From: a virus
IMG/VR virus record: IMGVR_UViG_3300045988_042083
Span: 1 to 40,199 of that record
Strand: one strand, 5' to 3'
Length of the DNA stretch: 40,199 bases
In this document: in pieces, positions 1 to 40,199 of the stretch
Numbering within the stretch: position 1 is the stretch's first letter
Layout of the letters: each line of letters begins with the position of its first letter
Made by a program: the position numbers and the translations under genes
Notes under the pieces: generated by a model
Seen by the model: only the letters and a program-made list of their open reading frames with translations
What the model was told of the DNA's origin: nothing
Databases searched by the model: none

Positions 1-119
1 GGCATACGCCGCGCGAAGTTGTTATGCTCCGCAACCCTAGCCTCAAGCTGTTGTAACCGATAATTCGTCAATTTGCTGCTGACGAGTATACCACCCAACG
101 AGCCACCAAGCGTCCCGAC
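1..119. repeat. 119-bp direct terminal repeat, identical to 40081-40199. Either a circular-assembly overlap or true terminal redundancy. Unique genome length 40,080 bp.
   Basis: Read directly: ggcatacgccgcgcgaagtt...ccaccaagcgtcccgac is present at both window ends. Confidence 0.95.
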
Positions 120-155
120 AAGCGATATAAGTGCCACGATTACTGTACTGTCCAT
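1..155 (-). CDS. 5' part of a 76-aa lysis-cassette protein with an N-terminal TM helix and a coiled coil (BhlA/UviB-like holin-type architecture). The ORF continues across the circular junction to 40005.
   Basis: ATG at 155-153 follows TAAGGAGGTGAG. Sequence MDSTVIVALISLVGTLGGSLGGILVSS (TM) then LQQLEARVAEHNNFARRMPVVEEQIKVINHRIEDLESEV. Missing from the ORF track only because the window ends split it. Confidence 0.6.
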   Translation of the reverse strand, partial: MDSTVIVALISLVGTLGGSLGGILVSSKLTNYRLQQLEARVAEHNNFARRM

Positions 156-170
156 TAACTTCTCACCTCC

Positions 171-2117
171 TTAGATGCTTCCGTATGTTTCCAAAATGTA
201 CTTGGTATTTGACGATACCTGCTCAGCAGTGTGTTCTTGATTACCCACCGCAAGCATGCGGTAATAATGGTTGCCGGGTAAATCATATGCTGACGTGACA
301 TTGCCTCTTATTGATTTGTTAAGCATAAATTCCCCATAATAGTCACCGAGAGCTGTAGCGGCAGAGCCAACGTAAACACCATCAATGTACAACTTCGCTA
401 GTGTTGTACTTCTAGTTATACATACAACATGTGATTCACGCGCATCTACATTAGACGTAATATTAGACCGCCGACCAGAAAGCCAAATAAAAGGGGTTAC
501 ACCAATAGCAAAATCGTGGCACTGGGCATCTGAAGTCATGTGTTTCGACATTGCCGTACGGAAATTTCCGTCTATGTACACCGTTTTCAAGAGCATATAT
601 ATTGTCATAGGTTCATCACAAGTCAACACGCCATAATCGCTTGTGGTGAGGTGCAGACACTTGTTTTCCTTGTTGCCACCGACAAGGGTGATGTTGTAAT
701 TTGATGATAACTTGTTAGACCATACTGAATTGCCGATGTCTAATGTAGACATGTCGTAAAACGCAAAAATGCCGGTATCGTCAAACTTAACTGTTTTTGC
801 AAGCCCTCTGCACATTGCCACCGCCATAAACATTGCGTTGTGCATGTTAACGTTGGTTATACCACTGTTTATTGATGGCTCAAATTCGTTACCACTGTCA
901 TCACTGATTTTGGATATCAACCCAGTGCTGTCATCGATATCAGCAGTATAGGTTGTGCCGTTAAACTTTACCGACCAATCAGTCAAGTACTCATAATTAC
1001 TTAGTGATGCCCCAGAAGTAACCGTTGCATACCCCTGTTGGTCTGTAACTTGACTGCCTGTGTATTCCTGTTGTGATGCCGATTTTGCAAGACTGTAGAG
1101 CGTTTCGGAGAAAAACCCGTTAGAGAAATCATACACGATACCCATAACAAGCATAGTGTACACTGTTCCGCCAAGCGCAGCGTAGTCAACCAAGTCCCCA
1201 AGCTGAAAAATGCCTGTTCCCTGCTTTTTGAGCGTAATTGAACTATAAGACAGCCCAACCAGCTTAGTTTCTAAGTTGTGCAGTATCTGCTCCTCGGACG
1301 TGTATTCAAGCGGGTTTGTCAACTCCACGGTGTTTTCAGTAAAGTCATCATTAAGGCTATACGAGATGCCGGATTTATTCCATACAATCCCGTCAATCAT
1401 GAAATCAGTGTCATCAATAGTTTGAGAAATCACGCTTGCCGCTTCTATTGTATACCCTGTTTCGGTGGGTATAGCAAGGTTAATTTTAAAATCAACGTCT
1501 ATGTATGCTTCACCAGCATTTGTGGCAGCGATATACCCTAGCATTGTGCGGCGGGTGTAATACCTCTGTTCACCATCTTTACTTTTGTCCATCTGTGGCA
1601 TTGTTTCGATGGTTGCATCGTTAATAAGTGACAGACTAGAAGACAAGTTAATGTTAGTTTGGTTTGAAATCTCGTTCAACACGTCACTAGTTTTTGCGGG
1701 ATAAGTTAGCTTAGATTTGTAATTTTTCTCAAGGCGTAACATAGCGTCATACGCTGTTACACTTTTGCTATGTAATCCCTGTTTTACAGAATCCACATAA
1801 AACCAGCCTAACCCGCGCCAAGCAGTTACGTCATCTCCACTGCCAAACCGCACGTACACCTGCAAGCGGTCTTTCACCCGTACGTCCACATCATTAGTGA
1901 AAGTCGCGTTAAGCTGTGCGCATACCGTACCACCTAAGGAAAACCCACCTGTAGTCTGACCACGCACGATTTTTAAAGACAGTACACCGACACCGCCGAG
2001 ATACTGGGCTTTATCCACAACTGCGCCGTCAACCACTTCACCAACATCGACACGTAACGAGTATACGCGACCAGCGGCTGTTGCTTTATCTAGATAGTCT
2101 TGCGTTACCTCGTACAT
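171..2117 (-). CDS. Tail tip / receptor-binding protein (648 aa) with a C-terminal concanavalin/LamG-like jelly-roll region.
   Basis: Last gene of the tail operon, two genes after the tape measure. RBS GGAGGAGG upstream. C-terminal ...LAKLYIDGVYVGSAATALGDYYGEFMLNKSIRGN... resembles LamG-type lectin folds. Confidence 0.6.
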   Translation of the reverse strand: MYEVTQDYLDKATAAGRVYSLRVDVGEVVDGAVVDKAQYLGGVGVLSLKIVRGQTTGGFSLGGTVCAQLNATFTNDVDVRVKDRLQVYVRFGSGDDVTAWRGLGWFYVDSVKQGLHSKSVTAYDAMLRLEKNYKSKLTYPAKTSDVLNEISNQTNINLSSSLSLINDATIETMPQMDKSKDGEQRYYTRRTMLGYIAATNAGEAYIDVDFKINLAIPTETGYTIEAASVISQTIDDTDFMIDGIVWNKSGISYSLNDDFTENTVELTNPLEYTSEEQILHNLETKLVGLSYSSITLKKQGTGIFQLGDLVDYAALGGTVYTMLVMGIVYDFSNGFFSETLYSLAKSASQQEYTGSQVTDQQGYATVTSGASLSNYEYLTDWSVKFNGTTYTADIDDSTGLISKISDDSGNEFEPSINSGITNVNMHNAMFMAVAMCRGLAKTVKFDDTGIFAFYDMSTLDIGNSVWSNKLSSNYNITLVGGNKENKCLHLTTSDYGVLTCDEPMTIYMLLKTVYIDGNFRTAMSKHMTSDAQCHDFAIGVTPFIWLSGRRSNITSNVDARESHVVCITRSTTLAKLYIDGVYVGSAATALGDYYGEFMLNKSIRGNVTSAYDLPGNHYYRMLAVGNQEHTAEQVSSNTKYILETYGSI

Positions 2118-2118
2118 G

Positions 2119-2481
2119 TTATACCTCCTCCATCTCTACGGTCATCGACCCGTACCGCATACCTTGGCTCTTATCGCCATAGAAATATTTGGGAGAGGGT
2201 TCAGTAAAGTCCAGAACACGCATAGTTTTGGTAACACGGGTATTACCCCTGTCGAAAATTACCGGGCAGGAAATCAACGCCCGCGCCGCCCGTAAAGCTA
2301 TCATCTGTTCATCAGTTATTAGGTTGAGTTTTGCAGTTATCTCAACTTTTTCATCGCCTATGCGGTCTATAAGCAACCCACCAGCAAGGTTGGTCTGAAC
2401 ATTTTCTTTACGGTATGTTCCTTTCACTTCAAGTTCGGAGGTGTTGAACTCCGTACCGTTAACGCTAAGATAATACTCCAC
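2119..2481 (-). CDS. Small distal-tail/baseplate protein (120 aa). Function inferred from position only.
   Basis: GTG start after TAAGGAGGGGAG. Lies directly between the tape measure and the tail tip gene, with 1-nt spacing to the next gene. Confidence 0.4.
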   Translation of the reverse strand: MEYYLSVNGTEFNTSELEVKGTYRKENVQTNLAGGLLIDRIGDEKVEITAKLNLITDEQMIALRAARALISCPVIFDRGNTRVTKTMRVLDFTEPSPKYFYGDKSQGMRYGSMTVEMEEV

Positions 2482-2494
2482 GATACTCCCCTCC

Positions 2495-4681
2495 TTAATA
2501 AGTCATGCCGTCAGCACGTTTCGCTTGATTGGTGAGGTCAATAAGCGTACGTCCAAGTTCTATACCACCCTCCAGCTGCACTACCACAAGAATAGGCTGC
2601 GAAACGCCGGGAGAACCATTATTGTCTGTGTACTGCGAAGCTTTATTAGCATCCCATTCACTTTTACCTATACTTACACCGTCAAGTTCAGTTGGTATTG
2701 CTTTCTGCATATCGTCCGAAACGGATTCCATTTCGTCACCGAAACCCTCACCAAGACCCTCTGCCATAAACCCGCCGAGGCTTGCAAACAGCTTCGATGG
2801 AGAATGTATCCCGAAGAAATTTTTAATACCATCTACAATACCACCGAAGAATCCACTGATTTTATCCCAAAGCCAAGCACCTGCATCGGCAATACCCTGC
2901 CACAGACCTTTTATCAAGTTTAGACCAGTGTTCGCCATATCACCAGCAAAACTACCAAAAGCTTCGATAATTCCAGCAATTATTTGCGGTATTGCCTTAA
3001 CTATCTCAACAATAATCGTTGGTAGATTTTCAATCAACGCCACAAATAATTGTACGCCAGCCACAATCAGTTGAGGAATAGCGTCTATTAGAGCGTTGAT
3101 AACGCTGTCTATAATCTGCGGTATCGCCGCAACGATGGTTGTGATTATTGTAGGTAAGTTTTGTACAAGCGAAATAAGCAGCTTAATACCAGCGTCAATT
3201 AACTGGGGTATGGCGGAAATAATCGCCGTAATTATACCGTCAATAATTTGAGGAATGACAGCGACAATCGCTGCAATAATGTCTGGTAATGCAGTAACTA
3301 ACGATGTTAATAACTGTATACCAGCATCGATTATTTGAGGAATAGCCCCTATGAGAAACTCTACAATGCCGTTGATAATACCGGGTAGGGCTTCTATCAG
3401 CACAGGTAACGCATCGAGTATACCCTGCGCAAGCCCAACAATCAATTGCAAAGCTGCATCGAGTATCATCGGCAGATTGTCAATAAGTCCATTCACAATG
3501 GTGATGATAGCTTCAACCGCTGCCGGGATAAGTGTTGGCAAAGCTTTGGATATACCATCCACAAGCTGGGCTATGAGTTTCACCGCTGTCTGCAACACAA
3601 GCGGAAGCTTTTTAATTATTGTGTCCACAACGGTCATCACTGCCTCAATTGCCACAGGCATTAACGTTGGTAACAACGACAACAGTGTATCCAACACCTG
3701 TGAAAATAGGTTCGTGGCTGTATCAAGTAGTGTCGGCAGAATATCCGGTATTAGCTTAACTACCATTTCTGTAAGCTTTGGGAAAAGTTCGCTCACCAAT
3801 TTTATAATGCCGTTCAAAACTTCCTGTACACGTGGTAATATATTGTCACCAACTGTGGCTACGGAATCCACGAAATTGTCCACTAGCGCACCAAAATCTT
3901 GACTACTATCTGCAATGCCCACAACAAGGTTTTGCCATGCCGCTTTAGCACTTGAAAGTGAACCCTCGATAGTGGTGCTTGCCTCTTTCGCAGTAGTACC
4001 AGTGATGCCCATGTTGGTCTGCACAATGTGAATTGCGTCTATTATGTCGGAGTATGACATGGAAAGCTTGCCCGTTTCATCACGTGCAGCTTTAAACGAA
4101 CTGTCAATACCCTCGGCATCTTTTATCAGACGCTCCATTTCTGAAGCAGTGCCGCCGTAGCCAAGCTTTAAGTTGTCAAGCATGGTATAATTCTGCTTCG
4201 CAAAACCGCTATAAGCATTCTGTATGCTCTCCATATCCGAACCCATTTTGTTGGCGTTATCGGACATGTCAGTAATAGCCATGTTGGCTTTTTCGGAGGC
4301 AGCCTCTGTATCGCCGCCCATCGACTGTAACAGTGACGCAGAAAAACCCGTAACGGTACTCATGTATTCATTCGCGGACATGCCTGCAGTTTTATACGCT
4401 ACATCGGCGTACTGCATTACCTTATCCGCGCTTTTTGAAAAAAGCGTTTCAACGCCGCCAGTTAGCTGTTCGTATTCACCATAAGCCCCAACCGACTGTT
4501 TTGTAAGCGCGACCACTGCTCCAGTTGCAGCAGACATCGCTGCTGTCGTGGCTGCACCCGCTACAGAGGCGGCTTTGGAAAGCCCGCTTTTAAACGACGA
4601 TGCAAGACTACCAACTTTATCGCTGGCTTGGTCATCAACGCCAACCCTAACAAAAAGGTCTAACAGGTTAATTTGAGCCAC
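2495..4681 (-). CDS. Tail tape measure protein (728 aa).
   Basis: Follows the G/GT chaperones. Ala/Ser-rich helical N-terminus and long hydrophobic IPQIID/LPTII repeats. GTG start. Confidence 0.9.
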   Translation of the reverse strand: MAQINLLDLFVRVGVDDQASDKVGSLASSFKSGLSKAASVAGAATTAAMSAATGAVVALTKQSVGAYGEYEQLTGGVETLFSKSADKVMQYADVAYKTAGMSANEYMSTVTGFSASLLQSMGGDTEAASEKANMAITDMSDNANKMGSDMESIQNAYSGFAKQNYTMLDNLKLGYGGTASEMERLIKDAEGIDSSFKAARDETGKLSMSYSDIIDAIHIVQTNMGITGTTAKEASTTIEGSLSSAKAAWQNLVVGIADSSQDFGALVDNFVDSVATVGDNILPRVQEVLNGIIKLVSELFPKLTEMVVKLIPDILPTLLDTATNLFSQVLDTLLSLLPTLMPVAIEAVMTVVDTIIKKLPLVLQTAVKLIAQLVDGISKALPTLIPAAVEAIITIVNGLIDNLPMILDAALQLIVGLAQGILDALPVLIEALPGIINGIVEFLIGAIPQIIDAGIQLLTSLVTALPDIIAAIVAVIPQIIDGIITAIISAIPQLIDAGIKLLISLVQNLPTIITTIVAAIPQIIDSVINALIDAIPQLIVAGVQLFVALIENLPTIIVEIVKAIPQIIAGIIEAFGSFAGDMANTGLNLIKGLWQGIADAGAWLWDKISGFFGGIVDGIKNFFGIHSPSKLFASLGGFMAEGLGEGFGDEMESVSDDMQKAIPTELDGVSIGKSEWDANKASQYTDNNGSPGVSQPILVVVQLEGGIELGRTLIDLTNQAKRADGMTY
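2948..3343 (-). repeat. In-frame tandem repeat, 3 x 132 bp (44 aa), inside the tape measure gene.
   Basis: IPQ(I/L)IDAG.. units start at 3343, 3211 and 3079, an exact 132-bp period. More degenerate copies lie upstream. Confidence 0.85.
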
Positions 4682-5320
4682 CCCCTAATGCTTTTAGCTT
4701 ACCTTTGATGTGGTTTATTACTTCCTTGCTTGTCCGCTTGTCTTCGGGTTTTGGGTTCATGAGGTCATGAAACTTCACAGTAACATACTCGCCCCCGCCC
4801 ATCTTAGCCACGCATTGACCGATGTTGTACAAGCATAAAGCCGTGTAATCACGAAAGGCTGACTCCTCGCTCTGCCGTTTAACCATAATCGGCAATGCAG
4901 AAATCAGCCCCCTCGCACTCATTCTTCGTGGTGTGTTCAGTAAAGCGGAAGTTACTCTTTCTCCCCCGACACACACGACTTGAAAAAATCAACAAGCTCT
5001 TTGTCCTTTACCATGTCGCGAATCTGCTCCATGGTCTTCACAATGCTCTGTTTAGACACATCATCTACAGTAACATCGTGAATTACCGCAAGAATACCGA
5101 AGATGTCCGACTTGTGTTTCTTCAGAACGAGGGGAACAAGCTTTGAAATTTTCTCCATGGCTACTGTCATGATTTCAATTCTGCTCTCCTCGCCTGTTAA
5201 CTCCAGCTTTTTCTTCAGTTCGTCCATTAACTCATTGTCCGTCACAATGTGAGTGATGTACACACTGATTTCACACAATACGTCAACCGCGCGGTCTGTC
5301 GCGAACTCCGAAAGTTTCAT
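4668..5320 (-). CDS. gpG-T fusion chaperone made by a programmed -1 frameshift at 4982-4988.
   Basis: The downstream ORF (4668-4976) lies in the -1 frame relative to 4952-5320. That frame is open from the heptamer onward (FFQVVCVGGERVTS...). Confidence 0.7.
4952..5320 (-). CDS. Tail assembly chaperone (gpG analogue, 122 aa).
   Basis: Lies between the major tail protein and the tape measure. Ends ...DFFKSCVSGEKE*. Contains the slippery heptamer. Confidence 0.8.
   Translation of the reverse strand: MKLSEFATDRAVDVLCEISVYITHIVTDNELMDELKKKLELTGEESRIEIMTVAMEKISKLVPLVLKKHKSDIFGILAVIHDVTVDDVSKQSIVKTMEQIRDMVKDKELVDFFKSCVSGEKE
4982..4988 (-). promoter_or_regulatory. -1 programmed ribosomal frameshift slippery heptamer T_TTT_TTC.
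   Basis: Minus strand reads GAT TTT TTC AAG in the zero frame, matching X_XXY_YYZ, 28 nt before the gpG stop codon. Confidence 0.7.
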
Positions 5321-5342
5321 ATTGCTCCTCCTTGGTTAACCA

Positions 5343-5966
5343 TTAAGTATTTTCAGTGTCAGTGGTCTGTTCATTCGTGACGCTTGCGGTACTTACAGAG
5401 CTTTCTGCGTTAGTCGAATAGAAAACCATAGGCATCTCGGTCTGAGCGTTGATGGATACATGCCCAGTCAGTTCACACGAAATCTGCCCCTTACCATTCT
5501 TCGAAGTCTGCAGAGAGAAGCCACCCGTAGAGAGTGCATTTTTAAGCTGGATTGCGACCATACCGCCGTCAGCCTTGTCACCCACCCACCAAATGTCAGA
5601 GAAATCTGATTGTTTGAGGTCTTTACGAGGTGTTATCTTGCTTGTGTTTAAACTGTCAATGTCCGCTGCACCAAGCGATAATTTAATCGCTGCCGGAGAT
5701 GTACCAAGTGCGGTGAAAGACATCTTACACTCCCAACCATCGAGATGCTTTAACTCCATCATGTTGTTGGGGCAATTATCGATGTCCTCGCCCATGTCCG
5801 AGTATGTCGGTACACAAGAAGCGTTTATACCGCCAGTCGTGGCACAGATGATGTCCTCGTCAGCCGGAGCGTCCGCAGTGTCCGGGTCAAATGTCTTCAG
5901 AAGTACACCTGCGTCAAGCTGCAGGTCATCGAATGTATCCTCAGGGATAACAGTAAACTTGCTCAT
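5343..5966 (-). CDS. Major tail protein (207 aa).
   Basis: Position immediately upstream of the G/GT genes. Size and acidic Ser/Thr-rich C-terminus are typical of siphovirus tube proteins. Confidence 0.8.
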   Translation of the reverse strand: MSKFTVIPEDTFDDLQLDAGVLLKTFDPDTADAPADEDIICATTGGINASCVPTYSDMGEDIDNCPNNMMELKHLDGWECKMSFTALGTSPAAIKLSLGAADIDSLNTSKITPRKDLKQSDFSDIWWVGDKADGGMVAIQLKNALSTGGFSLQTSKNGKGQISCELTGHVSINAQTEMPMVFYSTNAESSVSTASVTNEQTTDTENT

Positions 5967-5981
5967 TTTATCGCCCTTTCT

Positions 5982-6353
5982 TTAGTTTAATGTCAAATAG
6001 TCAACGGTGATGTTTATTACCTTTCTTTTAATCTGGTCATCACTGGTATCACCCATTGAGTTAGCAAAAGGTTGACCCCTTTTTATCCATATCCGACCAC
6101 CATCACAACTAACAAGCTTGCCACCGTACCCAATACCAGCTGAAATCTCTTCGCATTTTGCGTTAGCCACCGTCCAACTTGTGGAACGATACCATAGCGA
6201 AACTGTAATTGTTGATGGGTAATCGGAAAAACTGTCCGTAGTTAAACTGTAGGTAAGATATGGAAAAACAGCGTCATCGGGAACTGAATTCTCCTCATAC
6301 GCTGTAAGTCCGAACCCACTGAAAAATTTATGTAACGCCGCTGCTTTAGTCAT
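5982..6353 (-). CDS. Tail completion / terminator-like protein (123 aa).
   Basis: Position in the head-tail joining block. DUF3168-like pattern ...VPDDAVFPYLTYSL.... Confidence 0.5.
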   Translation of the reverse strand: MTKAAALHKFFSGFGLTAYEENSVPDDAVFPYLTYSLTTDSFSDYPSTITVSLWYRSTSWTVANAKCEEISAGIGYGGKLVSCDGGRIWIKRGQPFANSMGDTSDDQIKRKVINITVDYLTLN

Positions 6354-6364
6354 ACCGCGTCACC

Positions 6365-6721
6365 TCATGTCTGCGCTGATAATTCAAATTCCTCAGCCGT
6401 AAATTGAGAAATCTGAAAAGATGCCGTTTGGGGTGTTTTCTTGTCATCGCTGTCCGATGTGGCACGAAATACCTTACCGTCAGAAAGTCGCTTAAACACA
6501 TCGTGATACTCCATGGGTGTACCTTTCGGCACAGACACGGTATACAGCGATGTCACACCGGATTTCTCCGCTACACGAGCTTCCATAGAGCTGTCAAACA
6601 CTATCGCTGCTTCGAACTGTGCACCCTCCGTCCACTTGACGATATAACCACCCTCGCCGTCCGGTACTTTGCTTTTGTTCAGAAAAACGCAGCCGGTCAT
6701 GGCTTCAGATAACAGCGACAT
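6365..6721 (-). CDS. Head closure / head-tail adaptor-like protein.
   Basis: ATG at 6721 overlaps the upstream stop (TGATG), with GGAGGAAG 5 nt upstream. The track's GTG at 6736 is an alternative start. Confidence 0.5.
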   Translation of the reverse strand: MSLLSEAMTGCVFLNKSKVPDGEGGYIVKWTEGAQFEAAIVFDSSMEARVAEKSGVTSLYTVSVPKGTPMEYHDVFKRLSDGKVFRATSDSDDKKTPQTASFQISQFTAEEFELSAQT

Positions 6722-7155
6722 CAAATCTTCCTCCACATGTTTAATTTATTAGCGAACACTTTTTGCCATGAAAGCGGTAAACCGTCCTTGTCTGTCGCTT
6801 TCGAATAACTATACCCGCCGAAAGATTCCGAATTATAAGGGGACATGTCACTTTCATACTTCTTACGGTATTCTTTGATTTCGTCAGACAGAGCAATGAA
6901 CGCCGGAGGAACGTTCATCACCCATATCTGACCGTCAAATACCTCGTCCGTCAAGGAGGTGAGTACGGACGAAGCGTTCTGGTGAACGCCGTCATTGAAA
7001 CAACTCCCCGCTATTCGGAAATACTGGTTGTTGTATACGAAATTGAGCGGTGAAATTGTGCCGTCTTTGATGGTAAATGTTCCATAATGCTTACCCCCTT
7101 TGGGAGTAAACCAATTTCTACACTCTCTACACATCTCTTCAAGCATCTTTCTCAC
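6721..7155 (-). CDS. Virion protein of the head-tail connector region (144 aa). No recognisable family.
   Basis: First gene after the capsid gene. Start ambiguous between GTG 7155 and ATG 7146. Confidence 0.35.
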   Translation of the reverse strand: MRKMLEEMCRECRNWFTPKGGKHYGTFTIKDGTISPLNFVYNNQYFRIAGSCFNDGVHQNASSVLTSLTDEVFDGQIWVMNVPPAFIALSDEIKEYRKKYESDMSPYNSESFGGYSYSKATDKDGLPLSWQKVFANKLNMWRKI

Positions 7156-7177
7156 CGCCCTTTCCGTGTGTTAGCGA

Positions 7178-8218
7178 TTAACCCTTACTGATGATACGCG
7201 CAAAGGGTATCGCCTTGTTGTCGAAGAACCCAGTACCCGCGCTGTCCTTGATTACAGTCCAACGCGCAGCTGTTGCAAGCTGTTCGTTTGTGGGAGATAC
7301 AATCGGAACTGTAGGCTGTACGAAGCTGAAACCCTTAGGGGCGTAAATCTTACGCTGACGAGTAATCAGCCACTCCTTACCGCCCGCGCTCTTGGGGTCA
7401 CGGTGGGTTTCGTTAGGAACAGCCGCGCCACAGTCGCAGTAGTCGAATGCATTCTGACCGAGAATGTAGGTGGTGTATGCGGTGTATGCGGATTCGTTTT
7501 CGCCAACTACCTCGGTAGGTACTTCGTCATCAATAAGAACAGTTCTACCGTTCCATGTCGCCAGACCCGTAGATCTCTGAATGCCGTTAGCGTCTGTCTG
7601 CTTCAGATACTCAAGCACCTGCAGGTTCTCAAGGTTTGTTGCAACCTCGGAGTGCATAATTGCGAGGGTAAACATGTTCTTGTTGTCGCCTACAGCCTGC
7701 TGGATTGCGGAGTTCAGCGTGGTTGCGCCTACCTTTGCCGCATCACCCTCTTTTCCGGTAATGTCGAAAGTGTGCTTGGTGTTGAAGCCATTAGCTGTAA
7801 CGCCGAAAATGCCCTTGAGTGTTGCAAGAATTGTAGACTGGTCTACATCGTCCCAGTAATTTGCAACCTGCGTTGCAATCTCTTCCATGAAATCATGTCC
7901 GGTGATGTCCTTGGAGAAGTCTTTCTCCTCCCACGCCTTAGCACGACCCACGACAACCATAGACTGCATAAATGTTTCCAGCGTGGTTGCGGTGATGTCG
8001 GTGTTGCCGTCATAGTTCAGCGCGTCACCGCCGATAAGACCCGTCATCGGTACGCTGATGAAATTGCCGCCTGTCTGCTCTGTAAGCATGGTTTTGAGGT
8101 CAGCCCTGCTGCGCAGGATACCCGCCTTGATGAAAGCATTCTGCTTTACGCGAGGAACGGTTTCAAGGTATCTGCCGAATACCTCGGAATTGAAAATCTT
8201 GGAATTAAATACACCCAT
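7178..8218 (-). CDS. Major capsid protein (346 aa).
   Basis: Follows the scaffold gene. RBS AGGAG. Size and composition fit an HK97-fold coat protein. No protease gene, so an SPP1-like head module. Confidence 0.75.
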   Translation of the reverse strand: MGVFNSKIFNSEVFGRYLETVPRVKQNAFIKAGILRSRADLKTMLTEQTGGNFISVPMTGLIGGDALNYDGNTDITATTLETFMQSMVVVGRAKAWEEKDFSKDITGHDFMEEIATQVANYWDDVDQSTILATLKGIFGVTANGFNTKHTFDITGKEGDAAKVGATTLNSAIQQAVGDNKNMFTLAIMHSEVATNLENLQVLEYLKQTDANGIQRSTGLATWNGRTVLIDDEVPTEVVGENESAYTAYTTYILGQNAFDYCDCGAAVPNETHRDPKSAGGKEWLITRQRKIYAPKGFSFVQPTVPIVSPTNEQLATAARWTVIKDSAGTGFFDNKAIPFARIISKG

Positions 8219-8227
8219 AATTTACTC

Positions 8228-8842
8228 CTATTCTTTGTACAGTGCCGCCACAGTGTCAGCATGAGCATTGGCGTATTCCATCTGCTTTGACAGCGGCATC
8301 TTTTCGAAGTCCGCTTTCGTCATAGCAGTACTGGTGTTAGGCGGTGTGTCCACGTGTGCGCCGCTGGTCTGGTCAGAAACGATGAAACCCGCCCAATCAC
8401 TTTTGATTGCTTCGGCAAGTTTGTCTGCGTCTACGAGTTTACCGTCCTTAACAGTCATGCCGCTGAAATCAGTAACTCTGAGTATTGCCTCCAGCCGCTT
8501 TTCATCAACATGCTGTCCTTTCAGCAAGTCTGTGTACAGTGCTTTCTTTGTCGAAAGCTCCTTTTCAGCCGCCACACTGGCTTTGAACTGCTCAAATGCT
8601 TCATGTTCCGCTGTGTACTTGGCTTCCCATTCGTCATTGGTTGTTGCTCTCAAAGCGTCCAACTCTTTCTGGACGTTCGGAAGCTTTTCTGCATCGGCTT
8701 TGTAAGTCGCAATTTCTTCCCGCAGCGCATTTATTGAGGTCACGTGTCCGTCAATAATGCTGTCGATTGCTTCTGTTATGTTTTCGGGGCTTACGCCAGC
8801 CTTGCTAAGCACTTCTTTGAGAAATGCCTTGGTTAACGCCAT
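8228..8842 (-). CDS. Scaffolding protein (204 aa from Met31 of the track ORF).
   Basis: MALTKAFLKEVLSKAGV...; coiled-coil and acidic, GP20-like. RBS AAAGGAAG before ATG 8842. The upstream 30 codons of the track ORF overlap the promoter. Confidence 0.75.
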   Translation of the reverse strand: MALTKAFLKEVLSKAGVSPENITEAIDSIIDGHVTSINALREEIATYKADAEKLPNVQKELDALRATTNDEWEAKYTAEHEAFEQFKASVAAEKELSTKKALYTDLLKGQHVDEKRLEAILRVTDFSGMTVKDGKLVDADKLAEAIKSDWAGFIVSDQTSGAHVDTPPNTSTAMTKADFEKMPLSKQMEYANAHADTVAALYKE

Positions 8843-8861
8843 TGTAATCTTCCTTTCTCTC

Positions 8862-8882
8862 GGCGGCTTTCTCTGCCGTTCA
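8862..8882 (-). repeat. Degenerate copy of the dispersed CAACGG..GAAACGCC motif in the scaffold mRNA leader.
   Basis: Minus strand reads TGAACGGCAGAGAAAGCCGCC. Confidence 0.35.
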
Positions 8883-8902
8883 GATTCTTCTTCGTTACTA
8901 CT

Positions 8903-8932
8903 ATTATACCATGTGCCGCATGCATTTGTCAA
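8903..8932 (-). promoter_or_regulatory. Late promoter P_scaf: TTGACA-N18-TGgTATAAT.
   Basis: Minus strand reads CTTGACAaatgcatgcggcacaTGGTATAATagtagta, about 55 nt before the scaffold ATG. Confidence 0.75.
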
Positions 8933-8968
8933 GGGATTTATTGTACCGTTTTCATTGTCAGCTGTTTT

Positions 8969-9020
8969 TCATTTGTATTGTATTGCACCCCTAAAGGGGT
9001 GTGCAATACAATACAAATGA
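8969..9020. repeat. Palindrome A: 23-bp arms, 4-nt loop, 2-nt bulge.
   Basis: tcatttgtattgtattgcacccc-taaa-ggggtgTGcaatacaatacaaatga. Sister element at 15160-15213. Confidence 0.9.
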
Positions 9021-9082
9021 CAAACTAACAGCCGCGAAATTGACATTTGTAGTCGATTTGTATTGCTACAAATAAGCGTTAA

Positions 9083-9116
9083 GGTCAACTCCGAAGCGAC
9101 TTTTCGGTGGTTGACC
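9083..9116 (-). terminator. Candidate intrinsic terminator of the terS-to-gp10 transcription unit.
   Basis: Compound hairpin GGTCAAC-CCGAA...TTCGG-GTTGACC, followed on the minus strand by TTAACGCTTATTTG. Lies 55 nt after the gp10 stop. Confidence 0.4.
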
Positions 9117-9171
9117 CTTTGACAATTGCAACTGTTTGTATTGTCAGCCGTCCGGCTGTTCATTTGACAGG

Positions 9172-9498
9172 TTATTCGCCGCCTTGCAATTCGCTTTTCA
9201 GTATGCTTCGGTACTTTTCCATGTGGTCTTCGGCTGCAGGTTTCAGATACGGCTGCGCGGGTGTGTTGACCGTCCCCATTTCAACGTACACGGCATAGTC
9301 CACATTCGTGCCGATGTAAGCAGCCTCGTCATCAGTGGTGTGGGTAATGCTGTTGCGCAACCTACCCGTGTCCACAGGGCATAACCGCTTTGCATATCCC
9401 TCGGCGGCTAAGCCTATCTTTTCTAATGCCCTCGCTTTAGCCTGTGAAATCCCGTCAAGTACTTCATCGGTGTGGTCTTCAATGTCGAAGTCAGCCAT
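9172..9498 (-). CDS. HK97 gp10-family head-tail protein (108 aa from Met37 of the track ORF).
   Basis: CPVDTGRLRNSITH...GTNVDYAVYVEMGT...AQPYLKPA motif set. RBS GAGGTG before ATG 9498. Confidence 0.7.
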   Translation of the reverse strand: MADFDIEDHTDEVLDGISQAKARALEKIGLAAEGYAKRLCPVDTGRLRNSITHTTDDEAAYIGTNVDYAVYVEMGTVNTPAQPYLKPAAEDHMEKYRSILKSELQGGE

Positions 9499-9603
9499 CA
9501 ATGTCACCTCTAATTCGGGAATGCGTTCTTTGGCGTTTCCGTGGCTTTTCCTTGCACGTGAACGGGTGTACACGTCCTTGTACACCCCTGCGATGCAATA
9601 TGC

Positions 9604-9635
9604 CAACGGAACGCAAGAGAAGCGCCTCTTCTGCG
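9604..9635 (+). repeat. Dispersed motif copy (type II, with an AGAAG/CTTCT mini-hairpin).
   Basis: CAACGGAACGCAAGAGAAGCGCCTCTTCTGCG on the plus strand, abutting the micro-ORF stop. Confidence 0.7.
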
Positions 9636-9636
9636 A

Positions 9637-9795
9637 TTAGTATATTCTACCCTCTTCGGGTTCTATCTCTTTACCGGATTTCAACGCTTTTTCAACTTCA
9701 TGAACAAGCACCTCGTCTGAAACACCCATGGTTAAGAAGTACGGGAATCCACCGAATTTCTCGGTGTACGCTTCAATTGCTTCTTCTCGTGTCAT
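9637..9795 (-). CDS. 52-aa hypothetical protein, translationally coupled to the MuF gene.
   Basis: Its ATG overlaps the MuF stop (ATGA). AAAGGAGGTGGGCAG lies upstream. MTREEAIEAYTEKFGGFPYFLTMGVSDEVLVHEVEKALKSGKEIEPEEGRIY. Below the ORF-track size cutoff. Confidence 0.5.
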   Translation of the reverse strand: MTREEAIEAYTEKFGGFPYFLTMGVSDEVLVHEVEKALKSGKEIEPEEGRIY

Positions 9796-11684
9796 CTGCC
9801 CACCTCCTTTGCGACAATCTCTTCAACCACGCCAACCGCGTTGGGAAATACACGCCGCATTTGCGCAAGCGAATTCGGGTTCGCGACCTTGCTGTCGAGG
9901 GTTTCTGCGAAAAACTCCTTAGCGCCCGAACCTTTATTTGTACCCCAGTATTTAGCGCCGTGTCCAATACCGAGAGGATAACCCTTTCGTGTACAGAATT
10001 CGATAGTGTCAGAAATATTGCCACATTCAGACAGTTTCATGCCCTCACTTTTGAGCATGGAGATAACAGTTTCATCGGGGCTACGACCATATACTGTCAC
10101 ATGATTAAGGACATCACGTGCAACCTTAGAATCGCTTAATATTTCTTGTGCGGTTATGTCACCTCTCCGTAATTTCGAAGCTAACTCGATGTACTTTCCA
10201 GCATCTTTCCCTTTGAGAAACCTATCGGTAAATTCAAGCGTCCTGCAGAAATCATCTGTCTGCTCCGCAGGCGTGTTGCCACGCATAAAACTATACGGGT
10301 GATTTTTAAACATGTCCAGCTTGAATTGCGCCCAATCAGATTTAATGGTCTTACCAAGCTTACCATTCTCATAATCAACAGAGATGTAAGTACCACCAGC
10401 ATCGTGACCAGCAAGCCAGTCAATATTGTGTCCAAACTCGTGAAAAGCTGTTTGGTATGGTGTTTCATAACTATTGCCGTTGGCGACTGCTTCGGCATTC
10501 ATATGCACTTTCTCATCTGCGGGGAGGAAGTATGCACCCTTAGACCCCTTTTCGTCCACAACATCAAGTCTATCGCCATACTTGTGGTACAGGTCTTGTA
10601 CGTCCGGCTCTTCAGTAAAGTTGAGCAGGGTTTCCATGGCGTTGGCGTAGTCATCGCCAAGAGTTCTGCGGATACCTTGCATGTACACAGGAGCGGGCGC
10701 AGGAGGTGTGGGCGCAATGGTCTGTGGCGGTGTAACCTTGTGTCCGGCTTTCCACTCTTCATAGCTCATACCGCCAAGCTTCGAATTTCGCGGAGCGTCC
10801 GACTGGTCTATGCCCTTTACCGCTGCCACCAATGTACACCGACAGTTGTAGATTTCAGATGCCGGGGCTTGCGGGTCACCCGGATACCGACAGCCATTGG
10901 AGAATTTTGCGGGATGCCATTTATCTTTAGCCACAGGAATTCTTTCACCGTCCATCTTCCTGTGTGAGTGGCGTGTACGGCTATCAAGAGTAGCCAGCCA
11001 CTCCTGTTCCATTTCAATACCCATATCTTGAGCATGTTTGTAGCTTTCCACTCGCCCAGCGTTCTGCGCTGCCGTCATTGATGTTCGGGCATTCCGCACG
11101 GCTGCTGTGTGGTTCATGTCCGTTACTCTCTGCAAGCTTTGAGCGATTTTCGGAATGCTGTCGCCTTGCAGTACCGCCTGTGTTATGACAGAGTTTATCT
11201 TCTGCCTGTTCCACCTTTGGTCTTTCGGAATGTCCACGGACGGCAGAGGCAACATATCTGGGTTATTCTTGACAAGATTTACAAGTGTATTTTCGTCATA
11301 TAGAGTAAAGCTTAAGTCAAGCATTGTGTCATGTTCAAGCTGGTATGCGGCGTAATTGTGGTTGGTTGCAAAAGTACCCGCCATGTCTTTACGCACCATA
11401 CCCATGGCGATTTGATTGGCGTTTGAATAATCTTCAGCCAGCGCGTCAACTTTGTCGCGCCACTGTTTACCGACTGCAATCTGACCGATACGCCACTGTG
11501 TATACTCTGCCTGTGTAATTTTACCTTGCTGCACCTGCTCCCGTTTGATTGCATCTTTAGTTGCAAACCCCCGCAGGTAGTCCTCCATCTTGGCTTGCGT
11601 GTCCATCTGCGCTTGCAAATACACCGCACGAAGCTTTTTTTCAAGCTTCTCCACTTCCTTGTCGTTTTGCGCGTTGATGTCCAT
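9792..11684 (-). CDS. Head morphogenesis protein (MuF / SPP1 gp7 family) fused, through a Pro-rich linker, to a ~300-aa C-terminal HEXXH zincin-like domain.
   Basis: MuF motifs ...AAVRNARTSMTAAQN..., SRTRHSHRKMDG, YNCRCTL. Linker PPQTIAPTPPAPAP. AFHEFGHNIDW encoded at 10428-10442. Confidence 0.8.
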   Translation of the reverse strand: MDINAQNDKEVEKLEKKLRAVYLQAQMDTQAKMEDYLRGFATKDAIKREQVQQGKITQAEYTQWRIGQIAVGKQWRDKVDALAEDYSNANQIAMGMVRKDMAGTFATNHNYAAYQLEHDTMLDLSFTLYDENTLVNLVKNNPDMLPLPSVDIPKDQRWNRQKINSVITQAVLQGDSIPKIAQSLQRVTDMNHTAAVRNARTSMTAAQNAGRVESYKHAQDMGIEMEQEWLATLDSRTRHSHRKMDGERIPVAKDKWHPAKFSNGCRYPGDPQAPASEIYNCRCTLVAAVKGIDQSDAPRNSKLGGMSYEEWKAGHKVTPPQTIAPTPPAPAPVYMQGIRRTLGDDYANAMETLLNFTEEPDVQDLYHKYGDRLDVVDEKGSKGAYFLPADEKVHMNAEAVANGNSYETPYQTAFHEFGHNIDWLAGHDAGGTYISVDYENGKLGKTIKSDWAQFKLDMFKNHPYSFMRGNTPAEQTDDFCRTLEFTDRFLKGKDAGKYIELASKLRRGDITAQEILSDSKVARDVLNHVTVYGRSPDETVISMLKSEGMKLSECGNISDTIEFCTRKGYPLGIGHGAKYWGTNKGSGAKEFFAETLDSKVANPNSLAQMRRVFPNAVGVVEEIVAKEVGR

Positions 11685-11703
11685 TCGTTCTCACCCCCAG
11701 AAA

Positions 11704-11726
11704 GGCGTTTCTCTTGCTTTCCGTTA
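11704..11726 (-). repeat. Dispersed motif copy (type I) in the portal-MuF spacer, overlapping the portal stop.
   Basis: Minus strand reads TAACGGAAAGCAAGAGAAACGCC. Confidence 0.75.
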
Positions 11727-13124
11727 CACTTCTTCGCCCTCCACGCCCTCTTGTGCGGGTATCTGCTCCTGTGGCTCTTCGGGGCTTTCCGTGGGTTCTC
11801 CGCGTGTCATACGGTCAACGTCTTCTGCGTCCTTTTTGCGGAGGATAGCCTTGATTTCATCGGGCGTGATAAACGGCAACTTACTGATGACGGTTTCCTC
11901 GTCAAGGTACTGCGCCGCCTGCAGTACCATTTCGGTCTGCTCTTTCTGATTTGAGATGCGGTTGCGCTTGAAAATCGGCATCGCGTCAACGCCCATCAGA
12001 GCTAATACTTGCCGTATAAATTCGATGACGTTATACTCAAAGTCATCGGCGTTTTCGTCAAGCGGCTGGTATGCTGCATCAATGTGGTCATTTGTCGCAC
12101 CTGCGGCTATAGTGTGCACGTCAAGTCCGCCGAAGTCTTCATATATACCCGCCCGAATGTCATCGAGGTACTGTTTTCTAGCCGCATAGGGTATTTCCTG
12201 TGTGTAAGGGTTTACCTCACCCTCGTCAGCACTAGCAACATGGTTTATCTTCAGACGGTCACGAAATCTCGCAAGGTCAGCGTCCTCCATAGCGCCACAA
12301 TTCGACACAATCCAGTATATCTGGCTGCAGTCAGTGAGGTCATTTGCGAAGCCGCTGCGGATAAGGTCATAGCTGTCGATTGCCTCACGCATGCCTATAA
12401 GGGTTGACTGGTGCAGTTTACTACCCCACAAAGGAATTATCGGGAGCGAAGAATAATTCTCCACGCCTACTACTTCAGACCCGCCAGCTTCGGTATATGC
12501 AATCTTGGTTTTATAGGGTTTCTGCTCCTGCTCCACCTTGAATGCCAGACTTTCATCGCTGATTGATTTATATCTTGTGTAACCATCAATCTCGTAAAGA
12601 ATGGCAGTCGTGGGTTTATCCGGTGCAAGCCTCCAGTATCGAATACCCGCCTTGAGCGTCCCGTCATATTCGTCCCAGAGAGGCACAAACTCCGTCAGCG
12701 GGAACACATACAGTTTATCGACATTCCAAAAGCCAAAGGACACGCCGTGAATGAGCGCTTTATACCCCAAGTCCCAAAGCTTGGTATCGAAATCCGTGCC
12801 GAGTTTTTCTTTCACGCTTTCATTCTGGAAAGACACGCCGTTACCCAGAGAGTACGTGCACCTCTGTGTGTTCAGTCTGTGGAAGAAGTTGCTAGCGATT
12901 TTATTATTTGAAGCGGTAAAGTCCTCAATAGGCTCACCCGCTATGGTGAAGATTTTCTGCACATACTCGTTGATAGTCACGTTTCGCTGGTGGTCATAAG
13001 CATCGGCTGTTATTGCGTCCGCAAACATGGGGCTTGCACGATGCTCCTGTATAGCTACGCGAATAAACCCGGTCACATCGCCGCGCTTCTTGTATTCTTC
13101 GAAGTCTTGAAATGTTAAAAGCAT
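11724..13124 (-). CDS. Portal protein (SPP1 gp6-like, 466 aa).
   Basis: Lies between terL and MuF. Size and acidic C-terminal tail are typical. RBS AAAGGAG. Confidence 0.85.
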   Translation of the reverse strand: MLLTFQDFEEYKKRGDVTGFIRVAIQEHRASPMFADAITADAYDHQRNVTINEYVQKIFTIAGEPIEDFTASNNKIASNFFHRLNTQRCTYSLGNGVSFQNESVKEKLGTDFDTKLWDLGYKALIHGVSFGFWNVDKLYVFPLTEFVPLWDEYDGTLKAGIRYWRLAPDKPTTAILYEIDGYTRYKSISDESLAFKVEQEQKPYKTKIAYTEAGGSEVVGVENYSSLPIIPLWGSKLHQSTLIGMREAIDSYDLIRSGFANDLTDCSQIYWIVSNCGAMEDADLARFRDRLKINHVASADEGEVNPYTQEIPYAARKQYLDDIRAGIYEDFGGLDVHTIAAGATNDHIDAAYQPLDENADDFEYNVIEFIRQVLALMGVDAMPIFKRNRISNQKEQTEMVLQAAQYLDEETVISKLPFITPDEIKAILRKKDAEDVDRMTRGEPTESPEEPQEQIPAQEGVEGEEV

Positions 13125-13134
13125 AATACTCCTT

Positions 13135-14376
13135 TCAGCCGCCGAAAGGCGACTTATAACTGCCGCCGTCTTTCTTCGCCAACCGCATGGTTCGTACGAA
13201 ATACCGCATCGAATCCATTAAATGGTCGTTCACCTTTATAGGGCGGTCTTCTTCGTCTTCGTCACTGTCCCAGATATAACCCTCAACTTCCTTGCGCCAG
13301 TTCGTTAGCGTGGGGGATACTTTAATCTTGCCTTTTTTCATGCATACCGCAGTATCCCGAATACCGTCCATTACGTTGTTATCCGCTTGACGAACGCTGA
13401 ATTTACCACTTCTACGAAGAGCGGCTATAAATGACGCTGCAGATGGGTCTACAATCGTCAATATGGGTGTGTGAGATGTAGATTCGACAAATGCTTCCAT
13501 GTCCTGCAAATAGTCTTCATCGGTTTTCATGCGCCCCTCGTCCCTGCCGGAGTAGTAATATTCCTTGACGGCGTACCACGTCATGCCTCTCTTAGCCCAG
13601 AGAAGAGCCGCGAAAGCATTCTGTGTGCCATAGTCGATGGAAAGGACGTATCGTTCGGCAGGTACTTCTCCGAAGTCAAGAGAAGCCTCTCCGAGGGCTT
13701 CAAGGAACATGGGGTAAACAAGCCCCTCTGCCTGCGTCCATTTGCCGAGAACATATCTATCGAAAAACACCGTACCCGCGTATTCAGCTTCTAGTGCGTG
13801 GACATAGCTGGGGTCAAGAAATGGGTTATCATAGAGCGTCCACTGCTGACAATAAATGTCAACACCCTTATCCTTGCTGTCAATAAATTTCTTGATAAAA
13901 TGCGTGGGGTAAGATGGGTTTCCGGACGCGTCACACACCGAATAAGGCAGCGATAGACGTGATTTCAGAAGCTGAAATACGTCTTTGTTCATGTCAACAA
14001 TCTCGTCAACATAGACATATTTGAATTTTGCACCACGGATTTTAGACACCTGCGTGACCTTTTCCGCACCAAGGCAATACACCTTTTCACCCATAATAGT
14101 CGCGAAATTTCGGGAGTTGATGGGCGAAATCAATTTCTCGCCCCAGATATCCCGCATAGGTTCAAGCACATTTCGCTCGATAGTTTCTTTAGACACGCCG
14201 AGTATAACGTTCAGACCCTTTTTGCCCACTCTTTCTATAATCCTGTGCGGAATCACGTACTGGACATCGATAAAGGTTTTGCCACACTGCGTAGCCCCAA
14301 TCTTGATATTCCAGCGGCTATTTGCATTTTTGATGTATTCAGCCTGCTTGGGGCTGATTTGTATTGAAGTGTCCAT
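13135..14376 (-). CDS. terL: Terminase large subunit (413 aa).
   Basis: Walker A GATQCGKT, Walker B VYVDEIV, C-terminal nuclease region ...DHLMDSMRY.... RBS GGAGGAGG. Confidence 0.9.
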   Translation of the reverse strand: MDTSIQISPKQAEYIKNANSRWNIKIGATQCGKTFIDVQYVIPHRIIERVGKKGLNVILGVSKETIERNVLEPMRDIWGEKLISPINSRNFATIMGEKVYCLGAEKVTQVSKIRGAKFKYVYVDEIVDMNKDVFQLLKSRLSLPYSVCDASGNPSYPTHFIKKFIDSKDKGVDIYCQQWTLYDNPFLDPSYVHALEAEYAGTVFFDRYVLGKWTQAEGLVYPMFLEALGEASLDFGEVPAERYVLSIDYGTQNAFAALLWAKRGMTWYAVKEYYYSGRDEGRMKTDEDYLQDMEAFVESTSHTPILTIVDPSAASFIAALRRSGKFSVRQADNNVMDGIRDTAVCMKKGKIKVSPTLTNWRKEVEGYIWDSDEDEEDRPIKVNDHLMDSMRYFVRTMRLAKKDGGSYKSPFGG

Positions 14377-14392
14377 TGTGTCGCCTCCTCCG

Positions 14393-14408
14393 CTTTAGTA
14401 TACTAAAG
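14393..14408. repeat. Perfect 16-bp palindrome in the terS-terL spacer.
   Basis: CTTTAGTATACTAAAG. An adjacent 7-bp hairpin is ACTTTAC-ctaa-GTAAAGT (14413-14430). Confidence 0.9.
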
Positions 14409-14449
14409 TAACACTTTACCTAAGTAAAGTTCCGTACGGTGTTCTCCGT

Positions 14450-14472
14450 GGCGTTTCTCTTGCGCTTCGTTG
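14450..14472 (-). repeat. Dispersed motif copy (type I) immediately 3' of the terS stop.
   Basis: Minus strand reads CAACGAAGCGCAAGAGAAACGCC. Confidence 0.8.
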
Positions 14473-14476
14473 GGTA

Positions 14477-15040
14477 TTAATCGTCACCCGTATTCTTGTG
14501 GGGATCAGTGCTCTCCTGTGCAACGGAAGCCACAGGAGGGGCTTCTTCTGCGGCATTCTTAATCGTCACCATCATGCGCTTAGCCATGCTGATAGCTTCT
14601 GCATCGGTATCGATGGGGTCTTGAATAGCTCTCCACCTATCGGGTCTACGGGAGAATAGCCAGCTAAGACAGGCTTTGACATCGGGTGAAACGTGCTTTC
14701 TTATAACCTTGGTAGTCCGCATTTCACCCTCGACCAGCTCTTTGGTTACCTCGTCATATTCATAGCCTAAAGCCCTTTTCAGTAAAGCCTGCTCCACCTT
14801 GCCGTTGGTTACGTCTTTTGATATTTGCAACGCAGTTGCAAGTTCATCGCTTTCCTTAGTCCACCGCCACAAAGTCTTTGAAGTAACGCCGACATACTTT
14901 GCGGCAACCTCTTCAAAGGGTATACCCTCCCTGCGCCATTGGCTAATTAGGGTGATGCCGTCTGGAGATAGCCAGAAAGCTTTGCGGTCTTCCTTGCCTT
15001 TCTGACCGCTGGGGAAATCTATGTACGCCAATATAGTCAC
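14477..15040 (-). CDS. terS: Terminase small subunit (HTH type, ~185 aa).
   Basis: ...ISQWRREGIPFEEVAAKYVGVTSKTLWRWTKE... HTH. First gene after the late promoter and upstream of terL. Start is GTG 15040 or, with better RBS spacing, TTG 15031. Confidence 0.75.
   Translation of the reverse strand: MTILAYIDFPSGQKGKEDRKAFWLSPDGITLISQWRREGIPFEEVAAKYVGVTSKTLWRWTKESDELATALQISKDVTNGKVEQALLKRALGYEYDEVTKELVEGEMRTTKVIRKHVSPDVKACLSWLFSRRPDRWRAIQDPIDTDAEAISMAKRMMVTIKNAAEEAPPVASVAQESTDPHKNTGDD
14521..14553 (+). repeat. Degenerate dispersed motif copy (type II) inside the terS 3' coding region. Forms an inverted pair with 14450-14472.
   Basis: CAACGGAAGCCACAGGAGGGGCTTCTTCTGCGG; compare 9604-9635. Confidence 0.5.
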
Positions 15041-15083
15041 CTCTTATCATTCGCATGGGTACAGTTACTTCTTCTCTACGAGT

Positions 15084-15113
15084 ATTATACCATACGGCGT
15101 GTGTATTTGTCAA
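15084..15113 (-). promoter_or_regulatory. Late promoter P_terS: TTGACA-N18-TGgTATAAT.
   Basis: Minus strand reads CTTGACAaatacacacgccgtaTGGTATAATactcgta. Near-identical to P_scaf. Confidence 0.75.
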
Positions 15114-15159
15114 GTAGTCTATTTGCCTGCACATTTGTATTGTTGCACTGCAGGCGTTG

Positions 15160-15213
15160 CATTTGTATTGTATTGTATCCTCCTTTTAGGAGGAATACAA
15201 TACAATACAAATG
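15160..15213. repeat. Palindrome B: 24-bp arms, 4-nt loop, 1-nt bulge.
   Basis: catttgtattgtattgtatcctcc-tttt-aggaggAatacaatacaatacaaatg. Confidence 0.9.
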
Positions 15214-15406
15214 ACAGCAAAACGCAGAATACAAACGACTACAATTGACAAGTGTAGTCCACAATTCTTTTAGAAAAAAGAAGCGGGCAATCGGTGTCAT
15301 TTGACAGTTGCATTGATTTGTATTCTGATTTGTATTGACGCAATTGCACCACAGCATTGCTGGCATGAAACTAATGTCACGGACTGTAACAGTGTTTTCA
15401 CAAGCA

Positions 15407-15526
15407 TTGTACAATCTGCATAACACGTATACCCTCTACGGGTTGTCTGATTGTGTAATCTGCTAATGCATTGTGCAATGTGCACAAAAACGGCATTCGA
15501 TAAGGTTTAAACTTTGTGCAACTTGC
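15407..15526 (+). promoter_or_regulatory. Array of four 13-nt direct repeats, TTGTRYAAYNTGC, ending 3 nt before the -35 of P1 (candidate operators).
   Basis: Copies at 15407 ttgtacaatctgc, 15451 ttgtgtaatctgc, 15471 ttgtgcaatgtgc and 15514 ttgtgcaacttgc. Spacings are 44, 20 and 43 nt. Confidence 0.6.
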
Positions 15527-15529
15527 TAA

Positions 15530-15559
15530 TTGACAAAAGGGTACTTGCTGTGGTATAAT
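15530..15559 (+). promoter_or_regulatory. Early promoter P1: TTGACA-N18-TGgTATAAT.
   Basis: TTGACAaaagggtacttgctgTGGTATAAT. Confidence 0.8.
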
Positions 15560-15611
15560 TTTTATAGGGGGTTGAATGACCCAGAACGACATATTAACGG
15601 AGGAAATAACA

Positions 15612-16181
15612 ATGACAACTTTAATCGAATTCGAACTCAACGGCATCAAGTACAACGAGAGCAACGGCAGATATTACAAGACCGAGAACGGCAAGAAGAC
15701 CCGCATTGGCAAGGCGGCATACGAAGAGGCAGCGGCTGAATTCACAGAGATGGTCACGGCAGCGAAGAGGCAGGACATGGAACAGGACGAAATCGATATC
15801 ATCACAGCCGAGATGACCGACAAGCCTGTTGAACCCACCAAGGTGAAGAAACCGAGCAAGCCGCGCAAATCCAAGGACATCGCACACGAGAGCAAATATG
15901 GCGTGACACTCACGGCGAAGCAGGTGGATTTCCTTTGGCATCTCCCGGACAGCAACTTCTGGACAGACGGAAAGGACAGCGAAATCTGGGTTGACTGCCT
16001 TTGCGATGAAATCGGCGGGCAGTTCTTCAACAAGCCGATGACGGTTGGCGCGATGATTTCGACCCTCTGCGAAAAGAAGTTGGGCGTTAGATGCCGCCAG
16101 AAAGTGAACGGCAGGACGGCAACAAGCTTCAAGCTGACAGACCTCGGCAAGATGGTTATATCGGAACTGGGCATCTATTGA
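15612..16181 (+). CDS. Early hypothetical protein (189 aa) with a C-terminal winged-helix-like domain, paralogous to that of 18103-18924.
   Basis: ATG 15612 follows ACGGAGGAAATAACA. C-terminal ...TVGAMISTLCEKKLGVRCRQK...FKLTDLGKMV. Confidence 0.65.
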   Translation: MTTLIEFELNGIKYNESNGRYYKTENGKKTRIGKAAYEEAAAEFTEMVTAAKRQDMEQDEIDIITAEMTDKPVEPTKVKKPSKPRKSKDIAHESKYGVTLTAKQVDFLWHLPDSNFWTDGKDSEIWVDCLCDEIGGQFFNKPMTVGAMISTLCEKKLGVRCRQKVNGRTATSFKLTDLGKMVISELGIY

Positions 16182-16209
16182 TGCCCTTTCCGGGAAAGGT
16201 GGAAAGACA

Positions 16210-16347
16210 ATGACACGCTACAGAATTACTTACGGGGACGGCGAGGTGCTGGAGGGGGATTTCGAAACCCACCTCGCAGCTTACCTTTTCGCGATGGACA
16301 ACCTGCGTGGGCGTTCGTATGACATCACCATTGAGGCTGTTGACTAA
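16210..16347 (+). CDS. 45-aa hypothetical protein.
   Basis: RBS GGAAAGGTGGAAAG. MTRYRITYGDGEVLEGDFETHLAAYLFAMDNLRGRSYDITIEAVD. Fills the gap in the operon. Confidence 0.45.
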   Translation: MTRYRITYGDGEVLEGDFETHLAAYLFAMDNLRGRSYDITIEAVD

Positions 16348-16357
16348 GGAGGACAAG

Positions 16358-16573
16358 ATGTACAGAAGAATTTGGTTGCTTAAACCCACAGTTAACGGGT
16401 TTAGCACGTTTATGCTGGTTGAGGGCACGGAGCAGGAAATGTGGGCGTATGCTCAAAGCGAACTTGGGACAATTCCGGCGTACACCGGGGCTTCGGAGGA
16501 CGAGGTAAAAGCACTGAAGAAGATGGGCGCTAAAATCTACATTGCGCCGAAACTGGAGGAGGCACTACAATGA
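16358..16573 (+). CDS. 71-aa hypothetical protein.
   Basis: ATG follows TAAGGAGGACAAG. Its stop overlaps the next start (ATGA). Confidence 0.6.
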   Translation: MYRRIWLLKPTVNGFSTFMLVEGTEQEMWAYAQSELGTIPAYTGASEDEVKALKKMGAKIYIAPKLEEALQ

Positions 16574-16791
16574 GAGAACTTGAGGCAACTTACAAGGCTT
16601 ACGGTGACGAAGAGCTGGGTTCTGTGGACGAGGTGATTGAGGTCTACCGGACTGGCAACAACCAGTACGAAGCCTACTTCACAATCGGAGAGCACAAGGT
16701 GTGCGGCACTCTGCTGCACGTGATGGCAACGATTACGAGCATCTACGAAACCGAGTACATCGAGGAACTGGGAGGAAACAACAATGAGTGA
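16570..16791 (+). CDS. 73-aa strongly acidic hypothetical protein.
   Basis: About 15 Asp/Glu against 4 Lys/Arg. Translationally coupled on both sides. Confidence 0.6.
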   Translation: MRELEATYKAYGDEELGSVDEVIEVYRTGNNQYEAYFTIGEHKVCGTLLHVMATITSIYETEYIEELGGNNNE

Positions 16792-17719
16792 ACAGATTTT
16801 CATCGACAGAACTACAACATGGCATGCAATCGGTAAGGACGTGCAGGAGTGCAAGAGCATGGAGCAGGTGCTCCGCGCTTCGGGTCTTGACTACGAGGTA
16901 ACGAAGAGACCCGTCTTCACATCTGTGACCGGGGGCGGCGATTACTTCATTGAAGTACCGAACCGTTTTGTGACGGTAAACAGCAACGGCAAGATTTATG
17001 ACGTAGTATCGGACAAATTCCAGTTGGTACAGAACCGTGAAGCGTTTGAATTCGTGGACTATATGGGCGATGAACTTAGCTTTGAAAAAGCTGGGGAAAC
17101 CGAAAACGGCATGGTTTACATCATCGGCAAGCTGCCAAGCGTGAATATCCTTGGGGACGAATTCACACCGCATGTGATTTTCCGAAATGGTTTCTCTGGA
17201 AAGATAAAGATTACTGCGGCAATCTGCCCACTTCGGTTGGTGTGCCAGAACCAGTTTAACTTCGCGTTCAAGGACGCGCAAAATACGGTGTCAATACGGC
17301 ATGTTGGTAACGCCGAAGCCAAATTGCAGGAGGCAAGGGACGTGTTAAAGCTTAGCGCCGACTATATGCAGGAACTGAATACAATGGCGGAACAGTACGT
17401 GGGAATAAAGCTCACACCCGCGCAGGTGGACAAGGTGCTCGACCAGATGTTTCCGATAGTTGACCGCGAAAGTATGAACCCGTTTAAGCTTCATCAGCTG
17501 GAAGACGCACGGGCGAAGTTCAAGAGCGCATACAACGCTGATGACAACGGCAATTTCCGTGGGACGGGCTGGGGATTGATAAACGCATACACAGATTTCA
17601 TTACTCACAAGCCAGTCGCAAGCAAGAGCGAAACTCGCAACGAGGGTAAATTCATGATGGTTTCGTTCCACCCGGCTCTGATGAACGCAATACTCCCGGC
17701 AATACAGGCGGTACGCTGA
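16784..17719 (+). CDS. DUF932-like phage/plasmid protein (311 aa).
   Basis: N-terminal ...TWHAIGKDVQECKSMEQVLRASGLDYEVTKRPVF... and the length match my recollection of the DUF932/TIGR03299 family. Confidence 0.55.
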   Translation: MSEQIFIDRTTTWHAIGKDVQECKSMEQVLRASGLDYEVTKRPVFTSVTGGGDYFIEVPNRFVTVNSNGKIYDVVSDKFQLVQNREAFEFVDYMGDELSFEKAGETENGMVYIIGKLPSVNILGDEFTPHVIFRNGFSGKIKITAAICPLRLVCQNQFNFAFKDAQNTVSIRHVGNAEAKLQEARDVLKLSADYMQELNTMAEQYVGIKLTPAQVDKVLDQMFPIVDRESMNPFKLHQLEDARAKFKSAYNADDNGNFRGTGWGLINAYTDFITHKPVASKSETRNEGKFMMVSFHPALMNAILPAIQAVR

Positions 17720-17742
17720 CAAACGAAGAAGCAATAAACGAC

Positions 17743-17772
17743 TTGACAGAAGTAAACCTCGTGTGGTATAAT
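17743..17772 (+). promoter_or_regulatory. Promoter P2: TTGACA-N18-TGgTATAAT, bracketed by an 11-bp inverted repeat.
   Basis: CTTGACAgaagtaaacctcgtgTGGTATAAT. Inverted repeat CCTCGTGTGGT (17757-17767) / ACCACACGAGG (17784-17794). Confidence 0.75.
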
Positions 17773-17812
17773 AGTTATGGAGCACCACACGAGGTACGGT
17801 AGGAGGGTTAAC

Positions 17813-18091
17813 ATGAAGAAATACAAAGTTGAAACAACACTCACAATCGGCAATAGCGGAGGTGAAGTTACGCTTGAACACATCACCTTTCCGGCAGTTG
17901 AAGAGGTGTCTGCAGAAAATCTTGCCAGTGCATTAAGGCAAGCAACCGAAAAGGTAGCACAGGTTCTTCGTGACGGGGGCAATTTCAAGTGGAATCCGGT
18001 TTCAATGAGCAACCCCAATGGATACATCATCGGAACTCTCAAGGGTGGGGCGGTGTTAGAATGCTTCGTCTGCCTCGGTGCATCTGAATAG
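17813..18091 (+). CDS. 92-aa hypothetical protein.
   Basis: ATG follows GGTAGGAGGGTTAAC. First gene after P2. Confidence 0.6.
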   Translation: MKKYKVETTLTIGNSGGEVTLEHITFPAVEEVSAENLASALRQATEKVAQVLRDGGNFKWNPVSMSNPNGYIIGTLKGGAVLECFVCLGASE

Positions 18092-18102
18092 GAGGAAAAT
18101 GA

Positions 18103-18924
18103 ATGATAGTAACAAGCATGGGTGGAGAGGTAATCTCCATTCTGGAAAACAAGCGCGGAGTGTTGATAGATTCCTGCGGGAGGAATTGGCTGCGCGATGC
18201 GTCAAAGGACAAGCCCGAACAGGGCATGGCGGGGTACTCCCGGCAGGACAGCAAGGACGTTATAATCTTTACGAAGCCCGAATTGGTGAGGGTATGCAAG
18301 GGCAACACGGCAATCCAGCAACTTACTACAGTTGCAGAAGCGCGTGATTTTGCTAGTCGACTGGAGGCGGACTTACGGGAAATCGCGGATAACTGGAACG
18401 ACCAGCAGTTGCGGGAGGTGCTAATTGAAGCGGACAGTAAAGGTTGTTCTGCGTTAAACCTGTTAATATCTAGGTTGCAGAAAGAGAGTGACCAGTTACG
18501 CGCTTCAGCTGCAGCTGAAACCGAAGAATGTATCTCCTGTGAGCGGGACGGTACTTCCCTTGCACAGGAGAGCGCAGGAGGTATACAAGCCCCACCCCAT
18601 GAGAATACCCCAAAGAAAGTCAAAGGAAACGCCTTTGAGGGCATGTTCGGTGAAGAACTGGTTCGACTAACATCTGGACAGCTTGCTATTATGCATGCAA
18701 TATTTAGCACCCTCGACCCCAAATCCGGTGCTAGCCCCACAGCAGATATAACGCAGTATGTGAGCAGTGAGATGTCGGCAGTATCGGCAGGAGCTACAAT
18801 CGCTACGCTTAAGGAGAAGAAGCTCATAGTAGTCGATAAATCTTCTCCTAAAAAGGTAGTGCGGCTGACTAATCTCGGTGCACAGGTATGCGTGACATGT
18901 TTTACACAAGGAAAGGAGGGGTGA
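18103..18924 (+). CDS. 273-aa hypothetical protein with a C-terminal winged-helix-like domain.
   Basis: RBS AGGAGGAAAA. C-terminal ...SAGATIATLKEKKLIVVDKSSPKKVVRLTNLGAQV aligns with the C-terminus of 15612-16181. Confidence 0.65.
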   Translation: MIVTSMGGEVISILENKRGVLIDSCGRNWLRDASKDKPEQGMAGYSRQDSKDVIIFTKPELVRVCKGNTAIQQLTTVAEARDFASRLEADLREIADNWNDQQLREVLIEADSKGCSALNLLISRLQKESDQLRASAAAETEECISCERDGTSLAQESAGGIQAPPHENTPKKVKGNAFEGMFGEELVRLTSGQLAIMHAIFSTLDPKSGASPTADITQYVSSEMSAVSAGATIATLKEKKLIVVDKSSPKKVVRLTNLGAQVCVTCFTQGKEG

Positions 18925-19088
18925 TGGTGGACAAACCGTGTTGTAAATGTTGTAAGTATTGCAATAAATCCCGATGCAACGATGAATTCCAATGGCGGTG
19001 TGTTTATTTACACAAGTGGGTATCACCAAACCAGAGTTGCAAGGGGTTTTCAGCGGGTGAATATAAAACAAGGAGGGTTGACAAGTGA
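18924..19088 (+). CDS. 54-aa Cys-rich protein.
   Basis: ATG overlaps the previous TGA, after AAAGGAGGGG. MVDKPCCKCCKYCNKSRCNDEFQWRCVY.... Confidence 0.5.
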   Translation: MVDKPCCKCCKYCNKSRCNDEFQWRCVYLHKWVSPNQSCKGFSAGEYKTRRVDK

Positions 19089-19402
19089 AGTATCTACCGA
19101 ACGGACAGCAGGTGTACACGGACAGCACCATGAAAAGCTGGACGAAAGAAGAGCTTGTAAAATATGTCCGTATGTGTGAACGCAACATCACAGACCTTGC
19201 GGAGCGAGTGAACAACCAAGCAAAATTGCTTAAAGAGAACGTACCCGCTAACTCTACATCAAGGGCGCAAAGCACTTGGAGAACAGTCGGAAATGTTAGT
19301 GGGTTTATGGCGTGTGATAGATGCGGATATTGGTGTGGCACTAAATCAAAGTATTGTCCCGGTTGTGGCGCAAAGATGAATGGAGGCGGGGCAGATGGCT
19401 GA
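19085..19402 (+). CDS. 105-aa protein with a C-terminal zinc ribbon.
   Basis: GTG start after GGAGGG. CDRCGYWCGTKSKYCPGCGAKM. Confidence 0.55.
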   Translation: MKYLPNGQQVYTDSTMKSWTKEELVKYVRMCERNITDLAERVNNQAKLLKENVPANSTSRAQSTWRTVGNVSGFMACDRCGYWCGTKSKYCPGCGAKMNGGGADG

Positions 19403-19544
19403 AAGTTTTAAATGCTCCATTGAGGTTAACGAGGGTTGCAACCACAATTGTGAGGATTGTGGGTATTACGGCGATTGTGATGTATGTATGCATTACGATG
19501 AATGTGATTTCAATTCTGGTGACATCATGTGTCATGATGATTGA
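19395..19544 (+). CDS. 49-aa Cys/Asp-rich protein.
   Basis: RBS GGAGGCGGGG. MAESFKCSIEVNEGCNHNCEDCGYYGDCDVCMHYDECDFNSGDIMCHDD. Below the ORF-track size cutoff. Confidence 0.45.
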   Translation: MAESFKCSIEVNEGCNHNCEDCGYYGDCDVCMHYDECDFNSGDIMCHDD

Positions 19545-19555
19545 GGAGGTAACTA

Positions 19556-19738
19556 GTGAAGCGGAAAACAAATCCATGCCCAAAAGCTGATAAGTGCATA
19601 CACGCTGATGAATGTATACCCGGAGTATTTCGTAGCGAGTACTTGTGCTTTGATAGTGGCAAATATGTGGATAAGAAAGTCACGGACGGTGAAGACCGTA
19701 GGAAAATCAAGAAGAAAGCGAGGTGGACGCGGAAATGA
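19556..19738 (+). CDS. 60-aa Cys-containing basic protein.
   Basis: GTG start after TGAGGAGGTAACTA. Confidence 0.5.
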   Translation: MKRKTNPCPKADKCIHADECIPGVFRSEYLCFDSGKYVDKKVTDGEDRRKIKKKARWTRK

Positions 19739-19935
19739 GAGCGTTAGCATACATAGTTGCGTTTATATGTGGATTGTTTATCCGCAGCGCAATTTCGGCG
19801 TTGAATGGTTGGGGTTATTCAATAAATGGCATAGACCTGTTATGTGGGTTAGTCTGCATAGTTATGGTGTGGTCATTCAAAGGCGTATTCTTGACGAATA
19901 AGAAACCGAATAAGAAACGGAGGAACAACAAATGA
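19735..19935 (+). CDS. 66-aa small membrane protein with two predicted TM helices.
   Basis: ATGA overlap with the previous gene. MRALAYIVAFICGLFIRS...IDLLCGLVCIVMVWSF, then a basic tail. Confidence 0.55.
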   Translation: MRALAYIVAFICGLFIRSAISALNGWGYSINGIDLLCGLVCIVMVWSFKGVFLTNKKPNKKRRNNK

Positions 19936-20891
19936 TAGCGGTACAGCCAAGTGCACAGCTGGTAACCGGGTATGAAAACCGACCCGAAGAATTGATTGAA
20001 TTGTGTGGGAGAATTTGCTACGACTCGCAGGACAGAATAGAGCCGGGCAGTGCTAGAAAATTCTGCGAAAAGCTGAAGAAGAGCGGACACACTAGCGCGT
20101 TTGAACATGCAAATGTTATACTTGAGGTGTCCGCGCTGACGTATTCATCTATTCGACTTTCAGCGCAGAGTTACGAGGAAATGACAGGTCTACCCGCTTA
20201 CATACGCTTCGACACGTTTAAAAATCACAGGCGACATTTTGTGTCCGGCAACGTTAGGGCTTGGGTTAACATGTTTGATGGTTTATCCACGGTCTTCGGA
20301 GAGATACCACCATGCGTGTTGGACGCGATGGACGCATCAAATATGTGTTCACCGCTATTCGACACTGGTATATGGAGAAAGTCTACATGGCATCACCGAA
20401 GCATGGATAAAACCCGCAAAGCGGCAGTCATCAGTTGTAATGAATTACCGAAATGGGCGCGTGAACGACACACCACAGCCACATTTTTCATCACCTGTGA
20501 CAGGGGTGTATCTCATGAGTTAGTCCGGCATCGGACGGCAAGCTTTTCACAACAATCTACAAGGTATTGTAAAGCCAATAAAGATGGTAACATCGGATAC
20601 ATCATGCCGTCAGTGCAATGTATCAGTGATTCCAATAACTGGAGGCGTGTAAATGCTTCTATATTCGATGCTGAAACCCGATATAAGGCTATGCTGAAAG
20701 ACGGGGCTTCACCACAGATAGCGAGAGCCGTGTTGCCCACGTGCCTCGCAACCAAGCTTTACATGACTATGACTATTGAGCGGTGGCGTGATTTCTTGGA
20801 ATTGCGGTTAGACCCGGCAGCACACCCGGATATGCGGGTGATAGCTGAACAAATCCAGCAACAGTTGTTTCCTAAGGGGGTAAAGTCATGA
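19932..20891 (+). CDS. thyX: FAD-dependent thymidylate synthase ThyX.
   Basis: ThyX signature RHRTASFSQQSTRY. 319 aa. Confidence 0.9.
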   Translation: MIAVQPSAQLVTGYENRPEELIELCGRICYDSQDRIEPGSARKFCEKLKKSGHTSAFEHANVILEVSALTYSSIRLSAQSYEEMTGLPAYIRFDTFKNHRRHFVSGNVRAWVNMFDGLSTVFGEIPPCVLDAMDASNMCSPLFDTGIWRKSTWHHRSMDKTRKAAVISCNELPKWARERHTTATFFITCDRGVSHELVRHRTASFSQQSTRYCKANKDGNIGYIMPSVQCISDSNNWRRVNASIFDAETRYKAMLKDGASPQIARAVLPTCLATKLYMTMTIERWRDFLELRLDPAAHPDMRVIAEQIQQQLFPKGVKS

Positions 20892-21136
20892 GAAAGCATG
20901 GCAAGCATAGGAAATACACCGTTGAAGAAATCCTTGAAGAGGCGCAGGTGTTTATAAACAGCAATATGACTATGCGGGAGGTAGCGGCTAAATTCAAGAT
21001 GCCTAAGTCTACGTTGGCATAGCATCTCCGGTACGCTCTAGTACGCATAGACTACAGCCTGTGGCTGGCGGTGGACGATAGGTGTGTTGAAAACATACAC
21101 ACATACAAGCGATACGGAGGTGGTACAAATGGCTGA
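20888..21136 (+). pseudogene. SpoIIID-like small HTH regulator interrupted by an in-frame TAG at 21020-21022. The uninterrupted product is 44 aa; readthrough would give 82 aa.
   Basis: ...MREVAAKFKMPKSTLA*HLRYALVRIDYSLWLAVDD.... The frame stays open to a TGA at 21134-21136, which overlaps the SNF2 start. Confidence 0.5.
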
Positions 21137-22529
21137 ACGCTGGCAAAACCAAGAAGAGGCATATCAATTCGCCATGCAACACCCATCGACCATGCTTGAC
21201 ATGGACATGGGCACGGGAAAAACGCGTGTGGCTATTGATGTGATGCTTAACCGCAGCGATGTGCGGCGCACTTTAGTGGTCTGCCCCAAAGCGGTAATTC
21301 CGGTATGGCGGACTAATATTGAAAAGTTCTACCCGGACAACACAAACATATGGATATGGGACGGAAGAAAGGGCAAAGTGGTTGACAAAGCTAAAGACAT
21401 ATATGAATTCGTCAAGGTTGGGGCAGACATGGCTAAAATAGTCATAGTCGTTAACTATGATACTGTGTGGCGTGACCCGTTGGGCGATTTACTTCGGCAG
21501 TTGCATTTCGATATGGTAATACTTGACGAGAGCCACCGAATTAAAGCGGCTGGGTCAAAGGTAAGCAAATACCTTGCTTTACTTGGTAAAAGTGTTCCGT
21601 ATAAGCTATGCCTCTCCGGAACACCTATGGCGAACAGCCCGCTTGATGTATATGGACAGTACAGATTTCTTGACCCGTCAATATTCGGCACTAATCACGG
21701 GGTATTTCTTAGCAAATATGCGATAATGAGCTACACAAACCCACCCTTTGTAATCGGGTGTAAGAACACGCAGGAACTCAACAGCAAATTCCGCTCGATA
21801 GCATATACATGCAAAATGCAGGATATCCAAGACCGCTTGAAACTCCCCGAAGAATTGCCGCCAAACATTGTCAAGCTGCCGTTATCCACAAAGGATTACG
21901 CGACCTGCAAAGCCTTGAACAAAGAGTTTATTGCAGAATGTCAGAGCGGTAAATACGTGGTGCTAAACAACGTGTTGGCTAAGGTGTTACGGCTGCAGCA
22001 AATCACTTCTGGATTTTGTATGGCTCAAGATGCACCGAACGATGAACCCAACGAGGTGGAATTAAACAGTGTCAAGGCAGATGCACTTAAGGATTTCTTG
22101 CAGGATTTCAGCAAGGAAGAAAAGATAGTGGTGTTTTGCGTGTTTAAGCACGACATCAAATCTGTGTATGGAGTATGCAAAAGTTTAGGTGTGGAGGCGT
22201 ATGAGTTGTCTGGAAACGCCAATACATTCGAGGATTGGAAGAAAGCCAAGGGCGGTGTTCTTGCAGTTCAAATACAAGCTGGAGCAGAGGGTATAGACAT
22301 GACCTGTGCAAGGGTATGTGTCTATTACAGCTTGCCGCATTCATTGGCTCTCTACGAACAATCGAAAGCCCGACTTCGCAGACCGGGGCAGAACCACAAG
22401 GTGTTGTTTAACTATTTACTGTGTGAAAGCACAATCGATGAACTGATTTACAGCACGTTGGCAAACAAGCACGACTTGATTGCCGATGTGAAATCCGGCA
22501 ACATCGATTATGGCTACATTAAAAGGTAA
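21129..22529 (+). CDS. SNF2-family helicase/translocase.
   Basis: Motif I DMGTGKT, motif II DESHRIK, motif III LSGTPMANSPLD. ATG 21129 follows GGAGGTGG. Confidence 0.85.
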   Translation: MAERWQNQEEAYQFAMQHPSTMLDMDMGTGKTRVAIDVMLNRSDVRRTLVVCPKAVIPVWRTNIEKFYPDNTNIWIWDGRKGKVVDKAKDIYEFVKVGADMAKIVIVVNYDTVWRDPLGDLLRQLHFDMVILDESHRIKAAGSKVSKYLALLGKSVPYKLCLSGTPMANSPLDVYGQYRFLDPSIFGTNHGVFLSKYAIMSYTNPPFVIGCKNTQELNSKFRSIAYTCKMQDIQDRLKLPEELPPNIVKLPLSTKDYATCKALNKEFIAECQSGKYVVLNNVLAKVLRLQQITSGFCMAQDAPNDEPNEVELNSVKADALKDFLQDFSKEEKIVVFCVFKHDIKSVYGVCKSLGVEAYELSGNANTFEDWKKAKGGVLAVQIQAGAEGIDMTCARVCVYYSLPHSLALYEQSKARLRRPGQNHKVLFNYLLCESTIDELIYSTLANKHDLIADVKSGNIDYGYIKR

Positions 22530-22534
22530 AGGAC

Positions 22535-22564
22535 TTGACAAGAGGCATATTGCTGTGGTATAAT
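22535..22564 (+). promoter_or_regulatory. Promoter P3: TTGACA-N18-TGgTATAAT.
   Basis: CTTGACAagaggcatattgctgTGGTATAAT. Confidence 0.8.
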
Positions 22565-22584
22565 GGTAATGGAGGCGGTAACGC

Positions 22585-22974
22585 ATGAAAGAATTGGCGA
22601 GGACATGCGCCTATTGTGGCAAGCCGTTCCTGTGTGAACGTGCGTCAATATACAAGGTTAAGGCGCGCAGACACGTAAAACGCATGTGTTCGTACACGTG
22701 CTGGACTAAATATAAGGAGGAATTAACAGTGAGCAAAGCAAAAATCAAGAACAGACTGAGGGAATACCGCGACCGTTCGCGGCTAACCTTGCAGGAAGTC
22801 AGCATTCTGACGGGCTACGATGTAACTACTATCAGCCGTCACGAATCTGGGCAGCGCAGCCTGTCGGACGAGGCGATGAAGAAGTACGCTGCGCTTTACA
22901 AGGTTGAAACTCATGAACTGCTGGACTTGAGAGGTAATGATGACGATGAACAGTGTGCTGGAACAGGCGAATGA
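22585..22974 (+). CDS. XRE-family HTH regulator with an N-terminal Cys-cluster extension (129 aa).
   Basis: CAYCGKPF...CSYTCW, then LREYRDRSRLTLQEVSILTGYDVTTISRHESGQRSLS. Confidence 0.75.
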   Translation: MKELARTCAYCGKPFLCERASIYKVKARRHVKRMCSYTCWTKYKEELTVSKAKIKNRLREYRDRSRLTLQEVSILTGYDVTTISRHESGQRSLSDEAMKKYAALYKVETHELLDLRGNDDDEQCAGTGE

Positions 22975-24751
22975 ATACATAGACCAAGGCTGGTCAATTT
23001 TGCCCGTCAAGCCGTCTGAAAAGCGTCCTTACATGACCAACTGGTTACAGTACCAGCACGTGAAAGCGACTAAGGAGATGGCAGAGAATTGGTTTACCTC
23101 TCTGATGGGCGCGGGTGTTGGAATGGTAACTGGCAGAATTTCTGGTGTTGTGGTATTGGACATAGAAAGTTACTGCAAGATACCGATTGAGGAATTGCTT
23201 CGCAGATATCCGACACAGATGGTTTCGCGGACGGGTTCGGGTGGATACCACCTGTTCTATCTCTACCCTAATGATGTGCCGAAAATCGCCAACAGGGTTG
23301 GGATATTTGAGGGTGCAGATATTCGTGCTGACGGTGGATTTATTGTGTTGCCGCCGACACGTCACCCTAACGGCAGACTGTACGAATGGGTGAAGACAGG
23401 CTTTCCTGGAGTATTTCCGAAAGCTCTTCTTGACATTCAGAGCCAACCCAAGGCACAAGGGGACGGGTGGATTACAGAGGCTCTTCGCGGCGTTTCGGAG
23501 GGCGGGAGAAACGACACTTGCGCAAGGCTTGCGGGATATTTTTTCCGAAAAGGTCTGAACGCGGACATAGTGGAAGCGTTACTGACCGAATGGAACGAAC
23601 GTAACGACCCGCCGCTCCCGATGCGAGAAATGCGCACGACTATTAAATCCATCGAGCGCTCATGTGCTATTGTGGGTGGACAATTCACAAGCGTTGAGTT
23701 TGAAGATGACACAAAGACCGCTTCGAAAGCCCCGGAAAATTCGACATTCGACTTGTTGAAAATGCGCGATTATGTCAAGGGATACGGGAGCGAGGGTGCG
23801 TCATGGTTGGTGCAGGACTGGTTGCCGGACAAATCCATTACATTCCTTGTTTCACCACCGGAAAGCTACAAGACATGGATACTTCTCGACCTTGCAGTGT
23901 CAATCAGTACCGGACTACCCTTTCTGGGACAGGCGCAAGTCAACAAGACCGGGGCTGCGATGATAATTCAACAGGAGGACAGCCATGGCGGACTGACAGA
24001 GCGTTTGGCGTTAATAGCCGAGCAGAAAATGGGTGTGACGGCGAACCTTGGAAAAGACGTGTGGCAGATACCCTGCATTCCGGATTTGCCGATATACATA
24101 CACCCGTCAAGAATGCTTCGCTTTGACAACGAAAAAGTCTTGAAAGAGCTTGAGGAGCAAATAAAGTTGATTGAGCCAAAGGTCATATTGATTGACCCAT
24201 TATATTCTACCACTTCTGGTGTGGATAACTACATGGCTGACCTCGCTAACCAGATGATGATACTCAAGACATGGCGCGATAAATACGGGTGTTCATTTGT
24301 GATTTCCCACCATTCCAAGAAAAACCTCGACCCCGATAGCACAGCCCGTGAGGATTCGTGGGGTTCACAGTTCCTTAACGCGTTCCTTGAAGCGGGCTGG
24401 CAGGTAAGGCGAAATCAGAAGCTTGCACCGAATGAGGTGGTGGTTAGGCGGCATTCAAAGGTTATGGGCAATCAAGCACCGATTTCCTTAACATTCGATA
24501 TATCGACTACATACCCCATGAAATACCAAGTTACCGCTCGACAGTACGAAACTAGCAACACCCCCGCGCCAGCCCCCGCACAGGCGTACATACTGGAGGC
24601 TTTCGGGGAGCGCGAATTTTCGCAGAAAGACGTGGTTAACGCCACGGGTAAATCACCCTCTACGGTAAGCCGACAGATAAAGCAATTGGAGGCTACGGGA
24701 GCAATTGAAAAGATGCCAAATGGAAAGTGGCGCAGAAAGGACGACGTGTAA
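22937..24751 (+). CDS. Bifunctional primase-polymerase with a PriCT-like region, a RepA/AAA_25-type helicase ATPase and a C-terminal wHTH (604 aa).
   Basis: N-terminal GWSILPVKPSEKRPY. Then GGRNDTCARLAGYFFRKG. Then FLVSPPESYKTWILLDLA. Then SPSTVSRQIKQLEATGAIEK. Confidence 0.8.
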   Translation: MMTMNSVLEQANEYIDQGWSILPVKPSEKRPYMTNWLQYQHVKATKEMAENWFTSLMGAGVGMVTGRISGVVVLDIESYCKIPIEELLRRYPTQMVSRTGSGGYHLFYLYPNDVPKIANRVGIFEGADIRADGGFIVLPPTRHPNGRLYEWVKTGFPGVFPKALLDIQSQPKAQGDGWITEALRGVSEGGRNDTCARLAGYFFRKGLNADIVEALLTEWNERNDPPLPMREMRTTIKSIERSCAIVGGQFTSVEFEDDTKTASKAPENSTFDLLKMRDYVKGYGSEGASWLVQDWLPDKSITFLVSPPESYKTWILLDLAVSISTGLPFLGQAQVNKTGAAMIIQQEDSHGGLTERLALIAEQKMGVTANLGKDVWQIPCIPDLPIYIHPSRMLRFDNEKVLKELEEQIKLIEPKVILIDPLYSTTSGVDNYMADLANQMMILKTWRDKYGCSFVISHHSKKNLDPDSTAREDSWGSQFLNAFLEAGWQVRRNQKLAPNEVVVRRHSKVMGNQAPISLTFDISTTYPMKYQVTARQYETSNTPAPAPAQAYILEAFGEREFSQKDVVNATGKSPSTVSRQIKQLEATGAIEKMPNGKWRRKDDV

Positions 24752-25369
24752 TTGAGCATAAAGCAAAGATGTGAAGTGAAGCCTTGTTCATATGACGATG
24801 TTAAGCCATTTATACTCAACGTCCATTATGCACACACTATGCCTACTTCTATAATGTATCGGTATGGGTTGTACGACTGTGATAGATTGGTGGGAGTGGT
24901 TACATATGGCAGAACCGCAGCGCCCGCTCCAAGTGTCGGAATGTTTGGGAAGCAGGAAAAGCATCGCGTGATAGAGCTTAATCGGTTGGTTTTATTGCCC
25001 GAATACAACGGCGACAACTATACGTCTTACTTAGTGAGTCATTCGTTGAAGATGTTGCCACGGGGGCTTGGCGTTATTTCTTATGCTGATTTAGGCGGTC
25101 AGGGTCACACAGGTGGTATTTACAGGGCATGCAACTTTCTGTACACCGGAACTACCAAACCGCGCACTGATGCCGCTAGCGTAAGCGGGGGTCATGCTAG
25201 ACATTACCAAGGTGATTTAACTAAGCGTCAATTAAGAACTGCCAAGTGCAGGTATGTAACGTTCACTGGTACAAAAAGGGATAAACGAATGTTGAGAAAG
25301 ATGCTTAGGTGGGAAGTGAAACGGTACACCCCAAATGAAAGGACGAACCATGATAACAGTAGTCGGTGA
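24752..25369 (+). CDS. Mom-like (adenine-N6 acyl-modification family) protein; tentative.
   Basis: PFILNVHYAHTMP, VIELNRLVLL, VISYADLGGQGHTGGIYRACNFLYTG. This matches my recollection of the pattern annotated as the Mom family. TTG start. Confidence 0.45.
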   Translation: MSIKQRCEVKPCSYDDVKPFILNVHYAHTMPTSIMYRYGLYDCDRLVGVVTYGRTAAPAPSVGMFGKQEKHRVIELNRLVLLPEYNGDNYTSYLVSHSLKMLPRGLGVISYADLGGQGHTGGIYRACNFLYTGTTKPRTDAASVSGGHARHYQGDLTKRQLRTAKCRYVTFTGTKRDKRMLRKMLRWEVKRYTPNERTNHDNSSR

Positions 25370-25766
25370 GCGTGCACCAACAAGCAAAGACAAATTATCG
25401 AAGCCCAAGGAGCTTAAGGGTGTTAAACCCCTGTTTTCGGTAAAATGGGGTGGCATAACAACATGCCAGGTGTCTGTGAAAGACACTGACGTATGGGTAA
25501 ACCATCATGACTGGTGCAGTGTTTCATTTTACGGTGGTACAGTAAAATCCAACCACCATTACGGATACAGCGATGCTTTTACAGCACCGACTGTTAAGGG
25601 TGATGCGTGGATAAAGTTGACGGGCTTGCTAAACATGCGACCTGTCGAAGCGTTGAGAATGGTAACAATAGAAACCGAACTTAGCGATGACAGCAGATTT
25701 TGTTGTGACGATACACGTATGTTTGAAGATGTTATATCCAAATTGCACAAGGAGGGATATATGTGA
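25350..25766 (+). CDS. 138-aa hypothetical protein.
   Basis: ATG 25350 follows AAAGGA. ATG 25335 is an alternative start. Confidence 0.55.
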   Translation: MITVVGERAPTSKDKLSKPKELKGVKPLFSVKWGGITTCQVSVKDTDVWVNHHDWCSVSFYGGTVKSNHHYGYSDAFTAPTVKGDAWIKLTGLLNMRPVEALRMVTIETELSDDSRFCCDDTRMFEDVISKLHKEGYM

Positions 25767-26191
25767 TGGATACATCATTACTCCACTATTGGGTTGAGGT
25801 TTTGGGGCTTGAGTCGTGGACTATCAAGTTGGTGGTGGATTGCAGCCCTAACGACATGACGCTGGCAAACGTAGCTGGTGAGGCAGAGTGGGACGCGACC
25901 AGCAGGTCAGCAATTATTCGAATTCTTGACCCCAAGGATTATGGCGACAGAATAGTGCCGTTTGACCCGGAAAAGACCTTAGTACACGAGTTACTGCATC
26001 TGAAATTCGCCATGCTTGACGAAAGCGGTGATAACCTTAGAGATAGGTTAACCCACCAAATAATTGACGATTTAGCCAAGGCATTGGTGAGAGCGAAGAG
26101 AGATGCTTCTCCCGGAGAAAAGAAGAGTTATCTTGTAGTAGACGGTGTTGCGAAGAAACCTACAAAGGAGGATTCCGATGAAGTACATTGA
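25766..26191 (+). CDS. HEXXH-motif protein (putative SprT-like zinc metallopeptidase fold, 141 aa).
   Basis: TLVHELLHLKF. TGATG start overlap after AAGGAGGG. Confidence 0.5.
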   Translation: MDTSLLHYWVEVLGLESWTIKLVVDCSPNDMTLANVAGEAEWDATSRSAIIRILDPKDYGDRIVPFDPEKTLVHELLHLKFAMLDESGDNLRDRLTHQIIDDLAKALVRAKRDASPGEKKSYLVVDGVAKKPTKEDSDEVH

Positions 26192-26369
26192 GCCGGGTTG
26201 CTTGTATTGTAGCAAATGCATCTTGGTTACGCCAGTACACGGGTATGGTGATGCACCGTATTACAAATGCAGCGATGACAGAAATCCCGAAGAATGCGAA
26301 GTGTGCAAACACAACATCAACAAGAATTGCGCGAAAGGAAATACAAAGCATGAGATACATGGGCGGTAA
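26178..26369 (+). CDS. 63-aa Cys-rich (zinc-binding-like) protein.
   Basis: RBS AAAGGAGG. CLYCSKC...YYKCSDD...CEVCKHNINKNC. Confidence 0.55.
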   Translation: MKYIEPGCLYCSKCILVTPVHGYGDAPYYKCSDDRNPEECEVCKHNINKNCAKGNTKHEIHGR

Positions 26370-27098
26370 GTTTAGACAGAGCAAGGCGATAGTACAATGT
26401 TTAAGACCATATTTCAACGAAAACACAATGTATGTTGAGCCGTTCTGTGGTGGAATGTGGTCTGCATGTCGTGTAATTGACGAATTGCATCCGAAGTCTG
26501 TTATTCTTAACGACATTAATAAACCGTTAATGTTGCTGTGGGATAAATGTATAAAGGACGGTGTAGATTGGTTACCCACGGATTCTGAAGTTGTGGAGCG
26601 CGAGTATCAGAATTATCGGTTGGTGCAAGACGAAAACGACCCGTTAACTGCATGGTATGGCATAGCACTATCTTTCGGCGGTAAGTGGTTTGGTGGTGTC
26701 GCGCGAAACTCAAAAGATGACCACACACACACGGGTATATTGCAGAACGCAAGTCTGTGTATAAGAAAGTCGATGCGTTAGCACGAGCGACTCCGAAACT
26801 TGTGAATGTAAGTTATGAACATCTGGACATACCGGACGGCGCAGTGGTATACTGCGACCCACCATACGCCGGGCGGACTAAGGCACACCATTTTGATAGC
26901 TGGGACGATGACGCTTTTTGGCAGTGGGTGCGCGACCTGTCAATGCGGTGTACAGTTTTTGTGTCGTGCTTCAACTGTCCGCCCGATTTTGAAACGGTGT
27001 ATAGCTGGGGCGATACGGTGGTGGGGCATCTGAACAGCAGAGGAACAGACGGTACATGTGAAAGGTTGGTGAGATATGATGCCGCTGAAAAAAGGTAA
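26350..27098 (+). pseudogene. dam: Dam-like N6-adenine DNA methyltransferase split by a frameshift inside a (CA)5 tract.
   Basis: N-terminal MRYMGGKFRQ...VEPFCGG (26350-26781). C-terminal ...VVYCDPPYAGRT... (frame of 26757-27098). Removing one CA unit fuses both frames into a 248-aa ORF. Confidence 0.75.
26722..26732 (+). repeat. Dinucleotide tract C(AC)5 at the Dam frameshift point.
   Basis: gatgacCACACACACACggg. Confidence 0.9.
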
Positions 27099-27222
27099 AT
27101 CACAGAAGACAATCTCCAGTAACATTGCCACTCTCCGCAAAGAGGGCAAGCCCGAAAAACAGGCTATCGCCATTGCTATGAGCAAGGCGGGTAAATCCAA
27201 AAAGAAGAAAGGTGGAAAATGA
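27076..27222 (+). CDS. 48-aa lysine-rich protein.
   Basis: [48 protein letters not shown]. Its stop abuts the next ATG. Confidence 0.5.
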
Positions 27223-28365
27223 ATGGCAAAGAATACTAAATGTTTATTCCCGGACGGTGTAAGCACAGAGGGTATGGTAAGCGTGTCCCAGTTGCAGACA
27301 TTCATGAGCTGCCCCAAGAAATGGACGTACAACTATGTCGAGAATTTAACACCAAGGGTAGAACGCCCGTATCTGTCTATCGGAAAGCTCTGTCACAAGG
27401 GTATGGAAACTGCCATGCGGTGTAAGTGGGTACACGAGCATGCAATACATAAGGACATGTCTGATTTTACGCATATGTTCTATGTGGACGTGTTGAACGA
27501 GGCTCTCCTTGCTATGGAGAAAGAGTGGCACGAATATATGGATAGCAATTGCTTCTTACAGGAAGAGTTACCAGCACAGGAACAGATACTTGCTGACGCT
27601 ATACAGGTGTTCAAACAGGCTTTCTGGGAGTTCGGCTTCGAAAAATACGAAGTAGTGACCCTGTATAAAGATGGTAAGGCAATTCCCGCTTTGGAGCTGC
27701 ACTTCAAAATACCCTGTCCCGGCAGTAAGGGTCTGCATGGTTATATTGACGCGATACTCCGGGACAAAGAAACGGGGCAGGTTTGGTGTACTGATTACAA
27801 GTTCCGAAAGAGCCTTTCGCCGGACGAGGACGAAGCCTTTAACATACAGAATGCTGTGTACACCAGAGCGTGTGCAAAGATGGGTATACCCATTACAGGC
27901 ACTATGACGTGGCAGCATGTCAATACGCCAGCCGCAGACCCCGCACAGCTGAAAAACGGCGCGTTCAGCCGTGCAAAAATCAAGACTACATGGGAACATT
28001 ATGCAGAAGTTGTGACAGCGGCTGGCGGTGACCCCAACGAATACGAGGAAGAAATGAAGCCAAAGTTGGCTGACATTGAATGGTTCAGACCGACCTACGA
28101 GTACCGCAATCCCGCCACTATTGACAGGATTTGGGAGCAGTCGATAGTTCCTGCAAGCTGGGCAATTAGGAGGTCATATAATAACCCCCGTAATCCTCGG
28201 TTTATTTACCCTTGGAATTGTAAAATGTGTCAGTACGGCAATCTGTGCCAAGCCGAATTACGCGGTCACGATGCTGATTTTCTTAGAAGCACCGAGTACA
28301 CCAAGCGTACCACCAGAAGAGCCGACAGCCCCAACAACGACACAACTGCAGCACCCGCGACTTAA
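27223..28365 (+). CDS. PD-(D/E)XK exonuclease, Cas4/RecB-like, with Cys ligands for an Fe-S cluster.
   Basis: SCPKKW N-terminal Cys. GYIDAILRD...WCTDYKF. C-terminal CKMCQYGNLC. Confidence 0.8.
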   Translation: MAKNTKCLFPDGVSTEGMVSVSQLQTFMSCPKKWTYNYVENLTPRVERPYLSIGKLCHKGMETAMRCKWVHEHAIHKDMSDFTHMFYVDVLNEALLAMEKEWHEYMDSNCFLQEELPAQEQILADAIQVFKQAFWEFGFEKYEVVTLYKDGKAIPALELHFKIPCPGSKGLHGYIDAILRDKETGQVWCTDYKFRKSLSPDEDEAFNIQNAVYTRACAKMGIPITGTMTWQHVNTPAADPAQLKNGAFSRAKIKTTWEHYAEVVTAAGGDPNEYEEEMKPKLADIEWFRPTYEYRNPATIDRIWEQSIVPASWAIRRSYNNPRNPRFIYPWNCKMCQYGNLCQAELRGHDADFLRSTEYTKRTTRRADSPNNDTTAAPAT

Positions 28366-28392
28366 GAGAAGCCTCTTCTTTGCGCTCCGTTG
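28365..28392 (-). repeat. Dispersed motif copy (type II); left arm of the 28381-28454 long hairpin.
   Basis: Minus strand reads CAACGGAGCGCAAAGAAGAGGCTTCTCT. Confidence 0.75.
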
Positions 28393-28442
28393 GGTATTCA
28401 GCACGTGGGTGGTATTCGTGCCCGTCCATGGGGCTGATATGG

Positions 28443-28489
28443 CAACGGAGCGCAGAGGAAACGCCAAGGAAAGCAAGAGAGAACTCGCC
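28443..28489 (+). repeat. Two adjacent dispersed motif copies (type I).
   Basis: CAACGGAGCGCAGAGGAAACGCC, then CAAGGAAAGCAAGAGAGAACTCGCC. Confidence 0.75.
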
Positions 28490-28552
28490 CTTATATGTAG
28501 ATGGTGAACGAAGCGTTCACCGTTGCTCATATGGGTGATGTCAATAAACCAC

Positions 28553-28582
28553 TTGACAGGAATAAACCTCATGTGGTATAAT
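28553..28582 (+). promoter_or_regulatory. Promoter P4: TTGACA-N18-TGgTATAAT. A ~50-nt duplicate of P2.
   Basis: CAATAAACCACTTGACAggaataaacctcatgTGGTATAATGGTAGTGGAG. Confidence 0.8.
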
Positions 28583-28603
28583 GGTAGTGGAGGAGGTGAT
28601 AGC

Positions 28604-29161
28604 ATGACAAGCAAGGAGGAATTTAAATCCATCGCGGAACTTATTCACCGCGATGGTATTACCGATTTGATGAAGTGGATTGAGGGCACGGATTTCTACA
28701 CTGCACCAGCATCGACCCGGTTTCATGGGGCGTATGAGGGTGGACTTGTAGAGCATTGCGTAGCAGTGTACCGCCGTCTGGACGAGTTGAATGACTTCTA
28801 TGACGAGGTAAACGCAACTCCCGAAACCATTGCAATTGTGGCGCTGTTTCACGATTTGTGCAAAATTGGGACGTATAAGACCGAAATGCGCTGGCGAAAG
28901 GACGCGAACAACCAGTGGGAGCAATACCCCACTTACAAGCGCGATGAAGATTTCAAGTTTGGTGGTCACGGTTCGAAATCGCTTTATCTGGTGCAGAACT
29001 TCATCAAGTTGACCCCCGAAGAGGCTATTGCGATTAACTGCCACATGGGGCAGTGGGACGCGACTACATACAGCGATGTTTCTTCGGCGTTCGAAAGTTG
29101 CCCGTTGGCATGGGCATTACATGTGGCTGACGAAGCCGCAAGCTACCTTGATAAAACATAA
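28604..29161 (+). CDS. HD-domain phosphohydrolase (185 aa). Candidate dATP-clearing enzyme (DatZ analogue).
   Basis: STRFHGAYEGGLVEH, ALFHDLCK, GGHGSKS, LHVADEAAS. ATG follows GGAGGAGGTGATAGC. Confidence 0.7.
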   Translation: MTSKEEFKSIAELIHRDGITDLMKWIEGTDFYTAPASTRFHGAYEGGLVEHCVAVYRRLDELNDFYDEVNATPETIAIVALFHDLCKIGTYKTEMRWRKDANNQWEQYPTYKRDEDFKFGGHGSKSLYLVQNFIKLTPEEAIAINCHMGQWDATTYSDVSSAFESCPLAWALHVADEAASYLDKT

Positions 29162-29173
29162 GGAGGTGTAATT

Positions 29174-29428
29174 ATGGAAAACAACGTCATAGGTGCAAAG
29201 ACCTGCCACGTATGCAAGCGGAGTTTCCCGCTCATTTTCGAAAGACATTACGTGGTAAGAGATGTAACGACATCTGGGCTGGTTGCCACGTTCGGCAATT
29301 CCGAACCGCAGATACACGATGCTTTTGACTGCCCGCATTGCGGCTGTCAGAACATAGTGGGTGACCGTCTGAGAGAGTACGACCCCAATGCACAGCAGAA
29401 TGACCCCGGAGAGGAGGACAACGCATGA
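29174..29428 (+). CDS. 84-aa zinc-ribbon protein.
   Basis: CHVCKRSF...CPHCGCQN. RBS AGGAGGTG. Confidence 0.6.
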   Translation: MENNVIGAKTCHVCKRSFPLIFERHYVVRDVTTSGLVATFGNSEPQIHDAFDCPHCGCQNIVGDRLREYDPNAQQNDPGEEDNA

Positions 29429-29571
29429 GAAAGCTAAGAAGAAAAATCGCGCACTACAAAATGCAGCGAGAGGGTATTCAGCACCCGAACCGTAAGCAGA
29501 CAGTGTACAGGCACGGGCAGTTTGCGGGGTACACAGATTCCTATTTCGCACAGCACTGGAGGGAGTATTGA
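29425..29571 (+). CDS. 48-aa basic hypothetical protein.
   Basis: ATGA overlap upstream and TGATG overlap downstream. MRKLRRKIAHYKMQREGIQHPNRKQTVYRHGQFAGYTDSYFAQHWREY. Confidence 0.45.
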   Translation: MRKLRRKIAHYKMQREGIQHPNRKQTVYRHGQFAGYTDSYFAQHWREY

Positions 29572-30347
29572 TGGCTGGATACAGAATTACACAGGACATC
29601 TTCACGTCTAAGGTGAACATTCTGATTTATGGCGACCCCGGTGCGGGTAAAACCCATCTTGCGGGTACGGCGCAGGACGTGCCGGAAATGCAGAATGTGC
29701 ATTTCTTCAACATTGATGGCGGTCTGATGACGCTTGCGTCAAGAAATGGCGATATCACAGCAACGGATATTCACAGCGTTGGAGAACTGGAAGCCGAATT
29801 TCTGAAGATTGCTAACCACGACCCCGAATACGAGGGCATAAAAACAGTGGTTATCGATAACATTTCAGAGCTTCAGACGCTGGCTCTTGAAGAGGCTACG
29901 ACCCGCGAATATGCAAGTCGCGTCAAGAAAGACAAAAACTACACCATAGACGAAGTATTTCTGGAGGATTATGGTGTGGCGGGCAAAAAGCTTGCACGTA
30001 TCCTTAGGGGCTTCAGAGATTTGCCGCTGAACGTCATCTATTTGGCGCACAAAAAGGACAAAATGCGCAAGGGTACGAACACCCTTGAAGCGACCTTGCC
30101 GAATTTGACCGACAAGCTTGCCACAGCGGTGTGCGGCTACATGGACATAGTGGGATACCTTTATACAGCTGACGAACAGGTTGAACACAACGGGCAGTAC
30201 ACCACCGTAATGCACAGATACCTACTGACACAACCGATGAATAATTACACCGCGAAGGTGCGCAATGATAAAGTTGCTGAACGCCTCGGTGCTTTTGTAA
30301 AAGACCCAACATTCACTGACATATTCAATGCCTATAAAGGCGTGTAA
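29571..30347 (+). CDS. AAA_24 / Sak4-like RecA-fold ATPase.
   Basis: Walker A ILIYGDPGAGKTHLA, Walker B VVIDNISEL. Confidence 0.75.
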   Translation: MAGYRITQDIFTSKVNILIYGDPGAGKTHLAGTAQDVPEMQNVHFFNIDGGLMTLASRNGDITATDIHSVGELEAEFLKIANHDPEYEGIKTVVIDNISELQTLALEEATTREYASRVKKDKNYTIDEVFLEDYGVAGKKLARILRGFRDLPLNVIYLAHKKDKMRKGTNTLEATLPNLTDKLATAVCGYMDIVGYLYTADEQVEHNGQYTTVMHRYLLTQPMNNYTAKVRNDKVAERLGAFVKDPTFTDIFNAYKGV

Positions 30348-30362
30348 TCAAGGAGGACAAAT

Positions 30363-30884
30363 ATGAATAACCCGTTTATGAACAACACAGCAAACTCTAC
30401 CCCCGCTCCCGTGCCTAACACCGGAGCACCGATGCCCGGTGCGGTCAACGATATGAACGCAGGTTTCGAAGTCGACCTCACCAACGTACAGGAATCTGCA
30501 TACGCTATCCCGGACGGTGTTTACAAGGCTAAATGCGTAGACGTAACGCAGGACGTATCGAAGAGCGGCAACCCGATGTTCACTTGGGAGTTCGAAATCG
30601 CCGAGGGTGACTACAGAGGCAAGACTTTCAAGAGTTGGACTGCTATCACCCCCGCTGCAATGTGGAAAGTTGCTGAAACAGTGCAGGCTCTCGGCGTGGG
30701 TCAGACCGGACAGGTGGTTAAATTTAAAAAGGGCGATGTGGTAAACAAGCTTTGCGGTATCGTCATGGAGCAGGACGAGTACAACGGCAGAGCCACATCT
30801 AAGATTACTAGAGTAATCTCCCTTGAAGAGATGGCAAACATGGCGAACACAACGAACGCCTCAAATCCTGTTGCACCCCGGTGA
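30363..30884 (+). CDS. DUF669-like (ssDNA-binding-type) protein.
   Basis: IPDGVYKAKCVDV...SKSGNPMFTWEFEIAEGDYRGKTF. Canonical position after AAA_24. Confidence 0.65.
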   Translation: MNNPFMNNTANSTPAPVPNTGAPMPGAVNDMNAGFEVDLTNVQESAYAIPDGVYKAKCVDVTQDVSKSGNPMFTWEFEIAEGDYRGKTFKSWTAITPAAMWKVAETVQALGVGQTGQVVKFKKGDVVNKLCGIVMEQDEYNGRATSKITRVISLEEMANMANTTNASNPVAPR

Positions 30885-30890
30885 TAAAGT

Positions 30891-32660
30891 ATGCTGGTAA
30901 ACACAATAGAGGGGCTTGAACATGTGATGCCCCGGCTGTTAGCTTGCACCGACCCTTGCGTGGATACCGAAACTACTGGCTTGTCGATTTACGGCAACGC
31001 CAGTAGGGCGAGGGATAAAGTTATCGGCATCTCGGTTGACGTTGGCGAAGAAGCTTTCTATTTTCCGTTTCGCCACCTACAGGGGGTAAATTTGCCGATG
31101 GGGTGTATGGAGTTCTTTCGCCCGTATCTTTCAGACCCTAATAGGACTTATGGCGGGTGGAATTACAATTACGACCTCCACATGATGGCTTTCGATGGTA
31201 TTGACATCGCGCCAAATTTTGAAGACGCGATGCTGGCTATGCACCTATTCAACGAGAATGAACCCGATTTCAAGCTAAAGCCAACTGCCGACAGATATCA
31301 CATCGGCGATGGTTCTTTGCAAGAGTCGATACTTGAGGACAAGGTGTTCAACGAGTGTCAGCGGCTGGGGCTGGAGTGCAGCAAATCACCAAGAGCACCG
31401 AACAACGTTAAATCTATGATGTACGTATTGCCCCCGGAGGACGTAGAACCTTATGCTTGTGATGACGTGCGGCTTACACGTCAAATCTTGGATTTGCTGC
31501 GACCCGCATTAAAGGAACAGGGGTTGTATGATATCTGGAAACAGGTTAACTACTATTCTTACATAGTCACGTTGATGGAACATCGCGGTATGCATGTTGA
31601 TGTTGACATGATAAAGCGATACCAGATAGAAGCAGTAGACCACCTCGCGGACGCGCAGAAGCGGCTGAATGAAGCGGCTGGGTTTGAGTTAAACCCAAAT
31701 AGTTCAAAAAAGGTTTGTGAATTTCTAGGCGTGGAATCATCAGCGGCTGAAAAGCTTGTGGAGGTGATAGACGCGGGTGGGAAAGATGCCGAAAATGCTA
31801 AATTGGTGCAGGAAGCTAGAGGTTGGAAATCAGTGGACAGCAGGTATTACACACCTTATCTCCAGTTGATTGACGAACACGACACGCTCCACTGTTCGCT
31901 GAACTTAATCGGTACGTACACCGGACGGTTATCATGCACCAACCCGAACCTGCAAGCAGTGGCGAAGCATACAGATATCTTCAAAGTCAAGGACGTGTTC
32001 ACAGCACGACCCGGTTTTACAATGATACAGGCGGACTACAAGCAAGCGGAAATGCGTCTTGTGACGCATTACACCAAAGACCCCATCATGAAAGAACTAA
32101 TCGAATCTGACGCGGATTTGCACTCGGCAACGGCTGAAAGGCTGAATATACCGCGAAATGCAGCTAAGCGCATTAACTTCTCCGTTATATACGGCATCGG
32201 GTACAAACACCTTGCCAGCAATCTTCGGGTAGAAGAGAGCGTAGCCAAGGATTATCTCGATAAGTACCACAATCTCTACCCCGGCTTTAAGAAGCTCATG
32301 TACAAATGTGAAGACTTCGCCAAAGCTAATGGGTATATTAGGCTGTGGACGGGACGAATGCGGCATTTCAACACGCCGGAGTGCGACCCCCATAAGGCAA
32401 TGTCAAACTTAATACAGGGCGGCGTTGCTGAAATTGTCCGCGTGGCAATATCCAGACTTTATCCCGCTATTCGGGATATTGGAGGGAACATGCTACTGCA
32501 GGTTCACGACTCAATCATCTTTGAAGTACCCGATGATAAACTCCAGATAGCCTTACCGACCATTAAGATGGTTATGGAGGATTATGACTTCGACCCCAAA
32601 CCCGGTGTCGATATCGAATATGGCAAATCATGGGGTACATTCGAAAAGTGGAAGCCATAA
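30891..32660 (+). CDS. Family-A DNA polymerase with a 3'-5' exonuclease domain and no 5' nuclease domain (589 aa).
   Basis: ExoI VDTETTGL. Motif A ADYKQAEMRL. Motif B RNAAKRINFSVIYG. Motif C LQVHDSIIFE. Confidence 0.9.
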   Translation: MLVNTIEGLEHVMPRLLACTDPCVDTETTGLSIYGNASRARDKVIGISVDVGEEAFYFPFRHLQGVNLPMGCMEFFRPYLSDPNRTYGGWNYNYDLHMMAFDGIDIAPNFEDAMLAMHLFNENEPDFKLKPTADRYHIGDGSLQESILEDKVFNECQRLGLECSKSPRAPNNVKSMMYVLPPEDVEPYACDDVRLTRQILDLLRPALKEQGLYDIWKQVNYYSYIVTLMEHRGMHVDVDMIKRYQIEAVDHLADAQKRLNEAAGFELNPNSSKKVCEFLGVESSAAEKLVEVIDAGGKDAENAKLVQEARGWKSVDSRYYTPYLQLIDEHDTLHCSLNLIGTYTGRLSCTNPNLQAVAKHTDIFKVKDVFTARPGFTMIQADYKQAEMRLVTHYTKDPIMKELIESDADLHSATAERLNIPRNAAKRINFSVIYGIGYKHLASNLRVEESVAKDYLDKYHNLYPGFKKLMYKCEDFAKANGYIRLWTGRMRHFNTPECDPHKAMSNLIQGGVAEIVRVAISRLYPAIRDIGGNMLLQVHDSIIFEVPDDKLQIALPTIKMVMEDYDFDPKPGVDIEYGKSWGTFEKWKP

Positions 32661-32748
32661 CAGAATACACCTCCTGTCGCAGAGAGGGTATCTTCCTTGC
32701 ACAGGAGGGTATACATACGGGCTTACATACTCCCACAACACAGACGTG

Positions 32749-32779
32749 CAACGGAGCGCAAGAGAGATACCTCTCCGTG
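32749..32779 (+). repeat. Dispersed motif copy in the polA-HAD spacer, with its own ACGGAG/CTCCGT hairpin.
   Basis: CAACGGAGCGCAAGAGAGATACCTCTCCGTG. Confidence 0.75.
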
Positions 32780-32816
32780 CACGCGATGCCGGACACCTAT
32801 TAAGGAGGTGGTAACA

Positions 32817-33221
32817 TTGATTATAGCGGTGGATTTTGATGGTGTTCTCTGCGACCACCAATTTCCAAATATCGGTGCGCCGAAATACGAAGTCATCTCG
32901 TTGGTGCGGCAGCTGATTGACCTTAAGCAAGAGGTAGTTCTCTGGACATCGAGAACAGATGCCGAACTGCAAAATGCGGTAGATTGGTGTGACAATTACG
33001 GCTTACATTTTTGCGCCGTGAACGAGAACGCGCCAAGCAACATCGCCAAATATCGGGAGAAATACCCGAATGGAACACGAAAGGTATTTGCTGATGTTTA
33101 TGTTGATGACCATTCACTTGGCTACATAATCAACAGAAAAGCGGACACAACAAAAAGCATAACAGCACAGTTAAGTGCTCTTATAACAGTAATCAAATCG
33201 ACACAGGAGGAAAAGGTATGA
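32817..33221 (+). CDS. HAD-superfamily phosphatase-like protein (134 aa), possibly a deoxynucleotidase.
   Basis: TTG start after TAAGGAGGTGG. Motif I IAVDFDGVL, then VLWTSR and a YVDD-type motif. Its stop overlaps the purZ ATG. Confidence 0.55.
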   Translation: MIIAVDFDGVLCDHQFPNIGAPKYEVISLVRQLIDLKQEVVLWTSRTDAELQNAVDWCDNYGLHFCAVNENAPSNIAKYREKYPNGTRKVFADVYVDDHSLGYIINRKADTTKSITAQLSALITVIKSTQEEKV

Positions 33222-34315
33222 ACACAAACAGAGGTAAGATGACAGTAGTTGTCGGCGGACAGTACGGCAGCGAGGGTAAGGGTGCGATTGTAAGACACAT
33301 CGCGGACGAATATCAGGTGCATGTTAGGGTTGGTAGCCCTAACGCAGGACACACTATCTACTGGAACGGCGAGAAACACGTCATGCAGTCTATCCCTTGT
33401 GGGTGGATAAACCCCGATGCAAAGATAGTGATTGGTAGAGGTGCGCTGCTCAACATGAAGCAGCTCATGTCCGAACTGGAACACATCGAGAGATACTACC
33501 CCGACTTCAAAAAGCGTCTTTACATAGACGCTAAGGCGGGTATCCTTGACGAGAAATTCCACCAGCAGGAGGGTGGGGTAGACGGCGAAATGCACCGCAG
33601 GATAGGCTCTACTGGTGAGGGTGTGGGTGTTGCCCGTGTTGCCCGTATAAACCGTGACCCGGAGCAGTTCCACATGTTTGAAAGCGTAGCTGACGAATAT
33701 GGGCTGTCCAAGTGCATTACCGACAACACACCCGAATTGCTTGCCAGATGGCAGGGCGATGGTATGAATATACTGATTGAGGGAACACAGGGGTCTGCGC
33801 TTTCTCTGCTCCACAGTTTTTACCCGTACTGCACCAGCATCGACACCAATGCGGCAGGTATCATCTCCGAGGTAGGCATCGCCCCGTCAAGGGTAACTGA
33901 TGTATTGATGGTGGTACGCACATTCCCCATCAGAGTTGCAGGAAATTCTGGACCTATCGCGAATGAAACCACATGGGAAGAAGTGTCAAAGCTGGCGGGA
34001 AGACCTGTCACCGAGAAGACCACTGTTACGCACAAGACCCGCCGTGTGGCTTTCTGGGACGATGCCGTATTCGAAACGGCTTGTCTGCTGAATGAGCCGA
34101 CAGAAATTGCGCTCACATTCGCCGACTACATCGACCCCGACCTTGCTAATATATCTGGAAATGTACCGTCTATCGAAGCACTGCAGAGTTCCAAGCTTTC
34201 TGCTTTCATCGACAGCTGCTCTGCCGAATTAAAGGAAAAGCTTCGGTACATCAGCACAGGCGCAGATTCCGTAATCAACATCAACAAGCCGGAGGCACAG
34301 AACGATGGCGAATAA
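33218..34315 (+). CDS. purZ: PurZ-like N6-succino-2-amino-2'-deoxyadenylate synthase (PurA superfamily, 365 aa).
   Basis: GGQYGSEGKGAIV, GSPNAGHT, GTQGSALSLLHSFYPYCTSIDTNAAG, FPIRVAGNSGP, TTVTHKTRRVAFWD. Confidence 0.8.
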   Translation: MNTNRGKMTVVVGGQYGSEGKGAIVRHIADEYQVHVRVGSPNAGHTIYWNGEKHVMQSIPCGWINPDAKIVIGRGALLNMKQLMSELEHIERYYPDFKKRLYIDAKAGILDEKFHQQEGGVDGEMHRRIGSTGEGVGVARVARINRDPEQFHMFESVADEYGLSKCITDNTPELLARWQGDGMNILIEGTQGSALSLLHSFYPYCTSIDTNAAGIISEVGIAPSRVTDVLMVVRTFPIRVAGNSGPIANETTWEEVSKLAGRPVTEKTTVTHKTRRVAFWDDAVFETACLLNEPTEIALTFADYIDPDLANISGNVPSIEALQSSKLSAFIDSCSAELKEKLRYISTGADSVININKPEAQNDGE

Positions 34316-34745
34316 TGTGAAATATGTTGATTTCGTTCTTGACGAGGGTGCACACCGCCCCGTCAAGCAACACACAGGCGATGCGGGTTGGGATTTGTAC
34401 ACCAGCGAAACCTGCGTTATCGAACCCGGTGAAACCAAAGATGTGCATACAGGCGTGAGAATGCGCATGCCGCCTTGCCTCTTCGCCCGTATCACGGGCA
34501 GGTCATCGAGCCTCCGCAAGCACAACATTCTAGTGAACGAGGGCATTATCGACAACGGCTACACGGGCGAGTTATTTGTCTGCGCTCACAATCTCGGAAA
34601 TCAGCCCATCACTATCGAAAAGGGTATGCGGATTGCACAGGTACTTTTCCACACCATAGAAGATGTGCGTTGGAGCGAGGTTGACGAATTAAAACCCTCC
34701 GCAGATAAGCGTGGGGACGCTGGTTTCGGTAGTACTGGAAAGTGA
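34305..34745 (+). CDS. dut: Trimeric dUTPase.
   Basis: GDAGWDLY, GRSSSL, GIIDNGYTGEL, RGDAGFGSTGK. Confidence 0.9.
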   Translation: MANNVKYVDFVLDEGAHRPVKQHTGDAGWDLYTSETCVIEPGETKDVHTGVRMRMPPCLFARITGRSSSLRKHNILVNEGIIDNGYTGELFVCAHNLGNQPITIEKGMRIAQVLFHTIEDVRWSEVDELKPSADKRGDAGFGSTGK

Positions 34746-34793
34746 CGGCAATCGGGCTTGAGTAAGAGGACTCTGTAAGTAGTTGATAGTGGA

Positions 34794-34826
34794 ACAATAA
34801 CCCGATAATAACCGGACAATAACAGG
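34794..34826 (+). repeat. 3 x 11-nt tandem repeat ending within the RBS of the next gene.
   Basis: ACAATAACCCG ATAATAACCGG ACAATAACAGG, then AGG. Confidence 0.85.
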
Positions 34827-34834
34827 AGGACAAC

Positions 34835-35236
34835 ATGAAGAACTGTAAGGAATGTGACGATTTTATGTGCGGCGGACAGGGTTCAGACAATGTTTCTATG
34901 ACATGTGGAAACACCACGCGTGAATTTAAGGATTTCGGCACTGGTGCAATACGCGAGGATAAGACCGGAAAGGGCAGGTGCGACCTGCTCCCACCGTGCG
35001 CTCTCATTCGCCTTTCTAAGCATTTCGAAAAGGGTGCGACAGACCACGGAGAACGCAACTGGGAAAAAGGCATACCGATGCACAGCTTCTTGGATTCCGC
35101 ACTTCGTCACCTGTTCAGGTATCTTGACGGAATGGACGATGAAGACCACCTTTGCGCAGCCGCTTGGAACATAATATGCGCCATGTGGACAGAAGAAAAG
35201 CACCCCGAAATGCAAGATATCCCCACGCGCAGGTGA
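34835..35236 (+). CDS. mazZ: MazZ-like dATP/dGTP diphosphohydrolase domain protein (133 aa).
   Basis: RCDLLPPCALIRLSKHFEKGATDHGERNWEKG...LDSALRHLFRYLDGMDDEDHLCAAAWNIICAMW. Matches my recollection of the dGTP_diPhyd_N/DUF5664 pattern. Confidence 0.65.
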   Translation: MKNCKECDDFMCGGQGSDNVSMTCGNTTREFKDFGTGAIREDKTGKGRCDLLPPCALIRLSKHFEKGATDHGERNWEKGIPMHSFLDSALRHLFRYLDGMDDEDHLCAAAWNIICAMWTEEKHPEMQDIPTRR

Positions 35237-35240
35237 GCCA

Positions 35241-35546
35241 ATGAGCAACCGCAACAAACGATTGGAATATGATGGGGTAGTGCAACCGATACTGCGCTAC
35301 CTCAATTCTCTGCCGAATACCAAGGCAATCAATATTCACGGGGGCGTTTTCTGTGAGCGAGGAACGCCAGACATCATAGGGTGCATTGATGGGCGTACTA
35401 TACTGCTAGAATGCAAGAGAAGCCCAACGGAAGCGGCAGAAAAAATACAGGAGTGGCGCATGGCGGAGTGGCGCGGTGCAGGTGCAATCGTGGCTAGGGT
35501 TGACGATGTTAGCCAAGTCAAAGAATTGCTTGAGAAGAACAAATAA
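35241..35546 (+). CDS. VRR-NUC-type PD-(D/E)XK nuclease (101 aa).
   Basis: RGTPDIIGCIDGRTILLECKRSP...QEWRMAEWRGAGAIVARV. Confidence 0.65.
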   Translation: MSNRNKRLEYDGVVQPILRYLNSLPNTKAINIHGGVFCERGTPDIIGCIDGRTILLECKRSPTEAAEKIQEWRMAEWRGAGAIVARVDDVSQVKELLEKNK

Positions 35547-35569
35547 GGGTGGGGATTTATCCCCCACCC
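35547..35569. terminator. Bidirectional intrinsic terminator between the convergent plus and minus transcription units.
   Basis: GGGTGGGGAtttaTCCCCCACCC, flanked by AAATAA on one side and TCGTTTATT on the other. Confidence 0.8.
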
Positions 35570-35573
35570 TCGT

Positions 35574-35876
35574 TTATTCGATGTTGTTAACTTTTCGCAT
35601 AACCGCGTTGTATAGCCGTGGATTTGTAGCTTGCAGAGTAGTCATCAGTTCGTCAACCACTGCAAACACCTGTACACTGTCCTTACCCGACACAGCTTGC
35701 AAAAAGTCCGTGTTGCCGCTCACATTAAGCGGTACGGGCTGGACAACGGGTGTGGCGTTTGTGAGATGGTCACGAACAACATAGAGTGGTGCAAGTTTTT
35801 CTATAACTGAATACGTGGTATCGCGTTTTGTTTCCAGCATCAAAATCTCGTCATTTATAGTGTCAAGGTTTAGCAT
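35574..35876 (-). CDS. 100-aa hypothetical protein; last gene of the accessory block.
   Basis: Intact ORF ending 5 nt from the terminator. Confidence 0.55.
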   Translation of the reverse strand: MLNLDTINDEILMLETKRDTTYSVIEKLAPLYVVRDHLTNATPVVQPVPLNVSGNTDFLQAVSGKDSVQVFAVVDELMTTLQATNPRLYNAVMRKVNNIE

Positions 35877-35899
35877 GATGCACCTCCGCTGTCACAGCC

Positions 35900-36469
35900 T
35901 TAGCACATCTTAACCCCGATATGCTTCGCCTTTTTCTTGTATTTTTCATGCATTTCGGGTTGACACAAGTAGATGGCAGATAAGTCGTAGTCTGTTGAAC
36001 TAAGTTCAATCCGCTTACGGCACACCTTTTTCAACTCTTGGTCTACGCATTCCACAAGCTCACCTATTTTGTGCGCCGCAGCTATCTCACCAAGCTCCAT
36101 GAGGTCACAATATGCCTTTTCATAAAGCTTTTTGGTTTCGACTTCCCACTCGTACCAGCGGTTGAAACCGTCACGGATAGCCCTTTTCTTGGTGTTTGCG
36201 TCAACGTCATGGCGCATGTACCCATACCATGATGCGGGCATTACTTCGGGGTTCTTCGCCGTTTCTTCGGGTAAAAGCTTTCCGAAATGGTTTACATAAT
36301 ACCTAACGATGCCCCGGTGTTCGGCAAATTCACACATCGCATGGTACTCATGACAACGCTTGAAGCCGTGCAGATTGAGAAAGTCGTAATACTCCGCAAA
36401 CTGGCTGTGGAGCATAACGCCCTCAATCATGTGGCTGCTTATTTTCGCGAAGATTTCTGCTACTGTCAT
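35900..36469 (-). CDS. 189-aa ferritin-like four-helix-bundle protein; tentative.
   Basis: RBS GGAGGTG. HSQFAEYYDFLNLHGFKRCHEYHAMCEFAEHRGIVRYY resembles ferritin helices A and B. Later segments YEWEVE and ELVECVDQELKK. Confidence 0.5.
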   Translation of the reverse strand: MTVAEIFAKISSHMIEGVMLHSQFAEYYDFLNLHGFKRCHEYHAMCEFAEHRGIVRYYVNHFGKLLPEETAKNPEVMPASWYGYMRHDVDANTKKRAIRDGFNRWYEWEVETKKLYEKAYCDLMELGEIAAAHKIGELVECVDQELKKVCRKRIELSSTDYDLSAIYLCQPEMHEKYKKKAKHIGVKMC

Positions 36470-36629
36470 TGTTCAACACCTCCAGAATTTGTATCAGCAA
36501 GGAAATAATCACGTCATCTTTCGACTTTAAGCTGAGCAGTTTTTCGTTAATCGTCACATTCTCGATGTTAGCTGCTAAGTTAGCCGAGTTGATAGCAAGT
36601 ATTTCCCTGTAATAGGTATTCTCGTCCAT
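36423..36629 (-). CDS. 68-aa hypothetical protein.
   Basis: ATG overlaps the upstream TGA (TGATG). Overlaps the next gene by 47 nt. Confidence 0.4.
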   Translation of the reverse strand: MDENTYYREILAINSANLAANIENVTINEKLLSLKSKDDVIISLLIQILEVLNNDSSRNLRENKQPHD

Positions 36630-37033
36630 CAAATCTTCTCCACTACAATACCCATGTTGGTTATCGCGGAGGGTGCACCGCCAAGAACTACTGTAATCTC
36701 GCTGTTGTTGTCGCAGCACTTGTTTCTGATAAGCGCACGAATATTGAGGTTGACTGTGTTGCCGATAGCGGTGTTAGTAGCTACGGCTGTTGCACCGGGA
36801 ACGGGTGCGCCGTCCTTAAACAAGGTAACGCTTACGCCACCCACTACAGACGGAGCAAGAGAAATGTTAACGCTCACGTTGTAGTAACCCTCACTACAAG
36901 TTGTGATACCATTACCGGAAATATCAAGGTCACGTCCAAAACGTCTGACGATACCGCCCACCGGAATTGTGCCGTTGATAGGCACAGTACCAGCGTTTGT
37001 GTTTACTGTGTAAATTGCGCTTTTGCAACTCAT
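36629..37033 (-). CDS. BclA C-terminal-domain-like (TNF/C1q-like jelly roll) protein with no collagen repeats (134 aa).
   Basis: EGYYNVSVNISLAPSVVGGVSVTLFKDGAPVPGAT...NMGIVVEKI parallels the BclA CTD segment FYKITVIANT..LGGLTIQVNGVPVPGTG...IIIEKV. RBS AAAGGAGA. Confidence 0.65.
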   Translation of the reverse strand: MSCKSAIYTVNTNAGTVPINGTIPVGGIVRRFGRDLDISGNGITTCSEGYYNVSVNISLAPSVVGGVSVTLFKDGAPVPGATAVATNTAIGNTVNLNIRALIRNKCCDNNSEITVVLGGAPSAITNMGIVVEKI

Positions 37034-37059
37034 ACCAATTCTCCTTTCACAATAGAAAA

Positions 37060-37083
37060 GGCGTGGAGCAGACACCCCACGCC
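37060..37083 (-). terminator. Intrinsic terminator (possibly partial) after the 215-aa gene.
   Basis: Minus strand reads GGCGTGGggtgtctgctCCACGCC followed by TTTTCTATT. Confidence 0.65.
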
Positions 37084-37115
37084 CTGTTTAGCCCAGACTT
37101 AAAGTGTCTTAACGA

Positions 37116-37763
37116 TTAGATGTTGCAGCAACCATTCTGGCGACCGCCGCAGAACGGGTTCATACCAGCGTCATAGGCGAAGCTTGTCGGATAGCGAACT
37201 ACACCGCAAAGTGCGCTCTGAAGCTGGAGCTGGTTAATCTGGTTCTGCATGTCTGCCATGCGGTTTCCGCAGATAGCGTCCAGAATTTTCTGGGTCTGCG
37301 CTGTGGTGTTTGCGTTGATTGCCGCGGTAGACTGGGCTATGTTGAAATTAGTTCCATCAATAGCCCTCTGAGTTTCGCAGCAGCACTGCTGGGCATCGAA
37401 CCTGTTCTGGTTGATACCAGCGTTGACAGCCGCGAACCCCTGGCAGAGGTCACGCTGGGTCTGATTTGCCAGCTGTGCGGACTGGTAACCAAGCTGACAG
37501 ATGGCGTTGTCGGTCTGACGAGCGATAGCTGCCTGACTGTCGTTCAGTCTGCCTACAGCATTCTCCAGATTGTTGAAGTTCATGCTGTTGCAAAGACCAG
37601 CCTCGGTTACAGGCTCACCGTTACAACCACGATTGCCGAAGCCGTTACCACCCCAGCCGAAAATCATGGCGAACAGGATAATGAGCACCCACCAAGAATT
37701 ACCCCCGCCGCACATACCGTCATTGGATACCGCAGCGATGTCGGAAAGACTGTAGTTTTCCAT
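37116..37763 (-). CDS. 215-aa N-terminally membrane-anchored, Cys-, Gln- and Asn-rich protein of unknown function.
   Basis: TM segment WWVLIILFAMIFGWGG. About 15 Cys, including QQCCCETQ and a C-terminal CGGRQNGCCNI. Confidence 0.6.
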   Translation of the reverse strand: MENYSLSDIAAVSNDGMCGGGNSWWVLIILFAMIFGWGGNGFGNRGCNGEPVTEAGLCNSMNFNNLENAVGRLNDSQAAIARQTDNAICQLGYQSAQLANQTQRDLCQGFAAVNAGINQNRFDAQQCCCETQRAIDGTNFNIAQSTAAINANTTAQTQKILDAICGNRMADMQNQINQLQLQSALCGVVRYPTSFAYDAGMNPFCGGRQNGCCNI

Positions 37764-37793
37764 AGTGTGGAATCCCCTTTCATAGAATATTTA

Positions 37794-37811
37794 TAACAAT
37801 GCGCATTGTTA
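37794..37811. repeat. Perfect 18-bp palindrome overlapping the stop codon of the 79-aa gene.
   Basis: TAACAATGCGCATTGTTA. Confidence 0.9.
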
Positions 37812-38048
37812 ACGAAGAAACTGTTTGATTGCACTGATGTCCACGTTATAATCTCTTGCAATCTGGTCAGCCGATTTCCCCTTGTTCTGCTCAACAAATT
37901 GAGCGAACTGCGGATTTTCCCTTATCATCTGGTTAAAGATGCCTTGCGGATTTCCACTCCGCAAAGACTTGATTAACTGTAAGATGTTGGTACTGTTTGC
38001 ATTGTTGGCGTTATTTCTCCCCAACATTTGGAGTATCGGGTTTTGCAT
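37809..38048 (-). CDS. 79-aa hypothetical protein.
   Basis: RBS GGAGGG. Overlaps the upstream gene by 38 nt. Confidence 0.55.
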   Translation of the reverse strand: MQNPILQMLGRNNANNANSTNILQLIKSLRSGNPQGIFNQMIRENPQFAQFVEQNKGKSADQIARDYNVDISAIKQFLR

Positions 38049-38370
38049 CTATTATGCCCTCCAATCTTTTAATTCGGTCTTCAAGTGACTTCACATCGAT
38101 AGGCGGTTCTTGCTGGTATGGCGCGATGCTATACGGGGTCACGGTCTTATAACCTGCACCGTCAGATTGTGCAAGCCACACTATTGGTGCAGATTCGTCA
38201 AGTAGCAATACTGAACTATTGGGGGCTAATTGATAAGCCCTCGCACCGTTCTCTCCATTGACTCTAATTATTTCAGAACGCGCGGGTGTTTGGTTATTAA
38301 ACTGTTGGTTGGCGTAAGGGTTAAACCCGTTGTAACCGGGGTACGGATACCCGTTATTGTAATTGTACAT
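38011..38370 (-). CDS. 119-aa protein with an Asn/Tyr/Pro-rich low-complexity N-terminus.
   Basis: MYNYNNGYPYPGYNGFNPYANQQFNNQ..., then a globular part and a short coiled coil. RBS AAGAAAGAGG. Confidence 0.6.
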   Translation of the reverse strand: MYNYNNGYPYPGYNGFNPYANQQFNNQTPARSEIIRVNGENGARAYQLAPNSSVLLLDESAPIVWLAQSDGAGYKTVTPYSIAPYQQEPPIDVKSLEDRIKRLEGIIDAKPDTPNVGEK

Positions 38371-38399
38371 GTTGTCATCGCCTCTTTCTTTCTATTTTT

Positions 38400-38429
38400 A
38401 TTATACCATGAGAGAATAGTCATGCACAA
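38400..38429 (-). promoter_or_regulatory. Promoter of the accessory block: extended -10 TGGTATAAT with a weak -35 (TTGTGC).
   Basis: Minus strand reads cattgtgcatgactattctctcaTGGTATAATaaaaa. Confidence 0.6.
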
Positions 38430-38469
38430 TGAAACAACGGTGCAACTTTCATTCGGGTTTATACAAAGC

Positions 38470-38497
38470 AAGGCAGGGTGTAGGAACACCCTGCCTT
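38470..38497 (-). terminator. Intrinsic terminator ending the late/lysis operon.
   Basis: AAGGCAGGGTG-6 nt-CACCCTGCCTT, followed on the minus strand by GCTTTGTAT. Confidence 0.65.
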
Positions 38498-38521
38498 AAA
38501 TAATTGTTCTACGTGGAACAG

Positions 38522-38731
38522 TTATACATGTTTGTATAACTGCCTCTCACGTCTATACACAATATTCTTAACTTGACGCACCGACATGTCAACTTTCTCT
38601 GCAAGTGCTTCAAAGGTTAACCCATCAAGCAACCGCAGTTTTAAAATGCGCCTGTCACGCTCTGAAAACACCCATTCGTCAATCAATCTCTCCCACTCTG
38701 AGCGGGGCTTTCCATAGTCTTCTATCTTCAT
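38522..38731 (-). CDS. Sigma-70 region-4-like HTH regulator (69 aa).
   Basis: SERDRRILKLRLLDGLTFEALAEKVDMSVRQVKNIVYRRERQL. Confidence 0.65.
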   Translation of the reverse strand: MKIEDYGKPRSEWERLIDEWVFSERDRRILKLRLLDGLTFEALAEKVDMSVRQVKNIVYRRERQLYKHV

Positions 38732-38761
38732 GGTCAGCCTTTCTTTACCTTGCCAAGCCCT

Positions 38762-39082
38762 TTACATGTCGGGCATTGCTTGTACTGTGCATTCGGGCTG
38801 GTTTTCTTCACTCTCGTTTTCGTCTTGGTTACCGTTTGCTTCGCCATAGACTATATCACCGTCATTCCCTATGTAGTTGTTATAACCGTTGTCGTTCTCC
38901 TGTGTGACAGTCGTGGTTTCCACCGTTTCAAACTGACTTTCGTATGCCAGCCAGCCCGCATTAGTAGCGACAAGCAGCAGTATAAGGACAATAACCACAA
39001 CCCACATGCGTTTGAAATTGCGTTCGGCTCTCGCCATCTCGCCCTCATAAACTATGTACGGAATACTTGTTTTGTTGTCCAC
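38762..39082 (-). CDS. 106-aa single-pass membrane protein with an acidic C-terminal tail (lysis-cassette accessory).
   Basis: GTG start after GGAGGTG. IPYIVYEGEMARAERNFKRMWVVVIVLILLLVATNAGW. Confidence 0.55.
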   Translation of the reverse strand: MDNKTSIPYIVYEGEMARAERNFKRMWVVVIVLILLLVATNAGWLAYESQFETVETTTVTQENDNGYNNYIGNDGDIVYGEANGNQDENESEENQPECTVQAMPDM

Positions 39083-39083
39083 G

Positions 39084-39803
39084 CTATTTCACCTCCACCA
39101 CAAATGCATCGAACCCGGCAGCCTTAACTGTCTTGACGTACGCTTCGGCGTTACTTTTGATACCGAAAGCCCCCACCTGTACGCGGTACAAATCACCGGA
39201 TTTAATAACAAGCGTTCCGAAGCCAGCCTCTTTTACCTTTTTCTCGTAGTTGTCGGCGTTCTCTTTACTGGAGAACGCCCCCACCTGCACACGGTACAAC
39301 ACACCTGCTTTGCGGTCAGAAGTGATGCGCTCGTGGAGCACCGCCCAGCGGTCTTCATCGATGTAATAATACGGGCAAAGCTTTCCAGTGAGGTCATAGT
39401 GGCGAACCACGTTATCAGCGGATATCTTGTATTTGTCCATGAGATAACGCACCAACTCCTCCAGAGCGGCAATCGATGCCTCTTCAAATTTACCGGAGGG
39501 TTGTACATAACATACCTCAATGTGGATAGTTCCAGCATTCTTACCACTAGCGGCATAAGCTACCCTGTTGTCTGGTACAATGCGAATAACTTCACCCTTT
39601 AACCCTACAATGTACTGCGTACTTGTCCAGCTTTCCGGCTTGTCCGGAAACATTCCCGCCGCGACATTCGCGTAGAATTGCGCCAGCCTATCCGCGCTTG
39701 CCCCAACATCTCCGGTATAGTGCACACAAATTCTTGTAGGTGTACTTGCTATACCGGGGTAATTATAAGAGTTTACGTCAATAAGCCTGTTTGTTATTTC
39801 CAT
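39084..39803 (-). CDS. Endolysin: N-acetylmuramoyl-L-alanine amidase with two C-terminal SPOR domains.
   Basis: N-terminal amidase_2-like ICVHYTGD...GTIHIEVCY. Two YRVQVGAF(S/G)..NA(D/E)..(E/V)KKVK/KTVKAAGF repeats. Ends in TAG. Confidence 0.85.
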   Translation of the reverse strand: MEITNRLIDVNSYNYPGIASTPTRICVHYTGDVGASADRLAQFYANVAAGMFPDKPESWTSTQYIVGLKGEVIRIVPDNRVAYAASGKNAGTIHIEVCYVQPSGKFEEASIAALEELVRYLMDKYKISADNVVRHYDLTGKLCPYYYIDEDRWAVLHERITSDRKAGVLYRVQVGAFSSKENADNYEKKVKEAGFGTLVIKSGDLYRVQVGAFGIKSNAEAYVKTVKAAGFDAFVVEVK

Positions 39804-40015
39804 TATTCATCGTCCTTTCCGGAAGAGCCGTTGCTATCGGCAAGCCCCTCACCGATGACATAGCCAACCACAGCAGCTCCCGACATGATGCAGCCGGATA
39901 CAGTGTTTGCGGTGTCTTCTGAACCCCCAAAAGCTATAATCAGCCCGGCAATAAAACCAGCCAGAGCTATCCACAGCTTTCTCGATGTTAACTTACGTTT
40001 CCAGTCAAATTTCAC
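39803..40015 (-). CDS. Holin (about 70 aa, two TM helices).
   Basis: KFDWKRKLTSRKLWIALAGFIAGLIIAF...SGCIMSGAAVVGYVIG. GTG 40015 follows GTGAGG. The track's TTG at 40042 is an alternative start. TAATG overlap with the endolysin start. Confidence 0.7.
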   Translation of the reverse strand: MKFDWKRKLTSRKLWIALAGFIAGLIIAFGGSEDTANTVSGCIMSGAAVVGYVIGEGLADSNGSSGKDDE

Positions 40016-40199
40016 GATGTACCTCACTTTCCAAATCTTCAATGCGGTGGTTGATAACTTTTATCTGCTCTTCAACCACTGGCATACGCCGCGCGAAGTT
40101 GTTATGCTCCGCAACCCTAGCCTCAAGCTGTTGTAACCGATAATTCGTCAATTTGCTGCTGACGAGTATACCACCCAACGAGCCACCAAGCGTCCCGAC
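40005..40199 (-). CDS. 3' part of the 76-aa TM + coiled-coil protein whose start lies at 155 (the same gene wrapped by the circular junction).
   Basis: ...RRMPVVEEQIKVINHRIEDLESEVHREI*. Stop TGA at 40005-40007. Confidence 0.6.
   Translation of the reverse strand, partial: VGTLGGSLGGILVSSKLTNYRLQQLEARVAEHNNFARRMPVVEEQIKVINHRIEDLESEVHREI
40081..40199. repeat. Second copy of the 119-bp terminal repeat.
   Basis: Identical to 1-119. Confidence 0.95.

Follow-up and report, generated by a model that had tools for sequence, protein, structure and literature searches.

A covarying, hairpin-forming palindrome precedes the late promoters in a group of gut phages and is a candidate control site

The genome of an uncultured phage carries two closely similar palindromes, one upstream of each of its late promoters, and these probably constitute a hitherto undescribed site that controls late genes or replication. 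Related phages keep the element at the same two places, and its center varies in sequence yet stays self-complementary. Few uncultured gut phages have a known logic for the early-to-late switch. In this family a single uniform class of perfect host-type promoters serves all genes, so timing must reside in the flanking DNA, and the palindrome element (conserved, polar and structurally constrained) is the sole candidate for that role. The element also offers a signature by which late promoters, and perhaps the origin, could be searched for in a large group of Clostridia-type siphophages, and it is an uncomplicated natural example of covariation in a hairpin of DNA rather than RNA.

Results

The window that we analyzed, the whole 40,199-nucleotide stretch of IMG/VR record IMGVR_UViG_3300045988_042083, is a complete circular assembly of a ~40.1 kb genome, with its final 120 bases repeating the first 120. 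Early genes occupy the plus strand from 15576 to ~35800. The minus strand carries two operons whose gene content suggests that they are expressed late. The packaging operon starts with terS (14477–15031, minus strand, likely TTG start at 15031) and continues through terL, portal, a Mu F-like minor head protein and a neck-like gene (9172–9606, minus strand). Beyond the intergenic region that contains the first palindrome, the head–tail–lysis operon starts with the scaffold gene (8228–8844, minus strand, likely ATG start at 8844; homologs in relatives are annotated Phage_scaffold) and proceeds through the major capsid and tail genes to holin-like and amidase genes across the circle junction. The phage looks strictly lytic; ORF scans of the window found neither an integrase or recombinase nor an RNA polymerase gene, and a tRNA scan of the window found nothing. 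The phage family also appears to use 2-aminoadenine in place of adenine.

Perfect TTGACA-N18-TATAAT promoters with a TG occur six times in the genome, compared with 0.01 expected. Four of them are on the early strand (at 15530, 17743, 22535 and 28553), including the consensus promoter at 15530–15559 (plus strand) that diverges from the terS promoter. The other two are on the late strand: the consensus promoter of the sigma-A/sigma-70 type for the scaffold/head–tail operon (8932–8903, TTGACA-18-TATAAT plus TG) and the consensus promoter for the terS/packaging operon (15113–15084). Both late promoters score 12/12, with an 18-nt spacer and a TG extension (TTGACA-N18-TGgTATAAT). A palindrome precedes 2/2 of the late promoters and 0/4 of the early ones, the cores being otherwise indistinguishable. 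An earlier note on this DNA, made from the letters alone, had placed the palindromes 5′ of two near-identical promoters, and this placement held: the palindrome edges lie 37 bp (palindrome A) and 47 bp (palindrome B) from the −35 hexamer, and the centers ~62 bp (A) and ~73 bp (B) from its edge. Palindrome A is within the late gene block; palindrome B, 6.2 kb away, is between the divergent terS and early promoters and is therefore transcribed by neither. The regions around A and B are the only non-coding stretches of more than 200 bp in the genome, and GC skew changes sign at B.

Palindromes A (8969–9020) and B (15160–15213), to neither of which we assign a strand, are 52–54 bp long, with stems of 22–25 bp. 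Their A+T-rich arms are the same, as the earlier note had claimed: the 16-mer CATTTGTATTGTATTG has exactly four copies in the window, which are both arms of A (8970–8985 and 9004–9019) and both arms of B (15160–15175 and 15198–15213). Allowing up to three mismatches gave 6 matches in the window, compared with 0.57 expected, and none of 100 shuffles had as many. In A the arms enclose the apex CACCCC-TAAA-GGGGTG(TG), in which GCAC-CCC pairs with GGGGTGTGC around a TAAA loop and two extra bases form a bulge on the promoter-distal arm. In B the arms are extended by TAT and enclose the apex TCCTCC-TTTT-AGGAGGA, in which TATCCTCC pairs with GGAGGAATA around a loop of 3–4 nt (TATCCTCC/TTTT/AGGAGGAATA when the loop is drawn as TTTT) and one extra base forms a bulge, again on the promoter-distal arm. 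Rereading both sites recovered the loop and small bulge that had been described for each palindrome, as well as the compensatory difference between their tips (CACCCC/GGGGTG versus TCCTCC/GGAGGA).

When folded as single-stranded DNA, each strand of A and B had a folding energy of −23.5 to −26.4 kcal/mol (z = −8.5 to −11.1), which none of 200 shuffles equaled, and among inverted repeats of the window with loops of ≤30 nt the two palindromes ranked first and second by a wide margin. The G+C-rich part of the element is at the apex of the stem rather than at its base; the center is G+C-rich in most members of the family, and a T/A dyad is present at 15266–15282. Two other roles for the palindromes were considered and rejected. 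The AGGAGGA at the apex of B is 15–16 nt from the nearest ATG, and other apices are not similarly purine-rich, which disfavors a Shine–Dalgarno sequence; a cos or telomere-resolution site does not fit the lack of a true dyad center (the 3–4 nt loop and the bulge are asymmetric), the two differing copies and the circular assembly.

The palindrome arms are inverted arrays of a short iteron, which can be written as TTGTA pentamers or as the 10-mer ATTTGTATTG. The 9-mer TTTGTATTG occurs nine times exactly in the window (0.58 expected), with 8/9 copies inside two modules that surround A and B, and the density of TTGYA pentamers peaks at these modules only, apart from an artifact at 18904–19053. We rejected that third cluster, which falls in a Cys-rich ORF whose TGT/TGC codons mimic the iteron motif. 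Single iterons are found between each palindrome and its promoter and also beyond the palindrome. Module A has a free ATTTGTATTG at 9056–9065 (plus strand) and a second iteron, GTTTGTATTG, at 9134–9143. Module B has a free ATTTGTATTG at 15133–15142 (plus strand) in the gap between B and the terS promoter, inside a small inverted repeat (GCCTGCA...TGCAGGC), and tandem copies ATTTGTATTC and ATTTGTATTG at 15316–15337 (plus strand) on its early side. Two longer boxes appear in the same order in both modules: AATTGACAnnTGTAGTC (9037–9054, plus strand, and 15242–15259), which holds an orphan TTGACA without a −10, and TCATTTGACAG (9160–9170, plus strand, and 15297–15307). These common iterons and ordered boxes indicate that A and B, rather than being lone hairpins, each form the core of one of two paralogous modules of ~220–270 bp. 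The earlier note had missed the iterons in the arms and flanks and the paralogy of the modules, as well as the conservation across the family and the early promoters that have the same core and no element.

Modules of this kind could also be one or two replication origins, a reading that we consider possible but unlikely and that is the leading rival to the one preferred below. An initiator would bind the iterons, the candidates being the early winged-helix protein described below and the C-terminal winged helix of the PrimPol-helicase (22937–24751); the palindrome would open or fold to load the helicase-primase, and the flanking promoters would supply negative supercoiling. The repeated short sites of an origin are indeed present, in large numbers and both orientations, around a hairpin-forming core, and B, flanked by divergent promoters, coincides with the sign change in GC skew. 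Moreover, the two regions are the only sizeable non-coding DNA in the genome, and the phage has its own replication proteins (the PrimPol-helicase, with a MarR-like C terminus, a family A polymerase, a Sak4-like ATPase and a DUF669 protein). Origins with two loci are known from SPP1 (oriL/oriR) and P4 (ori/crr), and oriV of RSF1010 combines iterons with hairpin ssi sites that are read by a primase of the same superfamily as that of this phage. However, A is surrounded by late genes, the reversal of transcription direction accounts equally well for the GC-skew switch, and a center that is G+C-rich in most members is not easily melted. If 2-aminoadenine is really present, A+T-rich DNA would not be easy to melt either.

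We sought relatives in IMG/VR and in human-gut and other metagenome contigs using the arm pattern with any center of 8–34 nt, and added further relatives from protein-anchored searches, for a total of ~40 non-redundant elements from gut and rumen viral contigs. Many matches to the arm pattern were discarded on reading as (TATTG)n microsatellite-like repeats or unrelated palindromes of other organisms (including L081–L083, L086, L088–L093 and others, and three genome matches). Searching 50,697 records of isolated phages with the modules (blastn) and the winged-helix protein (tblastn) produced no match.

Mapping the window proteins onto the relatives by tblastn (40–85% protein identity) revealed only two positions for the element: the A-type, between the neck-like and scaffold genes, and the B-type, upstream of terS. 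Both elements were present in 11 of the 12 genomes that displayed both positions (the window, _010343, _089165, _088524, _143063, L077, L080, L155, L156, L157, ERZ780041.40 and the L079 contig). The L079 contig has A and lacks B, and its divergent promoters are just 47 bp apart. In most relatives a promoter that is either consensus or extended −10 lies 33–57 bp from the edge of the core and is directed away from it. The distance from the palindrome center to the −35 was ~55–79 bp in the TTGTA group and ~140 bp for the B element of a distant lineage. That the L079 relative has only one element would be expected if one origin were enough, but highly diverged phages hold both copies in a fixed place and orientation directly before a late promoter, which argues against the origin reading.

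By its capsid, the nearest cultured phage is the C. difficile phage phiCD38-2 (52% identity), which has no palindrome before its scaffold gene and no early winged-helix protein. Two outgroups with related head genes, L071 and L072, lack the element upstream of terS. All three of these outgroups lack both the early winged-helix protein and the element.

The iteron motif (GTTGYA/TTGYATTG-type) had 9–16 matches per 120 bp in relatives. In L155–L157, both positions hold palindromes whose arms are built of a different unit, GTTCC(A/G), as in CGTTCCATCGTTCCAT...ATGGAACGATGGAACG. The flanks of these palindromes are likewise full of GTTCC(A/G) units (at least 10 sites per module) and retain a few CAATACAAC motifs; L155 has hybrid arms. 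Because arms and flanking sites switched jointly, and did so at both A and B, they are recognition sites of one kind, and the joint switch is the behavior expected of sites for one trans-acting factor.

The centers of the elements are diverse (CACCCC, CTCTCT, TCCTCC, TCCC, CCCCC, ATTCT, ATTCC, ATCTTC, GATTT, ATGTTC and CCATTC), yet all of them pair. We counted covariation in 36 aligned elements, each with the late gene to the right, on a structure that we had specified ourselves. With respect to this structure, 91% of the cells were paired, and 14 pairs had changes on both sides. Doubly changed cells numbered 81, compared with 32.1 ± 5.6 in shuffles (0/500) and with 12–35 when the partner column was slid by 1–3. 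Positions in the arms covaried as well, with TTGTATTG alternating with TTGCATTG and the complementary change occurring on the opposite arm. Among near relatives the swap was clean, CCTCC/GGAGG in the window corresponding to CCCCC/GGGGG in L025 and L139. The earlier note had argued, from A and B alone, that the structure is selected and not only the sequence, and had pointed to related phages as the place to look for covariation; the compensatory changes in 36–40 independent relatives substantiate that argument.

The element is also polar. A bulge of 1–2 nt, 3–7 pairs from the loop, occurs in 28 elements, always on the promoter-distal arm and never on the proximal one; the remaining 11–12 elements have either no bulge or a symmetric internal loop. 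The exception is a pair of B-type elements in a distant lineage, which have the bulge on the opposite arm. Stems ranged from 21 to 36 bp, and the lengths of stem, loop and bulge all vary, but the spacer between the invariant 13-mers was 17 or 18 bp in 22 of the 27 elements that match the pattern exactly. Given this near-constant spacer, the length of the duplex seems to be constrained too.

Long perfect arms favor intrastrand template switching, which corrects quasi-palindromes. The center might therefore have no function of its own and be kept complementary by hairpin-templated strand switching, with the arms serving as adjacent operators or as linkers for recombination where modules join. 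In some relatives the packaging module that A and B enclose does look exchanged, the TerS types being different and the arms identical. Nevertheless, we think this explanation improbable: strand switching would erase the bulge, yet 28 of 40 elements, with diverse apices, retain it on the same arm; the arm spacer is held at nearly one length; and the two positions are retained over deep divergence.

A stable intergenic stem–loop could instead act in late mRNA, where it might terminate or insulate transcription, be processed by RNase III or signal antitermination. The stem of 22–25 bp is very stable, read-through from the packaging operon could extend into A, which lies downstream of it, and bulged hairpins are typical of protein-binding RNAs. 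Several observations make a role of this sort quite improbable. As the earlier note had said, there is no U-tract: neither strand of A or B has a T-run after the stem (the bases that follow are ACAAACT and AAAAACA for A, and ACAGCAA and CAACGCC for B), and a terminator scan called neither palindrome. Its further claim that no minus-strand transcription enters B also agrees with what we found, in that B has divergent promoters on its two sides and no further promoter-like site is directed into it. A G+C-rich, terminator-like hairpin that is kept in relatives (9083–9116, minus strand) already separates the stop codon of the neck-like gene from A. Searching the whole window on both strands against Rfam 15 at the gathering threshold yielded 0 matches. 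Finally, the mismatches on the late-sense strand of the 36 elements comprised 35 G·T and 34 A·C, with no strand bias. The absence of a G·T bias, together with the location of B between divergent promoters, makes an RNA role unlikely. The earlier note had put forward no function; we favor selection and a role at the level of DNA, be it regulatory, replicative or both. Selection on DNA with no strand bias would suit an origin as well.

The gene nearest B on its early side encodes the best candidate for a protein that binds the iterons. This first early gene (15576–16181, plus strand) is conserved and is the divergent neighbor of module B in most relatives examined; in the L079 genome it is elsewhere. 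Its product had no match in Pfam, PHROG or NCBIfam, but has more than 600 homologs, one of which is called SlyA-like by one source. An AlphaFold model built from a 35-sequence alignment predicted that a small N-terminal beta domain is followed by a long helix, then by a disordered linker rich in Lys, and finally by a PadR/MarR-like C-terminal winged helix, the last with a pLDDT of ~75–90. A fold search with the protein returned PadR and MarR regulators only, weakly but consistently (best E = 7e-3), and a sequence search of the PDB with the winged-helix family gave only a marginal MarR match (E = 0.73). The recognition helix, PMTVGAMISTLCEKGL, is nearly invariant, as would befit a protein that reads the invariant TTGTA arms, yet it is the same in the GTTCC lineage, which leaves the protein as the best candidate rather than a demonstrated binder.

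Looking for the binder by co-variation with the iteron switch failed, in that the recognition helix of the PrimPol-helicase C-terminal winged helix, like that of the early protein, is unchanged where the iterons switch. For the PrimPol-helicase this constancy also speaks against the origin reading. TerS was rejected as a binder. Its helix-turn-helix changes freely (SKTLWRWTKES, SKTAFFHWYKES and DPRTFRAWRKKC, among others) with no change in the arms, which is likewise evidence against the iteron arrays being TerS sites of a pac-like packaging signal. That explanation draws on the location of B directly upstream of terS in most relatives examined and on the pac sites of P1 and SPP1, in which repeated short motifs flank a central region. 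It would nonetheless require two sites per genome, the second full copy being 6.2 kb away before the scaffold gene, and the L079 relative keeps A and lacks B, the copy next to terS; we therefore regard a packaging signal as very improbable.

Discussion

Of the readings that we weighed, the one that we prefer, at somewhat less than an even chance, is that the palindromes form a module that is bound by protein, can adopt a cruciform and controls the late promoters. An early-made, phage-encoded, sequence-specific DNA-binding protein would load on the iteron arrays of both modules, and the resulting nucleoprotein complex would set when the late promoters fire; timing is assigned to this complex because the late cores are indistinguishable from the early cores. 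Its sign could be either of two, early repression followed by relief (for example, by titration as genomes replicate) or activation. Because self-complementarity of the center is maintained while its sequence is not itself read, a switch between linear duplex and cruciform or hairpin is available, which might be driven by the negative supercoiling behind diverging polymerases or by a replication fork. Formation of the cruciform or hairpin would alter the geometry of protein binding and the local superhelical tension ~60 bp from the −35 hexamer.

The control-module reading draws on the association with late promoters only, the two conserved positions, the covariation, the polarity, the joint change of arms and flanks, the candidate binder and a precedent in phi29, considered below. 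Other observations count against it. There is no helical phasing, and the distance from center to −35 varies from 55 to 79 bp and more. With the center near −95 to −110, a direct contact with RNA polymerase would have to span a long distance; promoters of consensus sequence do not require an activator, and a site upstream of the −35 is unusual for a repressor. The PMTVGAMISTLCEKGL helix of the candidate is static despite the switch in the arms, and L079 does without B. Furthermore, an operator that acts as duplex has no need of a self-complementary center, so regulation alone leaves the best-supported feature unexplained. Iteron-binding initiators often double as regulators, which makes the control-module and origin readings compatible, and one protein could do both. 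Readings other than these two together hold a substantial minority of the probability, a good part of which we reserve for something that we have not considered.

A bolder form of the idea, which we think unlikely, is that a protein-decorated cruciform or hairpin senses supercoiling or the passage of a fork, and thereby times otherwise constitutive consensus promoters and possibly starts replication, in phages that apparently use 2-aminoadenine. With 2-aminoadenine, the nominally A+T-rich arms would pair as strongly as G+C, making hairpin formation unusually favorable. If true, this would be a developmental timer whose working part is DNA secondary structure and not a new sigma factor or classical activator. 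Should the cruciform prove mechanistic in any of these ways, it would represent a rare regulatory use of DNA secondary structure in vivo, the more so given the probable 2-aminoadenine.

We found no prior description of the palindrome element, and it has no Rfam family. Among the systems with which we compared it, iteron origins, centromere and operator arrays and N4 hairpin promoters each share one or two of its features, and the last two fail at least one defining feature tested here. Its distinguishing marks are the covarying, polar, hairpin-forming center and the presence of a copy at every late promoter.

Origins of the iteron type that have two loci or contain hairpins (SPP1 oriL/oriR, P4 ori/crr, the SaPI ori, and RSF1010 oriV with ssiA/ssiB) resemble the modules in having clusters of repeats in both orientations, loci kilobases apart, a primase-helicase of their own with a C-terminal DNA-binding domain, and hairpin-forming DNA. 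In contrast to such origins, both loci here are tied to late promoters at fixed polarity, the center is G+C-rich, and there is no conserved loop or nick sequence. Like the N4 hairpin promoters, which have a stem of 5–7 bp and a 3-nt loop and are used by a giant virion polymerase, the element may be a DNA hairpin extruded from supercoiled duplex as a transcription signal, but its stems are at least 21 bp (21–36 bp) and we found no gene for a virion RNA polymerase. Integron attC and CTX attP share the bulged hairpin, but a recombinase was not found in the window. Compared with intrinsic terminators, which are likewise stable intergenic stem–loops, the element lacks a U-tract, has its G+C at the apex, shows no strand bias in its wobble pairs and, for B, has no recognizable promoter reading into it.

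Centromere and operator arrays include parC-ParR of R1 and the omega sites of pSM19035. N15 has four dispersed SopB inverted repeats, IR1–4 (PMC7205306). These arrays resemble the modules in their short repeats beside promoters, their palindromes dispersed in a phage genome and their possible action as operators. Unlike the phages and plasmids that carry them, however, the window had no match to ParA, ParB, ParR, omega-like or ribbon-helix-helix proteins among ~50 ORFs scanned (Pfam, PHROGs or NCBIfam), and centromere sites do not have freely covarying centers.

In P2 and P4, Ogr/Delta sites (TGT-N12-ACA) lie near −55, and in Mu the C protein acts at late promoters. Mu has four late promoters (PMC4461284). 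Here, as in these phages, the same upstream dyad is at every late promoter and at no early promoter. Their sites, however, abut or overlap the −35 of weak promoters, whereas the element described here is three times larger and has its center at about −95 to −110 of consensus promoters.

The nearest functional analog is the phi29 switch, in which the early protein p4 binds inverted repeats (CTTTTT-N15-AAAATG) between the early A2c/A2b and late A3 promoters (PMC3100819). Both systems have inverted repeats between divergent early and late promoters, use host RNA polymerase throughout and involve a small early protein, which in our case is a candidate. The differences are that p4 has an N-hook, whereas our candidate has a winged helix; that the site sequences differ, the CTTTTT-N15-AAAATG pattern being absent from modules A and B on reading; that the phi29 late promoter lacks a −35, whereas the late promoters here are 12/12 consensus; and that a second copy here serves an internal late promoter. 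In addition, the p4 sites are not self-complementary through their center, and the phi29 'hairpin' is a protein-induced bend of the DNA rather than intrastrand pairing.

The early winged-helix protein belongs to a family whose more than 600 members carry no annotation, and which now becomes a candidate partner for a DNA element. The other boxes of the two modules could possibly be read by a paralogous winged-helix protein (18103–18924 in the window), which is also present in L142, L144, L148 and L149, or by a sigma-region-4-like protein of 69 residues (38522–38731).

Genome form and promoter class

The first 120 bases of the window (1-120) are identical to its last 120 (40080-40199), and the window is therefore a complete genome of ~40.08 kb, circular or circularly permuted. 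This genome contains six perfect TTGACA-N18-(TG)gTATAAT promoters (8903-8932, 15084-15113, 15530-15559, 17743-17772, 22535-22564 and 28553-28582), versus 0.01 expected, and both the early and the late genes of the phage appear to be served by this one uniform, host-type class. Ordinary terminator-like hairpins lie at 35537-35579, where the early and late strands converge, and at 38470-38497, downstream of the small sigma-4-like gene.

Early and possible middle promoters

A second motif class adjoins the early promoter, with compact TTGTRCAA-type palindromes (GCATTGTACAATCTGCA, GCATTGTGCAATGTGCACAA and TTTGTGCAACTTGC) occupying 15404-15530. These palindromes, which are conserved in relatives (L140 and L073), probably constitute the operator of the early promoter. 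At the promoter beginning at 17743, the -10 region is spanned by a perfect 12-bp inverted repeat (ACCTCGTGTGGT / ACCACACGAGGT, 17756-17795), and the spacer of this promoter, AAACCTCRTGTGG, is also that of the promoter at 28553-28582. Judging from these sequence marks, the inverted repeat and the common spacer, the promoters at 17743 and 28553 may form a separately regulated 'middle' class.

Further features of the two modules

Within each palindrome (8973-9016 in palindrome A; 15163-15210 in palindrome B), the inner TTGYAY of one arm is separated from the TACAAT of the other by 17-18 nt, a spacing at which the pair resembles a weak promoter whichever way it is read; a promoter scan flags 9005-8977. 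Because no such arrangement is present in the GTTCC lineage, the relatives whose arms are made of GTTCC(A/G) units, it may be incidental. The two modules also carry five TTGACA hexamers that lack a -10 element, where about one would be expected, all on the plus strand (9040, 9119, 9164, 15245 and 15301), and they could be read by the 69-residue sigma-region-4-like protein (38522-38731). The middle of module B contains a conserved T-run/A-run dyad (15266-15282; TTCTTTTAGAAAAAAGAA in the window). In the relative IMGVR_UViG_3300045988_010343 (end of L055, start of L140) this dyad has GCCGCCG/CGGCGGC on its flanks, and the contig breaks exactly there.

Associated genes

In one distant relative (L156), three tRNA genes, Ile-TAT, Gln-TTG and Asn-GTT (9161-9500), sit downstream of the B-type element, the palindrome upstream of terS, in the interval between the terS promoter and terS. 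In several family members the early winged-helix domain recurs as a divergent second paralogue, whose coding sequence lies ~2 kb downstream (18103-18924 in the window; 5125-5400 in L142, 5125-5391 in L144, 6420-6740 in L148 and 5178-5441 in L149). The window also has a set of genes characteristic of genomes that carry 2-aminoadenine, the Z base (28523-29161, 30891-32660, 33218-34315, 34305-34745 and 34835-35236). The adenylosuccinate synthetase of this set is short and PurZ-like, matching NF038379 with 248 bits, under the 300-bit cut-off of that model; the other members are a MazZ-like diphosphohydrolase for dATP/dGTP (PF18909), a dUTPase, an HD-domain protein and a polymerase of family A that matches DpoZ in part. 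Besides this set, it encodes ThyX, a Mom-like protein and a D12 methyltransferase.

Follow-up and report, generated by a model that had tools for sequence, protein, structure and literature searches.

A Ser-type, PurZ-like adenylosuccinate synthetase homologue in a probable Z-DNA gene module of a putative Clostridia siphovirus

The locus described here raises the question of whether a phage gene related to adenylosuccinate synthetase (PurA) serves ordinary purine metabolism or the synthesis of 2-aminoadenine (Z) for phage DNA. It lies in IMG/VR virus record IMGVR_UViG_3300045988_042083, positions 1 to 40,199 of which (40,199 nt) were analysed and are referred to as the window. Hosts of published Z-DNA phages belong to the Pseudomonadota, Cyanobacteriota and Actinomycetota; to our knowledge Clostridia are absent from them, and we know of only two characterised subfamilies of Z synthetase, PurZ and PurZ0. 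A preliminary description had called the gene a PurZ homologue, in a phage with Clostridia-like signals.

The 365-aa product, with AGGAGG upstream of its ATG start, is a member of the adenylosuccinate synthetase superfamily, on the basis of a profile match (PF00709, Adenylsucc_synt; E = 9e-52, far beyond chance; 176.6 bits, Pfam cut-off 27) and a PurA fold. Its translation includes GGQYGSEGKGAIV, GSPNAGHT, FYPYCTSIDTNAAG, FPIRVAGNSGP and TTVTHKTRRVAFWD, and every motif quoted in the preliminary description is present. Compared with E. coli PurA (432 aa; reference sequence verified against PDB 1kjx) the protein is short by 67 aa, and the alignment shows the long insertions of bacterial PurA to be absent, as they are from Pyrococcus horikoshii PurA, in agreement with the earlier estimate of ~65 aa and an archaeal-like length. 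With the NCBIfam model for succino-amino-deoxyadenylate synthase PurZ (NF038379) it scores 247.6 bits, under the curated cut-off of 300, whereas seven characterised or annotated PurZ/PurZ0 controls score 325–421 bits, the PurZ0 proteins among them 325–374 (Ghobes 346, Archimedes 325, Pumancara 368, Hiyaa 374, phiVC8 397, S-2L 350, Barton 421). Its score with the archaeal PurA model NF003295 is slightly higher (269.1 bits), but 99 bits below the equivalog cut-off of 368, and with TIGR00184 it reaches 209.5 bits (cut-off 395.55), so that neither of these curated PurA equivalog models is passed. The closest annotated PurZ-like proteins are <36% identical to the query; when 24.7 kb of the window was compared by megablast with 50,697 phage records, nothing matched.

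In the substrate site, Y16, S18, T268 and K273 of the query align with W11, D13, G298 and R303 of PurA (E. coli numbering). The types of the first three match all ten PurZ/PurZ0 references, where PurA has W, D and G, and the Lys at the R303 position is the same in PurZ0 and phiVC8. dGMP's 2-amino group is accommodated by F/Y12, S14 and T262 (phiVC8 numbering; bioRxiv 10.1101/2025.10.22.683976; PMC8342488), R303 of E. coli PurA touches the 2′-OH of IMP (PMC8342488), and the catalytic Asp13 (E. coli numbering) is kept in 99% of cellular PurA (PMC12884076). Two proposed departures from PurA, Ser at the catalytic Asp and an altered TTGRxRRxGW loop, were both borne out: Ser18 aligns to E. coli Asp13, and the Arg303/Arg304 loop of PurA ((A)TTGRRRR; contacts to the IMP 2′-OH and to aspartate) is represented by TTVTHKTRR (G302 = His, R303 = Lys, R304 = Thr). 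An AGNSG insertion after IRV is common to the query and PurZ0. Judged by its 2-amino-site residues and Lys273, the protein is not a cellular PurA.

In the donor pocket, D303 (in LTFADY) corresponds to E. coli D333 and to the PurZ0 Asp, and the STG motif is kept. The ATP-type pocket (phiVC8 N297/S-2L Q308, S-2L N305, P-loop Thr15) is not matched, the query having D303, T300 and E19, with PurZ-like character confined to the stacking positions (F301, Y304). N297 of phiVC8 PurZ, or Q308 of S-2L, clashes with guanine N2 (PMC8342488). Since the Asp of PurA and PurZ0 is kept, GTP, not ATP, is the predicted phosphate donor. Inspection of the pocket, suggested as a check on the PurZ assignment, thus found PurZ-like residues around the dGMP 2-amino group (Y16, S18, T268) but a donor site of GTP type. 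An AF2 model of the query (pLDDT 96) has TM-scores of 0.84 to PurZ0 (7vf6), 0.84 to archaeal PurA (5k7x) and 0.77–0.78 to PurZ (phiVC8 0.78).

Phylogenetic placement put the query outside the PurZ reference clade and outside the PurZ0 reference clade, each in 100/100 NJ bootstraps, and on this evidence it is in neither characterised subfamily. Bootstraps were split 28/35/37 over a sister relationship, with no branching order favoured, and all Ser-type sequences were monophyletic (100/100 bootstraps; outgroups limited to the PurA proteins of E. coli and P. horikoshii). Of the initial designation there remains a PurA-superfamily enzyme with Z-pathway substrate-site residues; by HMM cut-off, tree and donor pocket it is not PurZ proper. 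Among 1.84 billion clusters formed at 50% identity, the best 150 representatives carry Ser in 148 cases and Gly in 2 at the position of the catalytic Asp; none has Asp. More than 100 cluster representatives are at ~70% identity, many of them from 35–50 kb contigs. Ser-type genes also occur on chromosomes: GTDB genomes contain 476 QYGSEGKG-type genes, and ~40 (40–41) of 72 chromosomal Ser-type loci have a conserved three-gene, non-phage operon, in which a P-loop kinase::PurA-like fusion is flanked by genes for an M78/IrrE-like peptidase and DUF7002; phage genes and Z-cluster genes are both lacking to a distance of 10 kb. As these homologues belong to an unrelated chromosomal operon, Ser in place of Asp, which had been taken as a signature of Z genomes, is not diagnostic by itself and is insufficient for calling such genomes in annotation. 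A literature search returned nothing relevant on DUF7002, or on PurZ in Firmicutes or Clostridia.

The PurZ-like gene lies in one apparent operon (~28.55–35.57 kb) with genes for nucleotide-pool enzymes (Table 1). The promoter-like site, followed by GGAGGAGG and an ATG at 28604, is the likely start of this unit, given its match to the consensus; the start codon of the HD gene was reassigned to lie downstream of it. The terminator-like hairpin ends the unit, facing convergent − strand genes.

Table 1 Features of the apparent transcription unit that includes the PurZ-like gene.
Feature	Position	Strand	Basis
Promoter-like site, TTGACA-18 nt-TATAAT, extended TG	28553..28582	+	12/12 consensus positions
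HD-domain phosphohydrolase, 185 aa, first gene of unit	28604..29161	+	PF01966 HD 2e-6; PHROG 28876 metal-dependent phosphohydrolase 4e-56
Sak4-like AAA_24 ssDNA-annealing ATPase (replication/recombination)	29568..30347	+	PF13479 2e-23; PHROG 124 1e-42
DUF669 SSB-like protein	30363..30884	+	PF05037 1.5e-6; PHROG 378 single-strand DNA-binding protein 2.7e-13
Family A DNA polymerase (PolA) with 3′-5′ exonuclease domain, 578 aa	30924..32660	+	PF00476 2e-66; PF01612 5e-8
Small HAD-type phosphatase, 134 aa	32817..33221	+	NF046079 BT0820-family 2e-26 (under cut-off); PHROGs 24386, 1238
Ser-type PurA-family synthetase (PurZ-like), 365 aa	33218..34315	+	PF00709, residue pattern, model
Trimeric-dUTPase-family protein, DutZ-like, 146 aa	34305..34745	+	PF00692 1.5e-28
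DUF5664 protein (dATP/dGTP diphosphohydrolase N-terminal domain family), 133 aa	34835..35236	+	PF18909 3e-21; PHROG 801 1.4e-19
Small endonuclease-like protein (VRR-NUC-like), last gene of unit	35241..35546	+	PHROG 93 endonuclease 1.4e-11
Bidirectional intrinsic-terminator-like hairpin	35546..35571		9 to 11 bp stems (7 G-C pairs), T-rich tails both strands

The HD protein is a possible nucleotide hydrolase; membership of DatZ, a YfbR-like HD family, was considered and rejected (no BLAST match to S-2L/phiVC8 DatZ, no PDB sequence match, generic PF01966 only). PolA, its start as set by the gene caller, is 23–25% identical to, and equidistant from, both DpoZ types (Ghobes/Pumancara and phiVC8/Barton) in a comparison confined to polymerases of Z phages, and is a candidate replicase for Z-containing DNA. 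The HAD protein carries a DxD motif (AVDFDGV) and may act as a (d)NMP phosphatase; the stop codon of its gene and the purZ-like ATG overlap. The Dut-like ORF, overlooked in the preliminary description, overlaps the purZ-like stop by 11 nt. Its product is 43.6% identical to Ghobes gp55, a characterised DutZ (E = 1e-34), and scores at most 77 bits against canonical PDB dUTPases; its lowest-E-value phage matches are dUTPases of PurZ0 phages, although some non-PurZ Streptomyces phages also rank high. Its predicted substrates are dATP and dGTP, with dUTP in addition, and its predicted products the monophosphates. The gene starting 520 bp past the purZ-like stop had been described as MazZ-like and in the same operon; distance and apparent operon are as claimed, but its product is, from its profile match, a member of the DUF5664 family (PF18909, dGTP_diPhyd_N = DUF5664; 75.7 bits, cut-off 27; PHROG 801 = dATP/dGTP pyrophosphohydrolase), with 30.6% identity to Pumancara gp47 (Arthrobacter-phage DUF5664; E = 7e-11) over the C-terminal part of the latter. 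MazZ, a (d)GTP diphosphohydrolase of the MazG-HisE fold, was rejected for this protein: BLAST gave no similarity to S-2L MazZ, the PDB yielded no match, and its Pfam family is not PF03819 (MazG). PADLOC gave no defence-family match for the query, HD or DUF5664 proteins.

This arrangement is largely conserved across 20 close loci in IMG/VR (≥60% identity). All 20 have PolA and, directly 5′ of the purZ-like gene, the HAD gene; the Dut-like gene adjoins purZ-like in 19/20, DUF5664 is likewise present in 19/20, and the VRR-NUC-like and HD genes are kept in 17/20 and 14/20, respectively. One more distant relative (L013, 58% identity) also encodes PurB (Lyase_1, 2.4e-27), as does phage Ghobes. No DatZ or MazZ homologues were found by BLAST/tblastn in the window or in a wider set of 80 related viral loci, and no DmtZ around the purZ-like gene in the window (28.5–35.5 kb) or in loci of ≥45% identity, DmtZ-like matches being confined to loci of <45% identity (10/37).

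The gene set is, by analogy, functionally closest to the kit of PurZ0 phages (DutZ + DUF5664), not to the S-2L triad. The synthetases of PurZ0 actinophages (Gordonia phage Archimedes, 7vf6; Ghobes; Arthrobacter phage Wayne-like) have the same Ser for Asp13, F/Y12, T262, K at R303, AGNSG and donor Asp, PolA is just upstream, and DatZ and MazZ are likewise missing; the adjacent Dut-family gene of the query phage is 44–47% identical to DutZ and accompanied by a DUF5664 homologue. In the published set of 98 PurZ0 genomes dutZ is present in all and the NDT-like DmtZ in 85, the DUF5664 protein of phage Wayne converts dATP and dGTP to dNMPs, and these phages depend on DutZ/DUF5664, with ~ten-fold preference for dATP (PMC12884076). 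However, the query is only 33–37% identical to PurZ0, has GSEGKG in its P-loop (GSEAKG in PurZ0) and PurZ-like F301/Y304, and its phage has no DmtZ but instead an HD protein and a HAD phosphatase that is conserved, in contrast to the DutZ/DUF5664-1/DmtZ kit, and probably Clostridia rather than Actinomycetota as host. PurZ of phiVC8, S-2L and Acinetobacter phage has a similar fold, the dGMP-site signature (S, F/Y, T, K/L) and the stacking F and Y, and the S-2L replication module (PrimPol, SF2 helicase, PD-(D/E)XK nuclease, VRR-NUC) resembles that of the query phage. The query differs from phiVC8/S-2L PurZ in identity (28–33%), donor discriminator (Asp vs Asn/Gln) and P-loop (E19 where PurZ has Thr; motif starting with G, not D), and its phage lacks the DatZ and MazZ (or DUF550-DUF5664) partners, with a PolA ~24% identical to DpoZ. 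The best sequence and structure match is short archaeal PurA (P. horikoshii 5k7x/2d7u; NF003295; E = 1e-49, rmsd 2.1), which agrees with the query in length class, GTP-binding Asp and the greater part of the core. The query differs in having Ser, Thr, Lys and Thr at the catalytic Asp, G298, R303 and R304, a 2-residue insertion after IRV and a phage operon as its context. The chromosomal kinase::PurA-like fusions, ~40% identical, share the QYGSEGKG P-loop and LTF(A/V)DY donor motif, but have an N-terminal kinase of ~190–260 aa, TSTT-x-R-x-RR (Arg kept), a longer IRV insertion and a non-phage context with no Dut, DUF5664 or PolA neighbours.

Strong GGAGG ribosome-binding sites in the window, a TerL nearest to those of Butyrivibrio, Flavonifractor and Faecalibacterium phages, and homologues of the endolysin that carry Oscillospiraceae names uphold the Clostridia-like signals reported earlier and point to a phage of gut type with Clostridia as its probable hosts. 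A scan of GTDB found no prophage of the query clade and the module only on three short MAG contigs, labelled Bacteroidetes, Paludibacter and Psychracetigena. These host labels were rejected as binning artefacts because of the strong Shine-Dalgarno sites and the Clostridia-phage relatives of TerL and endolysin.

Taken as sequence evidence, the locus is a probable Z-DNA module, and we are reasonably confident of an explanation in which a PurZ-like Z synthetase using GTP acts with adenine-exclusion genes to give Z-substituted DNA in a Clostridia siphovirus. It builds on observed family membership, residue pattern, gene order, module conservation and host signals; the substrates, the donor, the roles of the HAD and HD proteins and Z in the DNA are what we infer. 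The Ser-type synthetase would most likely carry out the PurZ/PurZ0 reaction (dGMP + Asp + GTP to N6-succino-2-amino-2′-deoxyadenylate). The Dut-family and DUF5664 enzymes would, following the actinophage precedent, convert dATP and dGTP to monophosphates, removing dATP and feeding dGMP to the synthetase, while the HAD phosphatase may dispose of dAMP or another dNMP. The HD hydrolase and proofreading family A polymerase would complete the unit, and the phage DNA would have much, or all, of its adenine replaced by 2-aminoadenine. Counted in favour were the substrate-site residues, the AGNSG insertion, the Ser or Gly of the nearest representatives and the monophyly of Ser-type sequences, the donor-pocket Asp, context, conservation and model, and the consensus promoter and terminator bracketing the unit. 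Counted against were the shortfall with the PurZ HMM, the higher archaeal PurA score and exclusion from both clades, together with the lack of DatZ, MazZ and DmtZ, a PolA no nearer to DpoZ than ~25%, the Mom and Dam genes, and the chromosomal Ser-type group in a different operon. Dut-family and HD proteins are also frequent in ordinary phages.

The same observations could be read in other ways. An auxiliary PurA-type enzyme raising AMP/dATP from IMP during infection, with canonical DNA, would account for the archaeal PurA matches in sequence and structure, the top NCBIfam score (archaeal PurA) and the retained GTP-binding Asp and STG motif. We regard it as highly improbable: Ser replaces an Asp that is near-universal in cellular PurA and found in 0/150 of the nearest cluster representatives, G298 and R303 have the PurZ/PurZ0 states (Thr, Lys), the score is well short of the PurA equivalog cut-off, and homologues of the neighbouring genes degrade dATP/dGTP, which would oppose an extra supply of dATP. 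For PurZ, a Ser-to-Asp mutation is reported to bring back use of IMP. A different reaction, common to the chromosomal relatives (on a ribonucleotide, or yielding a signalling or toxic nucleotide), with the phage copy serving counter-defence or another nucleotide modification, is suggested by the number of QYGSEGKG-type genes in GTDB, their conserved three-gene operon and the fact that the query is as near to them as to PurZ0 (~35%). The fusion group has its own signature, however, with the R303 equivalent kept, a longer IRV insertion and an N-terminal P-loop kinase, whereas TTVT-x-K-x-RR is common to the query and PurZ/PurZ0; the query clade is always found with the phage nucleotide-pool module, one relative adding PurB, and this reading appears improbable.

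Another possibility is that dSMP/dZ nucleotides are made but take the place of just part of the genomic adenine, or that Z serves for transient protection or manipulation of the pool. This reading, which we consider unlikely, arises from the lack of a dedicated dATP triphosphohydrolase (DatZ) and of a proven Z-selective polymerase, orthologues of DatZ, MazZ and DpoZ being absent. Z clusters expressed in E. coli gave 14–44% substitution (PMC12944874, Table 2), the window contains adenine-directed Mom and Dam genes, and strong site avoidance (GATC 2 vs 156 expected; GGCC 0 vs 130 expected) shows ongoing exposure to restriction. On the other side, PurZ0 actinophages likewise manage without DatZ/MazZ, and Dut and DUF5664 are each kept in all but one of the close relatives. 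Avoidance of GATC and GGCC as evidence against Z was rejected, and is neutral, because BstYI (RGATCY) cuts dZ DNA, for which restriction protection is only moderate (PMC12944874), and GGCC is without A.

Beyond the Z-module explanation itself, we propose tentatively, and with less than even confidence, that the query represents a third Z-synthetase lineage, PurA-proximal, very abundant and GTP-using, with its own kit (HAD + DutZ-like + DUF5664 + HD), giving Z DNA in gut/rumen Clostridia siphoviruses. Its hallmarks may be the GSEGKG P-loop, TTVT-x-K-x-RR and LTFADY, together with the lack of DatZ, MazZ and DmtZ. The sequence data suggest a host range of Z-DNA phages that takes in a further phylum, by way of another enzyme lineage. 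Should this lineage be active, Z genomes would occur in phages of animal-gut Clostridia, Bacillota being a phylum not so far reported to host Z phages, and its many cluster representatives suggest that Z genomes may be common in animal-gut viromes, which would skew virome sequencing, restriction-based and nanopore analyses. By sequence, profile scores and structure the query falls between archaeal PurA on one side and PurZ0/PurZ on the other, and would be a test case for the evolution of specificity for the substrate (from IMP to dGMP) and for the donor (from GTP to ATP). The HAD phosphatase and the HD protein, both conserved, are new candidates for adenine-nucleotide exclusion.

No tRNAs were found in the window. 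Two of its products are enzymes directed at adenine N6, a Mom-family protein and a Dam. They were considered as a contradiction of Z but are not decisive against it, since Dam and M.EcoRI methylate Z in vitro, at least 10-fold slower (PMC8342488). In the query phage, N6 of Z might be modified further by the Mom-family enzyme; the Dam gene, frameshifted here, is intact in four relatives.

The window, a complete metagenome contig (ENA ERZ27229646 k119_329370; 40,199 bp), has a siphovirus-type gene layout, and the features discussed here are collected in the table below. The 365-aa ORF put forward in the preliminary description is present with all motifs quoted for it, has an ATG start behind AGGAGG, and matches PF00709 (E=9e-52) and PHROG 1211 (‘2-aminooxy adenylosuccinate synthetase’; 1e-73).

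Features of the window and of loci encoding relatives of the PurZ-like protein
Feature	Position	Strand	Remarks
Structural block	171-15426	-	Tail protein, tape measure, major tail, major head, portal, large and small terminase
Replication and nucleotide module	15576-35546	+	
ThyX (PF02511)	19932-20891	+	319 aa; best domain match starts at about residue 179, long N-terminal region with weaker or no match
Mom-family DNA-modification protein	24752-25369	+	PF25680 at 1e-30; PHROG 1384 at 4e-42
D12-class N6-adenine methyltransferase	26188-26781 and 26757-27098	+	Two frames
Promoter	28553-28582		Predicted, with perfect consensus; opens nine-gene unit
Gene 1, HD phosphohydrolase	28604 (start)		True start ATG
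Gene 2, Sak4-like ATPase			
Gene 3, DUF669 SSB-like protein			
Gene 4, PolA			With 3'-5' exonuclease domain
Gene 5, HAD phosphatase			134 aa; stop codon overlaps purZ-like ATG
Gene 6, PurZ-like	33218-34315	+	
Gene 7, Dut family			11-nt overlap with purZ-like stop codon
Gene 8, PF18909/DUF5664			
Gene 9, VRR-NUC-like nuclease			Small
Terminator	35546-35571		Predicted; strong, bidirectional; closes nine-gene unit
ORFs past terminator	36629-37763, 35900-36469	-	Conserved; no family match or unknown-function PHROG only; one encodes a Gly/Asn/Cys-rich protein of 215 aa (PHROG 16490)
Lysis-containing block		-	Endolysin with Amidase_2 and SPOR domains
L012, NUDIX hydrolase	9068-9538	+	Directly 3' of PurZ-like gene, at Dut position
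L013, weak match to DUF1599	10407-11051		‘Nucleotide modification associated’
L013, adenylosuccinate-lyase (PurB) homologue	11170-12579	+	Full-length; Lyase_1 at 2.4e-27; GSSAMPHKRNP motif
Three-gene arrangement, upstream	e.g. L058:5580-7727		M78/IrrE-like peptidase; best PADLOC match CapP
Three-gene arrangement, middle	e.g. L074:9428-11041		P-loop kinase (AAA_18, N-terminal)::PurA-like fusion, ~535 aa
Three-gene arrangement, downstream	e.g. L048:11011-11718		DUF7002

The core of the initial reading as a PurZ homologue, that of a Z-pathway (2-aminoadenine) synthetase, is probably right, but the protein (the query) scores below the cut-off of the NCBIfam PurZ model NF038379 (248 bits; cut-off 300) and lies outside the PurZ reference clade. 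It also falls short of the archaeal-type PurA equivalog (269 bits; cut-off 368). All seven PurZ0/PurZ controls from GenBank phage records (Ghobes, Archimedes, Pumancara, Hiyaa, phiVC8, S-2L and Barton) exceed the PurZ cut-off (325-421 bits), with just 131-190 bits from the archaeal PurA model, while two clade mates of the query score as it does. The query is therefore intermediate, outside both curated families. P. horikoshii PurA is the best match in a PDB sequence search (1e-49), followed by PurZ0 of phage Archimedes (7vf6; 1.6e-46), phiVC8 PurZ (4e-38) and S-2L PurZ (7e-27). The ranking from the high-confidence predicted structure (AlphaFold; pLDDT 96, pTM 0.93) agrees with this order, with TM-scores of 0.84 to both 5k7x and 7vf6 and of 0.77-0.78 to the PurZ structures of phiVC8 and S-2L.

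In neighbour-joining trees rooted on E. coli PurA, with two Asp-type outgroups only, P. horikoshii PurA splits off first, and the Ser-type sequences all fall into a single group (100/100). PurZ0 and PurZ references form separate clades, with the query outside each in 100/100 replicates, and replicates are split 28/35/37 over the branching order of the query lineage, PurZ0 and PurZ. The profile and tree placement proposed in the preliminary description puts the query outside the curated PurA and PurZ models and outside the PurZ and PurZ0 reference clades. Identity is 33-37% to PurZ0, 28-34% to PurZ and 35-36% to archaeal PurA, and none of the GenBank phage records in the collection exceeds 36%. 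Exhaustive phmmer searching of 1.84 billion cluster representatives yielded 652 matches at E<=1e-30; the best 150 have Ser (148) or Gly (2) in place of Asp13, most often as G-S-E-G-K-G. A word-indexed search returned 6,701 homologues, the best 120 at 66-94% identity, many on 35-50 kb contigs and one titled ‘MAG TPA: adenylosuccinate synthetase [Caudoviricetes sp.]’. The donor motif LTFADY is the majority state of this environmental Ser-type radiation, query included, and, apart from a few other branches, the ATP-type N/Q state is found only in classical PurZ. The query lineage is a large, uncharacterised one, neither PurZ nor PurZ0. In some environmental relatives at 40-44% identity (P0132 and P0145, also P0158, P0180 and P0229), a PurZ-type P-loop (D-x-Q-F/Y-G-S-T-G-K-G or G-S-C-G-K-G) occurs together with the GTP-type LTFADY, and PurZ/PurZ0 signature positions are therefore mosaic outside the characterised clades.

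Published functional residues were mapped onto the query from an alignment with E. coli PurA (reference sequence identical to PDB 1kjx), a P. horikoshii PurA segment, and five references each of PurZ0 and PurZ. In the pocket for the dGMP 2-amino group (phiVC8 F12, S14 and T262; bioRxiv 10.1101/2025.10.22.683976, section 8) the query has Y16, S18 and T268, where PurA has W11, D13 and G298. R303 of E. coli PurA, which touches the IMP 2'-OH (PMC8342488), corresponds to K273, Lys being found also in PurZ0 and phiVC8. At the donor-base discriminator, where phiVC8 N297 and S-2L Q308 would conflict with the guanine 2-amino group (PMC8342488), the query has D303, equivalent to E. coli D333 and to Asp in all PurZ0. 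The query also shares with PurZ0 the AGNSG motif, a two-residue insertion after the conserved IRV, and has E19 in the P-loop as in PurA and PurZ0, where PurZ has Thr; F301 and Y304 are similar to the pair that stacks on adenine in PurZ, and the query retains the STG motif found around S414 in E. coli. From this residue pattern the query is predicted, with moderate to good confidence, to make dSMP (N6-succino-2-amino-2'-deoxyadenylate) from dGMP, and GTP is the predicted donor at a moderate level of confidence.

Ser in place of the catalytic Asp had been listed among the marks of Z-genome synthetases, but does not serve as a signature on its own. A GTDB scan with one genome per species found 476 QYGSEGKG-type genes, and the phage module is limited to the three closest loci (51-58% identity, short MAG contigs). 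Neighbourhoods were examined for 72 of the 77 other loci kept (L016-L092), and 40-41 of the 72 have a conserved three-gene chromosomal arrangement with a kinase::PurA-like fusion at its centre. Many loci are on large chromosomal contigs, up to megabases, and cultured carriers include Xanthomonas (L037, L041), Lysobacter (L032), Marinobacter (L060), Trinickia (L049) and Cellvibrio. This arrangement, for which a literature search found no paper, at times adjoins restriction or AAA-ATPase genes. It belongs neither to the Z-clusters nor to the purine operons, and may be a defence or stress system based on nucleotides that has yet to be characterised. The fusion group carries TSTT-x-R-x-RR, with the R303 equivalent kept, and a longer insertion after IRV, which set it apart from the query, PurZ0 and PurZ. 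Ser for Asp13 alone is thus not diagnostic of Z genomes, and assignment of the query to the Z pathway depends on residues and context combined.

That context is a nine-gene co-directional unit. The Dut-like protein is 43.6% identical to Ghobes DutZ (E=1e-34); of the 1,469 phage records in which a dUTPase match was obtained, the best by E-value are PurZ0 phages such as Archimedes, Parvaparticeps, Theresita and Sapo, with a number of non-PurZ Streptomyces phages ranking high as well, and canonical PDB dUTPases reach <=77 bits. The downstream gene initially called MazZ-like lacks similarity to S-2L MazZ and belongs instead to the PF18909/DUF5664 family (30.6% identity to the C-terminal part of gp47 of Arthrobacter phage Pumancara), so that any likeness to MazZ is at most one of function and the nearest kit is that of PurZ0. 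PurZ0 actinophages, which lack DatZ and MazZ, use DutZ (Ghobes gp55, AOE44406.1; dutZ in 98/98 PurZ0 genomes), DUF5664-1 (phage Wayne) and DmtZ; DutZ and DUF5664-1 convert dATP and dGTP to dAMP and dGMP, dATP being preferred about ten-fold (PMC12884076). The window resembles this kit in its DutZ-like and DUF5664 proteins, but has a conserved HAD phosphatase and an HD protein in place of DmtZ (PurZ0) or DatZ and MazZ (PurZ). The HD protein was considered as a DatZ and rejected, not being DatZ-like, and PolA shows 23-25% identity to DpoZ of either type.

The module was also scanned in 80 IMG/VR viral loci encoding query relatives. At >=60% identity (n=20), HAD and PolA are present in all, Dut and DUF5664 in 19 (the sole miss for both is one truncated contig), the VRR-NUC-like gene in 17 and HD in 14. 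At 45-60% (n=23) the counts are PolA 22, Dut 14, VRR-NUC-like 8, DUF5664 6, HAD 4 and HD 0, and below 45% (n=37) Dut 19, PolA 12, DmtZ-like 10 and PurB-like 6, with no HAD, DUF5664, VRR-NUC-like or HD gene. DatZ and MazZ have no match in any of the 80 loci. Gene order on the 39.9 kb contig of a 75% relative is as in the window. In L012, the locus of a 49% relative, the NUDIX hydrolase suggests non-homologous replacement of the dNTP pyrophosphatase; this contig also carries a T1-type Dam (PF05869). L013, a 13 kb MAG contig with a 58% relative, has the PurZ-like gene, Dut, one more gene and the VRR-NUC-like gene followed by the adenylosuccinate-lyase homologue, recalling the PurB gene of Ghobes. 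This is what would be expected if PurB processes the synthetase product and if the synthetase is coupled to the removal of dATP and the supply of dGMP.

The query is probably a Z-pathway synthetase in a Clostridia phage, and we consider it more likely than not that virion DNA is substantially Z-substituted; doubts attach to accessory enzymes assigned by homology, to the lack of DatZ, to a polymerase that is not a proven DpoZ and to the Mom-family and D12-class methylase genes. The Mom-family gene is absent from the close relatives examined, its single other match being a distant one in L148, and the putative target of its product in a predicted Z phage would be A or N6 of Z. The D12-class methylase gene is broken by a frameshift that separates motif I (FCGG) from motif IV (DPPY); four relatives (L098, L111, L131 and L140) have its homologue in one frame, so that the gene in the window is either a pseudogene or was frameshifted in the assembly. 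These Mom and adenine-N6 enzymes do not exclude Z, because sites that contain Z are methylated in vitro by both E. coli Dam and M.EcoRI, if at least ten-fold less efficiently (PMC8342488). Over the whole window, extreme avoidance of restriction sites is seen for GATC (2 observed, ~156 expected), GGCC (0, ~130), CTAG (30, 156) and GANTC (38, 156), and AAGCTT is over-represented (35, 10.7). Avoidance of GATC and GGCC is neutral on Z, since dZ gives moderate restriction protection only, BstYI (RGATCY) cuts dZ DNA (PMC12944874) and GGCC contains no A. Given just two GATC sites in the window, a Dam that acts on this sequence alone would find hardly any targets.

Published hosts of Z phages belong to Pseudomonadota, Cyanobacteriota and Actinomycetota (PMC12884076), and a literature search found no report of Z phages for Bacillota. 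Most ATG-start genes in the window are preceded by GGAGG-type Shine-Dalgarno sites. The large terminase is nearest to those of Butyrivibrio virus Ceridwen and a human-faecal phage contig (both 52%), then Flavonifractor phage Chenonceau (44%) and Faecalibacterium phage FP_Lugh (42.5%), and the endolysin has homologues, 65-70% identical, that bear the names of Oscillospiraceae MAG proteins. These features bear out the Clostridia-like signals noted in the preliminary description and point to a member of the Clostridia as the most likely host.

Follow-up and report, generated by a model that had tools for sequence, protein, structure and literature searches.

A short gene near the end of a phage replication block raises three linked questions: what enzyme it encodes, whether that enzyme serves the Z-DNA pathway, and what the cysteine-rich segment at its N-terminus represents. 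The initial annotation, made from the DNA letters, had described the product as a MazZ-like dATP/dGTP diphosphohydrolase and as the second component of a Z cluster beside purZ. The window, that is, the whole 40,199-nt stretch that was analysed, is a phage assembly that closes into a circle: from position 40080 onward its first 100 nt are repeated exactly, which implies a terminal overlap of 120 nt. Structural and lysis genes lie on the - strand, and a replication and nucleotide-metabolism block runs rightward through genes for ThyX, an SNF2 helicase, a primase-helicase, a Mom-like protein, a D12 methyltransferase, a PD-(D/E)XK nuclease, an HD phosphohydrolase, an AAA_24 protein, a DUF669 protein and PolA. 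After PolA follow a HAD-like ORF, a PurZ-like gene, a Dut-like gene, the DUF5664 gene considered here and a 101-aa gene, so that DUF5664 is the second-last gene of this rightward operon and the 101-aa gene its last. The latter is endonuclease-like (35241..35546, + strand; phrog_93, 1.4e-11) and lies directly downstream of DUF5664; a bidirectional terminator-like GC hairpin (35546..35571), found by a terminator scan where the + and - gene blocks converge, ends the block. A megablast search of positions 33000-36000 against isolated phages gave no match.

The gene, a homologue of DUF5664 dNTP pyrophosphohydrolases (34835..35236, + strand; PF18909), is complete, with 133 codons and a stop, and is genuine, with a strong ribosome-binding site: a Shine-Dalgarno sequence, AGGAGG, can be read at 34824..34829 (+ strand), 5 nt 5' of the ATG at 34835. 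Because of this spacing we take the first ATG as the start, and the Cys module is therefore part of the protein. Metagenomic relatives at 98% identity have a gene of identical architecture. The translation agrees exactly with the one first quoted, including RCDLLPPCALIRLSKHFEKGATDHGERNWEKG and RHLFRYLDGMDDEDHLCAAAWN, and contains the N-terminal Cys-rich segment, MKNCKECDDFMCGG...MTCG. A structured regulatory element in the 89-nt upstream spacer was considered and rejected because the RNA fold z-score is 0.36 and no credible + strand promoter is present; three 11-nt repeats are local only, their count over the whole window not being above chance.

The DUF5664 core and the MazZ question

The catalytic core (residues 40-128; 34952..35218, + strand), delimited by Pfam, alignment and an AF2 model, matches PF18909 (dGTP_diPhyd_N, formerly DUF5664) with E=3e-21 over profile positions 5-98 of 99, and since its score is 75.7 bits against a threshold of 27, the match is far beyond chance. 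Profiles of the PF18909/DUF5664 type were those to which the initial annotation had pointed, and its choice proved sound. The protein also matches PHROG 18716 (3.8e-45) and phrog_801, 'dATP/dGTP pyrophosphohydrolase' (1.4e-19). In an alignment of 63 sequences, residues G37, P53, N75, G79, R91, H92, G99, H105 and D128 are invariant, and R48, D50 and W76 nearly so; the window protein keeps every invariant residue.

The nearest characterised relative is the DUF5664 protein of Arthrobacter phage Wayne (ALY10775.1, 'DUF5664-1'), which is 34% identical over the whole domain (E=3e-12). Both are PF18909 proteins of the standalone kind, with genes for a PurZ0-type synthetase and a Dut-like enzyme in the vicinity, and they have the invariant residues in common. 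They differ in their N-termini, the Wayne protein carrying an unrelated 95-aa extension of its own and the window protein its Cys4 module, and in gene order: the Wayne gene lies between purZ0 and dmtZ-dutZ, whereas the window gene follows the dut-like gene in a cluster that lacks DmtZ. The enzyme of Acinetobacter phage SH-Ab 15497 (AUG85482.1), whose gene adjoins purZ, is a 385-aa protein of two domains, PF18909 at residues 3-98 and PF04447/DUF550 ('MazZ-2') at residues 170-244; the window protein is homologous to the former (26% identity, E=2e-4) but has no DUF550. Residues D50, N75, W76, R91, H92, D101, E103, H105 and D128 are common to the window, Wayne and SH-Ab domains. The resemblance to the SH-Ab enzyme, on which the initial annotation drew, thus extends to its N-terminal DUF5664 domain and not to DUF550/PF04447, and because the match is limited in this way, 'MazZ-like' is a loose label: the DUF5664 family it implied is borne out, but the DUF550/MazG-type domain that MazZ properly names is missing.

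Helices are predicted at residues 54-71, 82-97 and 105-122 of the core, and the AF2 model built on the 63-sequence alignment is helical, with pLDDT of 86-98 over residues 50-130 (mean pLDDT was 79.2 with these 63 diverse sequences and 57.7 with 23 close homologues, the latter model being discarded). A structure search of BFVD gave 32 matches with E<1e-3 and TMq of about 0.6; in 24 of them the name is that of a DUF5664-domain protein or of dATP/dGTP diphosphohydrolase, and 8 bear other names or none. PDB sequence searches with the window protein and with the 63-sequence profile yielded nothing usable and no solved structure for any DUF5664 relative, and Foldseek comparison of the AF2 model with the PDB gave no significant match (all E>1). 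Among the 37 weak Foldseek matches, six are chains of the MazG/all-alpha NTP-PPase superfamily: two of S-2L MazZ (7ody), and one each of E. coli MazG (3cra), 2yxh, 2p06 (TMt 0.61) and 2oie. Membership of DUF5664 in the MazG superfamily is plausible but unproven, since the modelled core is helical and six superfamily chains appear among the matches, yet none of them significantly; the all-alpha NTP-pyrophosphohydrolase domain originally proposed accordingly finds agreement in the helical model, but not in any significant MazG-type match.

In the literature, MazZ denotes enzymes of the MazG-HisE fold, of which there are an S-2L type and a DUF550 type (PMC8342488, PMC12884076), and the window protein might be thought to be one of these: a true (d)GTP/dATP pyrophosphohydrolase of the S-2L MazZ-1 or DUF550/MazZ-2 type, with an EExxE...ExxD metal site. 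The all-helical bundle of the model, the all-alpha NTP-PPase entries among its non-significant matches, and the naming of the domain after the SH-Ab enzyme in UniProt and Pfam would be in keeping with this. Pfam, however, finds PF18909 only, with no PF04447 or MazG domain (the SH-Ab control shows both of its domains); hhalign gives a probability of 0.1, that is, no relationship, for the DUF5664 profile against both S-2L MazZ and the SH-Ab DUF550 region; and the family-conserved R48, D50, N75, W76, R91, H92, H105 and D128 differ from the classical MazG acidic motif. With the empty PDB sequence searches and the Foldseek result added, a true MazZ is disfavoured and in our judgement very improbable indeed; by its sequence, the window domain is DUF5664, not MazZ proper. 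The MazZ of cyanophage S-2L (PDB 7ODY, MazG-HisE fold, MazZ-1), encoded beside purZ and proposed to supply dGMP to PurZ (PMC8342488), has the same proposed pathway role as the window protein, but is (d)GTP-specific, shows no detectable sequence or profile similarity to it, and matches its model with a TMq of only 0.25 (E=4.6, not significant).

The purZ-like cluster and the ancestry of its DUF5664

Two genes upstream of DUF5664 lies a PurZ-like adenylosuccinate synthetase homologue (33218..34315, + strand; 365 aa; PF00709, phrog_1211). It has the motifs GSEGKG (Asp13 to Ser), IRVAGNSGP (identical to PurZ0) and TTVTxKxRR (TTVTHKTRR in the window), and has lost the NKxD guanine motif, features that it has in common with PurZ0/PurZ; in the window, LTFADY stands in place of TKLD. 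It is closer to the PurZ0 enzymes of Ghobes (180 bits) and Wayne (150 bits) than to the PurZ of SH-Ab (118 bits). Against Z status, it reaches 247.6 bits with the NCBIfam PurZ model NF038379, below the cut-off of 300 that the controls all pass (Ghobes 346, Wayne 367, SH-Ab 421, S-2L 350), and its score with the archaeal-type PurA model, 269, is slightly above its PurZ score. The stop codon of the purZ-like gene is overlapped by the Dut-like ORF (34305..34745, + strand; 146 aa), a homologue of trimeric dUTPases (PF00692, 1.5e-28) and a candidate DutZ, whose identity is 44% with Ghobes DutZ and 39% with the C-terminal domain of Wayne DmtZ-DutZ; its best phage matches include PurZ0 actinophages, but also Streptomyces phages outside the known PurZ0 set. 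A DutZ-type Dut next to purZ0 is present in all 98 PurZ0 genomes (PMC12884076).

The remaining neighbours fit known Z components less closely. The family A DNA polymerase with a 3'-5' exonuclease domain (30891..32660, + strand; PF00476, PF01612) scores 172 with DpoZ_1 (cut-off 500) and 51 with DpoZ_2 (cut-off 350), models that the Wayne and SH-Ab controls pass. Between it and the purZ-like gene lies a HAD-type phosphatase-like ORF (32697..33221, + strand; 174 aa; phrog_1238, phrog_415), which scores 92.9 bits with the NCBIfam model for BT0820-family HAD phosphatases, below the cut-off of 165; relatives have an unannotated ORF of 119-167 aa at the same position. The window ORF was rejected as a DmtZ, to which it has no similarity. 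The HD-domain metal-dependent phosphohydrolase (28604..29161, + strand; 185 aa from the ATG at 28604; PF01966; phrog_28876, 3e-56) was likewise rejected as a YfbR-like DatZ, as it matches only the generic PF01966 and shows no similarity to SH-Ab DatZ. DatZ is not present in the window; the SH-Ab cluster, by contrast, has one, and its DpoZ scores above the NCBIfam cut-off, and clusters of the PurZ0 type are normally without DatZ (PMC12884076). A metagenomic association study found a direct link, on dZ-modified contigs, between PF18909 and the adenylosuccinate-synthetase domain (10.1101/2025.10.22.683976). From the gene content, the cluster looks like a divergent PurZ0/Wayne-style arrangement, and its Z status is likely but unverified: the Z-genome context first proposed gains from a purZ-like gene that is syntenic in five phage groups, but the PurZ and DpoZ models are missed and there is no DatZ.

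The order PolA-x-PurZ-Dut-DUF5664-101aa is kept in five diverged groups of phages from metagenomes (L002/3, L004-6, L007/8, L018 and L021), and in 5/5 of these PurZ-linked groups the gene downstream of DUF5664 encodes 101-103 aa. Identity to the window among the groups compared is 68-98% for PurZ and 76-98% for DUF5664, the two diverged groups measured having 68-71% for PurZ. The names of the ENA records, and these only, hint at origins in the gut of humans, pigs and ruminants.

The closest DUF5664 relatives in isolates and genomes have no purZ found nearby: Gp_7 of Bacillus phage vB_Bacillus_1020A (QIW89281.1), at 72% core identity the closest sequenced-isolate relative; a prophage in a Clostridiales MAG (67%); and gp39 of Faecalibacterium phage FP_oengus (54% core identity). 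QIW89281.1 is mis-annotated as 'endodeoxyribonuclease RuvC'. Neither in the complete 1020A genome nor in the 40 kb examined of the 58-kb FP_oengus genome was purZ, dut or PolA found, and the DUF5664 proteins of both differ from that of the window in having no Cys4 module and an N-terminus of the 'DSGxRRxF' type. The DUF5664 gene on the metagenomic contig L019 also has no purZ in its surroundings, and a profile search of genome contigs found three loci only, none with purZ. DUF5664 is not Z-specific, since its closest isolate and genome relatives lack purZ, and with so many family members in phages that have no purZ, a Z-specific role rests on context.

In a neighbour-joining tree of 172 cores (no bootstrap), the PurZ-linked proteins group together as a derived clade, adjacent to DUF5664 proteins from Bacillota phages without purZ, and this clade lies outside both DUF5664-1, the actinophage clade of Wayne, and DUF5664-2 of SH-Ab; the former was defined in PurZ0 Arthrobacter phages and the latter, fused to DUF550, in PurZ phages (PMC12884076). 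This placement, beside proteins without purZ and far from both of the defined types, suggests that DUF5664 was recruited once more, independently, into a cluster of the Z type, mirroring the pattern of convergent recruitment described in PMC12884076.

The N-terminal Cys4 module

Residues 1-25 (34835..34909, + strand) form a Cys4 module (C4, C7, C12, C24; spacing CxxCx4Cx11C) with the consensus MKxCKxCxE[FY]xCGxxG[ST]Dx[IV]SxxCG, conserved in about 20 homologue clusters. These correspond to about 20 of the 127 close cluster representatives and are scattered over the PurZ-linked clade; proteins otherwise nearly identical may have the module or be without it (P0006 and P0025, for example), and most members of the DUF5664 family lack it, in keeping with the initial annotation, which did not associate the segment with the family. 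In some close homologues there is a Cys-rich module of another kind at the C-terminus, CxC..CxGTKE..CxCGGDxxKCDFY, or another Cys-rich extension at the N-terminus. Between the window and L007, 8 of the 25 module codons are identical, 9 have synonymous and 8 nonsynonymous differences, and every Cys is kept; because synonymous changes have accumulated with all cysteines retained, the module is a segment of the protein under purifying selection and not a start-codon artefact. The close homologues L004 and L021 have no module (no remnant of it was found upstream of the L021 gene) and occupy the same position in the cluster, from which it follows that the module is dispensable for the role of the gene there.

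A profile of the module, run over 1.84 billion representatives, found 22 proteins, always with the module at residues 1 to about 30, and in most of them the C-terminal part is unrelated: DUF3850, several PHROGs of unknown function, or a short tail. For three module-bearing genes the neighbours could be identified: they are early or replication genes, in unrelated phages or prophages, and no purZ is near them; a fourth gene is on contigs too short for its context to be judged. The module has no match in Pfam, PHROG or the PDB, and AF2 confidence over it is low. By this distribution the module is mobile and not peculiar to the window protein, and it is probably a promiscuous accessory mini-domain that binds metal (Zn, or possibly Fe-S) and is not needed for catalysis.

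Proposed function and wider meaning

The standalone DUF5664 protein of Wayne has been purified and, with Mn2+, converts dATP, dUTP and dGTP to dNMPs (kcat 0.48 s-1 and Km 20 uM on dATP), acting in parallel with the Dut-like 'DutZ' and with a turnover that is slow compared with that of Dut (Poubanne et al., NAR 2026, PMC12884076). It is this enzyme that gives substance to the dATP/dGTP hydrolase activity foreseen by the initial annotation, which for the window protein is an analogy; cleavage of dNTPs to dNMPs and PPi has been established only for Wayne DUF5664 and for the fusion protein of SH-Ab (PMC12884076). Given 34% identity to the Wayne enzyme and retention of the residues common to Wayne and SH-Ab, metal-dependent conversion of dNTPs to dNMPs and PPi is the most likely activity. 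We therefore propose, with a probability of about 0.65, that the window protein is a standalone DUF5664 dNTP pyrophosphohydrolase with a fused Cys4 module that serves the Z pathway. By analogy with Wayne, it would cleave dATP to dAMP and PPi with a divalent metal (Mn2+/Mg2+), and dUTP and dGTP more slowly; removal of dATP would keep adenine out of the phage DNA, and the dGMP produced would be condensed with aspartate by PurZ en route to dZTP. The Dut-like enzyme encoded next to it would have some of the same activity, and could make the function of DUF5664 redundant. We infer the substrate range, the metal dependence, the sparing of dZTP and the presence of Z in the phage DNA from such parallels, the function of this subfamily being assigned through a characterised enzyme with only 34% identity.

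The company that the family keeps elsewhere invites a plainer account, in which the protein is a general house-cleaning or pool-shaping enzyme (sanitising dUTP or dATP and feeding ThyX, for instance) with no dedicated Z role, inherited from ordinary Bacillota phages and placed beside purZ by the usual grouping of nucleotide-metabolism genes. Proteins 54-72% identical are indeed encoded by phages and prophages that have no purZ, dut or PolA; in the neighbour-joining tree the PurZ-linked proteins nest beside such canonical-context proteins; the core is 72% identical to the Bacillus phage protein, nearly as much as to PurZ-linked relatives (76-80%); and the window itself encodes ThyX. We nevertheless consider this account unlikely: in the derived 'TGAxRE(D/N)K' clade, 5/5 contexts examined are purZ-linked, with the gene fixed after dut, the Wayne enzyme hydrolyses exactly those dNTPs that matter for Z synthesis, and PF18909 is statistically associated with dZ contigs. 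The Cys4 module raises the further thought that the substrate is a different one (modified or signalling nucleotides, or NTPs), or that the protein is mainly a targeting or regulatory subunit docked through the module on a common host or phage partner. That the module recurs on unrelated early phage proteins, that the DUF5664 core of close relatives carries other Cys-rich modules at either end, and that the Wayne enzyme is slow beside Dut would all accord with this; but every family-invariant residue is kept, orthologues without the module stand at the same locus, and no partner is known, and we hold such a role to be more doubtful still than simple house-cleaning.

A pathway enzyme thus remains our preferred reading, and its core confirms rather than discovers, because DUF5664 beside purZ is already a published component of the Z-DNA pathway. 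What is new is the occurrence of the cluster in phages of about 40 kb, apparently from gut metagenomes and apparently infecting Bacillota, a host group not listed in recent reviews of Z phages, and a PurZ-like enzyme and polymerase that fall outside the current curated PurZ and DpoZ models. A bolder interpretation, possible but tentative, is that these phages represent a third, undescribed lineage with Z-DNA or a related purine modification, apparently infecting Bacillota of human and animal guts, with an independently assembled toolkit. This would comprise a PurZ-like enzyme of deep branching whose score lies between those of archaeal PurA and PurZ, a PolA outside the recognised DpoZ enzymes, a Dut-like protein, a phosphatase of the HAD type, and a DUF5664 drawn from local phages without purZ. 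As part of the same tentative interpretation, Cys4 would be a new promiscuous metal-binding mini-domain that phages of Firmicutes attach to many unrelated early proteins, possibly docking them on a common partner.

Such a cluster would widen the known diversity of Z-genome machinery and add to the argument that pool-editing enzymes have been recruited convergently. New as well is the Cys4 tag, a mobile module at the N-terminus that carries no annotation and, as a small domain, is a tractable one; and the predicted compact dATP/dGTP pyrophosphohydrolase of 100 residues could aid the engineering of Z-DNA synthesis in cells.

A cysteine module shared among unrelated phage proteins

The DUF5664 gene begins with a four-cysteine (Cys4) module, encoded at 34835-34909 and following the consensus MKxCKxCxEFxCGxxGTDxxSxxCG, for which no model was found in the Pfam, PHROG or PDB databases. 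At least 22 representative proteins begin, from residue 1, with this same module, while their C-terminal parts are unrelated to one another and consist of DUF3850, of several PHROGs of unknown function, or of a bare short tail. Carriers outside the window include the protein representatives P0167-P0187 and the genes at L022:6001-6489, L026:7001-7183 and L027:6001-6342. For the module-bearing genes whose neighbours can be identified, the setting is the early region of an unrelated phage or prophage.

Other cysteine-rich extensions also occur among DUF5664 homologues. A second module, CxC..CxGTKE..CxCGGDxxKCDFY, is appended C-terminally in about 15 close homologues (including P0008, P0009, P0014, P0017, P0021, P0026, P0061 and P0087; an example locus is L007:8001-8645), and the N- and C-terminal modules are sometimes found on one protein. 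Homologues of the P0064 type carry a cysteine-containing N-terminal extension different from the other modules. The homologue in Bacillus phage vB_Bacillus_1020A (L001:1768-2151, MT210152.1 Gp_7) is a PF18909 protein (E=4.6e-24); its GenBank name, 'endodeoxyribonuclease RuvC', is probably wrong.

Directly upstream of the ribosome-binding site of the DUF5664 gene are three perfect tandem 11-nt units, AYAATAACMSG (34794-34826), in which a search for RNA structure returned nothing significant. The relative L002 keeps these units with one substitution, and they are missing where the DUF5664 gene abuts its neighbour.

Genome ends and DNA-modification genes

From position 40080 onward the window repeats its opening 100 nt exactly, which implies a terminal overlap of 120 nt (1-120 and 40080-40199). 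The assembly therefore closes into a circle of about 40,079 bp and is probably a complete phage genome. It carries a Mom-like DNA-modification gene (24752-25369) and a D12 (Dam-type) N6-adenine methyltransferase, seemingly split into two overlapping ORFs (26188-27098); neither Pfam family occurs at the matching position in the near-identical relatives L002 and L003. A genome predicted to lack adenine is an odd place for adenine-N6 modifiers. Among related phages, other methyltransferases lie within the cluster itself: a C5-methyltransferase in L007 and a D12 methyltransferase in L018.

Nucleotide-metabolism enzymes and the polymerase

Between PolA and purZ lies a BT0820-family HAD phosphatase-like ORF (32697-33221), a position occupied in related phages by an unannotated ORF of 119-167 aa. 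The HAD-like product is a possible (d)NMP nucleotidase that would work after Dut and DUF5664, in the place that DmtZ has in actinophages. An HD-domain phosphohydrolase (28604-29161, phrog_28876), conserved in four of five related phage groups, shows no relationship to DatZ but might stand in for it in removing dATP. The Thy1 domain of the ThyX homologue (19932-20891) is confined to residues ~179-312 of 319, so this protein has a long N-terminal extension.

The PurZ-like enzyme (33218-34315) has the D13S change and the PurZ0 motifs, yet scores 247.6 with the NCBIfam PurZ model, below the cut-off of 300, and slightly higher (269) with an archaeal-type PurA model; it may represent a deep-branching PurZ lineage. 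The family A polymerase upstream (30891-32660) scores far under the cut-offs of both NCBIfam DpoZ models, whereas the control polymerases of Wayne and SH-Ab pass. Should Z be present in this genome, the enzyme would count as a Z-tolerant PolA of a third kind.
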